A stretch of 64,000 nt of DNA, from assembly GCA_033763315.1 (NCBI GenBank), contig JANRKS010000020.1, positions 1 to 64,000 on the forward strand. Direction: 5' to 3'. Position numbers and translations under genes: made by a program. Shown piece by piece: positions 1 to 64,000 of the stretch. Source of the stretch: Deltaproteobacteria bacterium (GTDB lineage Bacteria; Myxococcota_A; Polyangia; Fen-1088). The notes under the pieces are model-generated. The model worked only from the letters and a program-made list of their open reading frames with translations. It made no database searches and was not told the origin of the DNA. How positions within the stretch are numbered: the first letter of the stretch is position 1; every line of letters starts with the position of its first letter.

Positions 1-1697
1 ACCAAAGGCAGCGGACGTAAGGCCCGCCTTTGTACCGACCCGACGGCCACCACAAGCCCCTCTTGTGACAGCAGCTCACCCGCAGGCTGCCACAGCCCCG
101 CTTGCATGACCGTCTTGGCCACGCCGCCGCCCAGGTTGAACGTAGCGATGCCACGCAAGTCCCAGGAGGCCCCAACCGTTGATAAGGCGGTCCATGTATC
201 GAACGGCTTGCGTGCAGCGGCTTGTTCGGCCCATTGCCCGGCACCGAACGCCGCGAGGCTGATGTTGAAGGACTCAACGCGTGGCACTTGATGCCATCGA
301 AAATCAACGCCCGCGCCAATCAAAGAATTGACGATTATGCCCTGCGCCTCAGTTCGAGAAAACCCCACGACGGGCATGCCGAACCAAGGAATCCATTCCA
401 GGCCATGCGCTTGCCCTCCGCCGTAGGCCAACGCGAGCGGCAAGGCCAAGTGCCACCGCGGTGCCAAGCCATAGGTCACGCGCAGCAACCCTGCCGCACC
501 GTCCGACGCCACGAGGCGCAACCCGGGATCGATAACCGGCGCATGGCGAACGCCCAAAGCCAACTGCAAATTCCACGATCCAGGTGCCACAATGGTGGAC
601 TCGCCGGCAGTGAAAGACTTGTCTGCCAACAGTTGATCCCGCCCACGCACGAGCTCACCTTCTTCAACGCTGGCGTTGCCTTGCCGGCCCAACGCCACGT
701 CACGCGACCAAACGGCCCCATTGTCTTGACGGCGGACCAGATATTTTCCTGCGGGCAAAGCGAGGCGCAAGCGTTTTGGCCCTCGCTGCGTTTCCAGCAG
801 CACGATGCCGCTGCGTAGGTCGACGAGCTGCAATGGTCCCGTGTCCTGCCGAAGCATCAACAGAGCGCGAGGCCTGTCGAGCGCAGACAAAACCAGATCG
901 TCGCGACCCTTTACGTCCATATGAAAACTGGGGTTCTGAGGCTCACTTGCTAAACGAGCGGTGTCCCGCACGGTCATTTCGCGCGCGTAGGCGAAAGCTT
1001 CGTTGATTGTGATGAGCCCGTCGTCGTTGTGATCACCAGCGCCGCGCAATCCGGCGTTCCAGTGATGCGTGAAGAACGAGCCGCCTAAGAATTCGGATTC
1101 GTGGGCGTTCTGCGCCCCCGAACTTGAGGAGATCAGGATGGCGCCTTCGCTCGTCAATGCATTAGGAACATCTACGTCAAAGGGCGCCGCTTCTCGCAAA
1201 CCTTTGCTGCCGGTCCAACCGCCGCCGCGGCAGGCATCGATGATTCCCATGCGGAGCAGAGCGCGCGTGTCCTGCATGCGAATGCGTAGATCGGAAACCG
1301 CCAACCTGCGGCCGCTGGGATAAAGTGCATCTGGATCGGCGTGGCCGGAGTAGTAAAACAACAGCAGGGCCTGAGTCGGCTTCACTTTGCCTGCCTGGGC
1401 CAAAGCGTTTTCCAACGCCTCGATCACCTGTGCGGGCTGCGGCTCTGTCAACAGCCGCACGTTCTCTGGAAGAAAGCCGCCTGTTTGAACTAGAACGTCC
1501 GCTACAGCCTGCGCGTCTTTGTGCGCGTAACGTAGGCGTGCGCGCCCTGCCGGAGCCGCGTTGGCGCCCACGACCACGGCCAGGCGCAACACCGGTGGTT
1601 CAGTTTGGGCCTGCCCCCGCCGCGGCGCGAGCAGGGCCAACACAAAACCCAAAGCGACGAGGGCGATCCTGAACGTCCGCGCACGCATTGACTGCAT
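1..1697 (-). CDS. Exported caspase-family (peptidase C14-like) protease with PEGA-like segment and probable C-terminal beta-barrel; 3' end lies outside the window
   Basis: Absent from the ORF track (no stop in window); hand translation from ATG 1697 (TGATG overlap with the upstream stop) gives signal peptide MQSMRARTFRIALVALGFVLALLAPRRGQA, then LAVVVGAN, LRYAHKDA, catalytic FYYSGH and IIDACR, SFFTHHW, LALPAGKYLVRR, then amphipathic beta strands. Confidence 0.85.
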   Translation of the reverse strand, partial: MQSMRARTFRIALVALGFVLALLAPRRGQAQTEPPVLRLAVVVGANAAPAGRARLRYAHKDAQAVADVLVQTGGFLPENVRLLTEPQPAQVIEALENALAQAGKVKPTQALLLFYYSGHADPDALYPSGRRLAVSDLRIRMQDTRALLRMGIIDACRGGGWTGSKGLREAAPFDVDVPNALTSEGAILISSSSGAQNAHESEFLGGSFFTHHWNAGLRGAGDHNDDGLITINEAFAYAREMTVRDTARLASEPQNPSFHMDVKGRDDLVLSALDRPRALLMLRQDTGPLQLVDLRSGIVLLETQRGPKRLRLALPAGKYLVRRQDNGAVWSRDVALGRQGNASVEEGELVRGRDQLLADKSFTAGESTIVAPGSWNLQLALGVRHAPVIDPGLRLVASDGAAGLLRVTYGLAPRWHLALPLALAYGGGQAHGLEWIPWFGMPVVGFSRTEAQGIIVNSLIGAGVDFRWHQVPRVESFNISLAAFGAGQWAEQAAARKPFDTWTALSTVGASWDLRGIATFNLGGGVAKTVMQAGLWQPAGELLSQEGLVVAVGSVQRRALRPLPL

Positions 1698-2461
1698 CAG
1701 TGCAAATCATCCGATCCACGCGACGCGGGCGCTGGCCCCTTCGAAAAGACCAGTTCCAGTTGCCACCAGTGCTCGTTCGTATTCTTACCCTTCACGTCGC
1801 TCAGCTCTTCACTTCGCACGGCTTCGTCCGAAAGCACAAGCAGGATCCGTTCGTCACCGGGCTGTGAATCGATTTGCCACGCCACTGGCAAAGTCGTGGG
1901 GCCTTTGCCTCCCACGGGGCCCTCCCATAGCCTTTGCCAGCCGCCTGCGGCATCGCGGCTGAAGGCTGAAATATGCTTGTGGTCTATCGCATCTACCTTC
2001 AAGCGCAACAGGTCCCGCGGCAGAACCTTTGTGGACCCATCCCATAAGAAAGTGTCGTTGCCGCGCTTGATGTATGCCCACACCATGGGGCCTGCGGCCT
2101 TGATGCCAACGTAGGCCTGCGGCTCGCGGACGGCGTCCGGGCGGGTGCGCATAAGGAGGAACACCGCAATGGCGAGTGCTGGCGCCGTCGCGAGCACGGG
2201 CAGCCAGAAACCGCGCAAGCGGGCGCGAAGCCCCGCGTAAGAATGCCCGCTTGGGTGCGAAGCCTGCCCGCCTGGTGGGGGAACCAACGCAGGCAGTCTG
2301 TGCACCCAAGCGGGTAAATCATCGGTGTCAGGGCGCACGCGCGCCATGTGTTGCTGACAAACGAGGCAAGAGGCCACGTGCTCTTGCACGGTCCGCGATG
2401 TGGCTGCCCCTGCCGCGAAAGAGTCCAGTGCAAACAACGACGGATGCTGGTTATTGGTCAT
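1697..2461 (-). CDS. Transmembrane anti-sigma factor with zinc-binding HxxxCxxC motif and periplasmic DUF4384-like domain
   Basis: HVASCLVC near N-terminus, one TM helix (FWLPVLATAPALAIAVFLLM), extracytoplasmic beta domain; overlaps the ECF sigma stop. Confidence 0.8.
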   Translation of the reverse strand: MTNNQHPSLFALDSFAAGAATSRTVQEHVASCLVCQQHMARVRPDTDDLPAWVHRLPALVPPPGGQASHPSGHSYAGLRARLRGFWLPVLATAPALAIAVFLLMRTRPDAVREPQAYVGIKAAGPMVWAYIKRGNDTFLWDGSTKVLPRDLLRLKVDAIDHKHISAFSRDAAGGWQRLWEGPVGGKGPTTLPVAWQIDSQPGDERILLVLSDEAVRSEELSDVKGKNTNEHWWQLELVFSKGPAPASRGSDDLH

Positions 2462-2946
2462 GCTCCCACTCCGTACCGGATGCTCATATTTGCCAAACGA
2501 TCATCGAGCCTTCTTAGAACACGCCTCACACTTCGCTCGCTGATGCCCATCACCGCAGCAACTTCTTGTTGATTGAGGCCATCCAGGCGAGAGAGCACGG
2601 CGGCTTCCATTTCGTCGGCGGGCAAGTCCTTTGCCAACTTGTGCAGCAGATCGCGGGCGTGGCTAAGGATTTCGGGGTTGCTGGTGTCTGCACTTGTGTC
2701 ATCAAGCGTCGCCAATTGTCTGCTTGTGCGTAGCTTGTCGATGGCTAGGTGGGTTGCCGTTTTATAGATCCAGGCCACGGCGGCCTCCGGCACGCGGAGG
2801 GTGTCCTGCCGCTGCCAGAAACGCAGGAAGGTTTCTTGCGCCACATCCTGAGCGTCGCCCGCATTGCCCAGAATGCGCCTGCACTTTTCCCTGATCATCG
2901 GGAAGTAGTGACGGTACGTGGCGTCAAGGCCTTCTGGCTGGGTCAT
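2458..2946 (-). CDS. ECF-type RNA polymerase sigma factor
   Basis: Region 2 DAQDVAQETFLRFW and WIYKTATHLAIDKLR; region 4 GLNQQEVAAVMGISERSVRR; 162 aa. Confidence 0.93.
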   Translation of the reverse strand: MTQPEGLDATYRHYFPMIREKCRRILGNAGDAQDVAQETFLRFWQRQDTLRVPEAAVAWIYKTATHLAIDKLRTSRQLATLDDTSADTSNPEILSHARDLLHKLAKDLPADEMEAAVLSRLDGLNQQEVAAVMGISERSVRRVLRRLDDRLANMSIRYGVGA

Positions 2947-3081
2947 AAGCGTTCAGGTGCTAGCTGAACACAAGACGAAGCCGCGAGGAAATTCCGGCCA
3001 AAAAAACGACAGGAGCTCGAAGTGCCCGATCTTGGGGCGTCTACGCCGACGTCCGGCCAGCGACGTGAACCATGAGTGGGA

Positions 3082-4173
3082 TCACTTTGATGGGCATCCG
3101 ATGCGTTTGCTATCGATCGCAACGTCGTCAATCCAAAGCGTGACTGGGCTTTGCAGTTGGTGCGCGTGACGCCAACCAAAGCGCACGATCGACGTCGGTC
3201 CCACGTAAAGCTTCCGACCTGTGACATCGTTCAGGCAACCAAAGGATTTGCCTGCAGGCGTGAGGTTGTAGCTGAGCCCAGCGACTTTTTGCCCGTCAAC
3301 CCACACTTCGTGTTGGTCGCCATCGTCCTTGAGGTGGTACTCCACGCAGGCCCACTTGCCGATGGGCATTGGATCGTTGGTGTGGTTCCAGCAGTCCACC
3401 AACTGCGAGGTGGAAGGCTGTAGGCCCAACTGAGTTTCTTGCCACGTGGTGGGGTGGCCGCCAATGCCTGTGGTCGCCAGTATGATCTTGCCTTGCGTGT
3501 CTGCTTTCACGTTGCCGGCGGCGCGCAACCACGTCCAGTGCAGCTTCGAGCCTGAAGGAGCTTTGTCGAGAAACACCATCATGCGCATGTATGTGTCGGC
3601 CAGCGGCAGCAACCCGGCTTGTTTAGGGGCAATCGATCCTTCGGAGCCCATTTCGCCTTTGCCGACGATCTTTACGGATCGTTTGCCTGAGAAGAACTTG
3701 GTTTCATCCACCGCCACAGTGGCTTCGCCTTCGATCAACTTCGTGTAGCCGCTCAATGCAGCATCGGCGGACTCGAAGTTATCGCAAAAAAGGTTAGTGG
3801 TGCAGGTGCTGCTGGTGGGGGGCGTGCCGCCGCTGCCCGCGGTGCCGCTGCCACCCGCCGTGCCGCCGCCGCTGCCCGCCGTGCCGCCGCTGCCTCCCGT
3901 GCCGCCGCTGCCCGCCGTGCCGCTGCCTCCCGTATTGCCGCCGGTCGAGTTGTTGCCTCCACCACCCGTCCCGGAAGGCGATTCGGCACCGGCCGTTCCG
4001 CCATCTCCACCGCTTCCGCCCACGGGTTCACCTGCCATACCACCTTCCCCAGGTTGATCGTTGTTGGAAGCGGGCTCACCAGAGGTGCACGCCACAACCA
4101 ACAAAGCCCCTATGATTTGCCAGGGAGCGGATACGCCGCGTCTAGAAATTCCTACGACAACGCTTGATGGCAT
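3082..4173 (-). CDS. Lipoprotein with Gly/Ser/Thr linker and Cip1-like (polysaccharide-lyase-fold) beta-sandwich
   Basis: Lipobox-like LVVAC, long GGSGGT linker, LFCDNFES, GKWACVEYH, LWIDDVAIDSKRIGC. Confidence 0.7.
   Translation of the reverse strand: MPSSVVVGISRRGVSAPWQIIGALLVVACTSGEPASNNDQPGEGGMAGEPVGGSGGDGGTAGAESPSGTGGGGNNSTGGNTGGSGTAGSGGTGGSGGTAGSGGGTAGGSGTAGSGGTPPTSSTCTTNLFCDNFESADAALSGYTKLIEGEATVAVDETKFFSGKRSVKIVGKGEMGSEGSIAPKQAGLLPLADTYMRMMVFLDKAPSGSKLHWTWLRAAGNVKADTQGKIILATTGIGGHPTTWQETQLGLQPSTSQLVDCWNHTNDPMPIGKWACVEYHLKDDGDQHEVWVDGQKVAGLSYNLTPAGKSFGCLNDVTGRKLYVGPTSIVRFGWRHAHQLQSPVTLWIDDVAIDSKRIGCPSK
3820..3945. repeat. Imperfect in-frame tandem repeats (about 18 nt unit) encoding a GGSGGT/GSGGTA linker
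   Basis: Repeated gtgccgccgctgcc units. Confidence 0.75.
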
Positions 4174-4369
4174 TCTGTCAGGCTAAGCTTGAGTGCCACG
4201 ACAAACAGTTGACACTTGTCTAGGAAAGACGCCACGACACGGTCTCGCGTTCACGGGCCCTTGTCTTTGGCCTTGGCGTTTTCCAAAGAAAGCTTGACCC
4301 TCGCCCGCCCTGGGCGCCGACCTAACTTGACCCCATACGCGGCGTTTTGCCGACGCAGAGGTATAAGTT

Positions 4370-6046
4370 ATGAAAACGCCGCAAAAGCTAGCCACCTGTT
4401 TTGTTGTTGCCATCGCTACCTGGTGTTCAGCCTGCGTGGGGACGGTGGATTCCGAGTCGGGCGGATCGTCTCAGGACCAGCCCAACAACATGGGCGGCTC
4501 TGGCGGTGGACGTGAAGAGTCGCCCCCCTTGGCCGCGGGGAAGTGCGGTTTGTTGCCACCGGCTTTGCGACCGCTGACACCAGTGCAGATCGCACGCACA
4601 CTGCGCACCCTGGTGCCCGGCGCGCCGGATGTAACGCAACGGCTTTCGGAGGTCGCGTCGAGCGGGGCAGGACGATTCTCGAACGCCCTCGCACGTAAAG
4701 ATCTCACCACACCCTTTGTCGAAGCGTTGATCGAGGCAACCCAGGACACCGCGAAGCCTATGAGCGACAAACCGGCGGATCTACGCTCTTGTTTGGGGCA
4801 AGCGAGTCCCTCGAAACAATGCGTAACGGAGCTGCTCGAAGAATTTGGCTCGCGCGTATTTCGACGACCTTTCTCTGAGGAAGAGCTCACGCGCTATGGT
4901 GCGTTTTTCACGCAACAGGTCGCTGACTTTGGTGTGCCTACGGCTTTGCGACAGTTGGTTCAAGCCTTGTTCATGTCGGGGCACTTCCTGTTCCGCACGG
5001 AGCTTGATGGCCAAAGTGTTGACGGGAAAATGGCGCTCAATCCCTACGAACTCGCTTCGGCGTTGTCGTACTTGATCCAAGATGGGCCGCCTGACGATGT
5101 GTTGTGGGGCAAGGCGAAAGCCGGCGCGTTGCCAAAGGACTTAAAGGCAGAAGCCCAGCGTCTCATCACCGCACCAAAAACCGCTTACGGCATTCGCATC
5201 TTTTTGGACGAACTGTACGGCCTTTCGTTGGTGGCCAACGCCGACAAAGACCGTGCGGTGTATCCCAAGTTTACGGACGAGGTGGGGCGGGACATGGCCG
5301 AGGAGCACGAACGATTCGTTGAAGACAACTTCTTCAGTGAAGCGTCGTCCTTCGAAAAGCTGTTTTCGAGTCGCAAGAGTTTCGTTACGCCAGCTCTGGC
5401 TGCGGTCTATGGCGTTACGTCGAACACGCAAGGCTTCGCAAGCGTGGAACTGCCGCCCGAACGCCACGGCATTTTAACCCAGGGTGCGTTCTTGGCGCTT
5501 TACGCTCAACGCGACGAAACGAATGTGGTTCGTCGCGGGCGCGTGATTCGTGAACGTTTATTCTGCGAAAACTTGCCTCAGCCTCCGCCCACGGTCAACG
5601 CCGTGCCCCCACGCCCCGACGGACAACTTTCACAGCGTGAGTTGCTCGAACGCCACAATAAGGACCAAAGCTGCAAACAGTGCCATCAGTTCATGGATCC
5701 GATCGGCTACCTGTTCGAGAACTTTGACGGCATTGGACAGCATCGTTCCGAGGACCTGGGGGAGCCAGTGAATGCAAGTGGTGAGTTCGTGCCCTTAGAC
5801 GGTGGGAAACCGATCGCTTTTGCCGGTCTTTCGGAGTTCGCTAGCTTCGTGCAGAGATCCGATCTCGTATCGAGCTGCTTCTTGAGCCAAGCCTACACGT
5901 ACACCCACGGCCGTGCTTTGGGAGATCGGGAAGCCTGCTTGTCAGAGCCGATGCTCGACGAGTTCAAACAGGACGGCAAGAACATGAAGTCCGCCCTGAT
6001 TCGCCTCGCCACAAGCGATCTCTTTGTTTTTCGCGCGCAACCATAA
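4370..6046 (+). CDS. DUF1592/DUF1588/DUF1595/DUF1585-family lipoprotein with a c-type heme motif
   Basis: LRPLTPVQIARTL, FRRPFSEEE, FLFRTE, YELASALSYL, RHGILTQGAFL, VRRGRVIRERLFC, CKQCH, DPIGYLFENFDGIG. Confidence 0.9.
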   Translation: MKTPQKLATCFVVAIATWCSACVGTVDSESGGSSQDQPNNMGGSGGGREESPPLAAGKCGLLPPALRPLTPVQIARTLRTLVPGAPDVTQRLSEVASSGAGRFSNALARKDLTTPFVEALIEATQDTAKPMSDKPADLRSCLGQASPSKQCVTELLEEFGSRVFRRPFSEEELTRYGAFFTQQVADFGVPTALRQLVQALFMSGHFLFRTELDGQSVDGKMALNPYELASALSYLIQDGPPDDVLWGKAKAGALPKDLKAEAQRLITAPKTAYGIRIFLDELYGLSLVANADKDRAVYPKFTDEVGRDMAEEHERFVEDNFFSEASSFEKLFSSRKSFVTPALAAVYGVTSNTQGFASVELPPERHGILTQGAFLALYAQRDETNVVRRGRVIRERLFCENLPQPPPTVNAVPPRPDGQLSQRELLERHNKDQSCKQCHQFMDPIGYLFENFDGIGQHRSEDLGEPVNASGEFVPLDGGKPIAFAGLSEFASFVQRSDLVSSCFLSQAYTYTHGRALGDREACLSEPMLDEFKQDGKNMKSALIRLATSDLFVFRAQP

Positions 6047-6062
6047 GCCAGGAACCAAAGCT

Positions 6063-7430
6063 ATGAAGCCGTTGAGTCGACGAACGTTTGGATTTAGCCT
6101 GGGCCTAGGGGCCGCCTCGGGGTTGCTGACGCCGATAGCGCGTGGCCTAATTGCCGAAGCACGCGGTGAAACGTCCACGGTCAAGCGATACATTTCATTC
6201 TGTGGCGGCAATGGCCTCGACATCGGCCGCGTGGAAGCTGCGGTGGGCAAGGGCCCTGAATTAAAGCCCACAGGCATCATGACGCCGTTGGCACCCCACG
6301 CGAAGGACTTACTTGCCCTTGTGGGTTTATCCGGAACAGTCGGTCAGTTGCACGGCAATGGCGAAAGCGTGTTTACGCTGGTTGAACCTACGGCGTGTTG
6401 CAAAGGCGTAGGCTTCGTGCCGGGTGGCATATCGATTGACCGGCACATCGCAAAAACTGTAAGCAAAGGCCGAAAACTATCGTCCGTAAACCTAGGGATT
6501 TTAGACACGCAGTCGGGCGGAGGCGACGTCGAACCGAATACGCTTTCAGCTGACGGCCCCGGGCAGCCGTTCCCGGCAATCTATGACCCCATCAAGGCCT
6601 TCGCCGCAATCTTCGGTGGTGCAATGGGCAGCGCCAACCCGGGTACAGGATCTTCCGGCGGCACGCCGCCCGTCGATTTGCTGTTAAAGCAGAAAAAAAG
6701 CTTGCTCGATTTCGTTCTCGACGACACGCAACGTCTTAAGCAGCGACTGGCGGCGCCTGAGCGTGTGCGCTTGGACCAATACCTTGAGTCCCTGCGCGAG
6801 ATCGAAAGCAGACTGAAACCAACAGTAGGTGCACCAGAGGTTGTGGATGCGGCCACCTGCAGCAACATGAAGGCCCCGAGCGTTGGCCAAGGCGCCCCCA
6901 AAAGCCCTCAGTATCTGCATGTGTCACCGCCTGTCGTCTACGCTCACATCGACATCGCGGTGATGGCGGTGGCTTGCGGTCTAACCAACGTGGCCACCAT
7001 CTTCACGCCACCCGGAGCGACACACATGGGGTTCGTGGACCTTCCCGGCGCGGGGAATGGCCAAAGCCACCACAACCTTCACCATAATGCGCAAGTGGCT
7101 GAGCTTACGGTGATCGACACTTGGTTCATGACGGCCTACGAACGGATCATCAGCAAAGTGAAAAGCTTCCCAGACGCTGCCGGCACACTGTTGGATTCAA
7201 CGCTGGTGTTATCGGCCAACGCCTCGGGCGGCGCGCATCACAATGGGCAAAAGAGCCACACGATTCTGCTTGCCGGAAGTCTGGGTGGCAAAATCCGAAC
7301 GGGCCGGTCGATGCGTTTTGCACCAGGCACAGAGCTCGTGGGTCCTTACCTTTCGATCTTGCAAGCGTTTGGTTTGCAAGACGCCAACAAGTTTGGCAGC
7401 CAATCTGGAACGCCCACAAGTTTGGCGTAG
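6063..7430 (+). CDS. DUF1552 (HXXSHH) family protein, Tat-exported
   Basis: Start ATG 6063, Tat motif SRRTF, SIDRHIA, KSLLDFV, RLDQYLESLREIE, SHHNLHH; usual partner of DUF1592. Confidence 0.88.
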   Translation: MKPLSRRTFGFSLGLGAASGLLTPIARGLIAEARGETSTVKRYISFCGGNGLDIGRVEAAVGKGPELKPTGIMTPLAPHAKDLLALVGLSGTVGQLHGNGESVFTLVEPTACCKGVGFVPGGISIDRHIAKTVSKGRKLSSVNLGILDTQSGGGDVEPNTLSADGPGQPFPAIYDPIKAFAAIFGGAMGSANPGTGSSGGTPPVDLLLKQKKSLLDFVLDDTQRLKQRLAAPERVRLDQYLESLREIESRLKPTVGAPEVVDAATCSNMKAPSVGQGAPKSPQYLHVSPPVVYAHIDIAVMAVACGLTNVATIFTPPGATHMGFVDLPGAGNGQSHHNLHHNAQVAELTVIDTWFMTAYERIISKVKSFPDAAGTLLDSTLVLSANASGGAHHNGQKSHTILLAGSLGGKIRTGRSMRFAPGTELVGPYLSILQAFGLQDANKFGSQSGTPTSLA

Positions 7431-7697
7431 CGGTGTGCCGAATCAGGAAATGTTTCGGCGACGCCTGGGTGCGTAAGCCGTTGGCCTTAATTTACGTCCT
7501 TCGACAATGGTGCTTGTTGCTCGCGGGTGCACTTACGAAGGCCACGAATAGAAGGCAACAGGCCGAAACAGAAAACTGGCCTCTCGTGCTATGCAAGTTA
7601 GCCTCGATTTCTGAGTCGTCGATTGTCGTTGGGTTTACGCTGCCGGCTTCCCGTTAGAACCAGCGTCTCGGGTTGCACGTTTAGGTATCATTACGAA

Positions 7698-7724
7698 AGA
7701 AGCCCGCTCGTGGCGGGCTCCTTC
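7698..7724 (-). terminator. Probable rho-independent terminator of the cytochrome c lipoprotein gene
   Basis: Stem AGCCCGC(7701-7707)/GCGGGCT(7713-7719), followed on the minus strand by TCTTT. Confidence 0.6.
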
Positions 7725-7749
7725 TCCTGTATTCAAGTCGGACGGATGA

Positions 7750-8424
7750 CTAATTTTGTTTCATGCCGCCATCGATCCAAGCCTGCAAATCGTCTTGTTG
7801 TGCTTTGGTCAAGCATGCAGCTTTGCCGCTGTCAGTGACTGGATTGCCGGAGCAGCCCTTGTCTTTCGGCATTGTGCCGGCTTTGATGCGTGCCAAGGCA
7901 CACTCGCCAACCTTTTTGCCTGCACAGTTCGCACCGCCCGTCTTTTGAGTCTCTGAGTACTGGCGCAGGTCCAAGCCACCTGACCCACCACCCGTGTGGC
8001 ACCCGCCACATTTCTCAGTGAAGATCGCTTTGATCTTGCCATCGTAAGTCACTGCCGCCGCCGTGCCACCCGCGCCGCCGGCTGCACCACCAGCGCCACC
8101 CGCTGCGCCGCCGCCACCGCCACCGCCGCCGCCGGCGCCGCCTGCCGCACCCCCGCCTGCGCCGCCCGAAGCGCCGCCGCTACCGCCGGAGGCCGAGCCG
8201 CCGCTGCCGCCGCTGGCGCTGCTGCCGCCCTTGCCGCCGGAGGCCGAGCCGCCGCCACCGCCGCTGGCGCTGCTGCCGCCTTTGCCGCCAGAGTTGCCCC
8301 CCGAGGCTTCGCCGCCCGAGCCACCATCGCCATCGCTATCGCTAGAACTGCTGCAGTTGATAACGCCCAGGCCTGCAAAGGCGAGGGCTGAAACGACCAA
8401 ACCAATACGCATCATTTTCATCAC
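7750..8424 (-). CDS. Lipoprotein with Gly-rich linker and small c-type cytochrome domain
   Basis: Lipobox VINC, CGGCH heme motif, distal GTMP Met ligand, LQAWIDGG end; AGGAG RBS upstream. Confidence 0.8.
   Translation of the reverse strand: MMKMMRIGLVVSALAFAGLGVINCSSSSDSDGDGGSGGEASGGNSGGKGGSSASGGGGGSASGGKGGSSASGGSGGSASGGSGGASGGAGGGAAGGAGGGGGGGGGAAGGAGGAAGGAGGTAAAVTYDGKIKAIFTEKCGGCHTGGGSGGLDLRQYSETQKTGGANCAGKKVGECALARIKAGTMPKDKGCSGNPVTDSGKAACLTKAQQDDLQAWIDGGMKQN
8183..8289. repeat. 51-nt tandem duplication encoding GGKGGSSASGG(G/S)GGSAS twice
   Basis: Near-identical units starting at 8183 and 8234. Confidence 0.8.
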
Positions 8425-8561
8425 CGAACTCCTTTTACACGGGTTGCGCGCTCAACATAGGCCGCGGGCCCCGTGTGGTTTTGAGGAGGGAGTGTACCCC
8501 TGTGCGTCGACCAAGGGAACTGCCGTTTTACCTAACCTTGACTGCACTCACGTTCGCCCTG

Positions 8562-10802
8562 TTACAGCTCGCGGCGCGTTTCGGCCAAAAGCCGCTGAAC
8601 GGCGCGGGCCAAAGCCTGGCGGTGCGGGGCTTTGACCACCACCGCGCTGGCGCCCAAACGCCTCGCTCGCTCTTGTGTGGCCGCCGAAGTGCGCGAAGAC
8701 AAAACCACAATCGGCAACCGACGCAGCGTGGGATCACGGCGGATGCGGGCAATCAAGGCGAAGCCGTCGACGCGGGGCATTTCGAGATCAGTGACAACCA
8801 GGTCAAAACGCCGTTCGTTCAGCAGCTCCCACGCCTCCCATCCGTCTTCCGCGGCCAAGGTTTGCAGGCCCAGCCCCGCCAACGCGCGTGCGGCGGCTTC
8901 GCGCGCAAGACGCGAGTCGTCCACAATCAACACGCGGGGTGCGCCTCGCTGTGGTGAAGCGCCCGCGCCCTTGGTGCGCTTGTAAGCCAACTCAGCGAGC
9001 GCCGCGACGTCCAACACCAATTGCAACTTCCCCGCCCCCGACACCGTGGCGCCTGAAAAATACGGCAGCAACGACAAGATGGGCCCTAGCGGCCGCACCA
9101 CCACCGTGCGCGGCCCGATGATCTTGTCGCAGGTGATCACGAACGGGCGCTGGCCAAAGCGCACGTGCAACAACGACAGCCGGTGATCAGGCGGCGTCTC
9201 AAGCCCCAAGATGCCTTGCAGCCGCAGCACGGGCACCATCTGCCCCGTTGGCAACTTGAATTCACTTTCAAGCGTGGCGTTGGTGCGATCGGTTTCTGTG
9301 CCCAACGGTGGCAACGCGGCCACCACGTGACCGATCGGCATCGCGTACACGTGGCCACCCAACTTGAACAAGAGCCCTTGCGTGATCGCCGCCACCAACG
9401 GCACACACAATGTAAACGTTGTGCCTTTGCCAGGCACCGTCGCGCAGGTCACGCGGCCGCCCAGCTGTGCCACCGCCGTTTGCACAATGCTGAGGCCCAT
9501 GCCGCGTCCCGATAGGGCATCGGCCTTCTCGCGCGTTGAAAAGCCAGGCTCGAACAGCGCTTCAAGCAGGGCCTCTTCGCCAAGCTCTGCGCCCGCACCC
9601 AAGCGGCCCGAACGAACCAGCTGATCGCGCACCCGCGCTTCATCCACGCCGCGGCCATCGTCGCTCAGTGTAAGGAATATGAAATCGCCTTCGAGTCGGC
9701 CCGTGATCTCGATCTTGCCGTCGCTGCTTTTGTTGGCAGCGTGCCGCTCTTCCGGAGATTCGATGCCGTGCACCACAGCGTTGCGCAGCAGGTGCAGCAG
9801 AGGATCAAATAGGTGATCCAAGACCGTGCGATCGATCTGCAGATCGCCCCCCTCGGTGCTGATGTGCAACGGCGTTTGCACCGAAACTTGCAGCTCCTCA
9901 AGCGCAAGCTCCATGCGGCGAAACAGCCAATCCATCGAGACCAATCGCACGCTGTGCAATGTCTCGTCCAGGGAATCGGTGTTACGTCGCAGTGTCTCTG
10001 TGTCGTCAAGCAATCCCGTCGTGGCGCGATCTAAATGGGAGATCGCTGATGCTAGTTCCAGTTCCAACTCGCCCAGGCGTCCCACCGCTCGTCGTGCGTT
10101 TTCAGCGCTGGACGCCGTAAGCGCAGGGTTTGCCAGCCAGCCGAGCGACCGGCGCATGGCGGCTCGGCCCTGTCCCAACTCGCGCCGCAAACCATCAAGC
10201 TCACTCAACCGTCGTTCGATGCGCGTGCGCAACACCACCAGATCGCCCACTTGTTCGCTGATGCGTTCAAGTGTGACGCTGTCCATTGTGAGCCTGCGAT
10301 CGTTGTCAAGGCGGCGATCACCACGCCGGCGGTCTAAGCGTCGCCGGTTCGACGGAGGCACGAAAGGCTGCTGGGCCTCGGGCGTGGGCGAATCGCCAAG
10401 GATCAACTGTCGTGCACCTTCAACAAGCGCCTTAAGCGTCCCCAGCTCTTCGGCCATGCGATCGAGGATGCCTGGCGTGGGCGACAATTGTCCGCTGCGG
10501 ATCTCGGCGCACAAATCTTCGATGTCATGAGCGGCGATAGCGATCGCGCTGTGCCCTACGGAGCCAGCTGCGCCTTTCAGCGTATGCAGCGCGCGAAACA
10601 AGTCGTCCAGGCTCTGCCAGCCACCATCGTGATCGGGTGTGGGCGAGCGAGACAATTCGTAAAACGCGTCTTCAATCTTGTGAAGGTGCCCCTCGGCTTC
10701 ATCCAAGAACAGATTGCGCAGAACCTCTGCATCGGCGGGCGCCCATTCATCGAGCGGTTCAACCGGCGCGGCTTTGCCTGGCTGCTTTGGATCTTCGGTC
10801 AT
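8562..10802 (-). CDS. cheA: Hybrid chemotaxis histidine kinase (Hpt-dimerisation-HATPase-CheW-receiver)
   Basis: [46 protein letters not shown]-terminal receiver VTDLEMP. Confidence 0.95.
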
Positions 10803-11824
10803 GAGGTGGCAGCGGACGTGTTCGCTGAAACCTTTTTGGCTTCGTCATAAGTGCGGATCAAGGTTGTCAGGGCACGCGACAGAGGCGTGGCATCGTCGCC
10901 TACCAAGGGCCGCAGCATCGATACAAGTTGCCCGATATCCAACGTGGGTCCACGCAACAGTTTGCGAACGGCGTCGTCCACGGGGGCGTTGTATTGCAGC
11001 TGGCTTAACGTGCGGGTCAGCCCCTGCGCGGCGTTCATCAGTTCATTCGAAACCGCGGCTGTTCCACCTGCGCCATCAGCCAGGCTCTTTGTCAGCGTTT
11101 GCACTTCTTCTAACGTGCGTGACGCCTCCACGGCCCCGCTTTCTAGCGTTTGCACAAATGCGCCCACATCTTTTGTGGCCGCGGCCGAACGTTCTGCCAG
11201 CTTGCGCACTTCTTCAGCCACCATGGCAAATCCCTTCCCCGAGGGGCCCGCCCGGGACGCTTCCAACGCTGCGTTGAGCGCAAGCACGTTCGTTTGCCGC
11301 GCAAGATCATCCAGCACTTCAACCACCTGGCTTATCTCTTCGCAACGCAACGTCAGCGATTGCAGCCGCCGTGCAACCTCCGCAATGGCCGCCACTTGTC
11401 GGTTGGCACCCGTTGACAGGGCTTGCGTCGAGCGTTCGATCTCACCACCGGCTGCAGCCAAGCTTGACGCCGCTTCGTGTCCGTTGCGCGCAAGTTCGCC
11501 AAGCTTTGTGCCCGCGGCGTTCAGCGCGCTGGCCAAAGGTGCCAACGGGCCGGCTGTGATTTCGAGTTGGGCGCTTAAGTCGCCCTTGCCTAATGCATCC
11601 ACGCGCGCGATGACAGGCACGAGGCTTGGATCAGAAATGGCGCCTTGTTGTTGAACGCCGCCTTCGAATTTTGCGATCAACAACGCTGTGCCAATACCGA
11701 ACGCGGCCACCAGCAAAAGCGTGCTCGCAAACGGCGCCAATGACAAAGCAGGCGCGGCGATGGCGGCGGCCAACAACGCCGTTTGGATCAGCACCACGGT
11801 GGTGGCTTTTGAGGTGCGGCTCAC
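10799..11824 (-). CDS. Short methyl-accepting chemotaxis protein (two closely spaced TM helices, HAMP-like region, signalling tip)
   Basis: [37 protein letters not shown]. Confidence 0.93.
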
Positions 11825-12312
11825 GCGGCTTGTCTCCCCGAACGAATGGTTTTCATGGTGGTGGCCAAGGCCGTAGGCACGTCGATCAGCAAGGCGGGAC
11901 CATCGGCGTCAACAATTGTGGCCGATACGAACGACGTGTGGCTTGTGTGTGGTCGTAGAAAATCAGCCGGCACCGTCACCACGCGTGCCACGCGCTCCAC
12001 AGCCAGCCCGCTGCGCACGAACGTGCCGTCGGCGAGCTGTGCTTCAACGATCAGTACGTAATCTTGCGCTGAACGCGAAAACGCATCGAATGACACGCCT
12101 GCAGAATCCAGACTGCCGGGCATCAGCTCCACGCCCAAATCCAAAACCGCCAGGGGCAGGCCATGAAATGAGATCGCGCCACGGATCAGCGGCGGAACCA
12201 GGGGTACCGGCGTGATCGCGGGCGCGGCCAACACTTCTCGCACCGATGCAACGTCGATGGCGCACCGTCGACCGCGAATCAGGAAGAACAACAGGTCATA
12301 CGTCTCGTTCAT
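11821..12312 (-). CDS. cheW: CheW coupling protein
   Basis: [35 protein letters not shown]; likely start ATG 12312 in ATGA overlap. Confidence 0.88.
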
Positions 12313-13499
12313 TGCGGCGCCGTGGGCGAGATCCGCGGCCGGATGAGTTTGCTCTTGAGCAGCCGGTAAAGCACGCGACATACATCAAACGAACCCATGT
12401 GAGACTGAAAGATCACATCCTTGACGGTGTTGCGGCCATTGAGCAATTCGGCCACCGCGATCTCATCACGCAAGAGCTTGCCGGGGCCCATGGCTGCCAT
12501 TCGCTCTTCTTCGCGCAGATAAACTTCATCGAAGTTGTTCACCTCGCGTTCAATGATGCGCCATTCGTCGATGCGCCTTAGCCCTTCCATCAAGAGCTGA
12601 TCCACCACCAACCCCAAACTGGGCTCGCTGCCGGCGGGCGTTTCTGCTTTTTGCACGAAGTCGAACGTGCCGTTGTCCCAACGAAGCAGCTCATAGATGA
12701 GCGCGCACGTTTGTAGCCGCATACCTTCGGTGAGTTCTCGCGTCGATATCAGGCCCTTGTCAACCAGCGCTTCTCCCAACCGCGGCTTGCTGCCGGCCCC
12801 GGTGCGCAATTGCTTGGCGACGGCTTCCAGCTCAGAGGACGCAATAAAGCTGCGGTCGATCAAAAAGCGCCCCAACAAAAATTCTTCCAGCACCCCATCG
12901 GCCCGCGCGTAATCGATGCGGCCCTTTCGCAAGTGCACGCGAATTGTGGTGCGCTGCTGGCTGAATGTGGCAACACCCGTGCGTTGGCCTTCGCTGAGCA
13001 GCCCCAGGATTTCGCCCGCACCAAACACCCCCAGCGTGCCAGTGAGCGCCGGCTGCTCTTCTGATTTGGTTGGCGTGAAATCAGGTGCGGGCGTCAGCAT
13101 GAGCCGTCGCCGCGGAAGCGAGGGACCTTCTTGTAGGCTTGTGCCGACAATGTGCGACACGAGTGCTTTCAAAGCATCTGGTGAAAAAGGCTTCGTGATT
13201 GAATCCACCACGCCCGGAAGCTTCGATGGATCTTTGGGGCCGTGGCCGCTTCGCAACAGCACCACACCCGGCGCGTTGGGCGTTAGCGCCGCGATGTGGG
13301 CGCATAGATCGTCGACGGGCTTGTCGTCCAGCATGTCGTCGAGCAGCACCAAGCGCGGCTTTTCTCCCTTAAGCAGCTCGCGTGCCCCGGCATCACTGTT
13401 GGCCGCAATAACCTGCAGCCCCATCTCGCCAAGGACGAGCTGGACCAGTTTTGAAAGGGTAGGGCTGTCGTCGATGACGACGATGGATTCGCCAGACAT
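12309..13499 (-). CDS. Response regulator with DUF4388 (PatA_N-like) domain containing an MshEN-like motif
   Basis: N-terminal receiver (VVIDDS, LLDDML, ITKPFS), LTGTLGVF, RLGEALVDKGLIS, ELLRWDNGTFDF, LLMEGLRRIDEW; likely start ATG 13499. Confidence 0.85.
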   Translation of the reverse strand: MSGESIVVIDDSPTLSKLVQLVLGEMGLQVIAANSDAGARELLKGEKPRLVLLDDMLDDKPVDDLCAHIAALTPNAPGVVLLRSGHGPKDPSKLPGVVDSITKPFSPDALKALVSHIVGTSLQEGPSLPRRRLMLTPAPDFTPTKSEEQPALTGTLGVFGAGEILGLLSEGQRTGVATFSQQRTTIRVHLRKGRIDYARADGVLEEFLLGRFLIDRSFIASSELEAVAKQLRTGAGSKPRLGEALVDKGLISTRELTEGMRLQTCALIYELLRWDNGTFDFVQKAETPAGSEPSLGLVVDQLLMEGLRRIDEWRIIEREVNNFDEVYLREEERMAAMGPGKLLRDEIAVAELLNGRNTVKDVIFQSHMGSFDVCRVLYRLLKSKLIRPRISPTAPQ

Positions 13500-13613
13500 G
13501 AGGTAACCGCCAATGTCGCTTAGATGCCGCGCGAAAGGTCGCGATGCTAACACGTTGGCCGCCACTGCCCAAAGTTCCTTGACGCCCAGTCGCTCGACAG
13601 CAATGCGGATCCA

Positions 13614-13640
13614 TTGAGTTTTTGTGCGGCCCGCCGATAC
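13614..13640 (+). promoter_or_regulatory. Candidate sigma28 (FliA) promoter of the GAF-PilB gene
   Basis: TTGAGTTT-N11-GCCGATAC versus the E. coli consensus TAAAGTTT-N11-GCCGATAA; GAGG RBS then ATG 13662. Confidence 0.55.
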
Positions 13641-13661
13641 CCCTCCTGAGGTTTTTGCACG

Positions 13662-15953
13662 ATGGATGCCGCAGCGTGGCTTCGTACAGTTGAGGACTCA
13701 GCAGCCCAGGCGCAAAAGCGCCTTGAAGAATTGGGCTCGGCCGTTAACGAGTTTCGCAGCCGCGAACAATTGATAAGAGACGCCGACGAACGCCTTTCGC
13801 CAATCTTCGATTCGCAGCGCACGTATCTTTATGCCTTCGATGCCGCGTCCGCCCAACTGATCACCTTCGCGATGGTGGGCAAGGACCTAAAAGAGATCCG
13901 CGTTCCCGCGGGCCCCGGAAGCTTTGCTGGTTTCGTGGCGTTAGCGAAGGTGGCCGTGAATGTGCGCAACGCCTATGACCCCGCGGAACTGGCCCGCATC
14001 CATCCGAAGCTCAAGTTCAATGATCACCTCGATCAGCTGACGCAATTTACAACCAAGTCGATTCTCACGTTGCCCCTCATGGTCGACGGCGTTGTTGTTG
14101 GCGTCGTGCAGGCGATCAATAAGAAGAAGGGGCTGTCGTTTATGCCCCGGGATGTGACGGCGGCTGAAGAGGTGGGCAAGATCCTGGCGCCGCCGCTCAA
14201 ACGCCTCAACGACCGCGTGCGCACCGGCGAGCGCCGCGCCGGCAAGTGGGATTACCTGCTTGACCGTGGGGCGCTCACCAAGGATGCGTTGGATCTGGCC
14301 GTCAAGGAAGCCACCGCAGCGCGCGTTGATCCGGCACGCTACCTCATAGAGAAACTGGGCGTGAGCCGCAGCGACGTGGAACGATCGCTGGTCGAATTCT
14401 TCGGCGTCGAGTTTTATCGCTTCAACGGCACCGAATCGGTGCCAGCCGAACTGAAATCGCGCCTTCGCGTAGATTTCCTTAAGAACGTTTGTGCGGTGCC
14501 CGTGGAAATCCAGGGCTCGCGGATCACCATCGTTATCGATGACCCTTCGGACATCATGCGCACGGACGCTTTGCGTTCGATGGACGCCGATCGCGAGATC
14601 GTGATCCGGCTCGGCTTCCGCGACGAAATCATGGGTTGCATTGACCACTCGTTCGGCGCCAAGGCCGGCGACGTGGGCCTGATCCTTAAAGAGCTTTCCG
14701 CCGACGAGTCAACGGGTGCGGTCGAAGACGCGGGCGATGATGAGGTTCGTGGCGAATCAGACAGCGCGGTGATCAAGCTTGCAAACCAAGTGATCATTGA
14801 TGCCTATAGAAAGGGCGCCTCAGACATTCACATCGAGCCTAATGGGCGCGAACGCAACACAACCATCCGCTTTCGCGTTGATGGCGAATGCGTGAACTAC
14901 CAAGAGATTCCGTCGGCCATCCGGCTGCCGTTGGTGGCGCGCCTCAAAATCATGGCCAAGCTGGACATTTCTGAGCGGCGCAAGCCGCAAGACGGGAAGA
15001 TCCGCTTTCAGATGCAGGATCGCAAGATCGAGCTGCGCGTGGCTACCATTCCAACCGTCAACGGCAACGAAGACGTCGTGATGCGTATCTTGGCGGCGTC
15101 AAAGCCGATCCCCATCGAGAAAATGGGCATGAGCGACCGGAATCTGGCGGAGCTCAAAAAGATTGTATCGAAGCCGTATGGCCTTGTGCTGGTCGTGGGA
15201 CCCACCGGATCCGGTAAAACCACAACGCTGCACTCAGCGCTGGGTTACATCAATACGCCCGACACCAAGATCTGGACCGCGGAAGATCCGGTTGAAATCA
15301 CGCAGCCCGGGTTGCGCCAGGTGCAGGTGCAACCAAAGATCGGCTTCGATTTCGCCACCGCCATGCGCGCGTTTCTGCGCGCCGATCCGGACGTCATTAT
15401 GGTGGGCGAAATGCGTGACAAGGAAACCGCCAGCACCGGCGTTGAAGCCTCGCTGACCGGTCACTTGGTGTTGTCCACCCTGCACACAAACAGCGCGCCC
15501 GAAACAGTGACGCGCTTGATGGACATGGGCCTCGATCCCTTCTCGTTCGCCGACGCGCTGTTGGGCGTCTTGGCGCAACGTTTGACGCGCGCGTTGTGCC
15601 CTAAATGCAAAGCACCGCATTCGCCCACGGATGAAGAATGGGCCACCATTGTGGACTCGTTCGGCGAAGAGGGCGTGGCGAAACGCGGGTACCGTCGCGA
15701 AGGCATGACGCTGTACCACGGCGTGGGATGCGAATCTTGCGGCAAGAGCGGCTACAAAGGCCGCGTGGCGATCCATGAACTGCTCGTGAACAACGACAGC
15801 CTCAAGCTAGTGATTATGCGTAAGGCTCCCGTCGAAGAAATTCGCCACGGCGCCATCGAAGGTGGAATGACGACATTGCTTCAAGACGGCATCGACAAAG
15901 CCATCTTAGGAAAGACGGACATCAAGCAGATCTTGGCGGTTTGCAGCCGTTAA
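13662..15953 (+). CDS. pilB: GAF domain + PilB/GspE-family secretion/pilus extension ATPase
   Basis: N-terminal GAF (FTTKSILTLPL, GVVQAINKK), ASDIHIEP, Walker A GPTGSGKTTT, RADPDVIMVGEMRD, TGHLVLSTLHTN, Zn motifs CPKC and CESC. Confidence 0.88.
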   Translation: MDAAAWLRTVEDSAAQAQKRLEELGSAVNEFRSREQLIRDADERLSPIFDSQRTYLYAFDAASAQLITFAMVGKDLKEIRVPAGPGSFAGFVALAKVAVNVRNAYDPAELARIHPKLKFNDHLDQLTQFTTKSILTLPLMVDGVVVGVVQAINKKKGLSFMPRDVTAAEEVGKILAPPLKRLNDRVRTGERRAGKWDYLLDRGALTKDALDLAVKEATAARVDPARYLIEKLGVSRSDVERSLVEFFGVEFYRFNGTESVPAELKSRLRVDFLKNVCAVPVEIQGSRITIVIDDPSDIMRTDALRSMDADREIVIRLGFRDEIMGCIDHSFGAKAGDVGLILKELSADESTGAVEDAGDDEVRGESDSAVIKLANQVIIDAYRKGASDIHIEPNGRERNTTIRFRVDGECVNYQEIPSAIRLPLVARLKIMAKLDISERRKPQDGKIRFQMQDRKIELRVATIPTVNGNEDVVMRILAASKPIPIEKMGMSDRNLAELKKIVSKPYGLVLVVGPTGSGKTTTLHSALGYINTPDTKIWTAEDPVEITQPGLRQVQVQPKIGFDFATAMRAFLRADPDVIMVGEMRDKETASTGVEASLTGHLVLSTLHTNSAPETVTRLMDMGLDPFSFADALLGVLAQRLTRALCPKCKAPHSPTDEEWATIVDSFGEEGVAKRGYRREGMTLYHGVGCESCGKSGYKGRVAIHELLVNNDSLKLVIMRKAPVEEIRHGAIEGGMTTLLQDGIDKAILGKTDIKQILAVCSR

Positions 15954-16054
15954 TGACCATTTTCAAACAACGACAACAGAGCTCAAGGTGTGCTGATGTC
16001 GCTGGTGTGAGTGCGCAAATGCAAAAAATTGTATGTGCTGACGAACACAAACTG

Positions 16055-16082
16055 AGAAGTATCTGGCCGAACCTGCCGATAA
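16055..16082 (+). promoter_or_regulatory. Candidate sigma28 promoter of the kinase pair
   Basis: AGAAG-N15-GCCGATAA (perfect -10 at 16075-16082), 22 nt before ATG 16105. Confidence 0.55.
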
Positions 16083-16104
16083 CCAGGGTGGCTCGCAATT
16101 AAAC

Positions 16105-19050
<2,946 letters not shown>

Positions 19051-19122
19051 CCGCTTCGGAAAACTTCGCGCCGTGCAACGGGCCGGTGTAAGGTAACCGC
19101 TTCGGCGACAGCCACAACCCAC

Positions 19123-21843
19123 ATGTCGGGCCGGTACCCCAGGCGCTTCGGAAAGTATGTGCTGCTCAAGCCGCTGGCGAAGGGCGGTATGGGGGAGATC
19201 TATGTTGCGGCCGGGGGCGACATCGGCGGCTTCGAAAAGCTTTGCGTGATCAAAAAGGTGATCACGGAGAAGTCGGATCGCTCGAAGGCGATTCGCTTCT
19301 TGGACGAAGCGAAGGTGGTGTTACGGCTTTCGCATTCGTGTTTGGTCACGACCTTCGACGCGGGCGAAGTGGACAATGAGTTCTACATCGCGATGGAGTT
19401 GGTGGAGGGCAAGGATCTGCGCGACGTGTGGAACCGTTGCGTGCGCACCCGCCAACGCATCCCGCTTGATGTGGCGCTGCACGTGGTGCGCGAAGTGGCG
19501 CGCGCGTTGTCGTATGTGCACGCCTACGGGAACTTGAAGCTGGTCCACCGCGATGTGGCCCCTCCGAACATTTTGTTGTCATACGCCGGTGACGTGAAGC
19601 TCACGGACTTCGGCCTGGCGCGCAGCGTGTTGAAGCAAGAGCAAACCGCGCCGGGCGTGGTTTACGGCCGTGCCGCCTATTTGGCGCCCGAGCAGGCGCG
19701 GGGCGAGGTGGCCGACGCGCGCACGGATGTTTATACGTTGGGCATCGTCTTGTGGGAGTTGCTCACCGGGCAACAGTTCTTGCAGATTTCAGGCTTGGAT
19801 CCCGCCACAGCGTTGGCCATCGTTCGACACCCACGCCTCATCAAACCTTCAGCGCGCGCCACGTGGATCACGGCTGAACTTGATGACGTGGTGATGAAGG
19901 CGTTGGCACCCGATCGGGAGCAGCGTTTTCAATCCGCCGACGAAATGCGCCGGGCGCTCAATGAAGTGATCGCCACGATCGCGCCGCGCTCAGGTGCCGA
20001 TCGCATCGCCGAATTCATCGAAGGCATCTACGCCGATACGATCGCCGAAGAGCGCGAAGAGCGCGATGGCTTTCTGCGCGACGTGATCCCTGGCTTTCGC
20101 GCACGCCCTGAAACGATGTCGATACCGCCGGCACCGCCACCGGTGGTGGAAAAGCGAGACGATTCCTCCACGCAGCCCCGCGTGCGGGTGCGCAAGAAAG
20201 ACACCAGCGAGCCATTGTCGCGTCGCCGCCCCAGTGGCACGCGCCCCGCCGTTCCTTCCACACGCAAGGGCCCTGCAGGCGTGCCACTGCCCGGCTTGCC
20301 GCCGTCGCCCAAGCCGTTCGGCAGCGACAGCACCGGCTCGCTTGAAGTGCGCGATGGCGCGCGTCGCACCGATCCATCATCGGTGGATGGCGCCGCGGCT
20401 GCGGCACACAGCGATGATTACAACGATCCCGCGCGCGTGTTTGCGCGGGGCTTCTTGGGCCGCATGTTGGGCGGTCGATATCGTGTGATCGAACCCATCG
20501 GCGAAGGCGGCATGGGGCAAGTGTTCGCGGCCGAACACATTGAGATCGGCAAACGTGTGGCGGTCAAGGTGCTGCAGCCATCTTGTTCAGGCCGTCCTGA
20601 CCTTGTTGAACGATTCCGTCTCGAGGCGCGAGCCGCTTCAAAAATCGGCCACCCGAACATCGTTGACGTGACGGATCTCGGCACCACGGAAGAGGGGCTC
20701 GTTTACTACGTCATGGAGCAACTCCAGGGCGTGGACTTGGCCGAAGTGTTGGCGCAAGAGCGCACAGTGGAGCCAGCGCGGGCCATTCAGATCACAATTC
20801 AAATGTGCCAAGCGTTGGCGGCCGCACATCAAGCCGACATCATCCATCGCGATCTGAAACCAGAGAATATTTTCTTGCAGCCGCGCGGGCCGCAAGGCGA
20901 TCGCGTGAAGATCATCGACTTCGGTTTGGCACGCAGCCTCGAAGCGTCAATGAAGGTGAACAACGGGCGCCCGCTCACGAACCCGGGCACACCTATTGGC
21001 ACTCCTGAATATATGGCGCCTGAGCAAGCCGATGGCCATCCCGCCGACGCGCGCTCCGATATTTACGCTGTGGGCGCCATCTTGTACGAAATGATCACGG
21101 GCTTTCCGGCGTTTTCGGGCCGCGGTTACGCCGATGTGCTGGTGAAGAAGACGCGCGAACGACCGCGGCCGCCGCGTGATCTGCGGCCTGGCATCTCCAA
21201 GGAGCTGGAGGACGTGGTCATGTGGGCGCTCGAACGTGATCCCACACGCCGGCCTCAGACGATGTCACAGCTCGAGTACGCGCTGACCAAGATCGCCCGT
21301 GGTCGTGGCCAAGCCGTGGCGGCGCTGCTGGGCATTGAGGCCAACTCAGACACCACGCCGGCGCCGTCGCCCGCGTCGCCGCAACCACCGGGGGTGATGA
21401 CGTCGGCTTCGCTGCGCCCTGCGAAGAAGGAAGTGGCGTTGCGGGCGCTCGCTGAACTTGAGCAAGCGGGTGGGGCGTTGATGGAGGCGAACGATCTCAC
21501 CGTTCCGGCCGCCACCGTGTTTCCCGACTTTGACGCCGATGCGCCTGGCCGCACGGTTGAGGACATGGCCGTCTTGCAGGCAGATAGCCCTGCGCAACGT
21601 CCGGTGCCATCCGCAAGTGCCAAGGCCGCTGCTGCCTCCTCCGCGCACACGCGCGCCGTGTCTCCCGCCGCGCCACCGCCCAAATCAATGGTGCCAGCGC
21701 CAAGCGTGGGGCAGGCGTTCTTGGCTCGTCATGGGGTGGGGCCCGATGGCGCCCAACCGTCCACGCCGATCTGGAAGCGCGTGTCGATCGGGGTTGGCGC
21801 GGCGGTGGCCGCGGGCGTGATTCTCAAGCTGTTGCTAGGTTAG
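19123..21843 (+). CDS. Ser/Thr protein kinase with two kinase domains and a C-terminal membrane anchor (paralog of the upstream gene)
   Basis: HRDVAPPN and HRDLKPEN, two DFG and two APE motifs; terminal hydrophobic [20 protein letters not shown]. Confidence 0.93.
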
Positions 21844-22457
21844 CGGCTGCGCGTGCGGGCCACGGCAAGCAACATGGCTTGCATTGCCAACGCGCGATCG
21901 CCTTCGACCTTGATGCGGCCTTCAAGCAGCGCCTGCAAAGGGGCTTTCGTACCGTTCATCAGGCCTTCGAGCGCTGGGCCATCAATCGTCACCGTACTCT
22001 TCGGCCGCCCGGCTTTAAAACCAACATCACCAAACGCCACATCTAGGGAAAAGCGGCGGCGTTTTTTGCCGATGATCTCTACCGCGAGGCGGCCCGCCAA
22101 CTGCTTGAAACGATCCAGATCGCTGGCATCGACAACCATCAGATCGATCAGATCTTTTTCGGGTGGCACCAGCGCCGGCAAATCGGGATCGCCGTGCAAT
22201 AGCGTGTGAAAGTCCGCTGCACTTAGGCGCACCCAAAAGTCTGCGTCTGGCTCGTCGAACTCCTCTTGCACCGTTAACTCGTTCTCCGACGCCACAAACA
22301 GCAGATCCACGTGGCTGGTTTTCTCGCGCACAGTCACCCGCAGCTTGGGACAATCGGGCGGCAAGGTGCGCCCTTTGGCTGCGAATTGTTGGGGCAGCCA
22401 CTGTGTCAGCACGTCTTTGATGTTCAGCGCGGGATCGGGGCGTTGAGCGACCGTCAC
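21840..22457 (-). CDS. SCP2 sterol/lipid-binding domain protein (probably two SCP2-like folds)
   Basis: PDADFWVRLSAADFHTLLHG and PKSTVTID...APLQALLEGRIKVEGDRALAM. Confidence 0.75.
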   Translation of the reverse strand: MTVAQRPDPALNIKDVLTQWLPQQFAAKGRTLPPDCPKLRVTVREKTSHVDLLFVASENELTVQEEFDEPDADFWVRLSAADFHTLLHGDPDLPALVPPEKDLIDLMVVDASDLDRFKQLAGRLAVEIIGKKRRRFSLDVAFGDVGFKAGRPKSTVTIDGPALEGLMNGTKAPLQALLEGRIKVEGDRALAMQAMLLAVARTRSR

Positions 22458-22471
22458 AGCTTGTTCTCCGT

Positions 22472-24733
22472 TTATTTGCGGCTGCGGGGGGGCTTGCCGC
22501 GGCTTGGGGCGGCGCTGCTTGTTTTGCGGCCACCACTGTTCTTGGACTTGGAACCCCGCGCGGCGTCGCCTGGCCGTTTGCCACGGGCGCCGTTGTCTTC
22601 CGTGCCGCCCGCCACGCGGGCTCGCTTGCCCCCACCTTTGGCGTGCCGGTTGCCTTCTTGCTTCGCCGCCGCCAACCGCTTTTTCTCAGCGCGGCTGCGC
22701 GATCGCGCGGGGTGCCGGCCACCTTCGGGGCTGTTGTGAGCCACTTCGCCTGCGATGCGCAGATCGATCTTTCGTCGCGGCACGCTGACGTTGATCACCT
22801 CCACGCGCACGCTGTCGCCCAACGCAATGGAGAATCCGCCCAAGGCTCCTGACAAGCGCATAGTCTTGTCATCAAAGTCATATTCGTCGTCAGGCAGGTC
22901 TTCCAACCGCACCAAGCCTTCAATGAAGGGATCGGCGATTGTCACGAACAAGCCGAAGCTGGTCACCGCAGACACGGTGCCGTCGAACGCGTCTCCCACG
23001 CGATCACGCATGAAGAACGTGCGATACACATCAACCGTTTCGCGCTCCACTTCCATTGCCTTACGCTCTTGCAACGATGATTGCACCGCAGCGGCCGTGA
23101 TGTCTTCCGTGCTGGGCAAGGGCGGCGCCGCCTCTTGCGGAGGAAATCCACCGGCGGGCTTTTTAAGCGAGGCCAACCGGCGCTTGAGCAGCCTGTGCAC
23201 CACCACGTCCGGGTAACGCCGAATGGGCGACGTAAAGTGAAGGTAATCGCCTGCGGCCAACCCAAAATGGCCGATGTTCACAACGTCGTAGCTTGCCTGC
23301 TTAAGCGAGCGCAATAGCTGAAACGAAAGCGCCTTTTCCGCGGGGTGGCCTTTGAGTTCCGCCAACACAGCGGCCAAGCCTTTAGGCGTGCGCGTTTCAT
23401 CAAGGTCAACTTCTATGCCATAGCTTTCGGCCAGCGACGCGAAGGTCTCGAGACGTTCCACAGAAGGGGCATCGTGCACACGCCACATTGTGGGCTCACC
23501 GCGCTCGGTGAAGCTGCGTGCCACGGCCTCATTGGCCGCCAACATGAACTCTTCGATCATCGCGTATGCACCGCGTTCGCCTGGATCTTTGCGCGATTGG
23601 CGCACGTTGCGGACCCGCTTGGGATCATCCTCGTCCAGTTCAACAACGGCCTGGGGTAGATCGAGATCAAGTGCGCCGCGCGCGAAACGCCGTTCGCGCA
23701 GCACGCCCGAGAACTGCTCCATCTCGCGCAAGGCGGGCAGATAAGGTTCATACTTTTTGCGCTTGCCACGCACGTCGCCGGCCAACGCCGCGGCAACCCC
23801 CGGGTAATCGAAGCGCTCGCGTGAATGGATGACAGCCGCACAAAAGTCGGCTTCCACGGGCGTTCCTTGTCGATCGAAATCCACGCGGACAACCATCGCC
23901 AAACGATCTTCTTGCGGCACCAGCGAACACATGTGCGAAGACAAGGCTTCGGGTAACATGGGGATCGCGCGGTTCGGCAGGTACACGCTACACCCGCGCA
24001 GGCGCGCTTCTTTATCAAGCGCACGCCCGTCACGAACGTAGTGCGACACATCCGCCACAGCCACCCACAGGCGGTGTCCATGCGGGATCGCTTCTAGCGC
24101 CACAGCGTCGTCGAAATCGCGCGCGGTTTCAGGATCAATCGTGACGAAGGGCACCTTACGCAGATCTTCTCGATCCAGGCGATCGGCTTCTGTCACCACC
24201 GTGGGCACCGCGCGCGCTTCGGCTTCCACTTCAGGCGCAAACGTGTCTTCGATGCCGGCGTTGGCCAAGATCTTTTCAACTTCGGTGCGGGGATCATCGG
24301 GATCGCCCAACACCTTGATGACCTCAACCACCAGCGTTTCTTCGGCCAACCGCGGGTAGTCCACGATGCGCGCCACCACAGCCTGGCCTGGTTGACCTTC
24401 TTTCACGTCGCCTTTGAGCGACACAGCGAAGCCCAAGCGAGGATCGTCGGGCACCAAATGCACGGAGCGTCCCCGCAACGCCAGCGTGCCCGTGATCTTC
24501 GTGCGACCGCGCGCGACGATGCCGCGCACTTGCCCCTCAAGCCCACGCGGCCCCACCCACCACGACACTTCCACTTGATCGCTGTCCATCGCGTTCGAGC
24601 GGCTGCGGCTCGCCACGAAGATTTCTTCGCCGCCGTCTTCTGGAGTTACAAAGCCAAAGCCATCGGGGTGCACCTTGATGCGGCCCACGGCAAGTTTTTC
24701 CGCGGGCTTGGTCCCCGTTTTACGTTCCATCAT
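22472..24733 (-). CDS. rnr: Ribonuclease R
   Basis: HPDGFGFV cold-shock domain, TIDPETARDFDDAV, IEEFMLAANEAVA, HFTSPIRRYPD, S1 domain, K/R-rich tail. Confidence 0.95.
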   Translation of the reverse strand: MMERKTGTKPAEKLAVGRIKVHPDGFGFVTPEDGGEEIFVASRSRSNAMDSDQVEVSWWVGPRGLEGQVRGIVARGRTKITGTLALRGRSVHLVPDDPRLGFAVSLKGDVKEGQPGQAVVARIVDYPRLAEETLVVEVIKVLGDPDDPRTEVEKILANAGIEDTFAPEVEAEARAVPTVVTEADRLDREDLRKVPFVTIDPETARDFDDAVALEAIPHGHRLWVAVADVSHYVRDGRALDKEARLRGCSVYLPNRAIPMLPEALSSHMCSLVPQEDRLAMVVRVDFDRQGTPVEADFCAAVIHSRERFDYPGVAAALAGDVRGKRKKYEPYLPALREMEQFSGVLRERRFARGALDLDLPQAVVELDEDDPKRVRNVRQSRKDPGERGAYAMIEEFMLAANEAVARSFTERGEPTMWRVHDAPSVERLETFASLAESYGIEVDLDETRTPKGLAAVLAELKGHPAEKALSFQLLRSLKQASYDVVNIGHFGLAAGDYLHFTSPIRRYPDVVVHRLLKRRLASLKKPAGGFPPQEAAPPLPSTEDITAAAVQSSLQERKAMEVERETVDVYRTFFMRDRVGDAFDGTVSAVTSFGLFVTIADPFIEGLVRLEDLPDDEYDFDDKTMRLSGALGGFSIALGDSVRVEVINVSVPRRKIDLRIAGEVAHNSPEGGRHPARSRSRAEKKRLAAAKQEGNRHAKGGGKRARVAGGTEDNGARGKRPGDAARGSKSKNSGGRKTSSAAPSRGKPPRSRK

Positions 24734-26100
24734 TCGCCTCTTAGTGCGTAAAGGTTCTTGTCATCACAGCCCACGTAAATGGTTCCATCAGGACCCACCG
24801 TGGGCGAACTATCAATGTCGCCACCCAATTCCACCGACCACCGCAAGGTTCCGTCGGGTTCAAGCGCATAAAGCCGATCGTCCTGCGCGCCGAACAAAAT
24901 CGCGCCGCGCGCGTCGACCAACGCTGACGACACAATGCGATCTGCGGCGCGAAAGGTCCAAGCCAAAGTGCCATCGGGTGACATGACGTAAAGCAATCCG
25001 TCAAATCCCCCCACGATGATCTGACCGTTGCGCCCCAACGCGGGACTTGCACGCACGTCGTCCTTCGTGACGAAGGCCCACAACAAGCCGCCTGTGGGTG
25101 ACAGCGCGTAGATTTTCTGATCGTCCGAGCCAAAGTAGATTGTGCCGTCGTCCGCGATCATCGGCGATGATTCAATGTCGTCGCCCGCGCGGAAGTCCCA
25201 CAGCTTCTGCCCACCCAAAGACAATGCGAACAACGTATCGTCGTGACCACCGGCAACGAGAAAGCCGGCGGGGTGCAACGCGGGCGCCGTGGGGACCCTT
25301 CTTGTCGTCGCGTATTGCCACAAGGTTTTGCCCTGGCTCGAAAGCGCGAACACACCCGAACCACCCACGTAGATGGTGCCATCGGAGCCCACCGTGGGGC
25401 CGCCGTCCACATCGCAACGGCTGGCCTCGGGGCCCACGCCTAACGTCGCTTTGCAGTTGCCTAGCTTCACCCGCCACGCCAGCGCATTGCGGGTGGCATC
25501 GAGCTTATAGAGGTGATCGTCCCCCGAGCCGATAAGCACGTTGCCCTGCAGATCAACGGCCGCAGATCCGAACACCACGTCCCCCGTGGGCTGCTTCCAG
25601 CGCAAGGTGCCGTTGGGTTGCACGACGTGAATCATGCCGTCATGGCTGCCCACGACGATGGTTCCATCAGAGCCGATCGCTGGAGACGACGTGATGGGCC
25701 CACCGGTGGCGTATTTCCACAACACTTGGGGCGCGTTGGTTGGCAAGATGGCGCCGACCCGGCCGCGGTGTTGTGGTTCGAATCGAAACATCGTCAAGGC
25801 GCCGGCCGGCGGTTCCGCACCGGCCTCACCCCCTGCATCGGCGATAATGTTTTCTGGCTTGGCAACGGTAACCCCCGCATCGAGGCCGCCGGGCCACACG
25901 CACTGGCTTTGCACACATATTCGATCCAGCTTGCAGTCCCTATCGGAGCCGCAGCCCGCCATGCTTGTGGGTGTGGGCCGCGGCAGACACGCCCACAGGG
26001 CGCCCGACAATGCGGTGAACATTCCCAGCGCCAACGTACCCCGGACGCGGCCGCGGCTCGTAATAAGAGCAAGCACGCGACGGTAGAGGTTTTTCTGCAT
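24730..26100 (-). CDS. PQQ-like beta-propeller repeat lipoprotein
   Basis: Lipobox-like LWAC, Cys-rich knot CGSDRDCKLDRIC, about eight SSP..DGTIY.GS.D..LYAL..DG..W repeats. Confidence 0.85.
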   Translation of the reverse strand: MQKNLYRRVLALITSRGRVRGTLALGMFTALSGALWACLPRPTPTSMAGCGSDRDCKLDRICVQSQCVWPGGLDAGVTVAKPENIIADAGGEAGAEPPAGALTMFRFEPQHRGRVGAILPTNAPQVLWKYATGGPITSSPAIGSDGTIVVGSHDGMIHVVQPNGTLRWKQPTGDVVFGSAAVDLQGNVLIGSGDDHLYKLDATRNALAWRVKLGNCKATLGVGPEASRCDVDGGPTVGSDGTIYVGGSGVFALSSQGKTLWQYATTRRVPTAPALHPAGFLVAGGHDDTLFALSLGGQKLWDFRAGDDIESSPMIADDGTIYFGSDDQKIYALSPTGGLLWAFVTKDDVRASPALGRNGQIIVGGFDGLLYVMSPDGTLAWTFRAADRIVSSALVDARGAILFGAQDDRLYALEPDGTLRWSVELGGDIDSSPTVGPDGTIYVGCDDKNLYALRGE

Positions 26101-26207
26101 GGGTGAAGCGCCTTATGGTCGAAGAGTTTACGCTGTGAGGCAACTTTTAGCCGACCCGACAATCAAGGAAATTGGAGTGGCCTGTCGAAACGGCGTAAAG
26201 TGCTACG

Positions 26208-27221
26208 ATGCGCGCGGCCGTTTTCGTGTTTCCCATGGTCTTGCTGTATGCAGGATGTGGGCAGACGCAGCCGAAAGACCGATCGCGCTCGGCTGCGCAC
26301 GCACCGCCAGCCCTGTCACCCATCGAACACGTTTGTGAAGCGCCGCCGCTGCAAACACTGATGCAAGATGGGCTTTCGTCACGCGTCCCCATGTTGAGTG
26401 CGCCACTGGCCCCCGAGGCCCTCGCGCCGTTGGCGAAGCACGTGATCATCGTCAGCGAAGATGGCATGAGGCCCGATCTGCTCACGGCCGCCGAGGCGCC
26501 CTTGCACCACCGCCTGATGGCCGAAGGCGCTTATTCACTGCGAGCGATGACCATTCGACGCGCCAGCACCTTGCCGTCACATGCGGCGATGCTCTCAGGC
26601 TTTGACGTCGAAGCGCACGGGCTTTATTGGAATTCATGGCGCCCAGAGCGCGGCTTCATTAAGGTGCCCACCGTGTTTTCGGCGGCGGCCGATACAGGAA
26701 AAGGCGTGGCTGCGTTCGTTGGCAAGCAGAAGCTGGCTCACATCATTCGGCCCGAACAGATCAACGTATTCGCGACGCCCAGCTACTTGTGCCGCAAGGT
26801 GGCTGAAGAAGCCATCGAGTATTTCCTTGAGCACAAGCCACAAGTGGAGTTCGTTCACTTCTCGGATCCCGACAGCTTTGGCCACAAGGACGGTTGGATG
26901 TCTGAGTCCCAACGTAAGGCGGTGCGGTCTTCAGATCGCTGCCTACGCACACTCATCGACGGCATCGCGGCGTCCGAACTCGCACGCGACACCTTGGTGA
27001 TCGTGTCAGCTGATCACGGCGGTCACGGCCACAACCATTCGGGTTCCTGCCTGGAAGATCGTCTAATCCCGTGGTTCGCCTGGGGCGTGGGCGTCAAAGC
27101 CGGCCACAAAATCGGTGAGGCCATCTCCACTGTGGATACGGCCGCCACCACTTTGTGGGCGCTGGGCTTATCGGCGCCTGCAGGGCAGCAGGGCCGCCCC
27201 GTCAAAGATGCCTTTCGTTAA
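26208..27221 (+). CDS. Alkaline phosphatase superfamily (nucleotide pyrophosphatase/phosphodiesterase type) lipoprotein
   Basis: IVSEDGMRPD, STLPSHAAMLSG, DPDSFGH, SADHGGH; lipobox YAGC. Confidence 0.88.
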   Translation: MRAAVFVFPMVLLYAGCGQTQPKDRSRSAAHAPPALSPIEHVCEAPPLQTLMQDGLSSRVPMLSAPLAPEALAPLAKHVIIVSEDGMRPDLLTAAEAPLHHRLMAEGAYSLRAMTIRRASTLPSHAAMLSGFDVEAHGLYWNSWRPERGFIKVPTVFSAAADTGKGVAAFVGKQKLAHIIRPEQINVFATPSYLCRKVAEEAIEYFLEHKPQVEFVHFSDPDSFGHKDGWMSESQRKAVRSSDRCLRTLIDGIAASELARDTLVIVSADHGGHGHNHSGSCLEDRLIPWFAWGVGVKAGHKIGEAISTVDTAATTLWALGLSAPAGQQGRPVKDAFR

Positions 27222-28033
27222 TAAAGGCTGAACACCAGGCTCAGACCACCGCTGGTCCAGGTTTCTCCATCTGAATTGGGTTCGCCTGGGTACCGGCCCA
27301 CTAGCACGCCGCCTTCCAGGGACAACGCCACGTTGGACGATTGCAGAAGGTCGACGCCCAAGGCGCCTTGGAAAGCGAAGCCGTTTTGATCGACAGCGAT
27401 GCCTAAGTTGTCCTCTTCGGTTTCATTCGCGATGCCCATGCCACCCCGAACGTAAATCACTTGGTGGAAGAAGTATTGGATGCCCAGCAGCAGCGCGTCC
27501 TGATTCGCTCGAACGCCGTCCTTTTGTGCGGAGGCACCTTCGAAGCCCAAGACGATGGAAAGGTTCGGCTGCACCCCAAATCCAAACCGAAGGCTGTAAA
27601 CAGCCCCCGCGGAGCTACTGTTATCAACAGTCTCGTTCTTTAGCGCCAGAAAGCCCGGCCCGAGCCCCACGCTGAACGAAAACGGCCTGTAAACGCCCTG
27701 AGGCGGGGGCGGGGGGTAATATCCCGAATATTGCGGGTTATATCCCTGGGCGTTGTAGCCCTGCGGGTTGTAGCCGGTGCCACCGCTGGTGGTCGCGCGG
27801 GGAGGGGGTGGCGGCATCGGCCGTTCGTCGGGGACCGCCGTGGTCGGCACCGGCTCTGCGGGCGCTTCGGCCGTCGCGGGCGCTGCTGGCGGGTTGGGAT
27901 CCGCCTCGGCTTGCGCAAGGGCCGGGCCCGTGATCGCCAGCCCAGCAACGGTCACCAGGGCCGTCAGCGGCCCCGCGATCTGTGCACGCTTGACCGCAAC
28001 GAGCTTCGTAACCGAGGGGTTCTTCTGACGCAT
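27218..28033 (-). CDS. Outer-membrane beta-barrel protein with Pro/Tyr-rich N-terminal linker
   Basis: Signal peptide ending ALA-Q, GYNPQ repeats, about eight amphipathic strands, terminal aromatic residue (FSLY); GGAGG upstream of ATG 28033. Confidence 0.7.
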   Translation of the reverse strand: MRQKNPSVTKLVAVKRAQIAGPLTALVTVAGLAITGPALAQAEADPNPPAAPATAEAPAEPVPTTAVPDERPMPPPPPRATTSGGTGYNPQGYNAQGYNPQYSGYYPPPPPQGVYRPFSFSVGLGPGFLALKNETVDNSSSAGAVYSLRFGFGVQPNLSIVLGFEGASAQKDGVRANQDALLLGIQYFFHQVIYVRGGMGIANETEEDNLGIAVDQNGFAFQGALGVDLLQSSNVALSLEGGVLVGRYPGEPNSDGETWTSGGLSLVFSLY

Positions 28034-28240
28034 GTTCCTGCTCCTCCGCATTAGGCGAATCGAATGGCCCAGCACCTGTCAGACGGTGTGCGTCTGCTTA
28101 GGATTCATACCGCGGCTGGACACGATCTCAAGAACCTCGGCCACGGCAAACGTTATTCCGGTAAACATCGCGGATGCAATGGGTCAAGGTGGGATATTTG
28201 CCTGAAAGCTGCGACTTCTGCGTATACAATGGTCTGACCC

Positions 28241-30001
28241 ATGGTCCAGTCCCTCGCGCCCGAACTTTTCTTGGCCCTTGGCTCCGCCGTCCGCAATGGA
28301 CAGGACAGGTTCGTGGTTCATGTCACCGACGAAGCTGAGCGCACCCGCGTGGTGGGCGCCTTATCGTTGGAGGGCGCGGCATTGGCTGCCGAGAGCGTGG
28401 GCCGTGCCATGGCTTGTGTGGCCGAGGGGGGCCTTGAACTCGCAATCTTCGATGTTGATCGCGAGGCGCATGATCTGGACCCGCTGGTCGCGTGCACCGA
28501 ACTTGGCAGCACCGCCGATCTCGTCTTGCTCATGGACGGCGATCCCGCCAAGGTTTCGGACGCTTTTGTTCGCGGCGCCTTTGCTGTGTTGCCGCGTCCC
28601 TTGCCAACGAGCGACGCTTTGTTGCGGGCGCACATCCGCTGGTTGGCGTCGTCGCGCCGCTCGCGCGTGCGAGGCGTGGCGTTACGAGGCGTGCTGGCTC
28701 GTTACCGCACCGAGATCGAAGCTCTGGACAAAGGCCTGTGGGCCGTGTTGTCGCCGCTCCTCGAAGACGAGGGACCCGCCGCGCGCGTGTTGGTGATCGG
28801 CGATCCCGAACTGGCTCAACTGGTTGGTGGCTCCCTGACCGAAACCAGCGCCGACGTTGTGGTCATCGGCGCCGGCCCCAATGACGTTTTGGAATCACGC
28901 TTGACTGAAGCACGCTCACGGGCGCCAGGCTCGGCCACGATCGTGGTGGACGCGGCTCCCGATGCCGCGCGGCTGTCCGCTGCTATCTATGGTGGCGCGC
29001 GCGCTTACATTGAACGCAGCAGGCAAGACAGTGCGGCTGCGGTCGTAAAGTCTGTTGCCAGCCGCAAGCAGAGCGAAGTGAAGGGGCGTCGGCTTGTGGA
29101 AGGCGTGGCGCGCTTCGGCTTGTTTGATCATCGAAACGCCACAGCCACAACCAAGGATGTGGACGCGAAGTTGCTGGTGGACGCCACTTCAAAGGGCAGC
29201 CCCTTTGTGCCGAGCGGCCATGAGGTTTTGGTGGTGGACGATGAGGTGGTTGTGTTGACGGTGCTGCGCGAGGCGCTTCGCCGTGGCGGTTATAAAGTGA
29301 CCACGGCTTCCTCCGCGCAAGACGCCATCACGCAAATGCGCGCGCGCCCATTCGATTTGGTGCTGACGGATAAGAACCTCGCCGGCGCGTCTGGTCTAGA
29401 CGTACTTCGCTTTGCCCGCACGCTGGATCCACCGCCAGCCGTTGTGCTGATCACGGGCTATTCCTCCTACGATTCTGCCGTCGAAGCGATGGAAACGGGA
29501 GCGCTTGACTACATCGAAAAGCCTATCAAGGACGTGGAGCTTCTCCGCCAACGCGTGCGGCGTGCCTTATGCCGCCGCGACGAGCAGATGACCAAAGCGC
29601 AGCTCGATGAGTTTGCCCCCACCAAGCGAAGCGTTTTATTGGTTGAAGAACAGGAGGGGCGCCGCAAACTCCTGAACGATTTTCTGGGCCGCACATACCA
29701 AGTTGTGGCCGTGGCCACGGGGGCTTTGGCGCTGGAGAAATTGCAGCAACAGCGCTTTGACGTGGTTTTGGCCGACCGCAATCTGCCCGGGATGACCGGC
29801 AAACGTGTCATCGAGCAAGCGCAACAGCTGTTGCCCCATTGTGCCTCCGTGCTTTATACGGCTTACCCTTCCTACGAATCCATCCAGGAAGCCTTCGAGG
29901 TGGGGGCCGACGCCTATTTGGTGCGCCCGACCGAAGACATGAAAGCCCTGGAAGAGAAGGTCGCGGGGGCCTTACGTAGCCACGGCATTTTGCTTGGCTA
30001 G
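28241..30001 (+). CDS. Multi-receiver response regulator with no obvious output domain
   Basis: Two intact receivers (VVDDE...VLTDKNL...IEKP; LVEEQ...VLADRNL) after two degenerate receiver-like segments. Confidence 0.8.
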   Translation: MVQSLAPELFLALGSAVRNGQDRFVVHVTDEAERTRVVGALSLEGAALAAESVGRAMACVAEGGLELAIFDVDREAHDLDPLVACTELGSTADLVLLMDGDPAKVSDAFVRGAFAVLPRPLPTSDALLRAHIRWLASSRRSRVRGVALRGVLARYRTEIEALDKGLWAVLSPLLEDEGPAARVLVIGDPELAQLVGGSLTETSADVVVIGAGPNDVLESRLTEARSRAPGSATIVVDAAPDAARLSAAIYGGARAYIERSRQDSAAAVVKSVASRKQSEVKGRRLVEGVARFGLFDHRNATATTKDVDAKLLVDATSKGSPFVPSGHEVLVVDDEVVVLTVLREALRRGGYKVTTASSAQDAITQMRARPFDLVLTDKNLAGASGLDVLRFARTLDPPPAVVLITGYSSYDSAVEAMETGALDYIEKPIKDVELLRQRVRRALCRRDEQMTKAQLDEFAPTKRSVLLVEEQEGRRKLLNDFLGRTYQVVAVATGALALEKLQQQRFDVVLADRNLPGMTGKRVIEQAQQLLPHCASVLYTAYPSYESIQEAFEVGADAYLVRPTEDMKALEEKVAGALRSHGILLG

Positions 30002-30140
30002 CCGCGTACGCGTGGCCAGCGGTCCGCCCGCGTAACGAACATTCGACCGGCCAACGATCGGTTGTCTTAAGTTTCCGTTCGAAACAGCACGACCTCGGCT
30101 AAGATTCTCCACCTTAACCGCTGCCGGAGGGCCAGGGTCG

Positions 30141-32327
30141 GTGAAGATAGCGTTTACTTACAATCTGCGTTTGTCAGACGACGAAGACGAAGCTGAATTC
30201 GATACGCGCGAAACGGTGGAAGCCATCGCGGCGTCTTTAACGGCAGCGGGCCACGAGGTGGAAAAGTTGGACGTGGCACGGCCCACAGCCGACATTGTCT
30301 CGCGCCTTGAAACGTTTGCGCCGGATCTGGTGTTCAACACAGCGGAGGGCCGGCGGGGTCGCGCGCGCGAAGCGTTCTTCCCAGCTCTTTTCGAAGAGCT
30401 TGGTTTGCCATTCACAGGCTCAGACGCTTACGTGCTGACGTTGACCTTGGACAAGTGGCTCACCAAGCTTGCGGTCACCGCCGAGGGCATCGACACGCCC
30501 CGCGCGCGCCTTGTCACGCAAGACTCTTACCGACGGCAACGCACGGGGTGGGTGCCACGGTTGGCGTTCCCCGTGATCGTGAAGCCGAACTACGAGGGTT
30601 CATCCAAAGGCATCGCCGATGAATTCGTGGCCACCGATGAAAAATCGCTGGCCGACGTGCTGCCGCGCGCGCTGAAGAACTACCCCGCTGGCGTGCTGGT
30701 GGAAGAGTTCGTGCCAGGGGTGGACGTGATGGTGCCGTTCGTCGAGGGGTTGGCTGACGATGGGGTGCTCGAGCCAGTTGATCTGGTCATTGAAGCGGGT
30801 GCGCGCAGCCGCCACAACCTTTACGACTTTCGTTTGAAGGTGCGTGAGCCCGGGCGCGTGAAGTTTCGTTGCCCCGCCGAATTGCCTCGCGACGTTTTGG
30901 CGCGGCTTGAAGCCTTGTCGTTGCGGGTTGTGCACGCCTTGGGCCTGCGTGATGTGGGCCGCATCGACTTTCGCGTGGGTGACGATGGCAGGATCTACTT
31001 TCTCGAAGCCAATGGCTTGCCGAATCTGAGCCGCGGGTCTGCAACGTTTGTGGCGGCCGCGCGTTTGGGCTTGTCATACGACGCGACCATCGCTGCCATC
31101 GTGGCGGGGGCGGCGCGCCGTTACAAACTTGAGGCGCCGGCGATTGTGTCCAAGGGCAAGATTCGCGATCGCTTGCGCGTGGGCTTTGCGTTCAACGTGA
31201 AGCGCGTGGACACCAAAGGCGGCAACGACGCCGAAGCTGAATACGATGCGCCTGAAACGATCGATTCGATCAGCAAGGCCATTCAAAGCCACGGCCACGA
31301 CGTGGTGATGTTGGAGGCGAACGCTGATTTTCCGCGTGCATTGGCGGAAGCCGGCGTCGACTTTGTGTTCAACATTGCCGAAGGCGTGGCTGGTCGTAAC
31401 CGCGAGGCTGCCGTGCCTGCGTTGTGTGAATTGATGGGCCTAGCTTACACGGGCTCGGACGCAGCCACGTTGTCCGTCGCTTTGGATAAGGCGCTTTCCA
31501 AGAAGGTGCTGCGGCAGCACGACATCAAAACAGCGGATTTCCAATTGATGGAAACGGGGCGCGAGAAATTGAGCCCACGCTTGCGCTTTCCGCTGATCGT
31601 GAAACCCAACCAGGAAGGTTCATCCAAAGGCGTCAGCGCTTCGGCCTCGGTGGTTGATGATGAAACGCAGCTGCGCGGCGTTGTGCGCGAACTCATTGAA
31701 CGCTATCGCCAGCCCGCTTTGATCGAAGAATACATCACAGGGCGCGAGTTTACGGTGGGCTTGCTTGGCGAGCGTCGCCCGCGCGTGTTGCCGCCGATGG
31801 AAATCATCTTCAAAGATCAGGCGAACAAACGGCCTGTGTATGATTTTCAGATCAAGCAAGATTGGGAACGCCACGTGGCGTATGAATGCCCAGCGAAGCT
31901 CACAAACTCTGAACTCAAAGCCATCGAGAAGACGGCGCGAGAGACGTTCACCGCGCTTGATTGCCGCGACGTGGGGCGCGTGGATCTGCGCATGACCCCC
32001 ACGGGTGAAGTGTTCGTGATTGAGATCAACCCACTGCCGGGGCTGACACCGGGTTATTCGGATTTGTGTTTGATCGCGACGGCCGCGGGCATCGACTACC
32101 GCGATCTGATCGGTGAGATCTTGGCGGGCGGACTCAAGCGGATGCGACAGCGGCGACGCCAACCCGCCGCTGAGCCGGCCGACAATGCGCGGACTGAACG
32201 GCCCAAACCACCCGTGGTTCAACGCGGCAGCGCGCCCACCACGCATGCCGTGGCCGCACCAGAGTCGGGGCCATTGGCCGTGGATGTGAACAACGACGAT
32301 GCCGCGGCGTCTGTGAGGGGGCAGTGA
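30141..32327 (+). CDS. Tandem D-Ala-D-Ala-ligase-like ATP-grasp protein (two fused ligase modules)
   Basis: Two copies of VFN.AEG...GSDA...DK.L.K...KPN.EGSSKG...GR.D.R...E.N.LP. Confidence 0.88.
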   Translation: MKIAFTYNLRLSDDEDEAEFDTRETVEAIAASLTAAGHEVEKLDVARPTADIVSRLETFAPDLVFNTAEGRRGRAREAFFPALFEELGLPFTGSDAYVLTLTLDKWLTKLAVTAEGIDTPRARLVTQDSYRRQRTGWVPRLAFPVIVKPNYEGSSKGIADEFVATDEKSLADVLPRALKNYPAGVLVEEFVPGVDVMVPFVEGLADDGVLEPVDLVIEAGARSRHNLYDFRLKVREPGRVKFRCPAELPRDVLARLEALSLRVVHALGLRDVGRIDFRVGDDGRIYFLEANGLPNLSRGSATFVAAARLGLSYDATIAAIVAGAARRYKLEAPAIVSKGKIRDRLRVGFAFNVKRVDTKGGNDAEAEYDAPETIDSISKAIQSHGHDVVMLEANADFPRALAEAGVDFVFNIAEGVAGRNREAAVPALCELMGLAYTGSDAATLSVALDKALSKKVLRQHDIKTADFQLMETGREKLSPRLRFPLIVKPNQEGSSKGVSASASVVDDETQLRGVVRELIERYRQPALIEEYITGREFTVGLLGERRPRVLPPMEIIFKDQANKRPVYDFQIKQDWERHVAYECPAKLTNSELKAIEKTARETFTALDCRDVGRVDLRMTPTGEVFVIEINPLPGLTPGYSDLCLIATAAGIDYRDLIGEILAGGLKRMRQRRRQPAAEPADNARTERPKPPVVQRGSAPTTHAVAAPESGPLAVDVNNDDAAASVRGQ

Positions 32328-33445
32328 CCGCACGTTGCCGGTTTCGCGACCTGGGCTTCGCGATCGGCCGCTTGCCGCCCGGCCCGGGCAACGCCATCAC
32401 AGATGTGGCTGGCGTGCGCGTGGGTCACACCACGATCATCACGGGTGAGGGCCCGCTGGTGGAAGGCAAGGGCCCCGTGCGCACGGGCGTAACCGCGATC
32501 CTTCCCCCCGATCCGATCTTCGAGAACCGCGTGCTCGCAGGGGCATTTGTGCTCAATGGCGCGGGCGAAGTGTCGGGCCTGACGCAGGTGGTGGAGTGGG
32601 GCTTGATGGAGACGCCCATCTTGCTGACCAACACGATGTCGGTGGGCAAGGTCTCCGACGCCACGGTCAAATGGATGACCAAACGTTATCCCGGCATTGG
32701 CACCGAATACGACGTGATCATTCCGCTCGTGGGTGAATGCGACGACTCATGGCTCAACGATGCGGTGGGGCGGCACGTGCGATCCGAGCATGTGTATAAG
32801 GCGATCGATCAAGCCACGGCGGGGCCGGTGGCCGAAGGCTCGGTGGGGGCAGGCACGGGTTTGATCACGTGCGATTTCAAAGCAGGCATCGGCACCAGCA
32901 GCCGCCGCGTGCCCGCTGAACGTGGGCACTACACGTTGGGGGTGCTCGTTCAGTCGAACTTCGGCGTGATGCGTGCGTTGCAAGTGGCTGGCGTGGCGGT
33001 GGGCGACGCTATGGCGAAAGAGTTTGCAGCGATGGGCAAACGCGTGCGCAACGCGGGCTCGATCATCTGCGTCGTGGCCACCGACGCGCCATTGTTGCCC
33101 TCGCAGATCACGCGCTTGTGCAAACGTGCCGCCTTGGGCATCGGCCGCACGGGCTCGTTCGCGGCGCACGGCTCAGGCGAGATCATCGTCGGGTTCTCCA
33201 CAGCCAACAAAGTGCCGCGCGAGAGCACGGGCATGACCACCAACTTGCACGTGTTATTGGACCCCGCGTGTGATGGTCTTTACGAGGCCGTTGTCGAATG
33301 CACCGAGGAGGCGATCATAAATGCCTTGTGTATGGCTGGCGACATGGAGGGGCAATCAGGCCACCACGCACCTGGCATCCCGCTCGATCGCCTGAGCGAA
33401 ATGCTACGCGCCCACGGATTGGGCCGCCGCGAACCGGGACTCTAG
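32324..33445 (+). CDS. dmpA: DmpA / peptidase S58 (P1) family aminopeptidase
   Basis: NAITDVAGVRVGHTT, RTGVTAILP, NGAGEVSG, EGSVGAGTG, KAGIGTSSR, autoprocessing HGSGEI; GTGA overlap with upstream gene. Confidence 0.9.
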   Translation: MTARCRFRDLGFAIGRLPPGPGNAITDVAGVRVGHTTIITGEGPLVEGKGPVRTGVTAILPPDPIFENRVLAGAFVLNGAGEVSGLTQVVEWGLMETPILLTNTMSVGKVSDATVKWMTKRYPGIGTEYDVIIPLVGECDDSWLNDAVGRHVRSEHVYKAIDQATAGPVAEGSVGAGTGLITCDFKAGIGTSSRRVPAERGHYTLGVLVQSNFGVMRALQVAGVAVGDAMAKEFAAMGKRVRNAGSIICVVATDAPLLPSQITRLCKRAALGIGRTGSFAAHGSGEIIVGFSTANKVPRESTGMTTNLHVLLDPACDGLYEAVVECTEEAIINALCMAGDMEGQSGHHAPGIPLDRLSEMLRAHGLGRREPGL

Positions 33446-33459
33446 CGCCTCGGCCCCCG

Positions 33460-33523
33460 ACGGCGGATTTTGACTCCACTCAAATTTTGCCACGGCAGAT
33501 TTTGACCTTGGTCAAATTTTGCC
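33460..33523. repeat. Two tandem 32-bp imperfect palindromes (putative operator)
   Basis: ACGGCGGATTTTGACTCCACTCAAATTTTGCC (33460-33491) and ACGGCAGATTTTGACCTTGGTCAAATTTTGCC (33492-33523). Confidence 0.85.
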
Positions 33524-33530
33524 GTACCTT
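33502..33530 (+). promoter_or_regulatory. Sigma70-type promoter overlapping the second palindrome; predicted TSS at the GTG start codon
   Basis: TTGACC-N17-TACCTT; in-frame GTG at 33537, 7 nt after the -10 element. Confidence 0.6.
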
Positions 33531-33536
33531 CATCGG

Positions 33537-34661
33537 GTGACGAAGACCACGACGAGGCGATATCTTCGGGAGCAGGTCACGAACGACCTGGCTCGCAAGA
33601 TGGTCTTTGTCGGTGGGCCCCGACAAGTTGGGAAAACGACGCTTTCACAGTCCCTGCCGGGTGGCAGGGCAGGGTACATGAATTGGGACGCGGCCGACCA
33701 TCGTGAAGCCATCCTGTCGAGGCGTTGGCCAACGTCGAAACTGTGGGTTTTCGACGAGATTCACAAGTATCGAAGTTGGCGTGGCTTGCTCAAGGGGCTT
33801 TATGACACGCGAACACCCAAGCAACAGATATTGGTGACCGGCAGTGCGAGGCTGGACCTGTACCGATACGGGGGAGATTCGCTTCAAGGCAGATACCACT
33901 TCTTGCGATTGCACCCGTTTTCGGTGGCGGAATTGGGCTTGAAGACCGAGTCTGACTTTGCCGATCTTCTGATGCTTGGCGGTTTTCCTGAACCGTTTTT
34001 GTCGGGCTCGGCCGTGCAGGCAAAGCGGTGGTCTCGCGAATATCGAACACGGCTCATCCGCGAAGACGTGGCCGACTTAGAACGCATCTCCGACCTCGGA
34101 AACCTCGAGCTGTTGATGCTTCGGCTGCCCGAGCTTGTCGGCTCGCCGCTGTCGGTAAACTCTCTCAGGGAAGACCTGCAAGTGGCCTTCAAGACAGCTG
34201 AGTCTTGGATCTCGGTGCTAGAGCGCATGTACGCCGTGTTCCGCTTGCCACCTTTCGGCGCGCCCAAACTGCGCGCCGTTCGAAAGGAACAGAAGCTTTA
34301 TCATTTCGACTGGAGCCTCATTCCCTCGCCAGGACCACGCCTCGAGAATCTGGTCGCGTGTCACCTACTGAAGTGGGTTCACCATCAACAGGACACACAA
34401 GGGCGGGAGCTGGAGCTTCGTTATTTCCGCGATCGCGATGGGCGCGAGGTGGATTTTGTGGTCACGGAAGCTCGCAAACCCATTCTGTTCGTTGAGGCGA
34501 AAGTGTCCTCCGGTGCGCTTGACCGCAACCTCGCCTATTTGGCGGGCAAATTTCCGGGAGTACGGGCGTTTCAGGTAAGTGGCACAGGAACGGCCGACCA
34601 CCTAACGGATCACGGCATTCGCGTTTGCCCGGCCCGAACGTTTCTATCGACCTTGGTGTGA
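33537..34661 (+). CDS. AAA+ ATPase (AAA_14) with DUF4143 / PD-(D/E)xK-like C-terminus
   Basis: GPRQVGKTT, VFDEIH, VTGSA, SLQGRY, GGFPE, KLYHFD, REVDFVV...VEAK. Confidence 0.92.
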   Translation: MTKTTTRRYLREQVTNDLARKMVFVGGPRQVGKTTLSQSLPGGRAGYMNWDAADHREAILSRRWPTSKLWVFDEIHKYRSWRGLLKGLYDTRTPKQQILVTGSARLDLYRYGGDSLQGRYHFLRLHPFSVAELGLKTESDFADLLMLGGFPEPFLSGSAVQAKRWSREYRTRLIREDVADLERISDLGNLELLMLRLPELVGSPLSVNSLREDLQVAFKTAESWISVLERMYAVFRLPPFGAPKLRAVRKEQKLYHFDWSLIPSPGPRLENLVACHLLKWVHHQQDTQGRELELRYFRDRDGREVDFVVTEARKPILFVEAKVSSGALDRNLAYLAGKFPGVRAFQVSGTGTADHLTDHGIRVCPARTFLSTLV

Positions 34662-34689
34662 CATAGCGGCAATGGTCGCGCCGCTGTCG

Positions 34690-34803
34690 TTACTTCTTGA
34701 AGGCCGGGGCCATCGTGATCAAGGTAATGGCGCCAAAGAAGGCGATGATTCCCACGGTCATGAGCCAGGTCAACGGAACGATGGTTGGTGCGTAGATAGA
34801 CAT
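34690..34803 (-). CDS. Small single-pass membrane protein (37 aa)
   Basis: GAAGG RBS before ATG 34803; MSIYAPTIVPLTWLMTVGIIAFFGAITLITMAPAFKK; GC-rich third codon positions. Confidence 0.5.
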   Translation of the reverse strand: MSIYAPTIVPLTWLMTVGIIAFFGAITLITMAPAFKK

Positions 34804-34939
34804 GGTTACCTTCAGAAGTGGCGGTACCATACCAGACTTGGCGGCTGTCGCTGGCCCGAAAACCTGAAACAACGCGAGGCAAAATGGTGGGCCTTTCCCG
34901 CCTGGCGTCAGCGGCGAATGGGCCCTTGGCTGCCTCGGT

Positions 34940-35599
34940 TCAGCGGCGTTTGCGCGCGGCGGCCCGGCTGATGGTCACCTTGGTCAAGGTCACCGGGGTG
35001 CGCGGGCGATCGTTCATGTCCCGCGGGCCTTTGGCGATTTCCCGCACCACCTTGGCTGGTTTGCATTCCCCGAAGATGGTGTAGGCGCCATTGAGATGGT
35101 TGGCGGCCGCCTCCGTGATGAAGAACTGCGCGCTGTTGGTGTCGGGGCCGTAATTCGCCATCCCCAACAAGCCAGGACGGTTGAACTTGAGCTTTGGCGA
35201 ATGTTCGTTCGGGATGCGGTAGCCGGCCTCGCCTGATCCTTTGCCTGAAAAGTCGCCCGTTTGCACCATGAAGCCCGGGATTACGCGGTGAAACAGCAAT
35301 CCGTCGTAGTAAGGGCGCTTTTCCCACTGGTGCGTTCGAGGGTTCAAAAACGAGCGCAAGCCGCGCGCCAACCCGACGAAGTTCGCCACAGTGATCGGTG
35401 ATTCCTTCTCAAACAGTCGACAATCGAGTTGTCCTTTAGACGTGTCTAAGACGGCCGTCAGGGGCCCTTGGCCTTCGAGGCCCGCGGTTGCCTCCTCAAG
35501 CGTGAAGTGCCCTTCATGCGGATCCTTCTCCGCGGCTCCCGCCGGCGCCGCGCACAAATAAAGGGTCAAGCTCCAAACACTCAAGGTGAGATGTCGCAC
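34940..35599 (-). CDS. Exported cyclophilin-type peptidyl-prolyl cis-trans isomerase
   Basis: PITVANFVGLA, FHRVIPGFMVQTGD, MANYGPDTNSAQFFIT, YTIFG; signal peptide. Confidence 0.93.
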   Translation of the reverse strand: MRHLTLSVWSLTLYLCAAPAGAAEKDPHEGHFTLEEATAGLEGQGPLTAVLDTSKGQLDCRLFEKESPITVANFVGLARGLRSFLNPRTHQWEKRPYYDGLLFHRVIPGFMVQTGDFSGKGSGEAGYRIPNEHSPKLKFNRPGLLGMANYGPDTNSAQFFITEAAANHLNGAYTIFGECKPAKVVREIAKGPRDMNDRPRTPVTLTKVTISRAAARKRR

Positions 35600-35629
35600 A
35601 GCACATACATATCACCAACTTGGTGACCG

Positions 35630-36910
35630 GTGCAGGGGCCTTACCCTTTGACCAAAAGCCGCGAAATGAATTACGCTCGGATCTTCGTGAGGCATACACT
35701 GTGGCCGGGCGCACCGGAAGAAAGTGGAGAGGGCGCGGTTCCCCAAGCGGTTCGTTTGGAGGAGCCCTCGGTTCCCAACCCTCCCACTCCACCCGGGCCG
35801 ATCCTCACAGTTTCGTCGGAAGAGATCAGCCGCTTTTTTGTGCGCGCCCGGCGCGATCAGGATTGGGAGCGATGGGACATTCGATTGGACGCGGCTCTGC
35901 GTGAAATTCTCGAGCGCGCCAACGACTTTGTACCTTCTGAATCCGGAGGGATCCTCCTTGACGATCCACGGGCAAAGCTGGCCGGTGTTCAAACGCCGCG
36001 TCTGACGTTCATCGCGGTGTACGGGCCTGCGTCGTCTGAGCGTCTGGGCCGGCGCATTCCCTCTGATCGCGGTTTCGTTGGTGAGGTTTACCGCACCGGT
36101 GCGCCTCGCAGTGGCGTGCGTTTGGGCTTTGAAGATCCCATCACGATCTTGTGCCCCCCAAGAGGCACAAGCAAGCCCGCCGTGGATTCGATCATTGGCG
36201 TGCCCGTCATTGTTGGCGAATCAATTTGCGGTGTGCTCACGCTTGTGAACCGCCGATCGGGTGGGCCCTACACCGCGCGCGATGGCGAGCTGTTGCGCAT
36301 CTTTGCGGCGTATATGTCGTCGTCGATTCAAAACGCTTTGGACGCGATCCGCGCGCGCGCCTTGTCGCGGCTTGATCACTTAACGGGCCTGTTCAACAGC
36401 CGCTATTTTCACGTGCGTTTGCAAGATGAGATCGTGCGCTGCGACCGCGATGGCTCGAACTTGTGTGTGTTGTTCATCGACCTCGACAACTTTAAGGTGA
36501 TCAACGATCGTTACGGCCACTTGGCTGGCAGTTGGTCGCTGCGTGAAGTGGCCCGCGTGCTGTCTGAGAAGGTGCCTGCCGCTTCCATTTTGGCTCGCTA
36601 TGGCGGTGATGAATTCGCCGTGTTGTTGCCGGGCAGCGATTTGCCGCATGCATGCCGCGCGGCCGAAGAGCTGCGGCAGGGGATTTGCGATTTGGCTTTG
36701 TTCGACACCGAAACGGACGCGCACGGGCCGGGCATGCGGTTGCCGTCCGTTCAATGCTCGATCGGCGTGGCTTCATATCGCGATCATTTGGGGCCCGGCG
36801 GCACCAAACGCCGACGTGAAAACGTGCTGTTGAGGCTGGCAGACGCGGCCATGTACAAGGCGAAAGCTTCGGGGCGCAACCGCGTGGAAGTGGCCGACGG
36901 CGAAGACTGA
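35630..36910 (+). CDS. GAF-GGDEF diguanylate cyclase (true start may be somewhat downstream)
   Basis: GAF domain, DHLTGLFN, DLDNFKVINDRYGHLAG, RYGGDEF, ADAAMYKAKASGRN. Confidence 0.93.
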   Translation: MQGPYPLTKSREMNYARIFVRHTLWPGAPEESGEGAVPQAVRLEEPSVPNPPTPPGPILTVSSEEISRFFVRARRDQDWERWDIRLDAALREILERANDFVPSESGGILLDDPRAKLAGVQTPRLTFIAVYGPASSERLGRRIPSDRGFVGEVYRTGAPRSGVRLGFEDPITILCPPRGTSKPAVDSIIGVPVIVGESICGVLTLVNRRSGGPYTARDGELLRIFAAYMSSSIQNALDAIRARALSRLDHLTGLFNSRYFHVRLQDEIVRCDRDGSNLCVLFIDLDNFKVINDRYGHLAGSWSLREVARVLSEKVPAASILARYGGDEFAVLLPGSDLPHACRAAEELRQGICDLALFDTETDAHGPGMRLPSVQCSIGVASYRDHLGPGGTKRRRENVLLRLADAAMYKAKASGRNRVEVADGED

Positions 36911-36925
36911 CGCTAAACACCGGAT

Positions 36926-37552
36926 GTGAAACGCGCATCCGTTCGTTGGGCCGTGGTCTCGTTGGTGTTTGCTTTGGCGGCCTGCCGCTCGAAGCCGCGG
37001 CTTTTGCCGGCCGACAAAATTTTGGCTGAATTGCGCGGCGGCGACGGGCATCTGCTGTTGCAGGTGGGGCCGAGCGGCGACAACTTCGGCGACGAACGCT
37101 TGGGTTGGTATGGAGGGCCTGAGCAAGGTGGAACCTTGCAGCGGTTGCCGGGGCAAGCCGGTTCCGTCTCCGTCGACAACACGCACCTCACTTTGCGGCG
37201 CGCTGACAATGGCGATCTCGCCATGACCTCCAACGCGCAGTTGCGGCTCACCGTCGATCGCCGCGGTGATACCTTGCGGGTTGGCAACGGCGAGGGCTTT
37301 CCTTTGGCACGCATCCGCCTCGAAGGCGACGTGGCGCGCATGCATGGCCCCGGGGGCGAGTTGCAGGCCAGCGCAAAGCAAGAAGGCGGTCGCATCGTTG
37401 TGATGGACCGCGAAAACAAACCTTTGGGATATCTGACGGGATCGTTGGGCCCCGAGCAAGCGCTGCTTGCGTTTTTGCCCAACCTTGCTCCCGTTGAACA
37501 AGCGCTGCTGTTGGTCACCCCGGTGCCCGCGGTTAAAGCCGTGAAGCCTTAA
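36926..37552 (+). CDS. Hypothetical beta-rich lipoprotein
   Basis: Lipobox LAAC; 15 nt downstream of the cyclase on the same strand. Confidence 0.65.
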   Translation: MKRASVRWAVVSLVFALAACRSKPRLLPADKILAELRGGDGHLLLQVGPSGDNFGDERLGWYGGPEQGGTLQRLPGQAGSVSVDNTHLTLRRADNGDLAMTSNAQLRLTVDRRGDTLRVGNGEGFPLARIRLEGDVARMHGPGGELQASAKQEGGRIVVMDRENKPLGYLTGSLGPEQALLAFLPNLAPVEQALLLVTPVPAVKAVKP

Positions 37553-37580
37553 CCGCAGGCAGGGGTGTATGTGCCGTCGC

Positions 37581-37793
37581 CTAGCTTTCGCCAGGTCGAC
37601 GGGCTAAGGCTTGCCGGAGGATGCGCTCGGCCAGTTGTTCGGGTTGCACCCGATACCGACCAGCGACCACCAGCCGCCGTAGGTCTTCGACTCGTGACGC
37701 CCGCGCGATGTCTTCGCCAGACTGCGCCGAGAGGAAAGACTGTTTGTTGCCCGCCGCCGCCCGCCGTGATGTGAGCCTACCTGTGCCCTTCAT
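37581..37793 (-). CDS. flgM: Anti-sigma28 factor FlgM (short)
   Basis: C-terminal FlgM signature RASRVEDLRRLVVAGRYRVQPEQLAERIL; directly downstream of fliA; start probably ATG 37793 because ATG 37805 lies inside the promoter. Confidence 0.8.
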   Translation of the reverse strand: MKGTGRLTSRRAAAGNKQSFLSAQSGEDIARASRVEDLRRLVVAGRYRVQPEQLAERILRQALARRPGES

Positions 37794-37801
37794 GTACATG
37801 G

Positions 37802-37829
37802 ACATCGGTGCACGCCCTGCGGGTCTTAA
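37802..37829 (-). promoter_or_regulatory. Candidate sigma28 promoter of flgM
   Basis: TTAAG-N15-ACCGATGT on the minus strand; flgM is a classical sigma28 target. Confidence 0.7.
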
Positions 37830-37950
37830 GGAAAAAAAGCAACTTTTTGAAAACGGAAAAGAAACCGCGGAGTTACAACTCCCGGTTGGCCCCTTTCCCG
37901 AGCCTTCGCCGCCGTGCCTGCGGGCACCGACTGCGCGATTTGGGGGCGCC

Positions 37951-38976
37951 TTAGGCGGCGGCCTCTTCCAAATCCGTCAACGTCTCACGCAGGCGGCGCG
38001 TGGCCTCACCGTGGATCTGGCACACGCGGCTTTCCGTCACGCCAAGCACAGTGCCAATCTCTTTCAAATTCAAATTCTCAATGTAGTAGAGCGAGAGCAC
38101 CTGTTGCATCTTGTCGGGCAAGCGGCCAATGCCCTGCACAAGGCGGCCCAGCGTTTCCCGGTGTGAGGTGAGCTCAAAGGGATCTGGTGAAGTCTCGTCA
38201 CACGTGCGCTCAAGGAAGTCGGGGCCCGCATCGTCGATGCCCACAACCGAAGAGCCTGAAAGCTTCTGTTGGCGCGCGTAAAGCTCTTCAACGTCAACGC
38301 CTAATGTGTTGGCCAATTCTTGTTGATCGGGCGTGCGACCCAGCTGCGATTCAAGCTTGCGGGTGGCTTCGCGCAGCTCGTTTGAGAGGCGGCGCATGTC
38401 ACGCGAGAGCGTGTCGCGCGAGCGCAGATCGTCAAGCATGGCGCCGCGGATGCGGAACTCGGCGAAGGCTTCAAAACGGTCAACGCGGTTTGGATCGAAA
38501 CGTTCCGCAGCCTCCATCAAACCAATCACGCCCGAGGAAACAAGATCGTCAATCTCCACGTGGGCCGGCAAGCGGCGCGCCAAACGACGTGCAACTTTCT
38601 CGATGTAAGGGAAGAATTGAGCGGCGTATTGACGGCGTTTTTCAGCCAAGGCTTCAGCCGCGGTTTGTACGGGAGCGGCAGCCGCGCGCTTGGGCTTCTT
38701 GCGCTCACCGGCCTGCAGTTCGGTTTGCTTGACCGTCACATCAACGGCGGCGGCTTTGCTGCTGGTGGCTTTGGCAGGCGTCTTGGTCTTTTCGGCAACC
38801 GTCTTGACGGCTTTGGCAGGCGACTTCTCCGCGGGCTTGGTGGCCACAGCCTTTGTGGCAGGTTTAGCGACAGTGGCCTTCACACTTGTTTTGGTGGCGG
38901 CGGGCGCTTTGGTGTTGGCAACTTTGACGGTGGTGGCTTTGCTGACGGGAGGCTTGCGGGTTTGCACGGTGGCCAT
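37951..38976 (-). CDS. fliA: FliA/WhiG-family sigma28 factor with Lys/Ala/Thr-rich N-terminal extension
   Basis: RLPAHVEIDDLVSSGVIGLMEAAERFDP, FRIRGAMLDDLR, LYYIENLNLKEIGTVLGVTESRVCQIH. Confidence 0.93.
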   Translation of the reverse strand: MATVQTRKPPVSKATTVKVANTKAPAATKTSVKATVAKPATKAVATKPAEKSPAKAVKTVAEKTKTPAKATSSKAAAVDVTVKQTELQAGERKKPKRAAAAPVQTAAEALAEKRRQYAAQFFPYIEKVARRLARRLPAHVEIDDLVSSGVIGLMEAAERFDPNRVDRFEAFAEFRIRGAMLDDLRSRDTLSRDMRRLSNELREATRKLESQLGRTPDQQELANTLGVDVEELYARQQKLSGSSVVGIDDAGPDFLERTCDETSPDPFELTSHRETLGRLVQGIGRLPDKMQQVLSLYYIENLNLKEIGTVLGVTESRVCQIHGEATRRLRETLTDLEEAAA

Positions 38977-38988
38977 GCGGGGAATAAG

Positions 38989-39004
38989 TGCACGGCACGT
39001 GCCA
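38989..39004 (-). promoter_or_regulatory. Sigma54 (-24/-12) promoter of fliA
   Basis: TGGCACG-TGCC-GTGCA with exact GG-N10-GC spacing, 12 nt before the ATG. Confidence 0.78.
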
Positions 39005-39065
39005 GATTTGCGGCGACGGAAAATCGAGGACTTGCTGAACTGTCGCTACGAAAACCGTCGTAAAC

Positions 39066-39118
39066 CGTCAGTGGGATGACGATCTCTGTCAGCTGACGCC
39101 GCCAACCGGTTGACGGCG
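39066..39118. promoter_or_regulatory. Candidate upstream activator sites for the FleQ-like activator
   Basis: CGTCA-GTGGGA-TGACG (39066-39081) and CGCCGCCAACCGGTTGACGGCG (39097-39118); both fit the GTCA-N6-TGAC FleQ-box geometry, about 90-140 bp upstream of the sigma54 promoter TSS. Confidence 0.55.
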
Positions 39119-39184
39119 TTGCGTTCGCTGACACGTTTCCCATGAGCCGCCGACATGGCTCCAAAAGTAGGAGATTTGCACGAC

Positions 39185-40531
39185 TTAAGCGACGTTACGT
39201 CGGCGCAGTTTTTCGACCAATGTGGTGCGGTTCAATCCCAAAAGTTCTGCCGCACGGTTCTTGTTGCCGCCCGTTCGCTTGAGCGCTTGGCCAATCAAAC
39301 GATCTTCAAGTTGCGAAAGCAGCAAGCGCAGGTCCACGCCTGTGGCGGGCAAATCAAGCGGCGTGTTGGCGAGATCCAAAACGCTCATCCGCAGGTTGGG
39401 CGGCAGATCTTCAAGCGTGATGAACGGGTGGGAGGCCACGATCACCAGACGCTCAACCACATTGGCCAGCTGGCGCACGTTGCCCGGCCACTCATAGCCG
39501 CGCAGACGATCCATGACCTCGCCATCAAAGCCCGAGACGTTGCGGCTGTGGCGGGCGTTCATCTCCATCCGGAAGTGATCCGCCAAACGCGGGATGTCCT
39601 CGGGCCGCTCGCGCAGGGGCGGCATCTCGATCGGAATCACATCCAGTCTGTAAAACAGGTCTTCGCGGAAATCGCCGTCGCGCACCATCTGCTCAAGGTT
39701 GCGATGGGTGGCGGCAATGATGCGCACATTGACGGAGGTGTGATCGTTTCCGCCCAACGGCTGCACCACGCGATCTTGCAGCACGCGCAACACCTTGGCC
39801 TGCAGCGCCTTCGACATGTCGCCGATCTCGTCGAGAAACAGCGTGCCGCCGTCAGCGCTCGCGATCTTGCCTTCGCGGCTGCGGTCAGCGCCCGTGAACG
39901 CTCCACGCACGTGACCGAGCAGCTCTGACTCCGCCAACGCTTCGGGGATGGCGGCCATGTTGACGGCCACGAACGGCCCGGCCCGGCGTTGGCTGGCGGC
40001 GTGGATCAAGCGGGCCACAACTTCCTTGCCCGTGCCTGTCTCGCCGCGAATCAGTACGCTGGCATCGGTGTTCGCCACTTGTTCGATGCGTTCAAGCACC
40101 AGGCGTATGGCGGGGTGCTCGCCAACCAACGCCGCACCCTGCGTGGGACGCCAACCATTGACGGGCAACGTGGCGTCCAGGAACCTCACCACGGCCGCTT
40201 CAACCGCCTTGGGAGAAAACGGCTTGGCCACGAAGTCTAGGGCGCCTGCACGCAGCGCTGCCACGGCCTGGCGAATCGTTCCCGGACCGGAACTCACAAT
40301 CACCGGCACAATGGGTTGGCACCGCAGAGCCGCTTGCAGGATTGCGAAGCTGTCGATGGCCTCGGTCCCTAAGCTGGGAATGCAAAGGTCTGGTGGCGCG
40401 TCTTGCAGGGCCATCAAAGCGGTCTCGCCATCGCTGGCGTGCGACACAATGTAGCCGCGTTCAGCCAGGATCTGGCCCAGCTGTTCACGCGCGTTCTGGT
40501 CGTCATCGACGACAAGGATCGTTTTGCCCAT
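39185..40531 (-). CDS. Sigma54-dependent enhancer-binding protein of the FleQ/FlrA/FgrM type with atypical receiver
   Basis: GETGTGKE, GAFTGA, LFLDEIGD, FREDLFYRL, WPGNVRQL, HTH LGLNRTTLVEKLRR (TTLVEK is typical of FleQ/FlrA); start ATG 40531. Confidence 0.88.
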   Translation of the reverse strand: MGKTILVVDDDQNAREQLGQILAERGYIVSHASDGETALMALQDAPPDLCIPSLGTEAIDSFAILQAALRCQPIVPVIVSSGPGTIRQAVAALRAGALDFVAKPFSPKAVEAAVVRFLDATLPVNGWRPTQGAALVGEHPAIRLVLERIEQVANTDASVLIRGETGTGKEVVARLIHAASQRRAGPFVAVNMAAIPEALAESELLGHVRGAFTGADRSREGKIASADGGTLFLDEIGDMSKALQAKVLRVLQDRVVQPLGGNDHTSVNVRIIAATHRNLEQMVRDGDFREDLFYRLDVIPIEMPPLRERPEDIPRLADHFRMEMNARHSRNVSGFDGEVMDRLRGYEWPGNVRQLANVVERLVIVASHPFITLEDLPPNLRMSVLDLANTPLDLPATGVDLRLLLSQLEDRLIGQALKRTGGNKNRAAELLGLNRTTLVEKLRRRNVA

Positions 40532-40543
40532 TGGCTTACGTTT

Positions 40544-40571
40544 CAATCGGCGGGATGAAGGTGTGGCTGAA
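40544..40571 (-). promoter_or_regulatory. Candidate sigma28 promoter of the fleQ-like gene
   Basis: TTCAG-N15-GCCGATTG, same spacing as the flgM promoter, 12 nt before ATG 40531. Confidence 0.55.
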
Positions 40572-40630
40572 GCGATGCTGATCGCGTTTTGTGGGGGCTG
40601 GGGCTAACGCAACGGCGCAACATGGCGGGC

Positions 40631-42250
40631 CTAATCGTCGGTCTTACCAGCACTCCAAGGGCCCGCAAAGCCGGCCCGCGACAAGATCGGACCAAATTCT
40701 TTTTTGTTGGGAGCTTTCGCATACGCCTCCGACGCCTCCACGACGTTGTTTTTCACCAGATCAATCATTGCGTCGTTCAGGGTCTGCATGCCGATGCCTT
40801 TGCCGGTTTGCATGAGCGACGGGATTTGAAAGGTTTTGCCTTCGCGAATCAGGTTGGCCACGGCCGAAGTCACGACCAAGATCTCAAGGGCTGCCACACG
40901 GCCGCCGCCCTTCTTCTTCAGCAGCGTTTGCGCCACCACGCCTTTGAGCGATTCGGACAACATCAAACGGATCTGGCTTTGCCGATCGGTGGGGAATTGG
41001 TCAATCAAGCGATCAACGGTGGAAGGTGCCGTATTGGTATGCAGGGTTCCGAACACCAAGTGGCCCGTTTCCGCCGTTTCGATCGCGATCGCGACCGTCT
41101 CAAGATCGCGCATTTCGCCCACAAGCACGATGTCGGGATCTTCGCGCAAGGCCGCGCGCAAGGCGCTTTTGAAGCCCTTGGTGTGCACGCCAATTTCACG
41201 TTGGTTCACGAGGCACTTGATGTCCTTGTGCACGAACTCGACGGGGTCTTCGATGGTGATCAAGTGATCGTTGCGGTTCTTGTTAATCCAATCGACCATG
41301 GCCGCGAGCGTGGTTGACTTGCCGCTGCCGGTGGGGCCCGTTACCACGACCAAGCCTTTGGTGTGTTGGCACATGTCGATCACGGCCTTGGGCACACCCA
41401 GCTGTTCCACGGTTAAGATCTTGGAGGGGATCTGCCGAAACACGGCGCCGGCGCCCGCCAAGTCACGAAACACGTTGCAACGCATACGCGCGCGTCCCTT
41501 GAGCTCGTACGCAAAGTCGCTGTCGTTCGTCTCGGCGTATTCTTTCTTGTTGCGCTCGGGAGTGATGGGATCAACCAGCCGCGAGATCTGCTCGCTTGTG
41601 AGCGGCTGCCGGTTCGGCATGGCCAAGATGCCGCCATCGACGCGCACCATGGGCACGAGGTTGGATTTGAGGTGCATATCAGAGGCCCGCATATCGAGCA
41701 TCTGGTGGAAAAGTTCATCAATGCTGTCGGGTGTGGTGGCGGCAACCATCACGTTGCTGGCCGCCATTGCCATGTCGGCGCTGTCGGCCGCCGAAATCGA
41801 AATGGGTTCGGGCGCTGGCCGGGGTGCGGGGGCAGGCATCGACACCGGGGCAGGCGCTGGCCGCGCAGGGGCTGGTGCGGGCGCCGCAGCAAATACCGGG
41901 GGTGAGGCAAACGCCATCGCTTGTGGGGGCTGTGGGGCGGGTGCGGTGGCTTGGCCGCGGCCGGGCTCGATCGTCACCACGATGCCGGCGTTGCCCTCCT
42001 CGACCGTGATGGTGACCAGGCCGCTGGGCGAGGGATAGGGAAACGAACGCGTGCCCGAAAGGCCTGGCGTGTAAGACGGTCCTAACACTTCGGCCAAAAG
42101 CGCCACGATTTGATCTTCAGTGGCGGGTTTGGAGGAAACGGGCTTGGATGCGCCCGCGATCACCATGGCCACGGGCGCATCAGCTTTGAACACCAAGGCA
42201 TTCGCCCGGTGCTTCACCATCGCGTCTAGATATCGATCCAGTGTTGCCAT
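40631..42250 (-). CDS. pilT: Type IV pilus retraction ATPase PilT paralog with an extra N-terminal domain and Pro/Ala linker
   Basis: ASDMHL, GPTGSGKSTT, TIEDPVEF, ALREDPDIVLVGEMRD, TGHLVFGTLHT, AVANLIRE, GMQT; start ATG 42250 with AAGGA RBS. Confidence 0.92.
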   Translation of the reverse strand: MATLDRYLDAMVKHRANALVFKADAPVAMVIAGASKPVSSKPATEDQIVALLAEVLGPSYTPGLSGTRSFPYPSPSGLVTITVEEGNAGIVVTIEPGRGQATAPAPQPPQAMAFASPPVFAAAPAPAPARPAPAPVSMPAPAPRPAPEPISISAADSADMAMAASNVMVAATTPDSIDELFHQMLDMRASDMHLKSNLVPMVRVDGGILAMPNRQPLTSEQISRLVDPITPERNKKEYAETNDSDFAYELKGRARMRCNVFRDLAGAGAVFRQIPSKILTVEQLGVPKAVIDMCQHTKGLVVVTGPTGSGKSTTLAAMVDWINKNRNDHLITIEDPVEFVHKDIKCLVNQREIGVHTKGFKSALRAALREDPDIVLVGEMRDLETVAIAIETAETGHLVFGTLHTNTAPSTVDRLIDQFPTDRQSQIRLMLSESLKGVVAQTLLKKKGGGRVAALEILVVTSAVANLIREGKTFQIPSLMQTGKGIGMQTLNDAMIDLVKNNVVEASEAYAKAPNKKEFGPILSRAGFAGPWSAGKTDD

Positions 42251-42288
42251 ACCCGTCCTTCGTCGCTGCCGTGCAGCTCCGCCTTGAA

Positions 42289-42316
42289 ACTTCGACGCGG
42301 TGGCACCAAAACTTGA
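42289..42316 (-). promoter_or_regulatory. Candidate sigma28 promoter of pilT
   Basis: TCAAG(TTT)-N15 spacing-GTCGAAGT in the 80-bp gap upstream of pilT. Confidence 0.5.
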
Positions 42317-42330
42317 ACGCGGTTGCTGGT

Positions 42331-43869
42331 TTAGCGGGCGGCGGTGGCAAGGCGCTGGGTCAAAAGCCGCACCAAAGCGTAGATGGTGAGCTGCGGGTTC
42401 ACGCCCAAAGAAGACGGGAAGAGCGAACCATCCATCACCCAAACGTTGTCATAGCCCGTGAGTTTGCCGTGTTCGTCGGTGGCGCTTGCTCCTGATCGAC
42501 CCATGCCACAGCCACCCATCTGATGGGCCGAGAACAACGTGTGAAGTTGCGTCCCAAAAGCTTGCTGTTGCAAGCGCCCAACATCGGCGACGCTTTTGAG
42601 GCGCAGCGGTTCACGGTGCAAAGTGACCACCTCTTTGGCACCGGCCGCAAACAGAATGCGTGTCATCGTGGCCAAGGCGTGTTTGCCGGCCTCTATCAAG
42701 TTGGGCGCGATGGGATACTTCAATTTGGATCGGCCGTGTGCCGAGACGGATACCGTGCCGCCATGGTCTTTGCCGTGACCATCGATCAGCAAGGCGATGG
42801 TGGCTTGCGCGAACGGCAGTTGCGCGGCCAAATCGCGGTGATCTTGCGCAAAGCCCGGAAACGCCACCGCCGACAGCATCGGGTGCACGGGCGCCGTTTC
42901 CAGAAAATAGCCGGTTTTTCCCGCGCCCCGCTCGGCGAAGTGGTGGCACGCGACGGATTGCGGAGGCCCGTAATAGCCCTCAATGGGATCATCGAACAAG
43001 CCCACGATAGGCACTGTGGGGTGCAAGAATGTGCGTGTGCCCAACCCCGGGGCCTTGAGTTGTGAACGCATCAATAGAGCGGGCGAATTGATGGCGCCGC
43101 CAGCGACGATCACCCCGCGCGTCGGCTTGACCACAAGGGTTGCACCGGTGGTGTTGTCATTGGGTGGCATGATGGCTTCGGCCATCACCTCATCCACGCG
43201 TTTGCCCGCTGACATCTGCAAACGCACCACGCGGCAATCCGAATATAGGGTGGCTCCCGAAGCCGATGCGTCCGCCAAAAACGTTGTGCGCGAGGATTGT
43301 TTGGCGTCGAGCGGGCAACCCATCCCACAATAGCCAAGGCGGGCGCAGCCTTTGACGCTGCGTCGGATGAGCTGCGGCTCGTATCCTAACGCTTTGGCGC
43401 CTTCGAACAGCTTGGCGTTGTTGCGGTTTACGTCATCCGTGCGGCCCTCGTGAACATTCAAGCGTTGTTCAACGTGCTCGTAGTGAGGGCGTAAGGTGGC
43501 GGCGTCGATCGGGAGGCGATGCTGGTCTTGCCAGAACTTCAACGTGCGCTCCGGGATGCGAAAGCTCGAACCCCAATTGACCGTGGTGCCCCCGCCTACG
43601 GATCGGCCTTGCAACAACAACACGCCCAGATCGGCGGTGGTGCGGTTGCCGTGATCTTGATAAAGCGCTGGATAAGCCCAGCCTTCTTGCATGTTAAAGT
43701 CGCGCCGCGTGTGGTGGTGGCCTTCTTCCAACACCACCACTTTGGCACCCGCCGCGGCCAGCACCGCCGCAGCCATGGCGCCGCCGGCGCCGGAGCCCAC
43801 CACGCAAAAGTCGCAGGTCAGTTCAATGCGACCGCTCAAAGATGTGGCCGAAAGGGCCTGCCCCGTCAT
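42331..43869 (-). CDS. GMC-family flavin oxidoreductase (LaoA-like long-chain alcohol dehydrogenase type)
   Basis: VGSGAGG, GRSVGGGTTVNW, CARLGYCGMGC, AGGAINSPALL, SAHQMGGC, DGSLFPSSLGVNPQLTI. Confidence 0.9.
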   Translation of the reverse strand: MTGQALSATSLSGRIELTCDFCVVGSGAGGAMAAAVLAAAGAKVVVLEEGHHHTRRDFNMQEGWAYPALYQDHGNRTTADLGVLLLQGRSVGGGTTVNWGSSFRIPERTLKFWQDQHRLPIDAATLRPHYEHVEQRLNVHEGRTDDVNRNNAKLFEGAKALGYEPQLIRRSVKGCARLGYCGMGCPLDAKQSSRTTFLADASASGATLYSDCRVVRLQMSAGKRVDEVMAEAIMPPNDNTTGATLVVKPTRGVIVAGGAINSPALLMRSQLKAPGLGTRTFLHPTVPIVGLFDDPIEGYYGPPQSVACHHFAERGAGKTGYFLETAPVHPMLSAVAFPGFAQDHRDLAAQLPFAQATIALLIDGHGKDHGGTVSVSAHGRSKLKYPIAPNLIEAGKHALATMTRILFAAGAKEVVTLHREPLRLKSVADVGRLQQQAFGTQLHTLFSAHQMGGCGMGRSGASATDEHGKLTGYDNVWVMDGSLFPSSLGVNPQLTIYALVRLLTQRLATAAR

Positions 43870-44426
43870 GGCGTGCCCTCAAGCGCGTTCGGCACAAACG
43901 GAACGTCGGGTGGCCCGGGATAGCCAAGCGCCGCATACACTTCGGGCGAAGAATAATAGGTGGCGTGGATAAGCCGCGTGAGCGCAAGGTATCCCGACCG
44001 CATGAGGGAAAACGGCGCTGTTCGCCACGAGTTCAATCGGTGTTGTTGTGCGGCCACAGTCAATTGTGAAAAGGGCGTGGGTCGCAACGTGGTCAACAAG
44101 CCGGATAGGCCGTTTTCGAACAAACCAATCAACTGCTTAAATTCGGCGCACGCTTCGGGGTGCAGTTGCGCCACCACGGCGTCCACTTTTTCGGGGCACT
44201 GCAGTTGCCACGGGGTGGGCCACTTTCGATCAGGCAGCGCTTGCGGCCCTAACATGCAATCGGCCAGCGCCACGATGACGGCGAACTCGCTGCGGCTAAG
44301 CGCCTGTAAGGGGCGGCGCGGCTCGGGCCCCAGTTTTGTGGCGCGCAAACCAACCCAAGTTAAGCCGCCGGCCCACAGCAGGGCCCCACCTGTGAGGCCA
44401 AGCTGGAAAGCGGTGCGACGTTTCAT
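43866..44426 (-). CDS. Twin-arginine partner subunit of the GMC oxidoreductase (LaoB / gluconate dehydrogenase subunit 3-like)
   Basis: MKRRTAFQLG signal, RSGYLALTRLIHATYYSSPE, LGYPGPP; ATGA overlap with the GMC gene. Confidence 0.75.
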   Translation of the reverse strand: MKRRTAFQLGLTGGALLWAGGLTWVGLRATKLGPEPRRPLQALSRSEFAVIVALADCMLGPQALPDRKWPTPWQLQCPEKVDAVVAQLHPEACAEFKQLIGLFENGLSGLLTTLRPTPFSQLTVAAQQHRLNSWRTAPFSLMRSGYLALTRLIHATYYSSPEVYAALGYPGPPDVPFVPNALEGTP

Positions 44427-44538
44427 GGGTGCAGTGACCACGATGTTCAGCATGCAACCACGGTGTGGGCCGTGCCTGCGAATTTTTGACAGCGGACAGC
44501 CAACACCTTAGCGTGAGGCCTTCCCCCGAAAGGCTGCC

Positions 44539-45096
44539 ATGGGTGCGCAGATCGTCAATGCTATGCCGGACTCCGCCCACAACGCCACCGTCTGGGTGGT
44601 CGTGGCGCTGGCGTGCGGCGCCGTGTTGGCGGCGATCGTGGCGATCACGCGGCGAACGGCGTTGGCCACCACGTTGGCGATGTTGGGCGCCGGCCTGTGC
44701 GTCGCGGGGTTGTACGCAGGGCTGTCGTGGCACTTTCTGGGCGCGATACAGTTGATGTTGTGGGCGGGCGGGCTATTGGCGTTCTTCGTATTCAGCGTCA
44801 TGTTGCTCAACCGTGACGACTCCGATCCGGTGGCGATGAGAGGCATCATCACGCGCATCGCCGCCATGTTGGCCTTGTTCGCCGTTTTGTTCTTCGTCGT
44901 GAATCTGGTGGCGTGGTCAGTTTGGCCGCTGCCGCCTGAGACGACGGGGCAAGGATCAACGTCGCGGCTGGGGCGCGCGATGTTCGGCGACGACCTGGTG
45001 TTTCCCCTGCAGATGTTGGCGGTGGGCTTGTTGTTGGGCGTGTTGGGGGCGCTCTCGTTGACCCGCGTTGCCTCGCAGGAGCGTGAGTCGCCATGA
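44539..45096 (+). CDS. nuoJ: Divergent NADH-quinone oxidoreductase subunit J homolog
   Basis: Five TM helices; FLGAIQLMLWAGGLLAFFVFSVMLLN matches the NuoJ Q/E-x-x-VYAGA..VLF.FVVMLL motif. Confidence 0.75.
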   Translation: MGAQIVNAMPDSAHNATVWVVVALACGAVLAAIVAITRRTALATTLAMLGAGLCVAGLYAGLSWHFLGAIQLMLWAGGLLAFFVFSVMLLNRDDSDPVAMRGIITRIAAMLALFAVLFFVVNLVAWSVWPLPPETTGQGSTSRLGRAMFGDDLVFPLQMLAVGLLLGVLGALSLTRVASQERESP

Positions 45097-45392
45097 CCGT
45101 GTTTTTCTACGCCGTGGCTGCGCTTGCGTTGTTTGCCGTGGGGCTGGTTGCCATATTGCTCCGACGTAACGCGCTTTACGTGGTGGTGGGCGTGTCGTTG
45201 CAGGCCGCGGCCACGGGCGTTCTATTTGCAGCGTTCGCTACTGCTTTTCATAAGGTCGATGGCACGGCGATGGCGATGATTGTGATGGTGTTGGGTGGCC
45301 TGCACGCCGTCGTGGGCTTTGCCGCCTTTACGGGGCTGCACAAGCAACACAGCACACCCAGCCTTGATGATTCGCGGCTGCTCAAAGGCTAG
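45093..45392 (+). CDS. nuoK: Divergent NuoK homolog lacking both conserved glutamates
   Basis: 99 aa, three TM helices, LLRRN loop, DG motif, ends LLKG. Confidence 0.78.
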   Translation: MTVFFYAVAALALFAVGLVAILLRRNALYVVVGVSLQAAATGVLFAAFATAFHKVDGTAMAMIVMVLGGLHAVVGFAAFTGLHKQHSTPSLDDSRLLKG

Positions 45393-46658
45393 ATGATGAC
45401 ACCCGCGCCCGTGCTGTTGCTTGCCCCCTTCTTGGTGGCGTTCGCCGTGTGGGCCAGCGCTCAATCGTTCGCCGATCGGCAGATCGCGCGGCTGCGGTTT
45501 CCGATGCAGATGGTGCTGACGCTTGTGCTCGCGCGGGTGCTGTGGGCCGCGCCATGCACCGCCTGGCAAGTGGGCGCGGCGGTTGTGGTTTGGCTTGGCG
45601 CGGGCGTTTGCTTTTGGTGGACGCGTTTGCCAAGCCAGGGCGAGCCTTCCGCACACGTCGACGCCGGTTTGTTTGGCCTGCAAGGCGCGGCGTGGCTTTG
45701 CGTGCTTGCGCCAACGGCTGCAGGGGTCATCACCGGTTTTTGCGCGGCGGGCGTCTGCCTCACAGTGTTTTCTGACGTGCGTGGGGCAGGCTCTGACCGT
45801 GTGTTTCGCTTTCACCGTCTCGCCGATGCGTTGGGGATCGCGTCGCTGTTGGTGTGGCTTTTGTGGACGTCGGACCTCACGGTGGCGCACATCCGATCCG
45901 CACAAGCCAGCGACGACGCTTTGCTGTCTCGCATCGCCGGCTTTGCCGCGGCAACGTGGCTTCTGGGGCTTCTGTGTGCCGCCCTTGCCTTTCGCGCCGC
46001 CGCCGCTGTTTTTGCGTGCGGGCCAGTCCGCGCGCGCTGGCTTGCAACCGTTGTGGCGCTTGGCGCCAGCACGTTTGGCTTCGGACGTTTGTTCGCACCC
46101 GCACAGGTGGCACCGCTTATCCTTGCCTGCGCCGTCGGTGTCGTTTGTGCCTTCGCGCTTTCGCGTTCGCGCGTTGTGGGCGTGGTTGGCGCGCGGCTTT
46201 ATCGCGGCCTGCGGTTGTGCGGTGCATTCATTGCGGGCATCAACCAGTGGGTGCTTTCAACCGTGCTTTTGCAAGCACCGGTGGTGTTTGTGGATGCGTG
46301 TGCACGCGTGCTTAAGCTCCTGGCGGGCGGCGACATCCAACGCTACGTGGCCATCGGTGTCGCCGGCTTGGCCGCCTTGGTATTCATGACCACGCGGCCC
46401 GCGGCGCCGTCGACGCTTCAGATCGAGGCCGATGGATTGATCATCCGCGCCGCCGCGGCTCGCGGGCCCTTGTCTTCGTCACGGCTGCTATATGATTACG
46501 ATTTCGACGGTGACGAGCAATTTGATCGTGTGGGGGTTGGTCCCCACGCCGCGTTCGTGTATGCAGTGCCAGGAACGTATTCGGTGTCAGTGACGATCCG
46601 CGATCCGTTTTGGCATACCAGCAGAACCTTGCGGGCCAAAGTCACGGTGAAGCGATGA
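45393..46658 (+). CDS. Shortened, highly divergent NuoL homolog fused to a C-terminal PKD-like domain
   Basis: Position between nuoK and nuoM; HRLAD (compare NRIGD); C-terminal LKLLAGGDIQRY (compare LR..QTG.VQ.Y); YDYDFDGD...YAVPGTYSVSVTIRD. Confidence 0.65.
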   Translation: MMTPAPVLLLAPFLVAFAVWASAQSFADRQIARLRFPMQMVLTLVLARVLWAAPCTAWQVGAAVVVWLGAGVCFWWTRLPSQGEPSAHVDAGLFGLQGAAWLCVLAPTAAGVITGFCAAGVCLTVFSDVRGAGSDRVFRFHRLADALGIASLLVWLLWTSDLTVAHIRSAQASDDALLSRIAGFAAATWLLGLLCAALAFRAAAAVFACGPVRARWLATVVALGASTFGFGRLFAPAQVAPLILACAVGVVCAFALSRSRVVGVVGARLYRGLRLCGAFIAGINQWVLSTVLLQAPVVFVDACARVLKLLAGGDIQRYVAIGVAGLAALVFMTTRPAAPSTLQIEADGLIIRAAAARGPLSSSRLLYDYDFDGDEQFDRVGVGPHAAFVYAVPGTYSVSVTIRDPFWHTSRTLRAKVTVKR

Positions 46659-48235
46659 ACTTGCTGCTCGCAAGCGTGGCTCTTCCTCTGTGCGCCGCTC
46701 TGGTTGTGGCCGTCGTTCCGCGTGTGTTTGATCGTTTGCCACGCGCGATCGCCTTGCTTGGATCGGCCGCTGGCGCCTTGGCCGTGGCGGGTGCCACGTT
46801 TCGCTTTGTTCCCAGCGACGCATCGGTGCAGCTAAGATTTACGCAACCGTTCGATGTCGCTTTGGGCGTGGATTTCAGCTTGGCCGTCGATGGCATCTCG
46901 CTTGCTTTTCTGATCGTCGGCACTGGCGTGTGCTTATTGACCCTGCTTGTGCGAACGCAGCTGGGGCCGCGCGCCGGCGATGGGTGCTTTGCGCTGTTGT
47001 TGGTGCAATCGGCTCTGGCCGGCGTGTACACAAGTCAAAATGCGCTGCTTTTCTGGTGTTTTTGGGCGCTGTTCGTGTTTGGCACCTTCTTGTTGGTGGG
47101 CCTTCAGGGAGGCGCGCGTCGCTTGCTGGCTTCGTCCAAGCTTGCCCTCAGTGGTTTCACAAGCTTGGTGATGTTGCTGGGCGTTTTCTTGTATCTGGGC
47201 GCCCAGATGCAACAGCTCACCGGGCGCGTGTCGTTCAATTTTGATGTGCTCACGCGCGTGCTGCTGCCGCTTTCCACGCAGTACGTGGTCATGATTGTGG
47301 CATTGTTGGCCTTGGCCTTGGCCCTGCCCCTGGTGCCTTTGGCGGGCTGGTGGAGCGATACGCACGCGCAATCGCCGAACGTGGCCTCAGTGGTTCTATT
47401 GGTGGGCCCCGCGCTTTACGCGCTCATCCGAATCTTGCTGCCGTGTTTTCCCTTGGCGGCGTTTCATCTTATGCCGCTGCTGGGTGGAGTGGCCGCGGTA
47501 ACCGCGATCATCGCGGCCATTGCCGCTCCCTTCGAGGACGATCTGCGTCGCCGCCTCGCATGGGTGGCGTGCACACAAACCGCCGTCGCGGTTGTGGGTG
47601 TGACCTCGTTGTCAACTCAAGGCATCGTGGGAGCCATCTTACTGATCTGCACTTCGGCTGTTGCGCTTGCAGGGGTGTTTTTGTGCCTCAATCTGTCAGC
47701 CATCGACGCCGTCGCAACGTTCACTTCAGACGAACAACGTGCTTCGTTTTTGCCTAAGGCGTTCGCTTACACGGCAGCGCTGCTGCCCGGTCTGGGTGGC
47801 TTCGCGGCGGCCTTCGCTTGCTTGTCGGGTCTTGCGTCTGCCGAGCGACAAGCCACGCAGCTTCCCGGGCGCCCGTTCGAGCTTGAGCCACTGTGGATCA
47901 TCCTCGCGTGCGTGGGCTCGGCGGTGTTTGTGGGCGCAAGCTTGCTTTCGGCGCTTCGATCACACGCCGGTGTTTTTGAGCGGCTGGGTGTGCGTTCTGT
48001 GCCGCTTTGGGTGACGTTTACGTTGCTGCTGGCGCTTGGCTGGGCACCCGCAACGGTGATGAATTCGCTGTCGCCCACCGTAGACGCGTATCTTCATAAC
48101 CTGCAAAGCAAGATCACCCACGCGGCCAGCAATCCAAGCGCGCCCACGCACTTTTACCCCAACGCACGTTCGGTCATGCTGTCTGCGAAGCCGAAGGTGA
48201 CGCCGCTCGAAAGCACACAAGGTTCCTCGCCATGA
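46655..48235 (+). CDS. nuoM: Divergent NuoM homolog lacking the conserved charged residues
   Basis: LAVDGISL, PLVPLAGWWSDTHAQSP, DDLRRRLAW, LPGLGGF; ATGA overlap at 46655. Confidence 0.8.
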   Translation: MNLLLASVALPLCAALVVAVVPRVFDRLPRAIALLGSAAGALAVAGATFRFVPSDASVQLRFTQPFDVALGVDFSLAVDGISLAFLIVGTGVCLLTLLVRTQLGPRAGDGCFALLLVQSALAGVYTSQNALLFWCFWALFVFGTFLLVGLQGGARRLLASSKLALSGFTSLVMLLGVFLYLGAQMQQLTGRVSFNFDVLTRVLLPLSTQYVVMIVALLALALALPLVPLAGWWSDTHAQSPNVASVVLLVGPALYALIRILLPCFPLAAFHLMPLLGGVAAVTAIIAAIAAPFEDDLRRRLAWVACTQTAVAVVGVTSLSTQGIVGAILLICTSAVALAGVFLCLNLSAIDAVATFTSDEQRASFLPKAFAYTAALLPGLGGFAAAFACLSGLASAERQATQLPGRPFELEPLWIILACVGSAVFVGASLLSALRSHAGVFERLGVRSVPLWVTFTLLLALGWAPATVMNSLSPTVDAYLHNLQSKITHAASNPSAPTHFYPNARSVMLSAKPKVTPLESTQGSSP

Positions 48236-49689
48236 ACGGCCTACCTGTGGCTGAACTCCTGCACGTGTGGATCACCGTAGGCGGCGCGCTGATGGTCATC
48301 GCGGCGGCAGCGTTGTGGCGATTCAGCGCACCTGCCTTGACCACTTTCGCGGCGCTCGTGGCGGCGTCATCGGCCGTGTCAGCCGTGAACACCTATGGCG
48401 TGCTCGCGCCACGGCAAACCGCAGGCGCCGGCGTCATCGTTGATGCCGCCAGCCTCGTGGCTTCCGTGGTATGTTGCTTGGTCACTGCCGCCGTCTTGGC
48501 AACGACGTTAGGCTCGAAGTCATTGGGCAAGGGCATCCTACGCCATTGGCCTGGGCTGGTGTTGTTGACCTCCGCGGCTTTGATGCTCACCGCGCATGCG
48601 GCCTCGCTGCCGGCCCTGCTCGTGGCCACGGAATCCGCCTCGCTTGGTTTCGTTGCCTTGCTGGGCGCGGGCCGGTCGCAACGGCGTGGCACCGAAGCGG
48701 CGATGAAAGCCGTCGTCGTATCTGCAGTGGCTTTCGGTTTTGCCGGCTTAGGGACTGCCTTGATGTACGGCGGCAGTGGCGCTTTGTTGCAGTACGATGC
48801 GCTTGCCGCCAGCTTTGCCGATCACGGTTCCAGCCCCGTGACAATGGTGGGCCTGTTCTTCGTGATCGCGGCTTTTTGCTTTCGCCTCGGGGCGGTTCCC
48901 TTTCACATGGTGGCCCCTGACCTGCTCGATGGCGCACCGCTGCCGGCGGCGATGTTTAGTGTCTCTGCCTTTCGCGTGTGTTTCGTGGTGGCCTTGCTTC
49001 GGCTCTTGCAACTCGGTTTCTTTGCCCCAGCCATCGCCGCCGACGTGACGGGCGTGCCGCTTTTCCTGATGTGGCTCGCGGCGTTGAGCTTGTTGATCGG
49101 TTCGATCGGTGCCGTTCGCCAAGAGCACGTTAAGAGAATGCTTGCCTACCTATCCATCGCGCAACTCGGCTTCGCGCTCATGGCGGTGGTGGCGCTAAGT
49201 CAAGACGCGCCCGCGGCAGCCACAGGCGTAGGCGCGTGTTTGCTCGCACAGGCTGTGGCCTTCTTGGTGGCGTTTGCGGCTCTAAGCGATCTGGGCGCCA
49301 CCAACGAAGGCCACCCATTCGTCGATGACTTGGCGGGGCTTTCGCAATCGCGACCCTTGCTGGCTTTCGCGTTGGCGTTGTCGTTCTTGTCTGCGGCGGG
49401 CATGCCCTTCACTGTGGGCTTTGGCGGCTTTTTCCCGGTGTTGCTTTCGACCTTTAATGTGCCGTTGCTGCTGCCACTGGCGGTGGTGGGGCTGCTGTCA
49501 TTCCTTATCGGACTTTACCCCGCTTTGCGAGTGATCGTGGCGATGTACTTTCGCGAGCCCACGCGCACATGGCCCGAAGCGCACACGGCCGGAGGCAGCG
49601 CCGTCTTGGTGGTGGGCACGATGACCTTGCTGATCTTCGGTGTGCTCACGTCACCGTGGCTTGGTTGGGCTCGGTTGCTGGTCCCCTGA
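48232..49689 (+). CDS. nuoN: Divergent NuoN homolog
   Basis: EAAMK, FRLGAVPFHMVAPDLLDGAP, VKRMLAYLSIAQLG, SAAGMPFTVGF, YPALRVIVAMYF. Confidence 0.85.
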   Translation: MNGLPVAELLHVWITVGGALMVIAAAALWRFSAPALTTFAALVAASSAVSAVNTYGVLAPRQTAGAGVIVDAASLVASVVCCLVTAAVLATTLGSKSLGKGILRHWPGLVLLTSAALMLTAHAASLPALLVATESASLGFVALLGAGRSQRRGTEAAMKAVVVSAVAFGFAGLGTALMYGGSGALLQYDALAASFADHGSSPVTMVGLFFVIAAFCFRLGAVPFHMVAPDLLDGAPLPAAMFSVSAFRVCFVVALLRLLQLGFFAPAIAADVTGVPLFLMWLAALSLLIGSIGAVRQEHVKRMLAYLSIAQLGFALMAVVALSQDAPAAATGVGACLLAQAVAFLVAFAALSDLGATNEGHPFVDDLAGLSQSRPLLAFALALSFLSAAGMPFTVGFGGFFPVLLSTFNVPLLLPLAVVGLLSFLIGLYPALRVIVAMYFREPTRTWPEAHTAGGSAVLVVGTMTLLIFGVLTSPWLGWARLLVP

Positions 49690-49727
49690 GCCGAAGATCG
49701 ATCAGGCTCAATGAGCGAATGCGTGCC

Positions 49728-49773
49728 AAAAGGAAAAGGCCGCCGCAAACATACGACGGCCTCTTCGCCTTTT
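49728..49773. terminator. Probable bidirectional terminator between the convergent nuoN-like and phoX-like genes
   Basis: AAAAGGAAAAGGCCGCCG-loop-CGACGGCCTCTTCGCCTTTT. Confidence 0.6.
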
Positions 49774-49782
49774 GCGTGGTGG

Positions 49783-51534
49783 TTACTTTGAAGAGGGATC
49801 GAAGATGGCGAAAAGTTGGCCACCCTCCACCAAGCCTGGATCTGCCGTGAAGGCATAATGAGCCTGGTCAACGGCTAAGAACCAGCCCTGGCCAAGGATC
49901 TCAGAAGCATCGATCATGCCCGAGGCCTCTTCATCGCGGGTGAGGAACATGGGCGCGCCTGGCGTGAACAGCAGGGGGTTGTGCGAAGCGATTTCCGTCA
50001 ACTTGTCGGTGGGGATGTCGTAGCGCCACGTCTTGCCAAGCGCGTCTTGTCCGCCGATGTCTTCTTGCAAGTAGACGTGCCCGAACTTATCGAGCGTGAT
50101 GTTGTCGAACATCTTTCCGCCTTCGGTGGCGCCATCGATCATCAAATCTAGCTTGGCACCCGCCGTTGGGTTTTTGACGTCGTTGAACCGCACGCGCCAC
50201 AGCCGTGTCGACGTTGTGTAGGATGAGGTTGTGACGAAGTAAAAGTCGTTGGGATTCTTGGGGTCCCATGCACCGTCCTCCGGACGCGCGAACTTGGAGA
50301 TGAGAAGCGCGTTGCTTTCGGTTTCGAGCTGGGCGCCTGTTTTATTGATGACAGAAGGCACTTCAACCAACTCGACGGGCGTGCCCGAGGGAATGCCAGC
50401 TGTTGGATCCTCAACCGGGAAACCCACAGCCTTCAGTCCGTAGAGCTTTCCGTTGGTCAAACCGGCCTTCTCGATGGCAGATCCCGTCGACGTTTTGTCG
50501 CCAACGTAGAAGTAGACTTGCCCGCCACCCGAATCGTCCAATCCCACCACAACGGTCTTGGCGCCGCTGGCAGGTGAAGCCACGGCGTTTTCCCACGAGA
50601 ACTTGCCAAGCGCAGGCAATTCATAGCTGTTGCCGTCCATCAGGTGCGCGAACCCCTTGCCCTCGTTGCCGGACTCTTCGCCATTCATGAAGATGCGGCC
50701 GTTGTAGCCAAGGCCGGAAGCGCCGTCGAAGAAGGCGGACAACTCAGGCAGATCCGCAGAGCAGAAGCGGCTGGCGGCGTACGTGCTTGGCACGTAAGCG
50801 TTCGTGGCTGTGTCCCAAAGGTAGACCTTCTTGATGAGATCCTCGCCTGAAAGAACCGTGAGGTCCGACTTGCGCACTGTCCACTTCGACACGAACGCAC
50901 CCTTGGCGCCGTGTGCGCGAACGGCACCCACGGTGTTTCCGATTTCGTGATTGATCAACCACGTGAACGTGCCGTCGCCATTGTCGAAGGCGCCGGTGCC
51001 ATCCACAAGGCCAGCAAGTTTGTAACCGCCCACCGCGTCGCCCACCGTCAACATTTCTTTGACGACCACGCCAGGCTCGGTTGGCACAACGTAAGGCAGC
51101 GGGCCGCTTTCGAAGTCCAAGCCAATCGAAAGGCGGCCGTTGCGGATGAGCTTCAAAAGCACCTTCACAATGTCGCTGCGGTCTACGCGCACGGGGACGG
51201 GCGCTTCGGTCAAGTAGGTGGGCACGCTGCTGGCGCTTACCGCCGCGCAGGCTCCCGCAAAAGCCTCTCCTGAGACTTGCACGATTCCGGCAGGAACGGC
51301 CGTGATGTTGAACGTGGCGTCAGCTCCGGGGCTGACGTCGAACGAACGTACGACCGTGCGCGCGCCCGCCACAGTGACGCGCACGCAAGTGGCGTCGCTG
51401 GGCACCTTCGTTAAAGCGACAGAGATTGTTCCGAGCTCTTCATCTTGAGCAACGGTGGTGGTGTTGCCACACGAAATGAGGCTGTTGCCGGCGAGGCCGG
51501 CGGCCAAAATCGAAGCGAGTGTTGTTTTTTTCAT
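49783..51534 (-). CDS. PhoX-like (DUF839) beta-propeller phosphatase, lipoprotein
   Basis: Metal-ligand motifs in PhoX order: INHE, RFCSA, NGEE, SWEN, GLDD, RPED, FDN, QED, EASG, QAH; lipoprotein signal ending LISC. Confidence 0.75.
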   Translation of the reverse strand: MKKTTLASILAAGLAGNSLISCGNTTTVAQDEELGTISVALTKVPSDATCVRVTVAGARTVVRSFDVSPGADATFNITAVPAGIVQVSGEAFAGACAAVSASSVPTYLTEAPVPVRVDRSDIVKVLLKLIRNGRLSIGLDFESGPLPYVVPTEPGVVVKEMLTVGDAVGGYKLAGLVDGTGAFDNGDGTFTWLINHEIGNTVGAVRAHGAKGAFVSKWTVRKSDLTVLSGEDLIKKVYLWDTATNAYVPSTYAASRFCSADLPELSAFFDGASGLGYNGRIFMNGEESGNEGKGFAHLMDGNSYELPALGKFSWENAVASPASGAKTVVVGLDDSGGGQVYFYVGDKTSTGSAIEKAGLTNGKLYGLKAVGFPVEDPTAGIPSGTPVELVEVPSVINKTGAQLETESNALLISKFARPEDGAWDPKNPNDFYFVTTSSYTTSTRLWRVRFNDVKNPTAGAKLDLMIDGATEGGKMFDNITLDKFGHVYLQEDIGGQDALGKTWRYDIPTDKLTEIASHNPLLFTPGAPMFLTRDEEASGMIDASEILGQGWFLAVDQAHYAFTADPGLVEGGQLFAIFDPSSK

Positions 51535-51694
51535 TGGGTCGAGATTCTCCTCACCCTGTGTTTACCGGCACCGGCGGTTGCCTGCGTCACAAGTGCTCGA
51601 CTATTGAATCCCTCGCCTGTGACAGCATTTGCCGCCACCGCAACACCTGTGCAACGGGGCGTGCGTGTCTACGTTTTCCGGTTAGTTTTCCGCC

Positions 51695-52789
51695 GTGAGA
51701 ATCATCTTCCTCATGGCCGGCCTAACGTTGGCGGCGGCTTGCGACGCGCGACCCACGGCAACGTTGTTGCCGGCGGATCCAGTGGATCGTCCAGATTCTG
51801 TCTTGCGCTTGGCTACACCCGCCGAACAAGCACGCTTTGACGAAGGCGACACTTTGTTCGAGGTCACGATGCGCGAAGCTGATGGCTTAGGCCCCAAGTT
51901 CTTGCAACGGGCCTGTGCGAGTTGCCACCGTGACGATGGCCGCGGCCCCGCCTTCGTAATCAAAACGTCGCCGTCAAAGCGCGTGTCGCGACGCTTGCCT
52001 CCCGCTGTTTATGGGCGTGGCTATCTTGAAGCCATCGCTGATGAAGAGATTGAGACGCTGGCAATGCAGGCGAAGGGAAGGCGCAATGGCATCGGTGGGC
52101 GCATTCACCGCGTTCGCTACGGCGCGGAACTGAACACCGACAAACGATATCACTCGTACGCACCAGGCACCGGATCGCCAGCGCTGATCGGCCGGTTTGG
52201 CGTCAAGGCGCGCATTGCCACGCTTGACGAGTTTGCGGCGGATGCTCTGCAGAACGACATGGGGCTGACCAGTCCTTTGCGTCCACACGAGCCGCTTGGC
52301 GCCGGCGACGACGGGAAGCCCGGCGTGGACCTCAGCATAGATCGCGTCAATGCGCTGGCTGAGTACACCAGGTTGCTTGAGATACCTCCGCGCGCCGTAC
52401 CCAACCCACGTGGAACCGCTCTGTTCGATTCATGTCACTGCAGCACGTGCCATGTGCCTCGGCTCAAGACCCGCGTTGATTACCCCATCAAGGCTTTGGC
52501 CGGCATTGAGGCCCCTGTGTTTACGGATCTGCTGTTGCACGACATGGGCGAGGCAATGTCGGATGGCATCACTGAAGGTGAGGCGGGGCCGCGTGAGTTT
52601 AGAACCACGCCGCTTATGGGACTGCGCTTTTATCCGGCCTTTCTCCACGATGGCCGCGCGGCATCGGTAACCGAAGCGATACGGGCCCATGGCGCCGTTG
52701 GCTCGGAAGCCACAATATCGGCGACTTCCTTTGAGGCGCTGCCGCCTGATGATCAACAACAACTGGTGCGGTATGTGGAATCCCTTTAG
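51695..52789 (+). CDS. Di-heme oxidoreductase (DHOR family) lipoprotein
   Basis: DGLGP, CASCH, GRFGVKA, CSTCH, FTDLLLHDMG, EFRTTPLMG, FLHDGRA; lipobox AAAC. Confidence 0.9.
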   Translation: MRIIFLMAGLTLAAACDARPTATLLPADPVDRPDSVLRLATPAEQARFDEGDTLFEVTMREADGLGPKFLQRACASCHRDDGRGPAFVIKTSPSKRVSRRLPPAVYGRGYLEAIADEEIETLAMQAKGRRNGIGGRIHRVRYGAELNTDKRYHSYAPGTGSPALIGRFGVKARIATLDEFAADALQNDMGLTSPLRPHEPLGAGDDGKPGVDLSIDRVNALAEYTRLLEIPPRAVPNPRGTALFDSCHCSTCHVPRLKTRVDYPIKALAGIEAPVFTDLLLHDMGEAMSDGITEGEAGPREFRTTPLMGLRFYPAFLHDGRAASVTEAIRAHGAVGSEATISATSFEALPPDDQQQLVRYVESL

Positions 52790-53807
52790 CCGCACGTTGT
52801 GTTGTTTCGCCTGCTTTGCTGCGCTGGCCGGCTGCAAACGTCAGGAGGACAAACACTCGGCGTTTCACGCACAGGCCACCACGCGGCTCAAGCAGCATCT
52901 TGCGGCAACCGTGAATGACTGGGTGGCGGCCAGCGTTGCCTTGCACGACGCTGCGCCCGTTGGCAACGAACACGGATGGGCGGGGGAGGGGGACGCGCTT
53001 GCACGTATGAAGAAGGCCTGGACCGAGGCGCGACGCGCCTATGAGCTTGTTGAAGGCGCCCTGGCGCCGCTGTTCCCGGAATCTGATGTGGCTACGGACA
53101 GCCGCTACGAGGATTTCCTGGTTCGCAGCGGGGGTGCGATCGATTCCAACATGTTTGATGACGTGGGCGTGGTGGGCATGCATGCCATCGAACGCATTCT
53201 TTGGGCCGATGCCATCGCGCCCTCGGTGCTTGCGTATGAACAAACGTTGCCAGGCTTCGTAAAAGCCGCGCAGCCGGCCACGATGCAAGAAGCCGCTGAC
53301 TTTAAAGCGAAACTGGTGGCCAAACTCGTCGCCGATACGCAGGCGCTGCGTACACAACTGCAGCCATTGCAGCCTGACATCGCGTTTGTGTACCGAGGCC
53401 TGCTTGATCTGGTCCGGGAACAAGTTGAAAAGGTGGATAAGATGGCCAGCGGCGAGGAAGAGTCGCGGTACGCGCAGACGACGATGGCCGATCTGTCTGC
53501 AAACCTCGAGGGGACGTGGGCTGCGTACAACATTCTCGCGCCATGGCTGCGCGACGAAGATCCCGCCAGCCACGCGCAGATCACGGAGGCGTTCGCAGCC
53601 CTGCAAAGCACGTACGCTGAGTATAAGACGATGCCGATGCCACCGCCGGGCTGGAGCAGCCTTGATCCCTCAGCGGCCGCGCTGGCCACGCCGTTTGGCA
53701 AATTATTCTCCACAACGAGACAAGCGGCGGATCCCAAGGCCCCAGGCTCGCTGGTGGCGCTGTTGCGCGCAGCCGCGCCGAAGCTGGGGCTGCCCGAGAT
53801 GCCATGA
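52773..53807 (+). CDS. Imelysin / EfeO-like (peptidase M75) iron-binding lipoprotein
   Basis: Start ATG 52773, lipobox LAGC, ARRAYELVE, GMHAIERILW (HxxE), GEEESRYAQTT, DLSANLEG. Confidence 0.85.
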   Translation: MWNPFSRTLCCFACFAALAGCKRQEDKHSAFHAQATTRLKQHLAATVNDWVAASVALHDAAPVGNEHGWAGEGDALARMKKAWTEARRAYELVEGALAPLFPESDVATDSRYEDFLVRSGGAIDSNMFDDVGVVGMHAIERILWADAIAPSVLAYEQTLPGFVKAAQPATMQEAADFKAKLVAKLVADTQALRTQLQPLQPDIAFVYRGLLDLVREQVEKVDKMASGEEESRYAQTTMADLSANLEGTWAAYNILAPWLRDEDPASHAQITEAFAALQSTYAEYKTMPMPPPGWSSLDPSAAALATPFGKLFSTTRQAADPKAPGSLVALLRAAAPKLGLPEMP

Positions 53808-54355
53808 GGCGTTCACTTTTATGGGCCCTGTGTGGCGTGCCCTTGCTGTTTGGCTGCAAAGAGGCGCCTGCCCCACGTCAGCTGCCGGCACTCGCGCCAG
53901 GGCAATCGTTCATCGCGTTTGAACGGGACTTCGCAGGCTTTCGCGATTGGGCACGCGTGCCTGTGCCTAAGGAAGCCCGTGCCGCCGGAATCACTCACAC
54001 CGCGGGACGGCGCAACGAATGGATCAACGTTAAGCCGCCCAAGCACGCAAGCGTCTTTCCCGTCGGGACAATCCTCATCAAGGAAATCGAAGCGGGCATG
54101 CCCGAAAATCACAAAATCTTCGCTATGGTTAAGCGGGGCGGCGGCTACAACCCTGAGGGAGCCAAAGGCTGGGAGTGGTTTGAGCTGTTTGAGCGTTCCA
54201 CGGGCGAACTTGGCATCCAATGGCGAGGCATCAATGCGCCGGTGGGTGAATCCTATGGTAGCGGTGATCCCTTTGGCGGCTGCAACGGGTGCCACGAGAC
54301 CGCCCAATCAAACGATTACGTGAAGGCAGAGGCGGCAAGTCTGCAGCGCCTTTGA
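53804..54355 (+). CDS. Cytochrome P460/c'-beta-like monoheme lipoprotein
   Basis: FPVGTILIKE, IFAMVKRG, GWEWF, C-terminal CNGCH...NDYV; lipobox LFGC. Confidence 0.7.
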   Translation: MRRSLLWALCGVPLLFGCKEAPAPRQLPALAPGQSFIAFERDFAGFRDWARVPVPKEARAAGITHTAGRRNEWINVKPPKHASVFPVGTILIKEIEAGMPENHKIFAMVKRGGGYNPEGAKGWEWFELFERSTGELGIQWRGINAPVGESYGSGDPFGGCNGCHETAQSNDYVKAEAASLQRL

Positions 54356-54425
54356 TGCGGCTGCTGTCGCCTGGTCGTTTAGGCGCGTTTGCGTCTTAGA
54401 GTACGTCGCTGCAATGATCAAGTGC

Positions 54426-54887
54426 CTAACGCCCCGACGGGCTCAGGTGATCCAACGGCGTGCCATCTGCTTGCGCACGCCTTTGTTGCAGCCACTTCGC
54501 CGCCGATTGCGCCGCCGACGCCAGACCCATCGGTGCGTTTTGCTGCGACCATGCCGACAACGTCGTCTCCGACAAGGCTCGCACGCGCGCGTCAGCATCG
54601 AACAAAGCGAGGTGTCGCAGCAGGTGCACCGTGTCGGGGTGTTTGATCCGCGACATCACCTCAACCAACCGAAGGCGGCCATCTGGCTTTGCAGAATGCA
54701 ACGCCGTTTCGATTTGAGGCAGCGCGCGCAAACCATGGTTCACCAGCGCGGCGGCCGCCGGCGGCACGAACGCATCGTCACGGTTCACCACCACGTGGAT
54801 GTTGCCGTGAATGTCTTTGTGAACGTCGCCTTCACAGGCAGCCACCGTCAAGACAGCCAGCAAGCTTATGCGGGCTAAGCCAAACAA
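54426..54887 (-). CDS. Small HEAT-repeat-like helical lipoprotein
   Basis: Lipobox VAAC; ALPQIETALH, RLRLVEVMSRI, DADARVR. Confidence 0.6.
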   Translation of the reverse strand: MFGLARISLLAVLTVAACEGDVHKDIHGNIHVVVNRDDAFVPPAAAALVNHGLRALPQIETALHSAKPDGRLRLVEVMSRIKHPDTVHLLRHLALFDADARVRALSETTLSAWSQQNAPMGLASAAQSAAKWLQQRRAQADGTPLDHLSPSGR

Positions 54888-55963
54888 AGTTCTTCCGCCT
54901 CGACGCGCTCGCCGTTGCGGCGGCTGTGGCGCGCCATTGATTTTTTCAAAGGGTCAGCGGGCTCCACATAGATATCGTCGCCCAACCCGCGCAGCTTCTC
55001 GAAGAAGCTTTCACCAAGGTCAATCAATGCGGCGGGCGACGTGTGTGCGAAAGCCGCCTGGCGCAAATGAGCGCCACCATGCAGCCCCTTTGAGTACCAC
55101 GCCAAAGTTTTGCGCAGCTCGTGCAGCACCATGCGAGGAGGGCTGTGCTCTTGCACCAAGGCCGCGTGGCGCGACCACACGGTTTGTCGCTCTTGCAGTG
55201 TGGGCTCGCCTGGATCTTCTTCGCCTTGCTCCAGCGCCAACAGCGAGCGGAAGATCCAAGGGTTGCCGCGCGAGCCGCGTCCGATCATCACGCCATCACA
55301 GTTGGTGACGGACTTCATACGCTGGTAATCGGCCACCGTTTTCACATCGCCGTTGCCCAACAGCGGGATCTCTTTCGGCAGCCGGTGACGCACTTGCGCG
55401 ATGGGCTCAAGCTGCGCGTCGCCCGCAAACCCTTGCGCACGCGTTCGGCCATGCACGGTGATCATCGCTGCACCCGCGTCCACCATTTGCAATGCAAACT
55501 CAGGCGCGTTGATGCTGCACTCATCCCACCCCAAACGGTGTTTCACCGTCACGGGAATGTGGCTCGATAAGGCCGCGCGCACGGATCTGACCAGCGTTGC
55601 CGCCAAATCAGGTTCACGCATCAGCGCTGAGCCACACAGGCCTGAAACGACCTTCTTGGCCGGACACCCCATGTTGATGTCCACGATGGACGCGCCCGCT
55701 TGCTCTGCCATACGCGCCGCCGCCGCCAAACTTTGCGGATCGCGCCCAAAAATCTGCACCACGAAGGCGCGGTTTTCGTAGCTTGGCCACATGCGGCTGA
55801 CGGCTTTTTCGGCACCGCGAGTCAAAGCTTCCGCTGAGAGGAACTCAGTGAACGTGATCGAAGCGCCTTGCTCTTCGCACACCGTGCGGAACGAAAGATC
55901 GGTCACCGCCTCCATAGGAGCCAAGACAAGGCCTGGTCCCAGATCAACATTGCCGACGCGCAT
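54875..55963 (-). CDS. dusB: tRNA-dihydrouridine synthase B
   Basis: LAPME, DINMGCPAKKV, GSALMREP, VTVKHRLGWD, VHGRT, GNGDV, GVMIGRG. Confidence 0.92.
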   Translation of the reverse strand: MRVGNVDLGPGLVLAPMEAVTDLSFRTVCEEQGASITFTEFLSAEALTRGAEKAVSRMWPSYENRAFVVQIFGRDPQSLAAAARMAEQAGASIVDINMGCPAKKVVSGLCGSALMREPDLAATLVRSVRAALSSHIPVTVKHRLGWDECSINAPEFALQMVDAGAAMITVHGRTRAQGFAGDAQLEPIAQVRHRLPKEIPLLGNGDVKTVADYQRMKSVTNCDGVMIGRGSRGNPWIFRSLLALEQGEEDPGEPTLQERQTVWSRHAALVQEHSPPRMVLHELRKTLAWYSKGLHGGAHLRQAAFAHTSPAALIDLGESFFEKLRGLGDDIYVEPADPLKKSMARHSRRNGERVEAEELCLA

Positions 55964-56017
55964 AAGGCGCCCAGTATACGGGACGCCCCCAAGCGGCGCC
56001 GCCGCAAAACCTGGGCC

Positions 56018-57355
56018 TCAAAACACTGTGATGGTCGCGGTCCCCGTGACGCCGTCAAAAACGCCACTAATGGTGGCTTTGCCCGCCGACACCGCCGTGG
56101 CTTGGCCGCGCGACATCACGGCCACCACCGCGGTATCCAGGCTGGAAAACCGCGTTTGGTCGGTGACGATGCGGCTGGTGCCATCGGAGAAGAACGCCGT
56201 GGCTGTGTATTGCAAGCGTGTGCCGCGCGGCACCTCGGTCTCCACGGGCGTCAGTCGCAGTAGCGCAACGGTCAGGTCGCGGCAGGTGAGCGTGCCAGAC
56301 GTTGAAAAGCCGTCGAAGGACGCAACAACCATCGTTTCGCCGATGCCTCGGCATGTGGCTTGCCCCCGCTCAACCGTGGCCACAAGTGGGTTGGTCGCGA
56401 GCCAAACCCCCGCATTTGTGACGTTGCGCTGGGTGCCGTCGTTAAACAGCGCGGTGGCCCTAAACGACACCGTTTCACCCACGCGACGTGCGGCATCTGG
56501 CGGTTCGAGAACAAGTGACAAGCGCGCGTCTTGCGTGACGTTGATGACCGCCGCGGCCTCTTGGCCCGACATCTTGGCCAGGATTTTGGCGGTGCCCACC
56601 GCCTGTCCCAACGCCAGTCCAGGAACGTCCAGGTGGTTGACGGCGGCCACCTCGGGAGCGGTGCTGGTCCACGTGACGTCCGCCGTAACGTCGCGCTGTT
56701 GCCCCGACGCGAAGATCCCTAAGGCGAAGAACTGCACCACACCGGCTGTGTTGATCGTGGTTTCAGTGGGGCGCAGAGACAATGCCGTGAGTGTGTCGGC
56801 CGTGACGCGCACTGTGGCCGTCGCCTTTTGGCCCATGAACTCGGCCACCACCCGCGCCTCCCCCACGAGGACGCCCGTGATGCGGCCAGGGCGGTTCGGC
56901 ACGGTGGCCGCGATCATCGACTCAACGAACCACGTCGCCATGTTGGTCACGTCGCGGCTAGGGGCATCCGGAAAAGCCAGCGAAACCCTCAATTGAACGC
57001 TTTGCCCCACTGTGACAGAGGACGAAGCCGGGTCGATAACGAGCTTGCCTGCCACGCTCCCTCCCGCGCCGCCCAACCCACCCCGGCCACCCACCACAAC
57101 GCCGCCCCCTGCGCCGCCGCGGGCGCCGGACCCGCCGGTGCCACCGCGGGCGCCAAACCCGCCGGTGCCAGGCGCGCCGCCACCGGCAAAGAATCCGCCT
57201 TCGCCCCCCTCGTCCAACCCTCCCGGGCCCCCCACGTCGCCCTCTGGGCCTAAAGACGTGCGTCCGCAGGCCGTGGCGATGAACGCCAACAAAATCAAGG
57301 TGGCGGGTGCGGCCCCCGAACCACTTAACCACCGGCAACGCGTAATCTCGTGCAT
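56018..57355 (-). CDS. Surface lipoprotein with Gly-rich linker and four bacterial Ig-like (Big_2) domains
   Basis: Lipobox ATAC; four repeats of Q/S.(F/Y).A...F.DG..R.VT...(W/F)....VA.V. Confidence 0.85.
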   Translation of the reverse strand: MHEITRCRWLSGSGAAPATLILLAFIATACGRTSLGPEGDVGGPGGLDEGGEGGFFAGGGAPGTGGFGARGGTGGSGARGGAGGGVVVGGRGGLGGAGGSVAGKLVIDPASSSVTVGQSVQLRVSLAFPDAPSRDVTNMATWFVESMIAATVPNRPGRITGVLVGEARVVAEFMGQKATATVRVTADTLTALSLRPTETTINTAGVVQFFALGIFASGQQRDVTADVTWTSTAPEVAAVNHLDVPGLALGQAVGTAKILAKMSGQEAAAVINVTQDARLSLVLEPPDAARRVGETVSFRATALFNDGTQRNVTNAGVWLATNPLVATVERGQATCRGIGETMVVASFDGFSTSGTLTCRDLTVALLRLTPVETEVPRGTRLQYTATAFFSDGTSRIVTDQTRFSSLDTAVVAVMSRGQATAVSAGKATISGVFDGVTGTATITVF

Positions 57356-57419
57356 AAGAAACTCCCGCGGTGGAACAGCCGCGTGTGGCTCATGATGTCG
57401 CAGGCGCGGCGCAAGAGCA

Positions 57420-58142
57420 ATGAATCCGTCGGCCTTGCTGCCTTGCCCCTGCTACGCTCGGCTAACGATGCCCAGCCCGGCCGAACGCTTTCGGATGCGC
57501 GCCAAAGCCCGCAAAAGCTCGTTGCCCGGCAGCGACGGTCCGTTCGCTTCGTTCCTCGAACGGCACAAAGAGCGCGAGCAGCGGGAGCGTCGCAAACGCC
57601 GCATCTTCTTGGCCTCCTTGGCGGTGCACGTTGTGGTGTTTAGCGTAGTGTTTCTGCTATCGGCGTGGAAGGTCGACGAACTTTTTGGCCGCCGCGTCGA
57701 GGTGAGTGTGGTGCCTGCGAGCCAAGGCGAGGGCCAAGGAGCGGATGGCAAACCAAAGCACACCAATCCCACCAACATCAGCCGCGCCCTGGGCCTGCGG
57801 CTGGTGGTGACGCCGGGGGGCTCGCGCACGGAGCCGCGCGGCGACACGTCGCCCGTCTCTCCCGAAGTGCTGCAACAACTGCAACCTTTGGTGCTGAACA
57901 AGTTGCTGCCTGCGCTCACATATCCAGCGCTTGCCAAAGATCAGCAATTGCGCGGAGCCGTAACCGTGCTTGTCGACGTGGACGACGCAGGCAAAGCCAC
58001 CGCGCTTGACGTAAAGCTGCCTTGCTCGAACACCTTGCTGTGCCAAGCCACCAAAGACGCTGTCGCGCAACTTAAGGGATGGCCCAGCGCCAGCTTGGGT
58101 GTTCGCTCGTTTGCTGTGCCCGTCGACTACCGCTTCGAATAG
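57420..58142 (+). CDS. TonB-family protein (single TM with His, C-terminal TonB_C domain); start may be 57468
   Basis: SLAVHVVV TM motif, YPALAKDQQLRGAVTVLVDVD, VPVDYRF. Confidence 0.7.
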   Translation: MNPSALLPCPCYARLTMPSPAERFRMRAKARKSSLPGSDGPFASFLERHKEREQRERRKRRIFLASLAVHVVVFSVVFLLSAWKVDELFGRRVEVSVVPASQGEGQGADGKPKHTNPTNISRALGLRLVVTPGGSRTEPRGDTSPVSPEVLQQLQPLVLNKLLPALTYPALAKDQQLRGAVTVLVDVDDAGKATALDVKLPCSNTLLCQATKDAVAQLKGWPSASLGVRSFAVPVDYRFE

Positions 58143-58150
58143 CGTTTGCG

Positions 58151-59116
58151 CTAGCGCACGCAGCGCACCCAATGGGCTTCGCTCATGCCCGCTTCTTCAG
58201 TGGTGCCGTCGCGCACGTCGACGAATACGTAGTTCATCAATCCGGATTTGTTGACGGGCGTCGCCGTCCAGAACAGCGCCGCGGGCGTGTTGGGAAAAAG
58301 CGCCGCATCGATCGCCGGCTGTTGCTTCGTTTCGTCCACAATTGTTTGCAGCTCTTTGGTTGAAGGCAACCGCCACCCATTCTTCAAACCGGCGCAATAG
58401 TCCTTCGCAGACTCCCACACGAGCTCTTGATCCAAGATGTTGCGTTGCCACGTCAGCAGTGTGTTTCGATCAAACACAGTTGCGCTTGTGATGTCATAAC
58501 GAGGCAGCACGCCCGGGCCACCCCCGCGCACACAGCGCACATGCCCGCTGGGGCCGGCGGTTTGCCCAAACGCCGTGAGCCCTGCACCGAAGTAAACGCT
58601 GAACGCATACACCGTTCCGTTGGCCGTAGGCGAAGACGACCAGAAATAATCGTTGGCTGTGTTGGGAAACGCTTCCTGATCAATGCTGGGCAAGCGCGTA
58701 AAATCAACCAGGGATACAAGCTCAATGCGGCTTGGTACACGCCAATCGCCGCGACCTTCGAGCTCAAGCTCCTCGCAATATTGTTTGGCGTCGGCCCACG
58801 TTTTCTTTTCCGTAAATCCCCGCTGCCACGTCAACCCGGATGTGGTCTCTGTCGCGGTCGCCGCCGTCAGCACATACGTGGCTGTGGCCGACGAAGGCAC
58901 GCCGGGCGGGCTCGGCATGCGCCACGTGGCATACGTCAATGGGGGGCAGGGCAAAGGAGCGTTGGCGCCGCAAACGCTCAGCGTGTCAACACTGGCATCG
59001 GCGGCCACAGCGTCAACCGAAGCATCGGTGTTGCCTGCATCGACCACAGCGTCCTGATCGTCGTGACACGCCGCCACGGCGAGCGCCGCAAACCACAAGC
59101 GTCGCGCTCCTGTCAT
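58151..59116 (-). CDS. Lipoprotein with two DUF1566 (Lcl C-terminal) domains
   Basis: Two copies of L.WQR...W..AK.YC...WR.PS..EL...FW...VRCVR. Confidence 0.88.
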   Translation of the reverse strand: MTGARRLWFAALAVAACHDDQDAVVDAGNTDASVDAVAADASVDTLSVCGANAPLPCPPLTYATWRMPSPPGVPSSATATYVLTAATATETTSGLTWQRGFTEKKTWADAKQYCEELELEGRGDWRVPSRIELVSLVDFTRLPSIDQEAFPNTANDYFWSSSPTANGTVYAFSVYFGAGLTAFGQTAGPSGHVRCVRGGGPGVLPRYDITSATVFDRNTLLTWQRNILDQELVWESAKDYCAGLKNGWRLPSTKELQTIVDETKQQPAIDAALFPNTPAALFWTATPVNKSGLMNYVFVDVRDGTTEEAGMSEAHWVRCVR

Positions 59117-59125
59117 ACCTACGTC

Positions 59126-60454
59126 CTAACGCTTACGCCGCCGGCGCGCAATCCCCCTGAACACCAGTGCCACCATAGCCCAGCCAAGCAGCGACGCCAC
59201 GCCGATACGCCCGCGCCCGCCCACGCTGCAAAACCCACCACTTGCGTCACCGCCAGCGCGTTTATACCCGTCGAAGAAGTCTCGCGTGGGGATGGGCTTT
59301 TGCAACAAGACAGATGTGATCGGGCTCGCGTTGCCGTTCAAGTCAAGCGTGGCCACGCCCACGAGATAGGGGATGTTGTTCTGCAGCCCTGTGATCCGCA
59401 CTGATCGTTGTGTACGCAAAAGATCAGAACACACATACGCGGGGTTCAAGCTCCGAAACGGGTCAGGCGCCCCATATTCAACACCTTTGCTGGCATTCGA
59501 CTCATCGGTGCCGGCGTCATCCGGAGCGGCCGCGTCGGTGTTTCCCGCATTGTCGTCTGGAGTCACAACCGTCAGCGCCTGACGCAAAGGCCCCAAGTCG
59601 CCTTGCGACAACGATTGGCTCACCACCTTGCCCGGGCACTCGGTGGTGGGTGTGTGAAATTGCCCGTCGTAAGGACTCTCCTTAAAAACGCTAAACTCAC
59701 CGCGGCTGCAGAAGACGGTGTAACCACGAAAATCCGCAACGCCCTGGCTTTGCTGCCAACTGACTTCAAGCGCTTCGTTGCCCGGGGTCACTTTGATCGA
59801 TTCGCGATCGGGAGGGGAGGGTGGCTGGCCGTCGTAGTCCACCGACAGCGTCGGGGCCGCGTCGTCGTTCAGATCCGGAATGCCGTCTCCATTCGTGTCG
59901 ATTGCTAAACGAATCGACTGTTGTCCCTGCGCACCGCACGCATTGCCTTCTCGCCCAAACAACCAGCTTACCGGGAAGGTGAACGTCGGCCGATCGGGGG
60001 ATCGAGCGAAAGCGGCCAAATTGATGTTATCGATGGTTCGGCAAGCCGCCGCAGACATCGTGGTGGGGTTATTGGAAACGCATGCGGCATCGCCAATCAA
60101 AATCTTGATGGTGTCCTTGCGCTGGGTAAACAACGTCTTTTTGGCGGCACCCTGGGAGGAGAAATAGAGTTCAAGCCTGATCTGCGTGCCGCATTGGCAG
60201 CGCGCATTGTTGAAATAGTATTTTTGTTCGAAGTCGGAGAACACGCTCCATTCGCCGTTATCCTTCTTGCGCAGCAAACGCATGAGGAAATCGGCTTTCA
60301 CCGGTACACCGGGGTTCGCGGTTCCCGAGGCCCCACCGGTGCCCGTGGTGGTTCCTGTGGGGTTCGTTTGAGCTTGGACGAAGCCGAGCGGCGAACCGAC
60401 GATACACATCGTTAAAAGGGCGACAGCGACATAAACAGAGCGCACACCGCGCAT
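59126..60454 (-). CDS. MYXO-CTERM-anchored surface protein with fibronectin-III-like domain (MXAN_2561-like)
   Basis: Signal peptide, PGNEALEVSW, ITGLQNNIPYLVGVATLD..GNAS, DFFDGYKRAGG, terminal GGFC + TM + RRRRKR. Confidence 0.75.
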   Translation of the reverse strand: MRGVRSVYVAVALLTMCIVGSPLGFVQAQTNPTGTTTGTGGASGTANPGVPVKADFLMRLLRKKDNGEWSVFSDFEQKYYFNNARCQCGTQIRLELYFSSQGAAKKTLFTQRKDTIKILIGDAACVSNNPTTMSAAACRTIDNINLAAFARSPDRPTFTFPVSWLFGREGNACGAQGQQSIRLAIDTNGDGIPDLNDDAAPTLSVDYDGQPPSPPDRESIKVTPGNEALEVSWQQSQGVADFRGYTVFCSRGEFSVFKESPYDGQFHTPTTECPGKVVSQSLSQGDLGPLRQALTVVTPDDNAGNTDAAAPDDAGTDESNASKGVEYGAPDPFRSLNPAYVCSDLLRTQRSVRITGLQNNIPYLVGVATLDLNGNASPITSVLLQKPIPTRDFFDGYKRAGGDASGGFCSVGGRGRIGVASLLGWAMVALVFRGIARRRRKR

Positions 60455-60499
60455 CCTAGCACCTTGGCGCCCCCCGAGGTGCAGCCCCTCCATGCGGCT

Positions 60500-62782
60500 T
60501 TACGCCGCTTTTCGCGTCTGCAGCCGCTCTTTGCAAAGCGCTTCCACGGCGGTTACCTGGTGCGCCAGTTCGTTCAATTGCGCGGTGTTGAGCTGCCGCG
60601 TGCCAAATCGGACGGCCTCGTACGTCGCGACGATGCCCCCATAATCTTTCGCCAATGCGGACTCGGCTCGGCAAGCACGCTGCAAATGTTCCCGTGGTGT
60701 CTCTGATGCCTGCTTGGTGACGCCCAACGAACCCACCGCGCGAACGGACCGCTCGTAAAGCTTCTGCACAGCCCCTTGCGCCCCCGCGCGCGGCACCAGC
60801 CGTTGGCCAGGTTTCACGCGGCGCTTGCGGATGCGAAGCGCCACGTAGACTGCCAAACCAAAGGCCACCACACCGTAAACGAGGCGTTTATCGGGCTTAG
60901 GCAACGAGAAAGCTGACCCCGGCTGGCGTTTGAACCCGAGCGACTTTGCCAGCCCTCGTGCCAGATCAAGCTGGCGGCTGGCGTCGTATTCAATCACCCA
61001 CTGCCCCCACCACAACTCAATCGAGTCTGCGACTTGTTTAAGCCGGCTCATGCGCGAAGGCCGCGAGATGGCGGGGGTCGCATCCATGCGCGTCCAACCG
61101 AACCCAGAAAAATACACTTCCGTCCACGAGTGCGCGCGGTTGTCACGCACTGTCACCAGATTGGATAGATCGTTCCACTCGCCGCCCAAAAAGCCATTCA
61201 CATACCGGGTGGGCACGTCCGCGATCCGCAGCATGATGGCGGCCGCCGTCGCGAAGTATTCGCAATGACCGCTGCTTTGAACCATCAGGAAATCTTCAAG
61301 TGGATCTTTAACGGAAGGATCGCGCTTAAGATCGAGCGAGTACGTCTTGCTCCTGTGCAGCCACGTCATCACCGCCTGCGCTCGCGCGGCCGGTGTCTTG
61401 TGGTCAGCGGTGATGCGTCTCACCAACCCCGACAGACGCTTCCGTAGATCTGCAGGCACTTGCAGGTATGGTGCAAGCAAGCCCTCGGGCAGCTCGGTTA
61501 TGGCTTTGGCCGCGCCTGGGCGCGCACGCCGCAAGCTATCAATGGAGTAGGCCACGTAGCGTGCCCCCGCAAAATCCGCCAACGGCAACGCCCGCCCATA
61601 AGGCGAGGTACGCATCGTGCGCAGAGCGGCTTCGCCCGAATACCGAGCCTCAATTTGTGTTGATAAGAAGGCACCTGTCGCCGGCTCCTCCACTTCAAAC
61701 GCCACAGGCGAATCCAACGCAAACGCCACCGGCAAGCTCACTCCCATGATTTGAATCTCCTGCCGATCGGCCAACGCAAGCAGTTCCTTTCTCGACGGAG
61801 GTTTATCGGGCGTCTCGGGACCAGAAACCCATCTCCATTGATTGGGCCCTTGGCCAAACCCCGTGGAAAGCTTGGTGCGCGTGAGATCGGATCGTGACCG
61901 CAACCACTGGCCGTTTTCGTACGTGTCGTAAACGGTGCCACGCCAATAAAGGCTTGCAATCACGGCGTCGCGTGCTTCTTCTGAGGGCTGGTCAAGCAAA
62001 CGTGGCATTCCCACGCGCAAGATCACCGTTTGGTTGTCGCTTGAGATGTTGCCGTGGTGGCCAAGCTCCACTTGATCACTAAAGCCTGCCACGCTGCCAT
62101 GGCGTCGCACGCCGCCCGTCAAAAAACCAATGCCGATGCGGGGCGCCAGCGCGAACACAATGGTTGCCCCAGCCAGCACGGCCAATGCCGCGGCGGCCGT
62201 GGCATAAAAAAACGGGCGCCCCACCACGCGACGTGAATCCAACACGCGTGCGGCTGTCACCCGTTGTGCGGCCGTGGAAGCTTCGTGCTTCACTAAGTAA
62301 TTGTCTTCAATCTCTCGGCGCAAGTGAAACAAGATGAGCGCCCACACCAACGCCACCACATACACCGCGAATCCCAGCGCAAACAAAGCGCTTTGCGCCA
62401 ACCACGAGGCGGCCAAGATTAACAGAAAGGCCAGAATGTAAAGCTGCATGTAATCGCGGTTGGTTTTCCGCTGCATCAGCTTGTAGCCCACCAACACCAA
62501 TACTAAATCAAGCAGCGCGGTCAGATCGGGTTCAGGGAAGGACTGAACCAACGAAAACACCGTGATGCAGAAGTACCCCAGGACCAGAACTTTGAACGGC
62601 AAATCAAGCCGCACGAGCCACGCGCTCAGCTGGCTTTCGGGCTCCGCGAACCACGACAAAGTTCCCACGATCAGGCACGCGGCGATCTGAGCGAACGTCA
62701 AATTGCCTGCCGCTGCCAAAGTGCCAATGGCGGCGGCCACCATCAAATAAGACGAAGCTTTATGAGCGGCTCTGAACCTCAC
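60500..62782 (-). CDS. TgpA-like membrane transglutaminase-domain protein (DUF3488-TGase-DUF4129)
   Basis: N-terminal TM helices, YWRGTVYDTYENGQW, catalytic GHCEYFA / AHSWTEV / MDATP, SETPRE, YEAVRFG. Confidence 0.92.
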   Translation of the reverse strand: MRFRAAHKASSYLMVAAAIGTLAAAGNLTFAQIAACLIVGTLSWFAEPESQLSAWLVRLDLPFKVLVLGYFCITVFSLVQSFPEPDLTALLDLVLVLVGYKLMQRKTNRDYMQLYILAFLLILAASWLAQSALFALGFAVYVVALVWALILFHLRREIEDNYLVKHEASTAAQRVTAARVLDSRRVVGRPFFYATAAAALAVLAGATIVFALAPRIGIGFLTGGVRRHGSVAGFSDQVELGHHGNISSDNQTVILRVGMPRLLDQPSEEARDAVIASLYWRGTVYDTYENGQWLRSRSDLTRTKLSTGFGQGPNQWRWVSGPETPDKPPSRKELLALADRQEIQIMGVSLPVAFALDSPVAFEVEEPATGAFLSTQIEARYSGEAALRTMRTSPYGRALPLADFAGARYVAYSIDSLRRARPGAAKAITELPEGLLAPYLQVPADLRKRLSGLVRRITADHKTPAARAQAVMTWLHRSKTYSLDLKRDPSVKDPLEDFLMVQSSGHCEYFATAAAIMLRIADVPTRYVNGFLGGEWNDLSNLVTVRDNRAHSWTEVYFSGFGWTRMDATPAISRPSRMSRLKQVADSIELWWGQWVIEYDASRQLDLARGLAKSLGFKRQPGSAFSLPKPDKRLVYGVVAFGLAVYVALRIRKRRVKPGQRLVPRAGAQGAVQKLYERSVRAVGSLGVTKQASETPREHLQRACRAESALAKDYGGIVATYEAVRFGTRQLNTAQLNELAHQVTAVEALCKERLQTRKAA

Positions 62783-63915
62783 GCGGCTTGCCCTCGCGCA
62801 CCACTGGCCAATGTCACGCGGGGCGCGCTATCCGCCATTGTTACGCGCGCCACGACCACGGCCGTGCCCAATGCGCCGCTTGGTGCCTTCACATCGTCCA
62901 TGGTCACGAGCGCCAAAGCAGCCAGCAGCGCGTGGCTTTGCTGGTTGCCTGCGCGCGATCCCACGCTCACCTGGCCGGCGGACAAGCCCACCTCATAGCC
63001 GCGCTTCAAGAACCACAACCCCACCGACGCGGCCATAGAAACGGCCTGCTCGAAAGCCTGGTTTTCGTTTTCCTGCCGCACTTCGGCCCACTGAAGTTTC
63101 ACCACCACGCGGCCGCCCGCATCGTCTTCATGCTCGCGCACGAGCCATCGACCGCGTCGTGCCGAACTTCGCCAGTGGATCTGCCGTGGATCATCGCCTT
63201 CGCGGTATTCGCGCAGCCCGTGAAATTCCCCTGACCGCGATGCACGTGCGTTGCGGCGATCCGGCAAAGGCGCGCCGCCCTCGGCCGCCAATAACTGTGG
63301 CACCGGCACAAGCGCGGGGTACACCAACATCTGCGCGTTGGCTGGGATATCGTGCGCTTTGCGAATCAACCCGAATGGAAACCGCGTTGACACGCGAAAG
63401 CCCACTAAGCGATGCACGCCCCGGTGGTTCACCACATTGCGGTACGCCGTCTCTTGTTCGCGTCCGGCGGGGATCTTTAAGAAATAGCAACGCCGCTCCA
63501 CAGGGCGCTCGTCCGTGAGATCTTCCACTTCCAAGGAAAACGTGGGCGTGCGCTTCTTGTTGTTGCGTACGCCAATGCCCATCAAAAACGGCGTGCCCGC
63601 ATGGATGGCCGTGGGCAACTTGCGCGTCACCACCAAATGCCGCAGGCACAACTCCGACATGATGCCGCTGGCCAAGATCAAAAACAGCATCATGCCGAAC
63701 ACCAAGAACAGCAGGTTCAACCCAGCGTTCACAGCGGCGGCGCCCACCACCAACGTGGCGCACATGAACCAAACGCCTTCACGCGTGGTTGGCAGACGTT
63801 TCCATAAACTGCGCTTCTTGCGAGCCCCGCCCGCGCGCGCAGGTGGCTCAGGCATCAACGTGCCGTGAATCGACGACGGCCGCGGCGGCGTGGTGCGTTC
63901 ACGAGCCGAACTCAT
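62779..63915 (-). CDS. DUF58 domain protein
   Basis: TRFPFGL, VYPA, EFHGLREYREGDDPRQIHWRSSAR, FEQAVSMAAS; AGGAG RBS before ATG 63915. Confidence 0.92.
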   Translation of the reverse strand: MSSARERTTPPRPSSIHGTLMPEPPARAGGARKKRSLWKRLPTTREGVWFMCATLVVGAAAVNAGLNLLFLVFGMMLFLILASGIMSELCLRHLVVTRKLPTAIHAGTPFLMGIGVRNNKKRTPTFSLEVEDLTDERPVERRCYFLKIPAGREQETAYRNVVNHRGVHRLVGFRVSTRFPFGLIRKAHDIPANAQMLVYPALVPVPQLLAAEGGAPLPDRRNARASRSGEFHGLREYREGDDPRQIHWRSSARRGRWLVREHEDDAGGRVVVKLQWAEVRQENENQAFEQAVSMAASVGLWFLKRGYEVGLSAGQVSVGSRAGNQQSHALLAALALVTMDDVKAPSGALGTAVVVARVTMADSAPRVTLASGARGQAA

Positions 63916-63925
63916 CTGACCACTC

Positions 63926-64000
63926 CTAACCCGGCACAGGGAACTGATTGACGATCTCGCCAATCACACGTTCGGCGTCATCGCGCGCGCGCCCACCTTC
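63926..64000 (-). CDS. C-terminal fragment of a probable MoxR AAA+ ATPase (begins outside the window)
   Basis: Hand translation EGGRARDDAERVIGEIVNQFPVPG* resembles MoxR C-termini; expected position before DUF58 and transglutaminase. Confidence 0.7.
   Translation of the reverse strand, partial: EGGRARDDAERVIGEIVNQFPVPG

Follow-up and report, generated by a model that had tools for sequence, protein, structure and literature searches.

Background

Sigma-28 together with its anti-sigma factor FlgM is the textbook regulator coupled to the assembly of a machine, and sigma-28 factors of the FliA/WhiG family read TAAA-N15-GCCGATAA-type promoters. In the systems headed by FleQ, FlrA or FgrM, fliA is located within an flhA-flhF-flhG-fliA operon, and these activators are not known to be sigma-28-dependent. 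FleQ contacts c-di-GMP by the Arg of an LFRS motif, an Arg-Asn pair following Walker A, and an ExxxR motif. For DNA binding of FleQ in P. aeruginosa, the consensus GTCaNTAAAtTGAC has been proposed (quoted in PMC6120874), which matches 536 times in the genome of P. fluorescens F113 (PMC6120874).

Sigma-28 factors are also known apart from flagella. Non-flagellate Legionella oakridgensis retains FliA and FlgM without a flagellar regulon (review PMC5655016), and in Actinomycetota WhiG1 co-distributes with the flagellar cluster, whereas WhiG2 is kept regardless of it (Denis et al., bioRxiv 2026, PMC12871210). For FliA in Myxococcales or myxobacteria, no paper was found in the collection of papers searched.

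Organization of the locus

The window, the whole 64-kb stretch of DNA analysed here, belongs to a genome of an uncultured Polyangia family and contains three neighbouring regulator genes, all on the minus strand, for a sigma-54 activator (EBP1), a sigma-28 factor (FliA1) and an anti-sigma-28 candidate (FlgM1) (Table 1). A previous sequence-only reading had recognized the three consecutive genes and their flanks, leaving the strand unstated, and the identities were borne out by Pfam and NCBIfam profiles. It had also noted that flagellar structural genes are missing from the 64 kb, in agreement with a Pfam scan of 43 window ORFs, based on crude gene calls, in which none was found. Elsewhere in the window, genes for a GAF-MshEN-T2SSE ATPase, a CheA-like kinase and a REC-DUF4388 protein are present.

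Table 1 Features of the regulatory locus and its flanks
Feature	Position	Strand	Remarks
GAF-GGDEF diguanylate cyclase	35630..36910	+	convergent; GGDEF 123.8 bits
ORF, 208 aa	36926..37552	+	convergent with cassette; no Pfam family
flgM1, anti-sigma-28 candidate, 70 aa	37581..37793	-	ORF 37581-37805; third ATG taken as start
Sigma-28-type promoter before flgM1	37804..37830	-	CTTAAG-N15-ACCGAT; ATG 10 nt downstream
Terminator-like hairpin between fliA1 and flgM1	37869..37882	-	weak, T-rich tail; chance level
fliA1, FliA/WhiG-family sigma-28, 341 aa	37951..38976	-	TIGR02479 227.4 bits, cut-off 189.6
Sigma-54 promoter before fliA1	38989..39004	-	TGGCACG-N4-GTGCA; sole window match
Proximal activator box	39067..39080	.	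perfect GTCA-N6-TGAC inside CGTCA-N6-TGACG; ~76 nt 5' of -24 element
Distal activator box	39101..39114	.	degenerate here (GCCA-N6-TGAC); read in window
EBP1, 448 aa	39185..40531	-	from ATG 40531; longest ORF from TTG 40546 (39185-40546)
Sigma-28-type promoter before EBP1	40546..40572	-	CTTCAG-N15-GCCGAT; ATG 14 nt past GCCGAT; PWM 21.7
pilT/pilU-family ATPase	40631..42442	-	~240-aa N-terminal extension; TIGR01420 463.7 bits

In FliA1, Sigma70_r2, r3 and r4 all exceed their cut-offs. The protein starts with an extension of about 105 aa rich in Lys, Ala, Thr and Pro, and its core residues are mostly invariant across 34 orthologues. FlgM1 matches PF04316 with 29.3 bits (cut-off 25), the match being limited to the C-terminal sigma-binding part, and stays under the NCBIfam cut-off (TIGR03824, 24.7 bits versus 40.75). 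For all counts of promoters and neighbours, 35 FliA1 loci including the one in the window were used. A promoter-anchored FlgM1 ORF of 62-73 aa is present in 32 of them and two more were detected by tblastn; in 34/35 loci flgM1 adjoins fliA1. This adjacency and a conserved C-terminal block (RVEELRxxVAxGxYxV-P--LA--IL-RAL) lend limited support to binding of FliA1 by FlgM1. Hairpins of the kind seen between the two genes occur at five sites in the region, with 5.0 expected. One metatranscriptome run contained a 220-nt contig identical to positions 37564-37783, which indicates presence only, not where transcription starts.

EBP1 has the NtrC-family architecture of receiver, AAA+ domain with GAFTGA and Fis-type HTH (Response_reg 64.7, Sigma54_activat 235.3 and HTH_8 51.4 bits in Pfam), and its gene lies directly 5' of fliA1 in 33/35 loci. 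The acceptor Asp of the receiver is replaced by Ser53; in the corresponding MAFFT column of 29 orthologues, inspected by eye, Asp is found in 15, Ser in 10, and N, R or H in 4. The closest solved structures in phmmer searches are FleQ (8p53, E 8.7e-89) and ZraR (1ojl, E 1.7e-88). The N-terminal domain of FleQ (PF06490) has no match anywhere in the genome, and the c-di-GMP contact residues are not retained: by eye on the phmmer alignment with 8p53, the generic post-Walker-A Arg alone is kept, and the others are A, L, H and E. The label 'FleQ-like' of the sequence-only reading is therefore one of resemblance only.

Among the flanking genes, the GAF-GGDEF gene is kept as a neighbour in 20/35 loci with 57-81% identity; its upstream region reaches a PWM score of 3.5 at best and thus lacks a FliA1-type promoter. 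The 208-aa ORF is another frequent neighbour, with tblastn matches in 9/35 loci. The pilT-like ATPase gene is the upstream flank and lies outside the conserved core.

Promoters and predicted regulon

The pattern TGGCAYG-N4-BTGCW is matched once in the 64-kb window (0.25 in shuffles). The element shows the GG and GC of -24/-12 promoters at canonical spacing and is kept in relatives; rpoN is present in one copy in the genome. Since the ATG of fliA1 is 14 nt from the -12 C, the leader is predicted to comprise only about 2-3 nt. The strict pattern was matched in 30/35 loci, 29 of them with an in-frame ATG at C+14 to +16. Of the remaining five, three have ATGC at -12 and two show nothing.

GTCA-N6-TGAC, the outline of a FleQ site to which the boxes conform in sequence, has one further match in the window, at 32666 (0.72 in shuffles). 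In most relatives, the distal box forms a clean palindrome. With relaxed half-sites, the two boxes are 34 bp apart in all 30 loci having the promoter, and in most loci they start at fixed distances of 76-77 and 110-111 nt 5' of the promoter motif. From this conservation of geometry across the 35 loci it follows that the motifs exceed chance. At one locus, L052, boxes and sigma-54 promoter are kept with no adjacent EBP1 gene. An adjoining EBP1 gene is thus dispensable for keeping these elements, and at L052 a different activator, of which the genome has many, could take this role.

In the 64 kb, CTTMAG-N15-RCCGAT has exactly two matches, before EBP1 and before flgM1 (0.02 in shuffles), in accordance with canonical sigma-28 architecture (T-A/C-A-G N15 GCCGAT). 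The flgM1 site scores 18.3 in the PWM at spacing 16 and 14.6 at spacing 15, and the short distance to the ATG predicts a leaderless flgM1 mRNA. Equivalent sites were detected in 26/30 EBP1 upstream regions, window included, and in 25/27 flgM1 upstream regions, two of these being mis-picked internal sites. Both motifs persist in relatives having FliA1 as their sole FliA/WhiG-family sigma factor, where a loop would therefore close only on FliA1. The three promoter-like elements of the sequence-only reading are thus real and conserved in the family, with fixed geometry in about 30 of the 35 related loci when checked for conservation, and the arrows drawn from them are putative, being based on sequence.

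Searching the whole genome with the FliA1-type PWM yielded 152 matches compared to 31 in a reversed-genome control; about a fifth of the predicted targets may be due to chance. Leaderless geometry is modestly enriched (36/152 matches versus 28/220 random CCGAT sites). Among 40 annotated targets are three of the 24 GGDEF genes of the genome, as well as genes for an MCP, a CheA-like kinase, a PilZ protein, HD-GYP-type proteins, Ser/Thr kinases and two sigma-54 activators. Judged from these motifs, the module probably controls signalling genes including those for c-di-GMP enzymes.

Flagellar genes and distribution of FliA1

The reading of the cascade as one without flagella does not apply to this genome. 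Full flagellar clusters were found on three other contigs, with EBP-A, EBP-B, flgBC, fliEFGHI, flgDE and motAB on C22, fliLMNOPQR, flhBA, flhG and fliA2 on C27, and flgGHI, flgM2, flgN, flgKL, fliC and fliDS on C23. These clusters have their own FliA2 and FlgM2 in canonical flagellar positions; FliA1 and FliA2 are 36% identical. Flagellin upstream regions contain CTTA[TA]C-N13-16-G[CT]CG[AT]A in 23/26 cases, and the sigma-28 flavour of the flagellin genes, CTTATC-N15-GCCGAA, is distinct from the FliA1 type.

Across the family, FliA1 is present in 81/81 genomes and FliG in 39/81, with no FliG in two genera (0/23 in g6, 0/8 in g7). For the high-quality genomes, the numbers are 25/25 and 16/25. 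Co-occurrence with flagellar genes, as for a classical FliA, thus failed for FliA1, whereas FliA2 tracks FliG, its 21 orthologues all being in FliG-positive genomes. Twelve of the 35 cassette-bearing MAGs are without strong FliG; 11 of these also lack flagellin, and a FliA2 orthologue was found in none of the 12. In the FliG-negative genomes, export of FlgM1 through a flagellum is impossible. FliP in FliG-poor cassette MAGs is of the non-flagellar FliP2 type in 5/5 loci (four genomes) checked. A second, secretin-less and non-flagellar gate, FliOPQR-FlhB/FlhA, is encoded directly behind rpoA-rplQ and is kept by every member checked, including non-flagellate ones. Independence of the module from flagella at the family level is supported by this distribution.

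A proposed regulatory circuit

On balance, we regard it as probable from the sequences that the locus encodes a family-wide regulatory module of flagellar-type regulators, which forms a closed loop and is untied to the flagellum. The identities of the genes, the conserved geometry of their motifs and the phyletic pattern were observed directly, and from these we infer who binds what, the signs of the arrows and the dynamics as follows. EBP1 would bind the paired palindromes located about 95 and 130 bp 5' of the start site, and activate sigma-54 RNA polymerase at the promoter abutting the fliA1 start codon, producing a nearly leaderless fliA1 mRNA. RNA polymerase with FliA1 would read CTTMAG-N15-GCCGAT promoters. 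Acting on the EBP1 promoter, it would close a positive loop; acting on the flgM1 promoter, it would set up a negative one through sequestration of FliA1 by FlgM1. Bistable or pulsed expression, as suggested in the sequence-only reading, would be a possible output of such a topology. The same promoter type is predicted before signalling genes and, here as well as in a single close relative, before EBP-A. Late flagellar genes would instead depend on the paralogue FliA2, paired with FlgM2, and on promoters of a different flavour.

Alternatively, the cassette could be the top tier of the organism's flagellar hierarchy, remote from the structural genes and without wider function. The genome does contain full flagellar clusters, and in Geobacter, Vibrio and Campylobacter fliA is normally under sigma-54 control (PMC2725144). 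Furthermore, EBP-A, the receiver-less activator heading the C22 cluster, is preceded by a FliA1-type site scoring 20.9, and its orthologue in G010 by one scoring 20.4; a weak site is present in G002. This site is absent, however, in 15/17 testable relatives, no late flagellar gene of this genome has a FliA1-type motif (score before fliC, -1.1), and the canonical flagellar positions are occupied by the second pair FliA2/FlgM2. With FliA1 in all 42 family genomes without detected FliG, among them whole genera, such a role appears quite unlikely. The loop could also be open, its parts being co-located and unwired, if the motifs were read by FliA2, by a third FliA-like sigma factor encoded on contig C34 or by an ECF sigma factor, or if fliA1 were activated by a non-neighbour. 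Candidates are numerous, since sigma-54 activators and sigma factors of the sigma-70 family are both abundant in the genome, with TIGR02479 matches at 14 places (E<=0.001), and locus L052 manages without an adjoining EBP1. In addition, no terminator was seen on the minus strand in the pilT-EBP1 gap, and pilT read-through into EBP1 may occur. Transcription of EBP1 by read-through or independently of FliA, along with a flagellar regulon elsewhere, had been named in the sequence-only reading as speaking against it; half of this has come true, as the flagellar genes are there. Nevertheless, the motifs fit canonical sigma-28 architecture and persist where FliA1 is the sole FliA/WhiG-type match, the boxes are in fixed phase with the promoter, and EBP1 adjoins in nearly all loci, which makes an open loop unlikely.

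The presence of pilT and of the pilus-related window genes mentioned above (those for the GAF-MshEN-T2SSE ATPase, the CheA-like kinase and the REC-DUF4388 protein) could indicate regulation of type IV pili or twitching motility, and in some Actinomycetota, type IV pilus genes are among the predicted targets of WhiG-type sigma factors (PMC12871210). While pilT is directly 5' of EBP1 here and in 9/35 related loci, it is not adjacent in 26/35. Its own upstream region reaches a FliA1-type score of 3.0 at best, and the 40 annotated targets include no pilus structural gene. A pilus module is accordingly very improbable. The closed-loop module may be extended to a self-sustaining sigma-28 switch, in which the FlgM1 brake would be released by export via the secretin-less non-flagellar FliOPQR-FlhB/FlhA gate. 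We consider this a long shot. If true, the switch would report the state of the enigmatic Myxococcales type III machine, gate state would be coupled to c-di-GMP and the chemosensory network, and orphan gate and orphan FlgM would both gain a function.

Comparison with known systems

The module shares with the FleQ, FlrA and FgrM hierarchies of Pseudomonas, Vibrio and Geobacter a sigma-54 activator upstream of fliA (PMC2725144), GAFTGA in the AAA+ domain with a Fis-type HTH, and, in this genome, a receiver without acceptor Asp; in sequence, its boxes agree with the GTCA-N6-TGAC skeleton of the consensus proposed for FleQ (PMC6120874). It differs from FleQ in the missing PF06490 domain and c-di-GMP contacts, and from all three in that the activator gene bears a sigma-28-type promoter and that FliA2, not FliA1, has the operon-type position.

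As in L. oakridgensis, a flagellar regulon is not needed for a sigma-28/FlgM pair to be retained, and flgM expression, sigma-28-dependent there (PMC5655016), is predicted to be so here from the promoter motif. In both cases, FlgM has to be inactivated without a hook-basal body, for which the review suggests degradation (PMC5655016). There, however, a single ancestral pair was left by gene loss, whereas here a separate paralogous pair coexists with FliA2/FlgM2 in flagellate members, FliA1 is universal in the family, and a dedicated sigma-54 activator and feedback wiring are predicted.

With WhiG1 and WhiG2, the parallels are as follows: two sigma-28 clades in one phylum, one linked to flagella and one kept regardless (PMC12871210); -10 flavours differing between GCCGAACT for flagellar WhiG1 and GCCGATAA for WhiG2 (PMC12871210), and in parallel here between GCCGAA/GCCGTA for flagellin and GCCGAT for FliA1; predicted targets comprising c-di-GMP enzymes, chemotaxis genes and regulators (PMC12871210); and, for some WhiG homologues, a predicted action on their own promoter (PMC12871210). 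Unlike WhiG, the Polyangia module is found in another phylum, its anti-sigma factor is a FlgM homologue in place of RsiG with c-di-GMP, fliA1 is predicted to depend on a sigma-54 activator of its own, whose gene in turn bears a sigma-28-type promoter, and the transcripts of the module are predicted to be leaderless.

In this family, a paralogous pair has split off, with its own sigma-54 activator, a predicted positive-plus-negative loop, and FliA1 in every member sampled. The wiring is legible directly from conserved promoters, and a sigma-54 promoter abutting a start codon is unusual in itself. The small defined set of parts (three promoters, two boxes, three proteins) could be rebuilt in a laboratory host, and the concrete question is raised how FlgM is relieved without a flagellum. 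After WhiG of Actinomycetota, the module would represent a second, independent case of a flagellar sigma factor recruited for general signalling.

Three regulatory genes and their surroundings

All three genes of the cassette are located on the minus strand. They specify EBP1, an NtrC/FleQ-like sigma-54 activator, FliA1, a sigma-28 factor, and FlgM1, a 70-aa anti-sigma-28 candidate. Downstream, the cassette is faced by a convergent 208-aa ORF that matches no family (orf208) and then by a GAF-GGDEF gene. Gene profiles, motif counts and conservation over 35 loci agree with the sequence-only reading in that three neighbouring regulator genes are each preceded by a promoter-like element, and scanning of 43 window ORFs revealed no flagellar structural gene in the 64 kb, as had been claimed. 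The sigma-28-type motif CTTMAG-N15-RCCGAT is present in exactly two copies in the window (0.02 by shuffles) and the sigma-54 pattern in a single one (0.25 by shuffles). Between 37300 and 40800, no sigma-70 promoter site was detected, and the number of terminator-like sites did not exceed chance (5 vs 5.0 expected). The sole match of an Rfam scan of 36800-41000 was a sub-threshold BjrC68 (20 bits vs 39).

FliA1 carries a Lys/Ala/Thr/Pro-rich N-terminal extension of about 105 aa without a Pfam domain. Its open frames are about as long in the two relatives of the same genus (347 and 383 aa) and comprise 255-310 aa in most other genera. Elsewhere in the window, a signalling and motility neighbourhood is present. 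Genes for ATPases with AAA_14 and DUF4143 domains are found at three unrelated places of the genome, in each case beside a region studied here. The one in the window may be a mobile insertion, as tblastn gave no match to it in relatives at the place flanked by the peptidase S58 and GGDEF genes.

Features of the window (plain positions) and of its genome of origin, G000 (C, contig; L, locus)
Feature	Position	Strand	Remarks
pilT/pilU-family ATPase	40631-42442	-	TIGR01420, 463.7 bits
Sigma-28-type motif before EBP1	40546-40572		immediately upstream
EBP1, sigma-54 activator	39185-40546 (longest ORF)	-	probable ATG 40531; Response_reg, Sigma54_activat, HTH_8, GAFTGA
Degenerate partner box	39101-39114		34 bp from perfect box
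Perfect GTCA-N6-TGAC box	39067-39080		
Sigma-54 pattern	38989-39004		
FliA1, FliA/WhiG sigma	37951-38976	-	TIGR02479, 227.4 bits vs cut-off 189.6
FliA1 N-terminal extension	38662-38976	-	
Sigma-28-type motif before flgM1	37804-37830		
FlgM1 (ORF)	37581-37805	-	PF04316 29.3 vs 25; NCBIfam TIGR03824 24.7 vs 40.75
AAA_14 + DUF4143 ATPase genes	33519-34661; G000:C33 (L019:4632-6008); G000:C23 (L021:6017-7234)		
Signalling and motility neighbourhood	8562-21843		
CheA-like hybrid kinase	8562-10802		Hpt-HATPase-CheW-REC
REC-DUF4388 protein	12309-13565		
GAF-MshEN-T2SSE ATPase	13662-15953		
Two adjoining proteins	16105-19050, 19123-21843		two kinase domains each
Flagellar cluster	C22		EBP-A, EBP-B, flgBC, fliEFGHI, flgDE, motAB
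EBP-A (416 aa) and EBP-B (374 aa)	G000:C22:109532-113497 (L102:1533-5498)		sigma-54 activators heading the cluster; no receiver domain
Flagellar cluster	C27		fliLMNOPQR-flhB-flhA, a 380-aa ORF, flhG, fliA2
Flagellar cluster	C23		flgGHI, then flgM2-flgN-flgK-flgL-fliC-fliD-fliS
Third FliA-like sigma	G000:C34:98454-99617 (L022:8455-9618)		387 aa, N-terminal extension; TIGR02479 145.8 bits, below cut-off
fliO2-fliP2-fliQ2-fliR2 and short 250-aa FlhB-like gene	G000:C27:96889-99791 (L103:10890-13791)		directly behind rpoA-rplQ, before priA
Orphan FlhA2	G000:C33:36618-38528		separate contig, among housekeeping genes

Conservation of the promoter-like elements

From a species-representative genome collection, 35 good relatives of FliA1 were obtained, all from uncultured Myxococcales or Polyangia MAGs. 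By tblastn, EBP1 is found upstream in 33 of 35 loci and FlgM1 downstream in 27; 20 loci have GAF-GGDEF and nine have pilT. Promoter geometry was taken over 35 FliA1 start regions, including that of the window. A sigma-54 promoter was matched in 30; of the other five, three carry ATGC at -12 and two lack any recognizable element. In all 30 regions, the promoter is accompanied by two boxes spaced 34 bp apart, starting 76-77 and 110-111 nt upstream of its motif in most loci. An in-frame ATG is located 14-16 nt past the -12 C in 29 of the 35 regions, and the fliA1 leader is predicted to be only 2-3 nt long if transcription starts 12 nt past this C.

The conservation check likewise supported the sigma-28-type motifs, which are listed before EBP1 in 26/30 regions and before flgM1 in 25/27, two of the latter being mis-picked internal sites. 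An FlgM1 ORF of 62-73 aa anchored by the motif, with its start 9-10 nt past GCCGAT, is present in 32/35 loci, indicating that the third ATG (37793) is the true flgM1 start. Two further FlgM1 loci were recovered by tblastn only, and at one locus (L050) neither approach detected the gene. Since the remaining intergenic DNA around the elements shows no conservation among relatives, the promoter-like elements appear to be functional rather than chance occurrences.

The activator EBP1

The best solved relatives of EBP1 are P. aeruginosa FleQ and ZraR, with nearly equal E-values. The label FleQ-like is only partly appropriate: FleQ is among the closest structures, but no PF06490, the domain typical of FleQ, was found in the whole genome, and the c-di-GMP contact residues of FleQ are not kept in an alignment judged by eye. 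FleQ-style c-di-GMP sensing by EBP1 was therefore rejected. The acceptor Asp is replaced by Ser in EBP1; 15 of 29 orthologues have Asp at this position and 14 have another residue, which excludes phosphorylation as an input common to all. In outline, the boxes upstream of fliA1 agree with the FleQ consensus given in PMC6120874, where 536 matches to it are counted in the P. fluorescens F113 genome.

Flagellar genes and distribution of the cassette

The premise of a cassette without a flagellar regulon does not hold for this genome, full clusters being present on three other contigs. They contain a second pair, FliA2 and FlgM2; FliA2 shares only 36% identity with FliA1. Between EBP-A and EBP-B, a 477-aa protein without a Pfam family is encoded, which has kept its place beside FliG in 21 of the 23 flagellate relatives. 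The gene for a third FliA-like sigma adjoins those for a YscJ/FliF-family lipoprotein, a PilZ protein, and an FHA-histidine kinase-receiver protein.

The genomes of the order that were examined represent one family with 19 genera and 81 genomes. FliA1 is present in all 81 (25/25 of high quality) and FliG in 39 (16/25); the cassette does not track flagella in this family. That FliG-negative genomes are merely incomplete was considered and rejected, because FliG is missing from whole genera (0/23 in g6 and 0/8 in g7), assemblies of 9-10 contigs included; moreover, FliG, flagellin, FliA2, and FliP1 are spread over several contigs in the genome studied here, yet are missing together. Of the 35 MAGs reached via the loci, 23 have strong FliG, three only matches of about 26 bits, and nine none. 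Among the 12 without strong FliG, flagellin was detected in one and some FliP in all; in five inspected loci from four non-flagellate genomes, this FliP is a second, non-flagellar copy between rpoA-rplQ and priA. At a threshold of 52% identity, 21 genomes have a FliA2 orthologue, every one FliG-positive, and FliA1 is the sole match in 10 of 12 FliG-negative genomes. Genomes of this last kind retain the sigma-28-type motifs upstream of EBP1 and flgM1, which at present argues most strongly for their recognition by FliA1 itself and for a closed loop. Some genera (g7, g9, g17) harbor, beside an 81-85% orthologue, an additional paralogue resembling FliA1, with 53-65% identity to its core.

Two sigma-28 promoter types and predicted FliA1 targets

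A FliA1-type matrix built from 51 cassette sites scored 20.9 upstream of EBP-A, 7.8 for fliD, 0.8 for flgM2, and -1.1 for fliC. For the flagellin genes of 23 flagellate relatives, 26 distinct upstream regions were compared, and 23 of these contain CTTATC-N15-GCCGAA/GCCGTA instead (including G000:C23:96342-96470 and loci L150-L172). Unlike the cassette genes, predicted to be leaderless, they have a normal Shine-Dalgarno leader. Co-occurrence suggests that FliA2 reads the flagellin-type promoter. The two motifs parallel the Actinomycetota consensus sequences quoted in PMC12871210 for WhiG1 (GCCGAACT) and WhiG2 (GCCGATAA), and a split between flagellar and non-flagellar sigma-28 factors is already known from that source.

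The matrix yielded 152 sites in the genome vs 31 in the reversed genome. A called gene follows 53 of these sites. From them, 47 distinct genes outside the cassette were picked; taken by score, 40 were scanned and seven left unannotated. Among the 40 predicted targets are three GGDEF genes, out of 24 in the genome, an MCP, a CheA-like kinase, a PilZ protein, two HD-GYP-type proteins, an HDOD kinase, several Ser/Thr kinases, an ECF-like sigma, and two sigma-54 activators; no flagellin or hook-associated genes are among them. Enrichment of a leaderless geometry is modest, about twofold (36/152 matrix sites vs 28/220 random CCGAT sites). The neighbours pilT, orf208, and GAF-GGDEF were rejected as targets (scores 3.0, -2.5, and 3.5).

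The site before EBP-A, a predicted target that heads a flagellar cluster, is strong only here and in one relative, G010 (20.4). It is weak in another, G002 (10.5), and scores 7.1 or less in the other 14 testable relatives; three of the DNA stretches examined from relatives gave no match to EBP-A. A FliA1-type promoter before EBP-A was therefore rejected as a general link, and the predicted connection is lineage-specific.

A proposed regulatory loop

We propose a mechanism, largely inferred, in which sigma-54 and EBP1 would activate fliA1, and FliA1 would transcribe the EBP1 gene (positive loop), flgM1 (negative loop), and the signalling regulon. Ignition may come from some input to the EBP1 receiver or from pilT read-through, the latter being possible because the scan of 37300-40800 showed no terminator on the minus strand from pilT to EBP1. 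For relief of FlgM in L. oakridgensis, degradation has been proposed (PMC5655016). Here, a second FliOPQR-FlhB set together with the orphan FlhA2 is a candidate route, its link to FlgM1 being conjectural. The rpoA-rplQ...priA context of the set is the same in the five loci of non-flagellate relatives. The set resembles a type III system of Myxococcales without a secretin to which PMC9380563 refers, and may be identical with it.

One freshwater metatranscriptome contained a contig of 220 nt, identical to 37564-37783 at the flgM1 gene. The flgM1 sequence is present in this RNA library, the contig being silent on starts, ends, and levels. In the same run, 7% of sampled words were present, and other matches were 85-95% alike AAA+ and sigma core fragments from other organisms.

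Sigma-54 control of fliA (PMC2725144) as well as sigma-28-dependent flgM and retention of FliA/FlgM without flagella (PMC5655016) have been described. Our literature search found no published description of FliA in Myxococcales, nor an account of a dedicated activator itself behind a sigma-28-type promoter or of a sigma-54 promoter abutting a start codon. The sequence-only reading of a closed feedback loop serving as a cell-state switch stands in part: this genome is flagellate, but the wiring motifs are conserved and the cassette is independent of flagella in the family.
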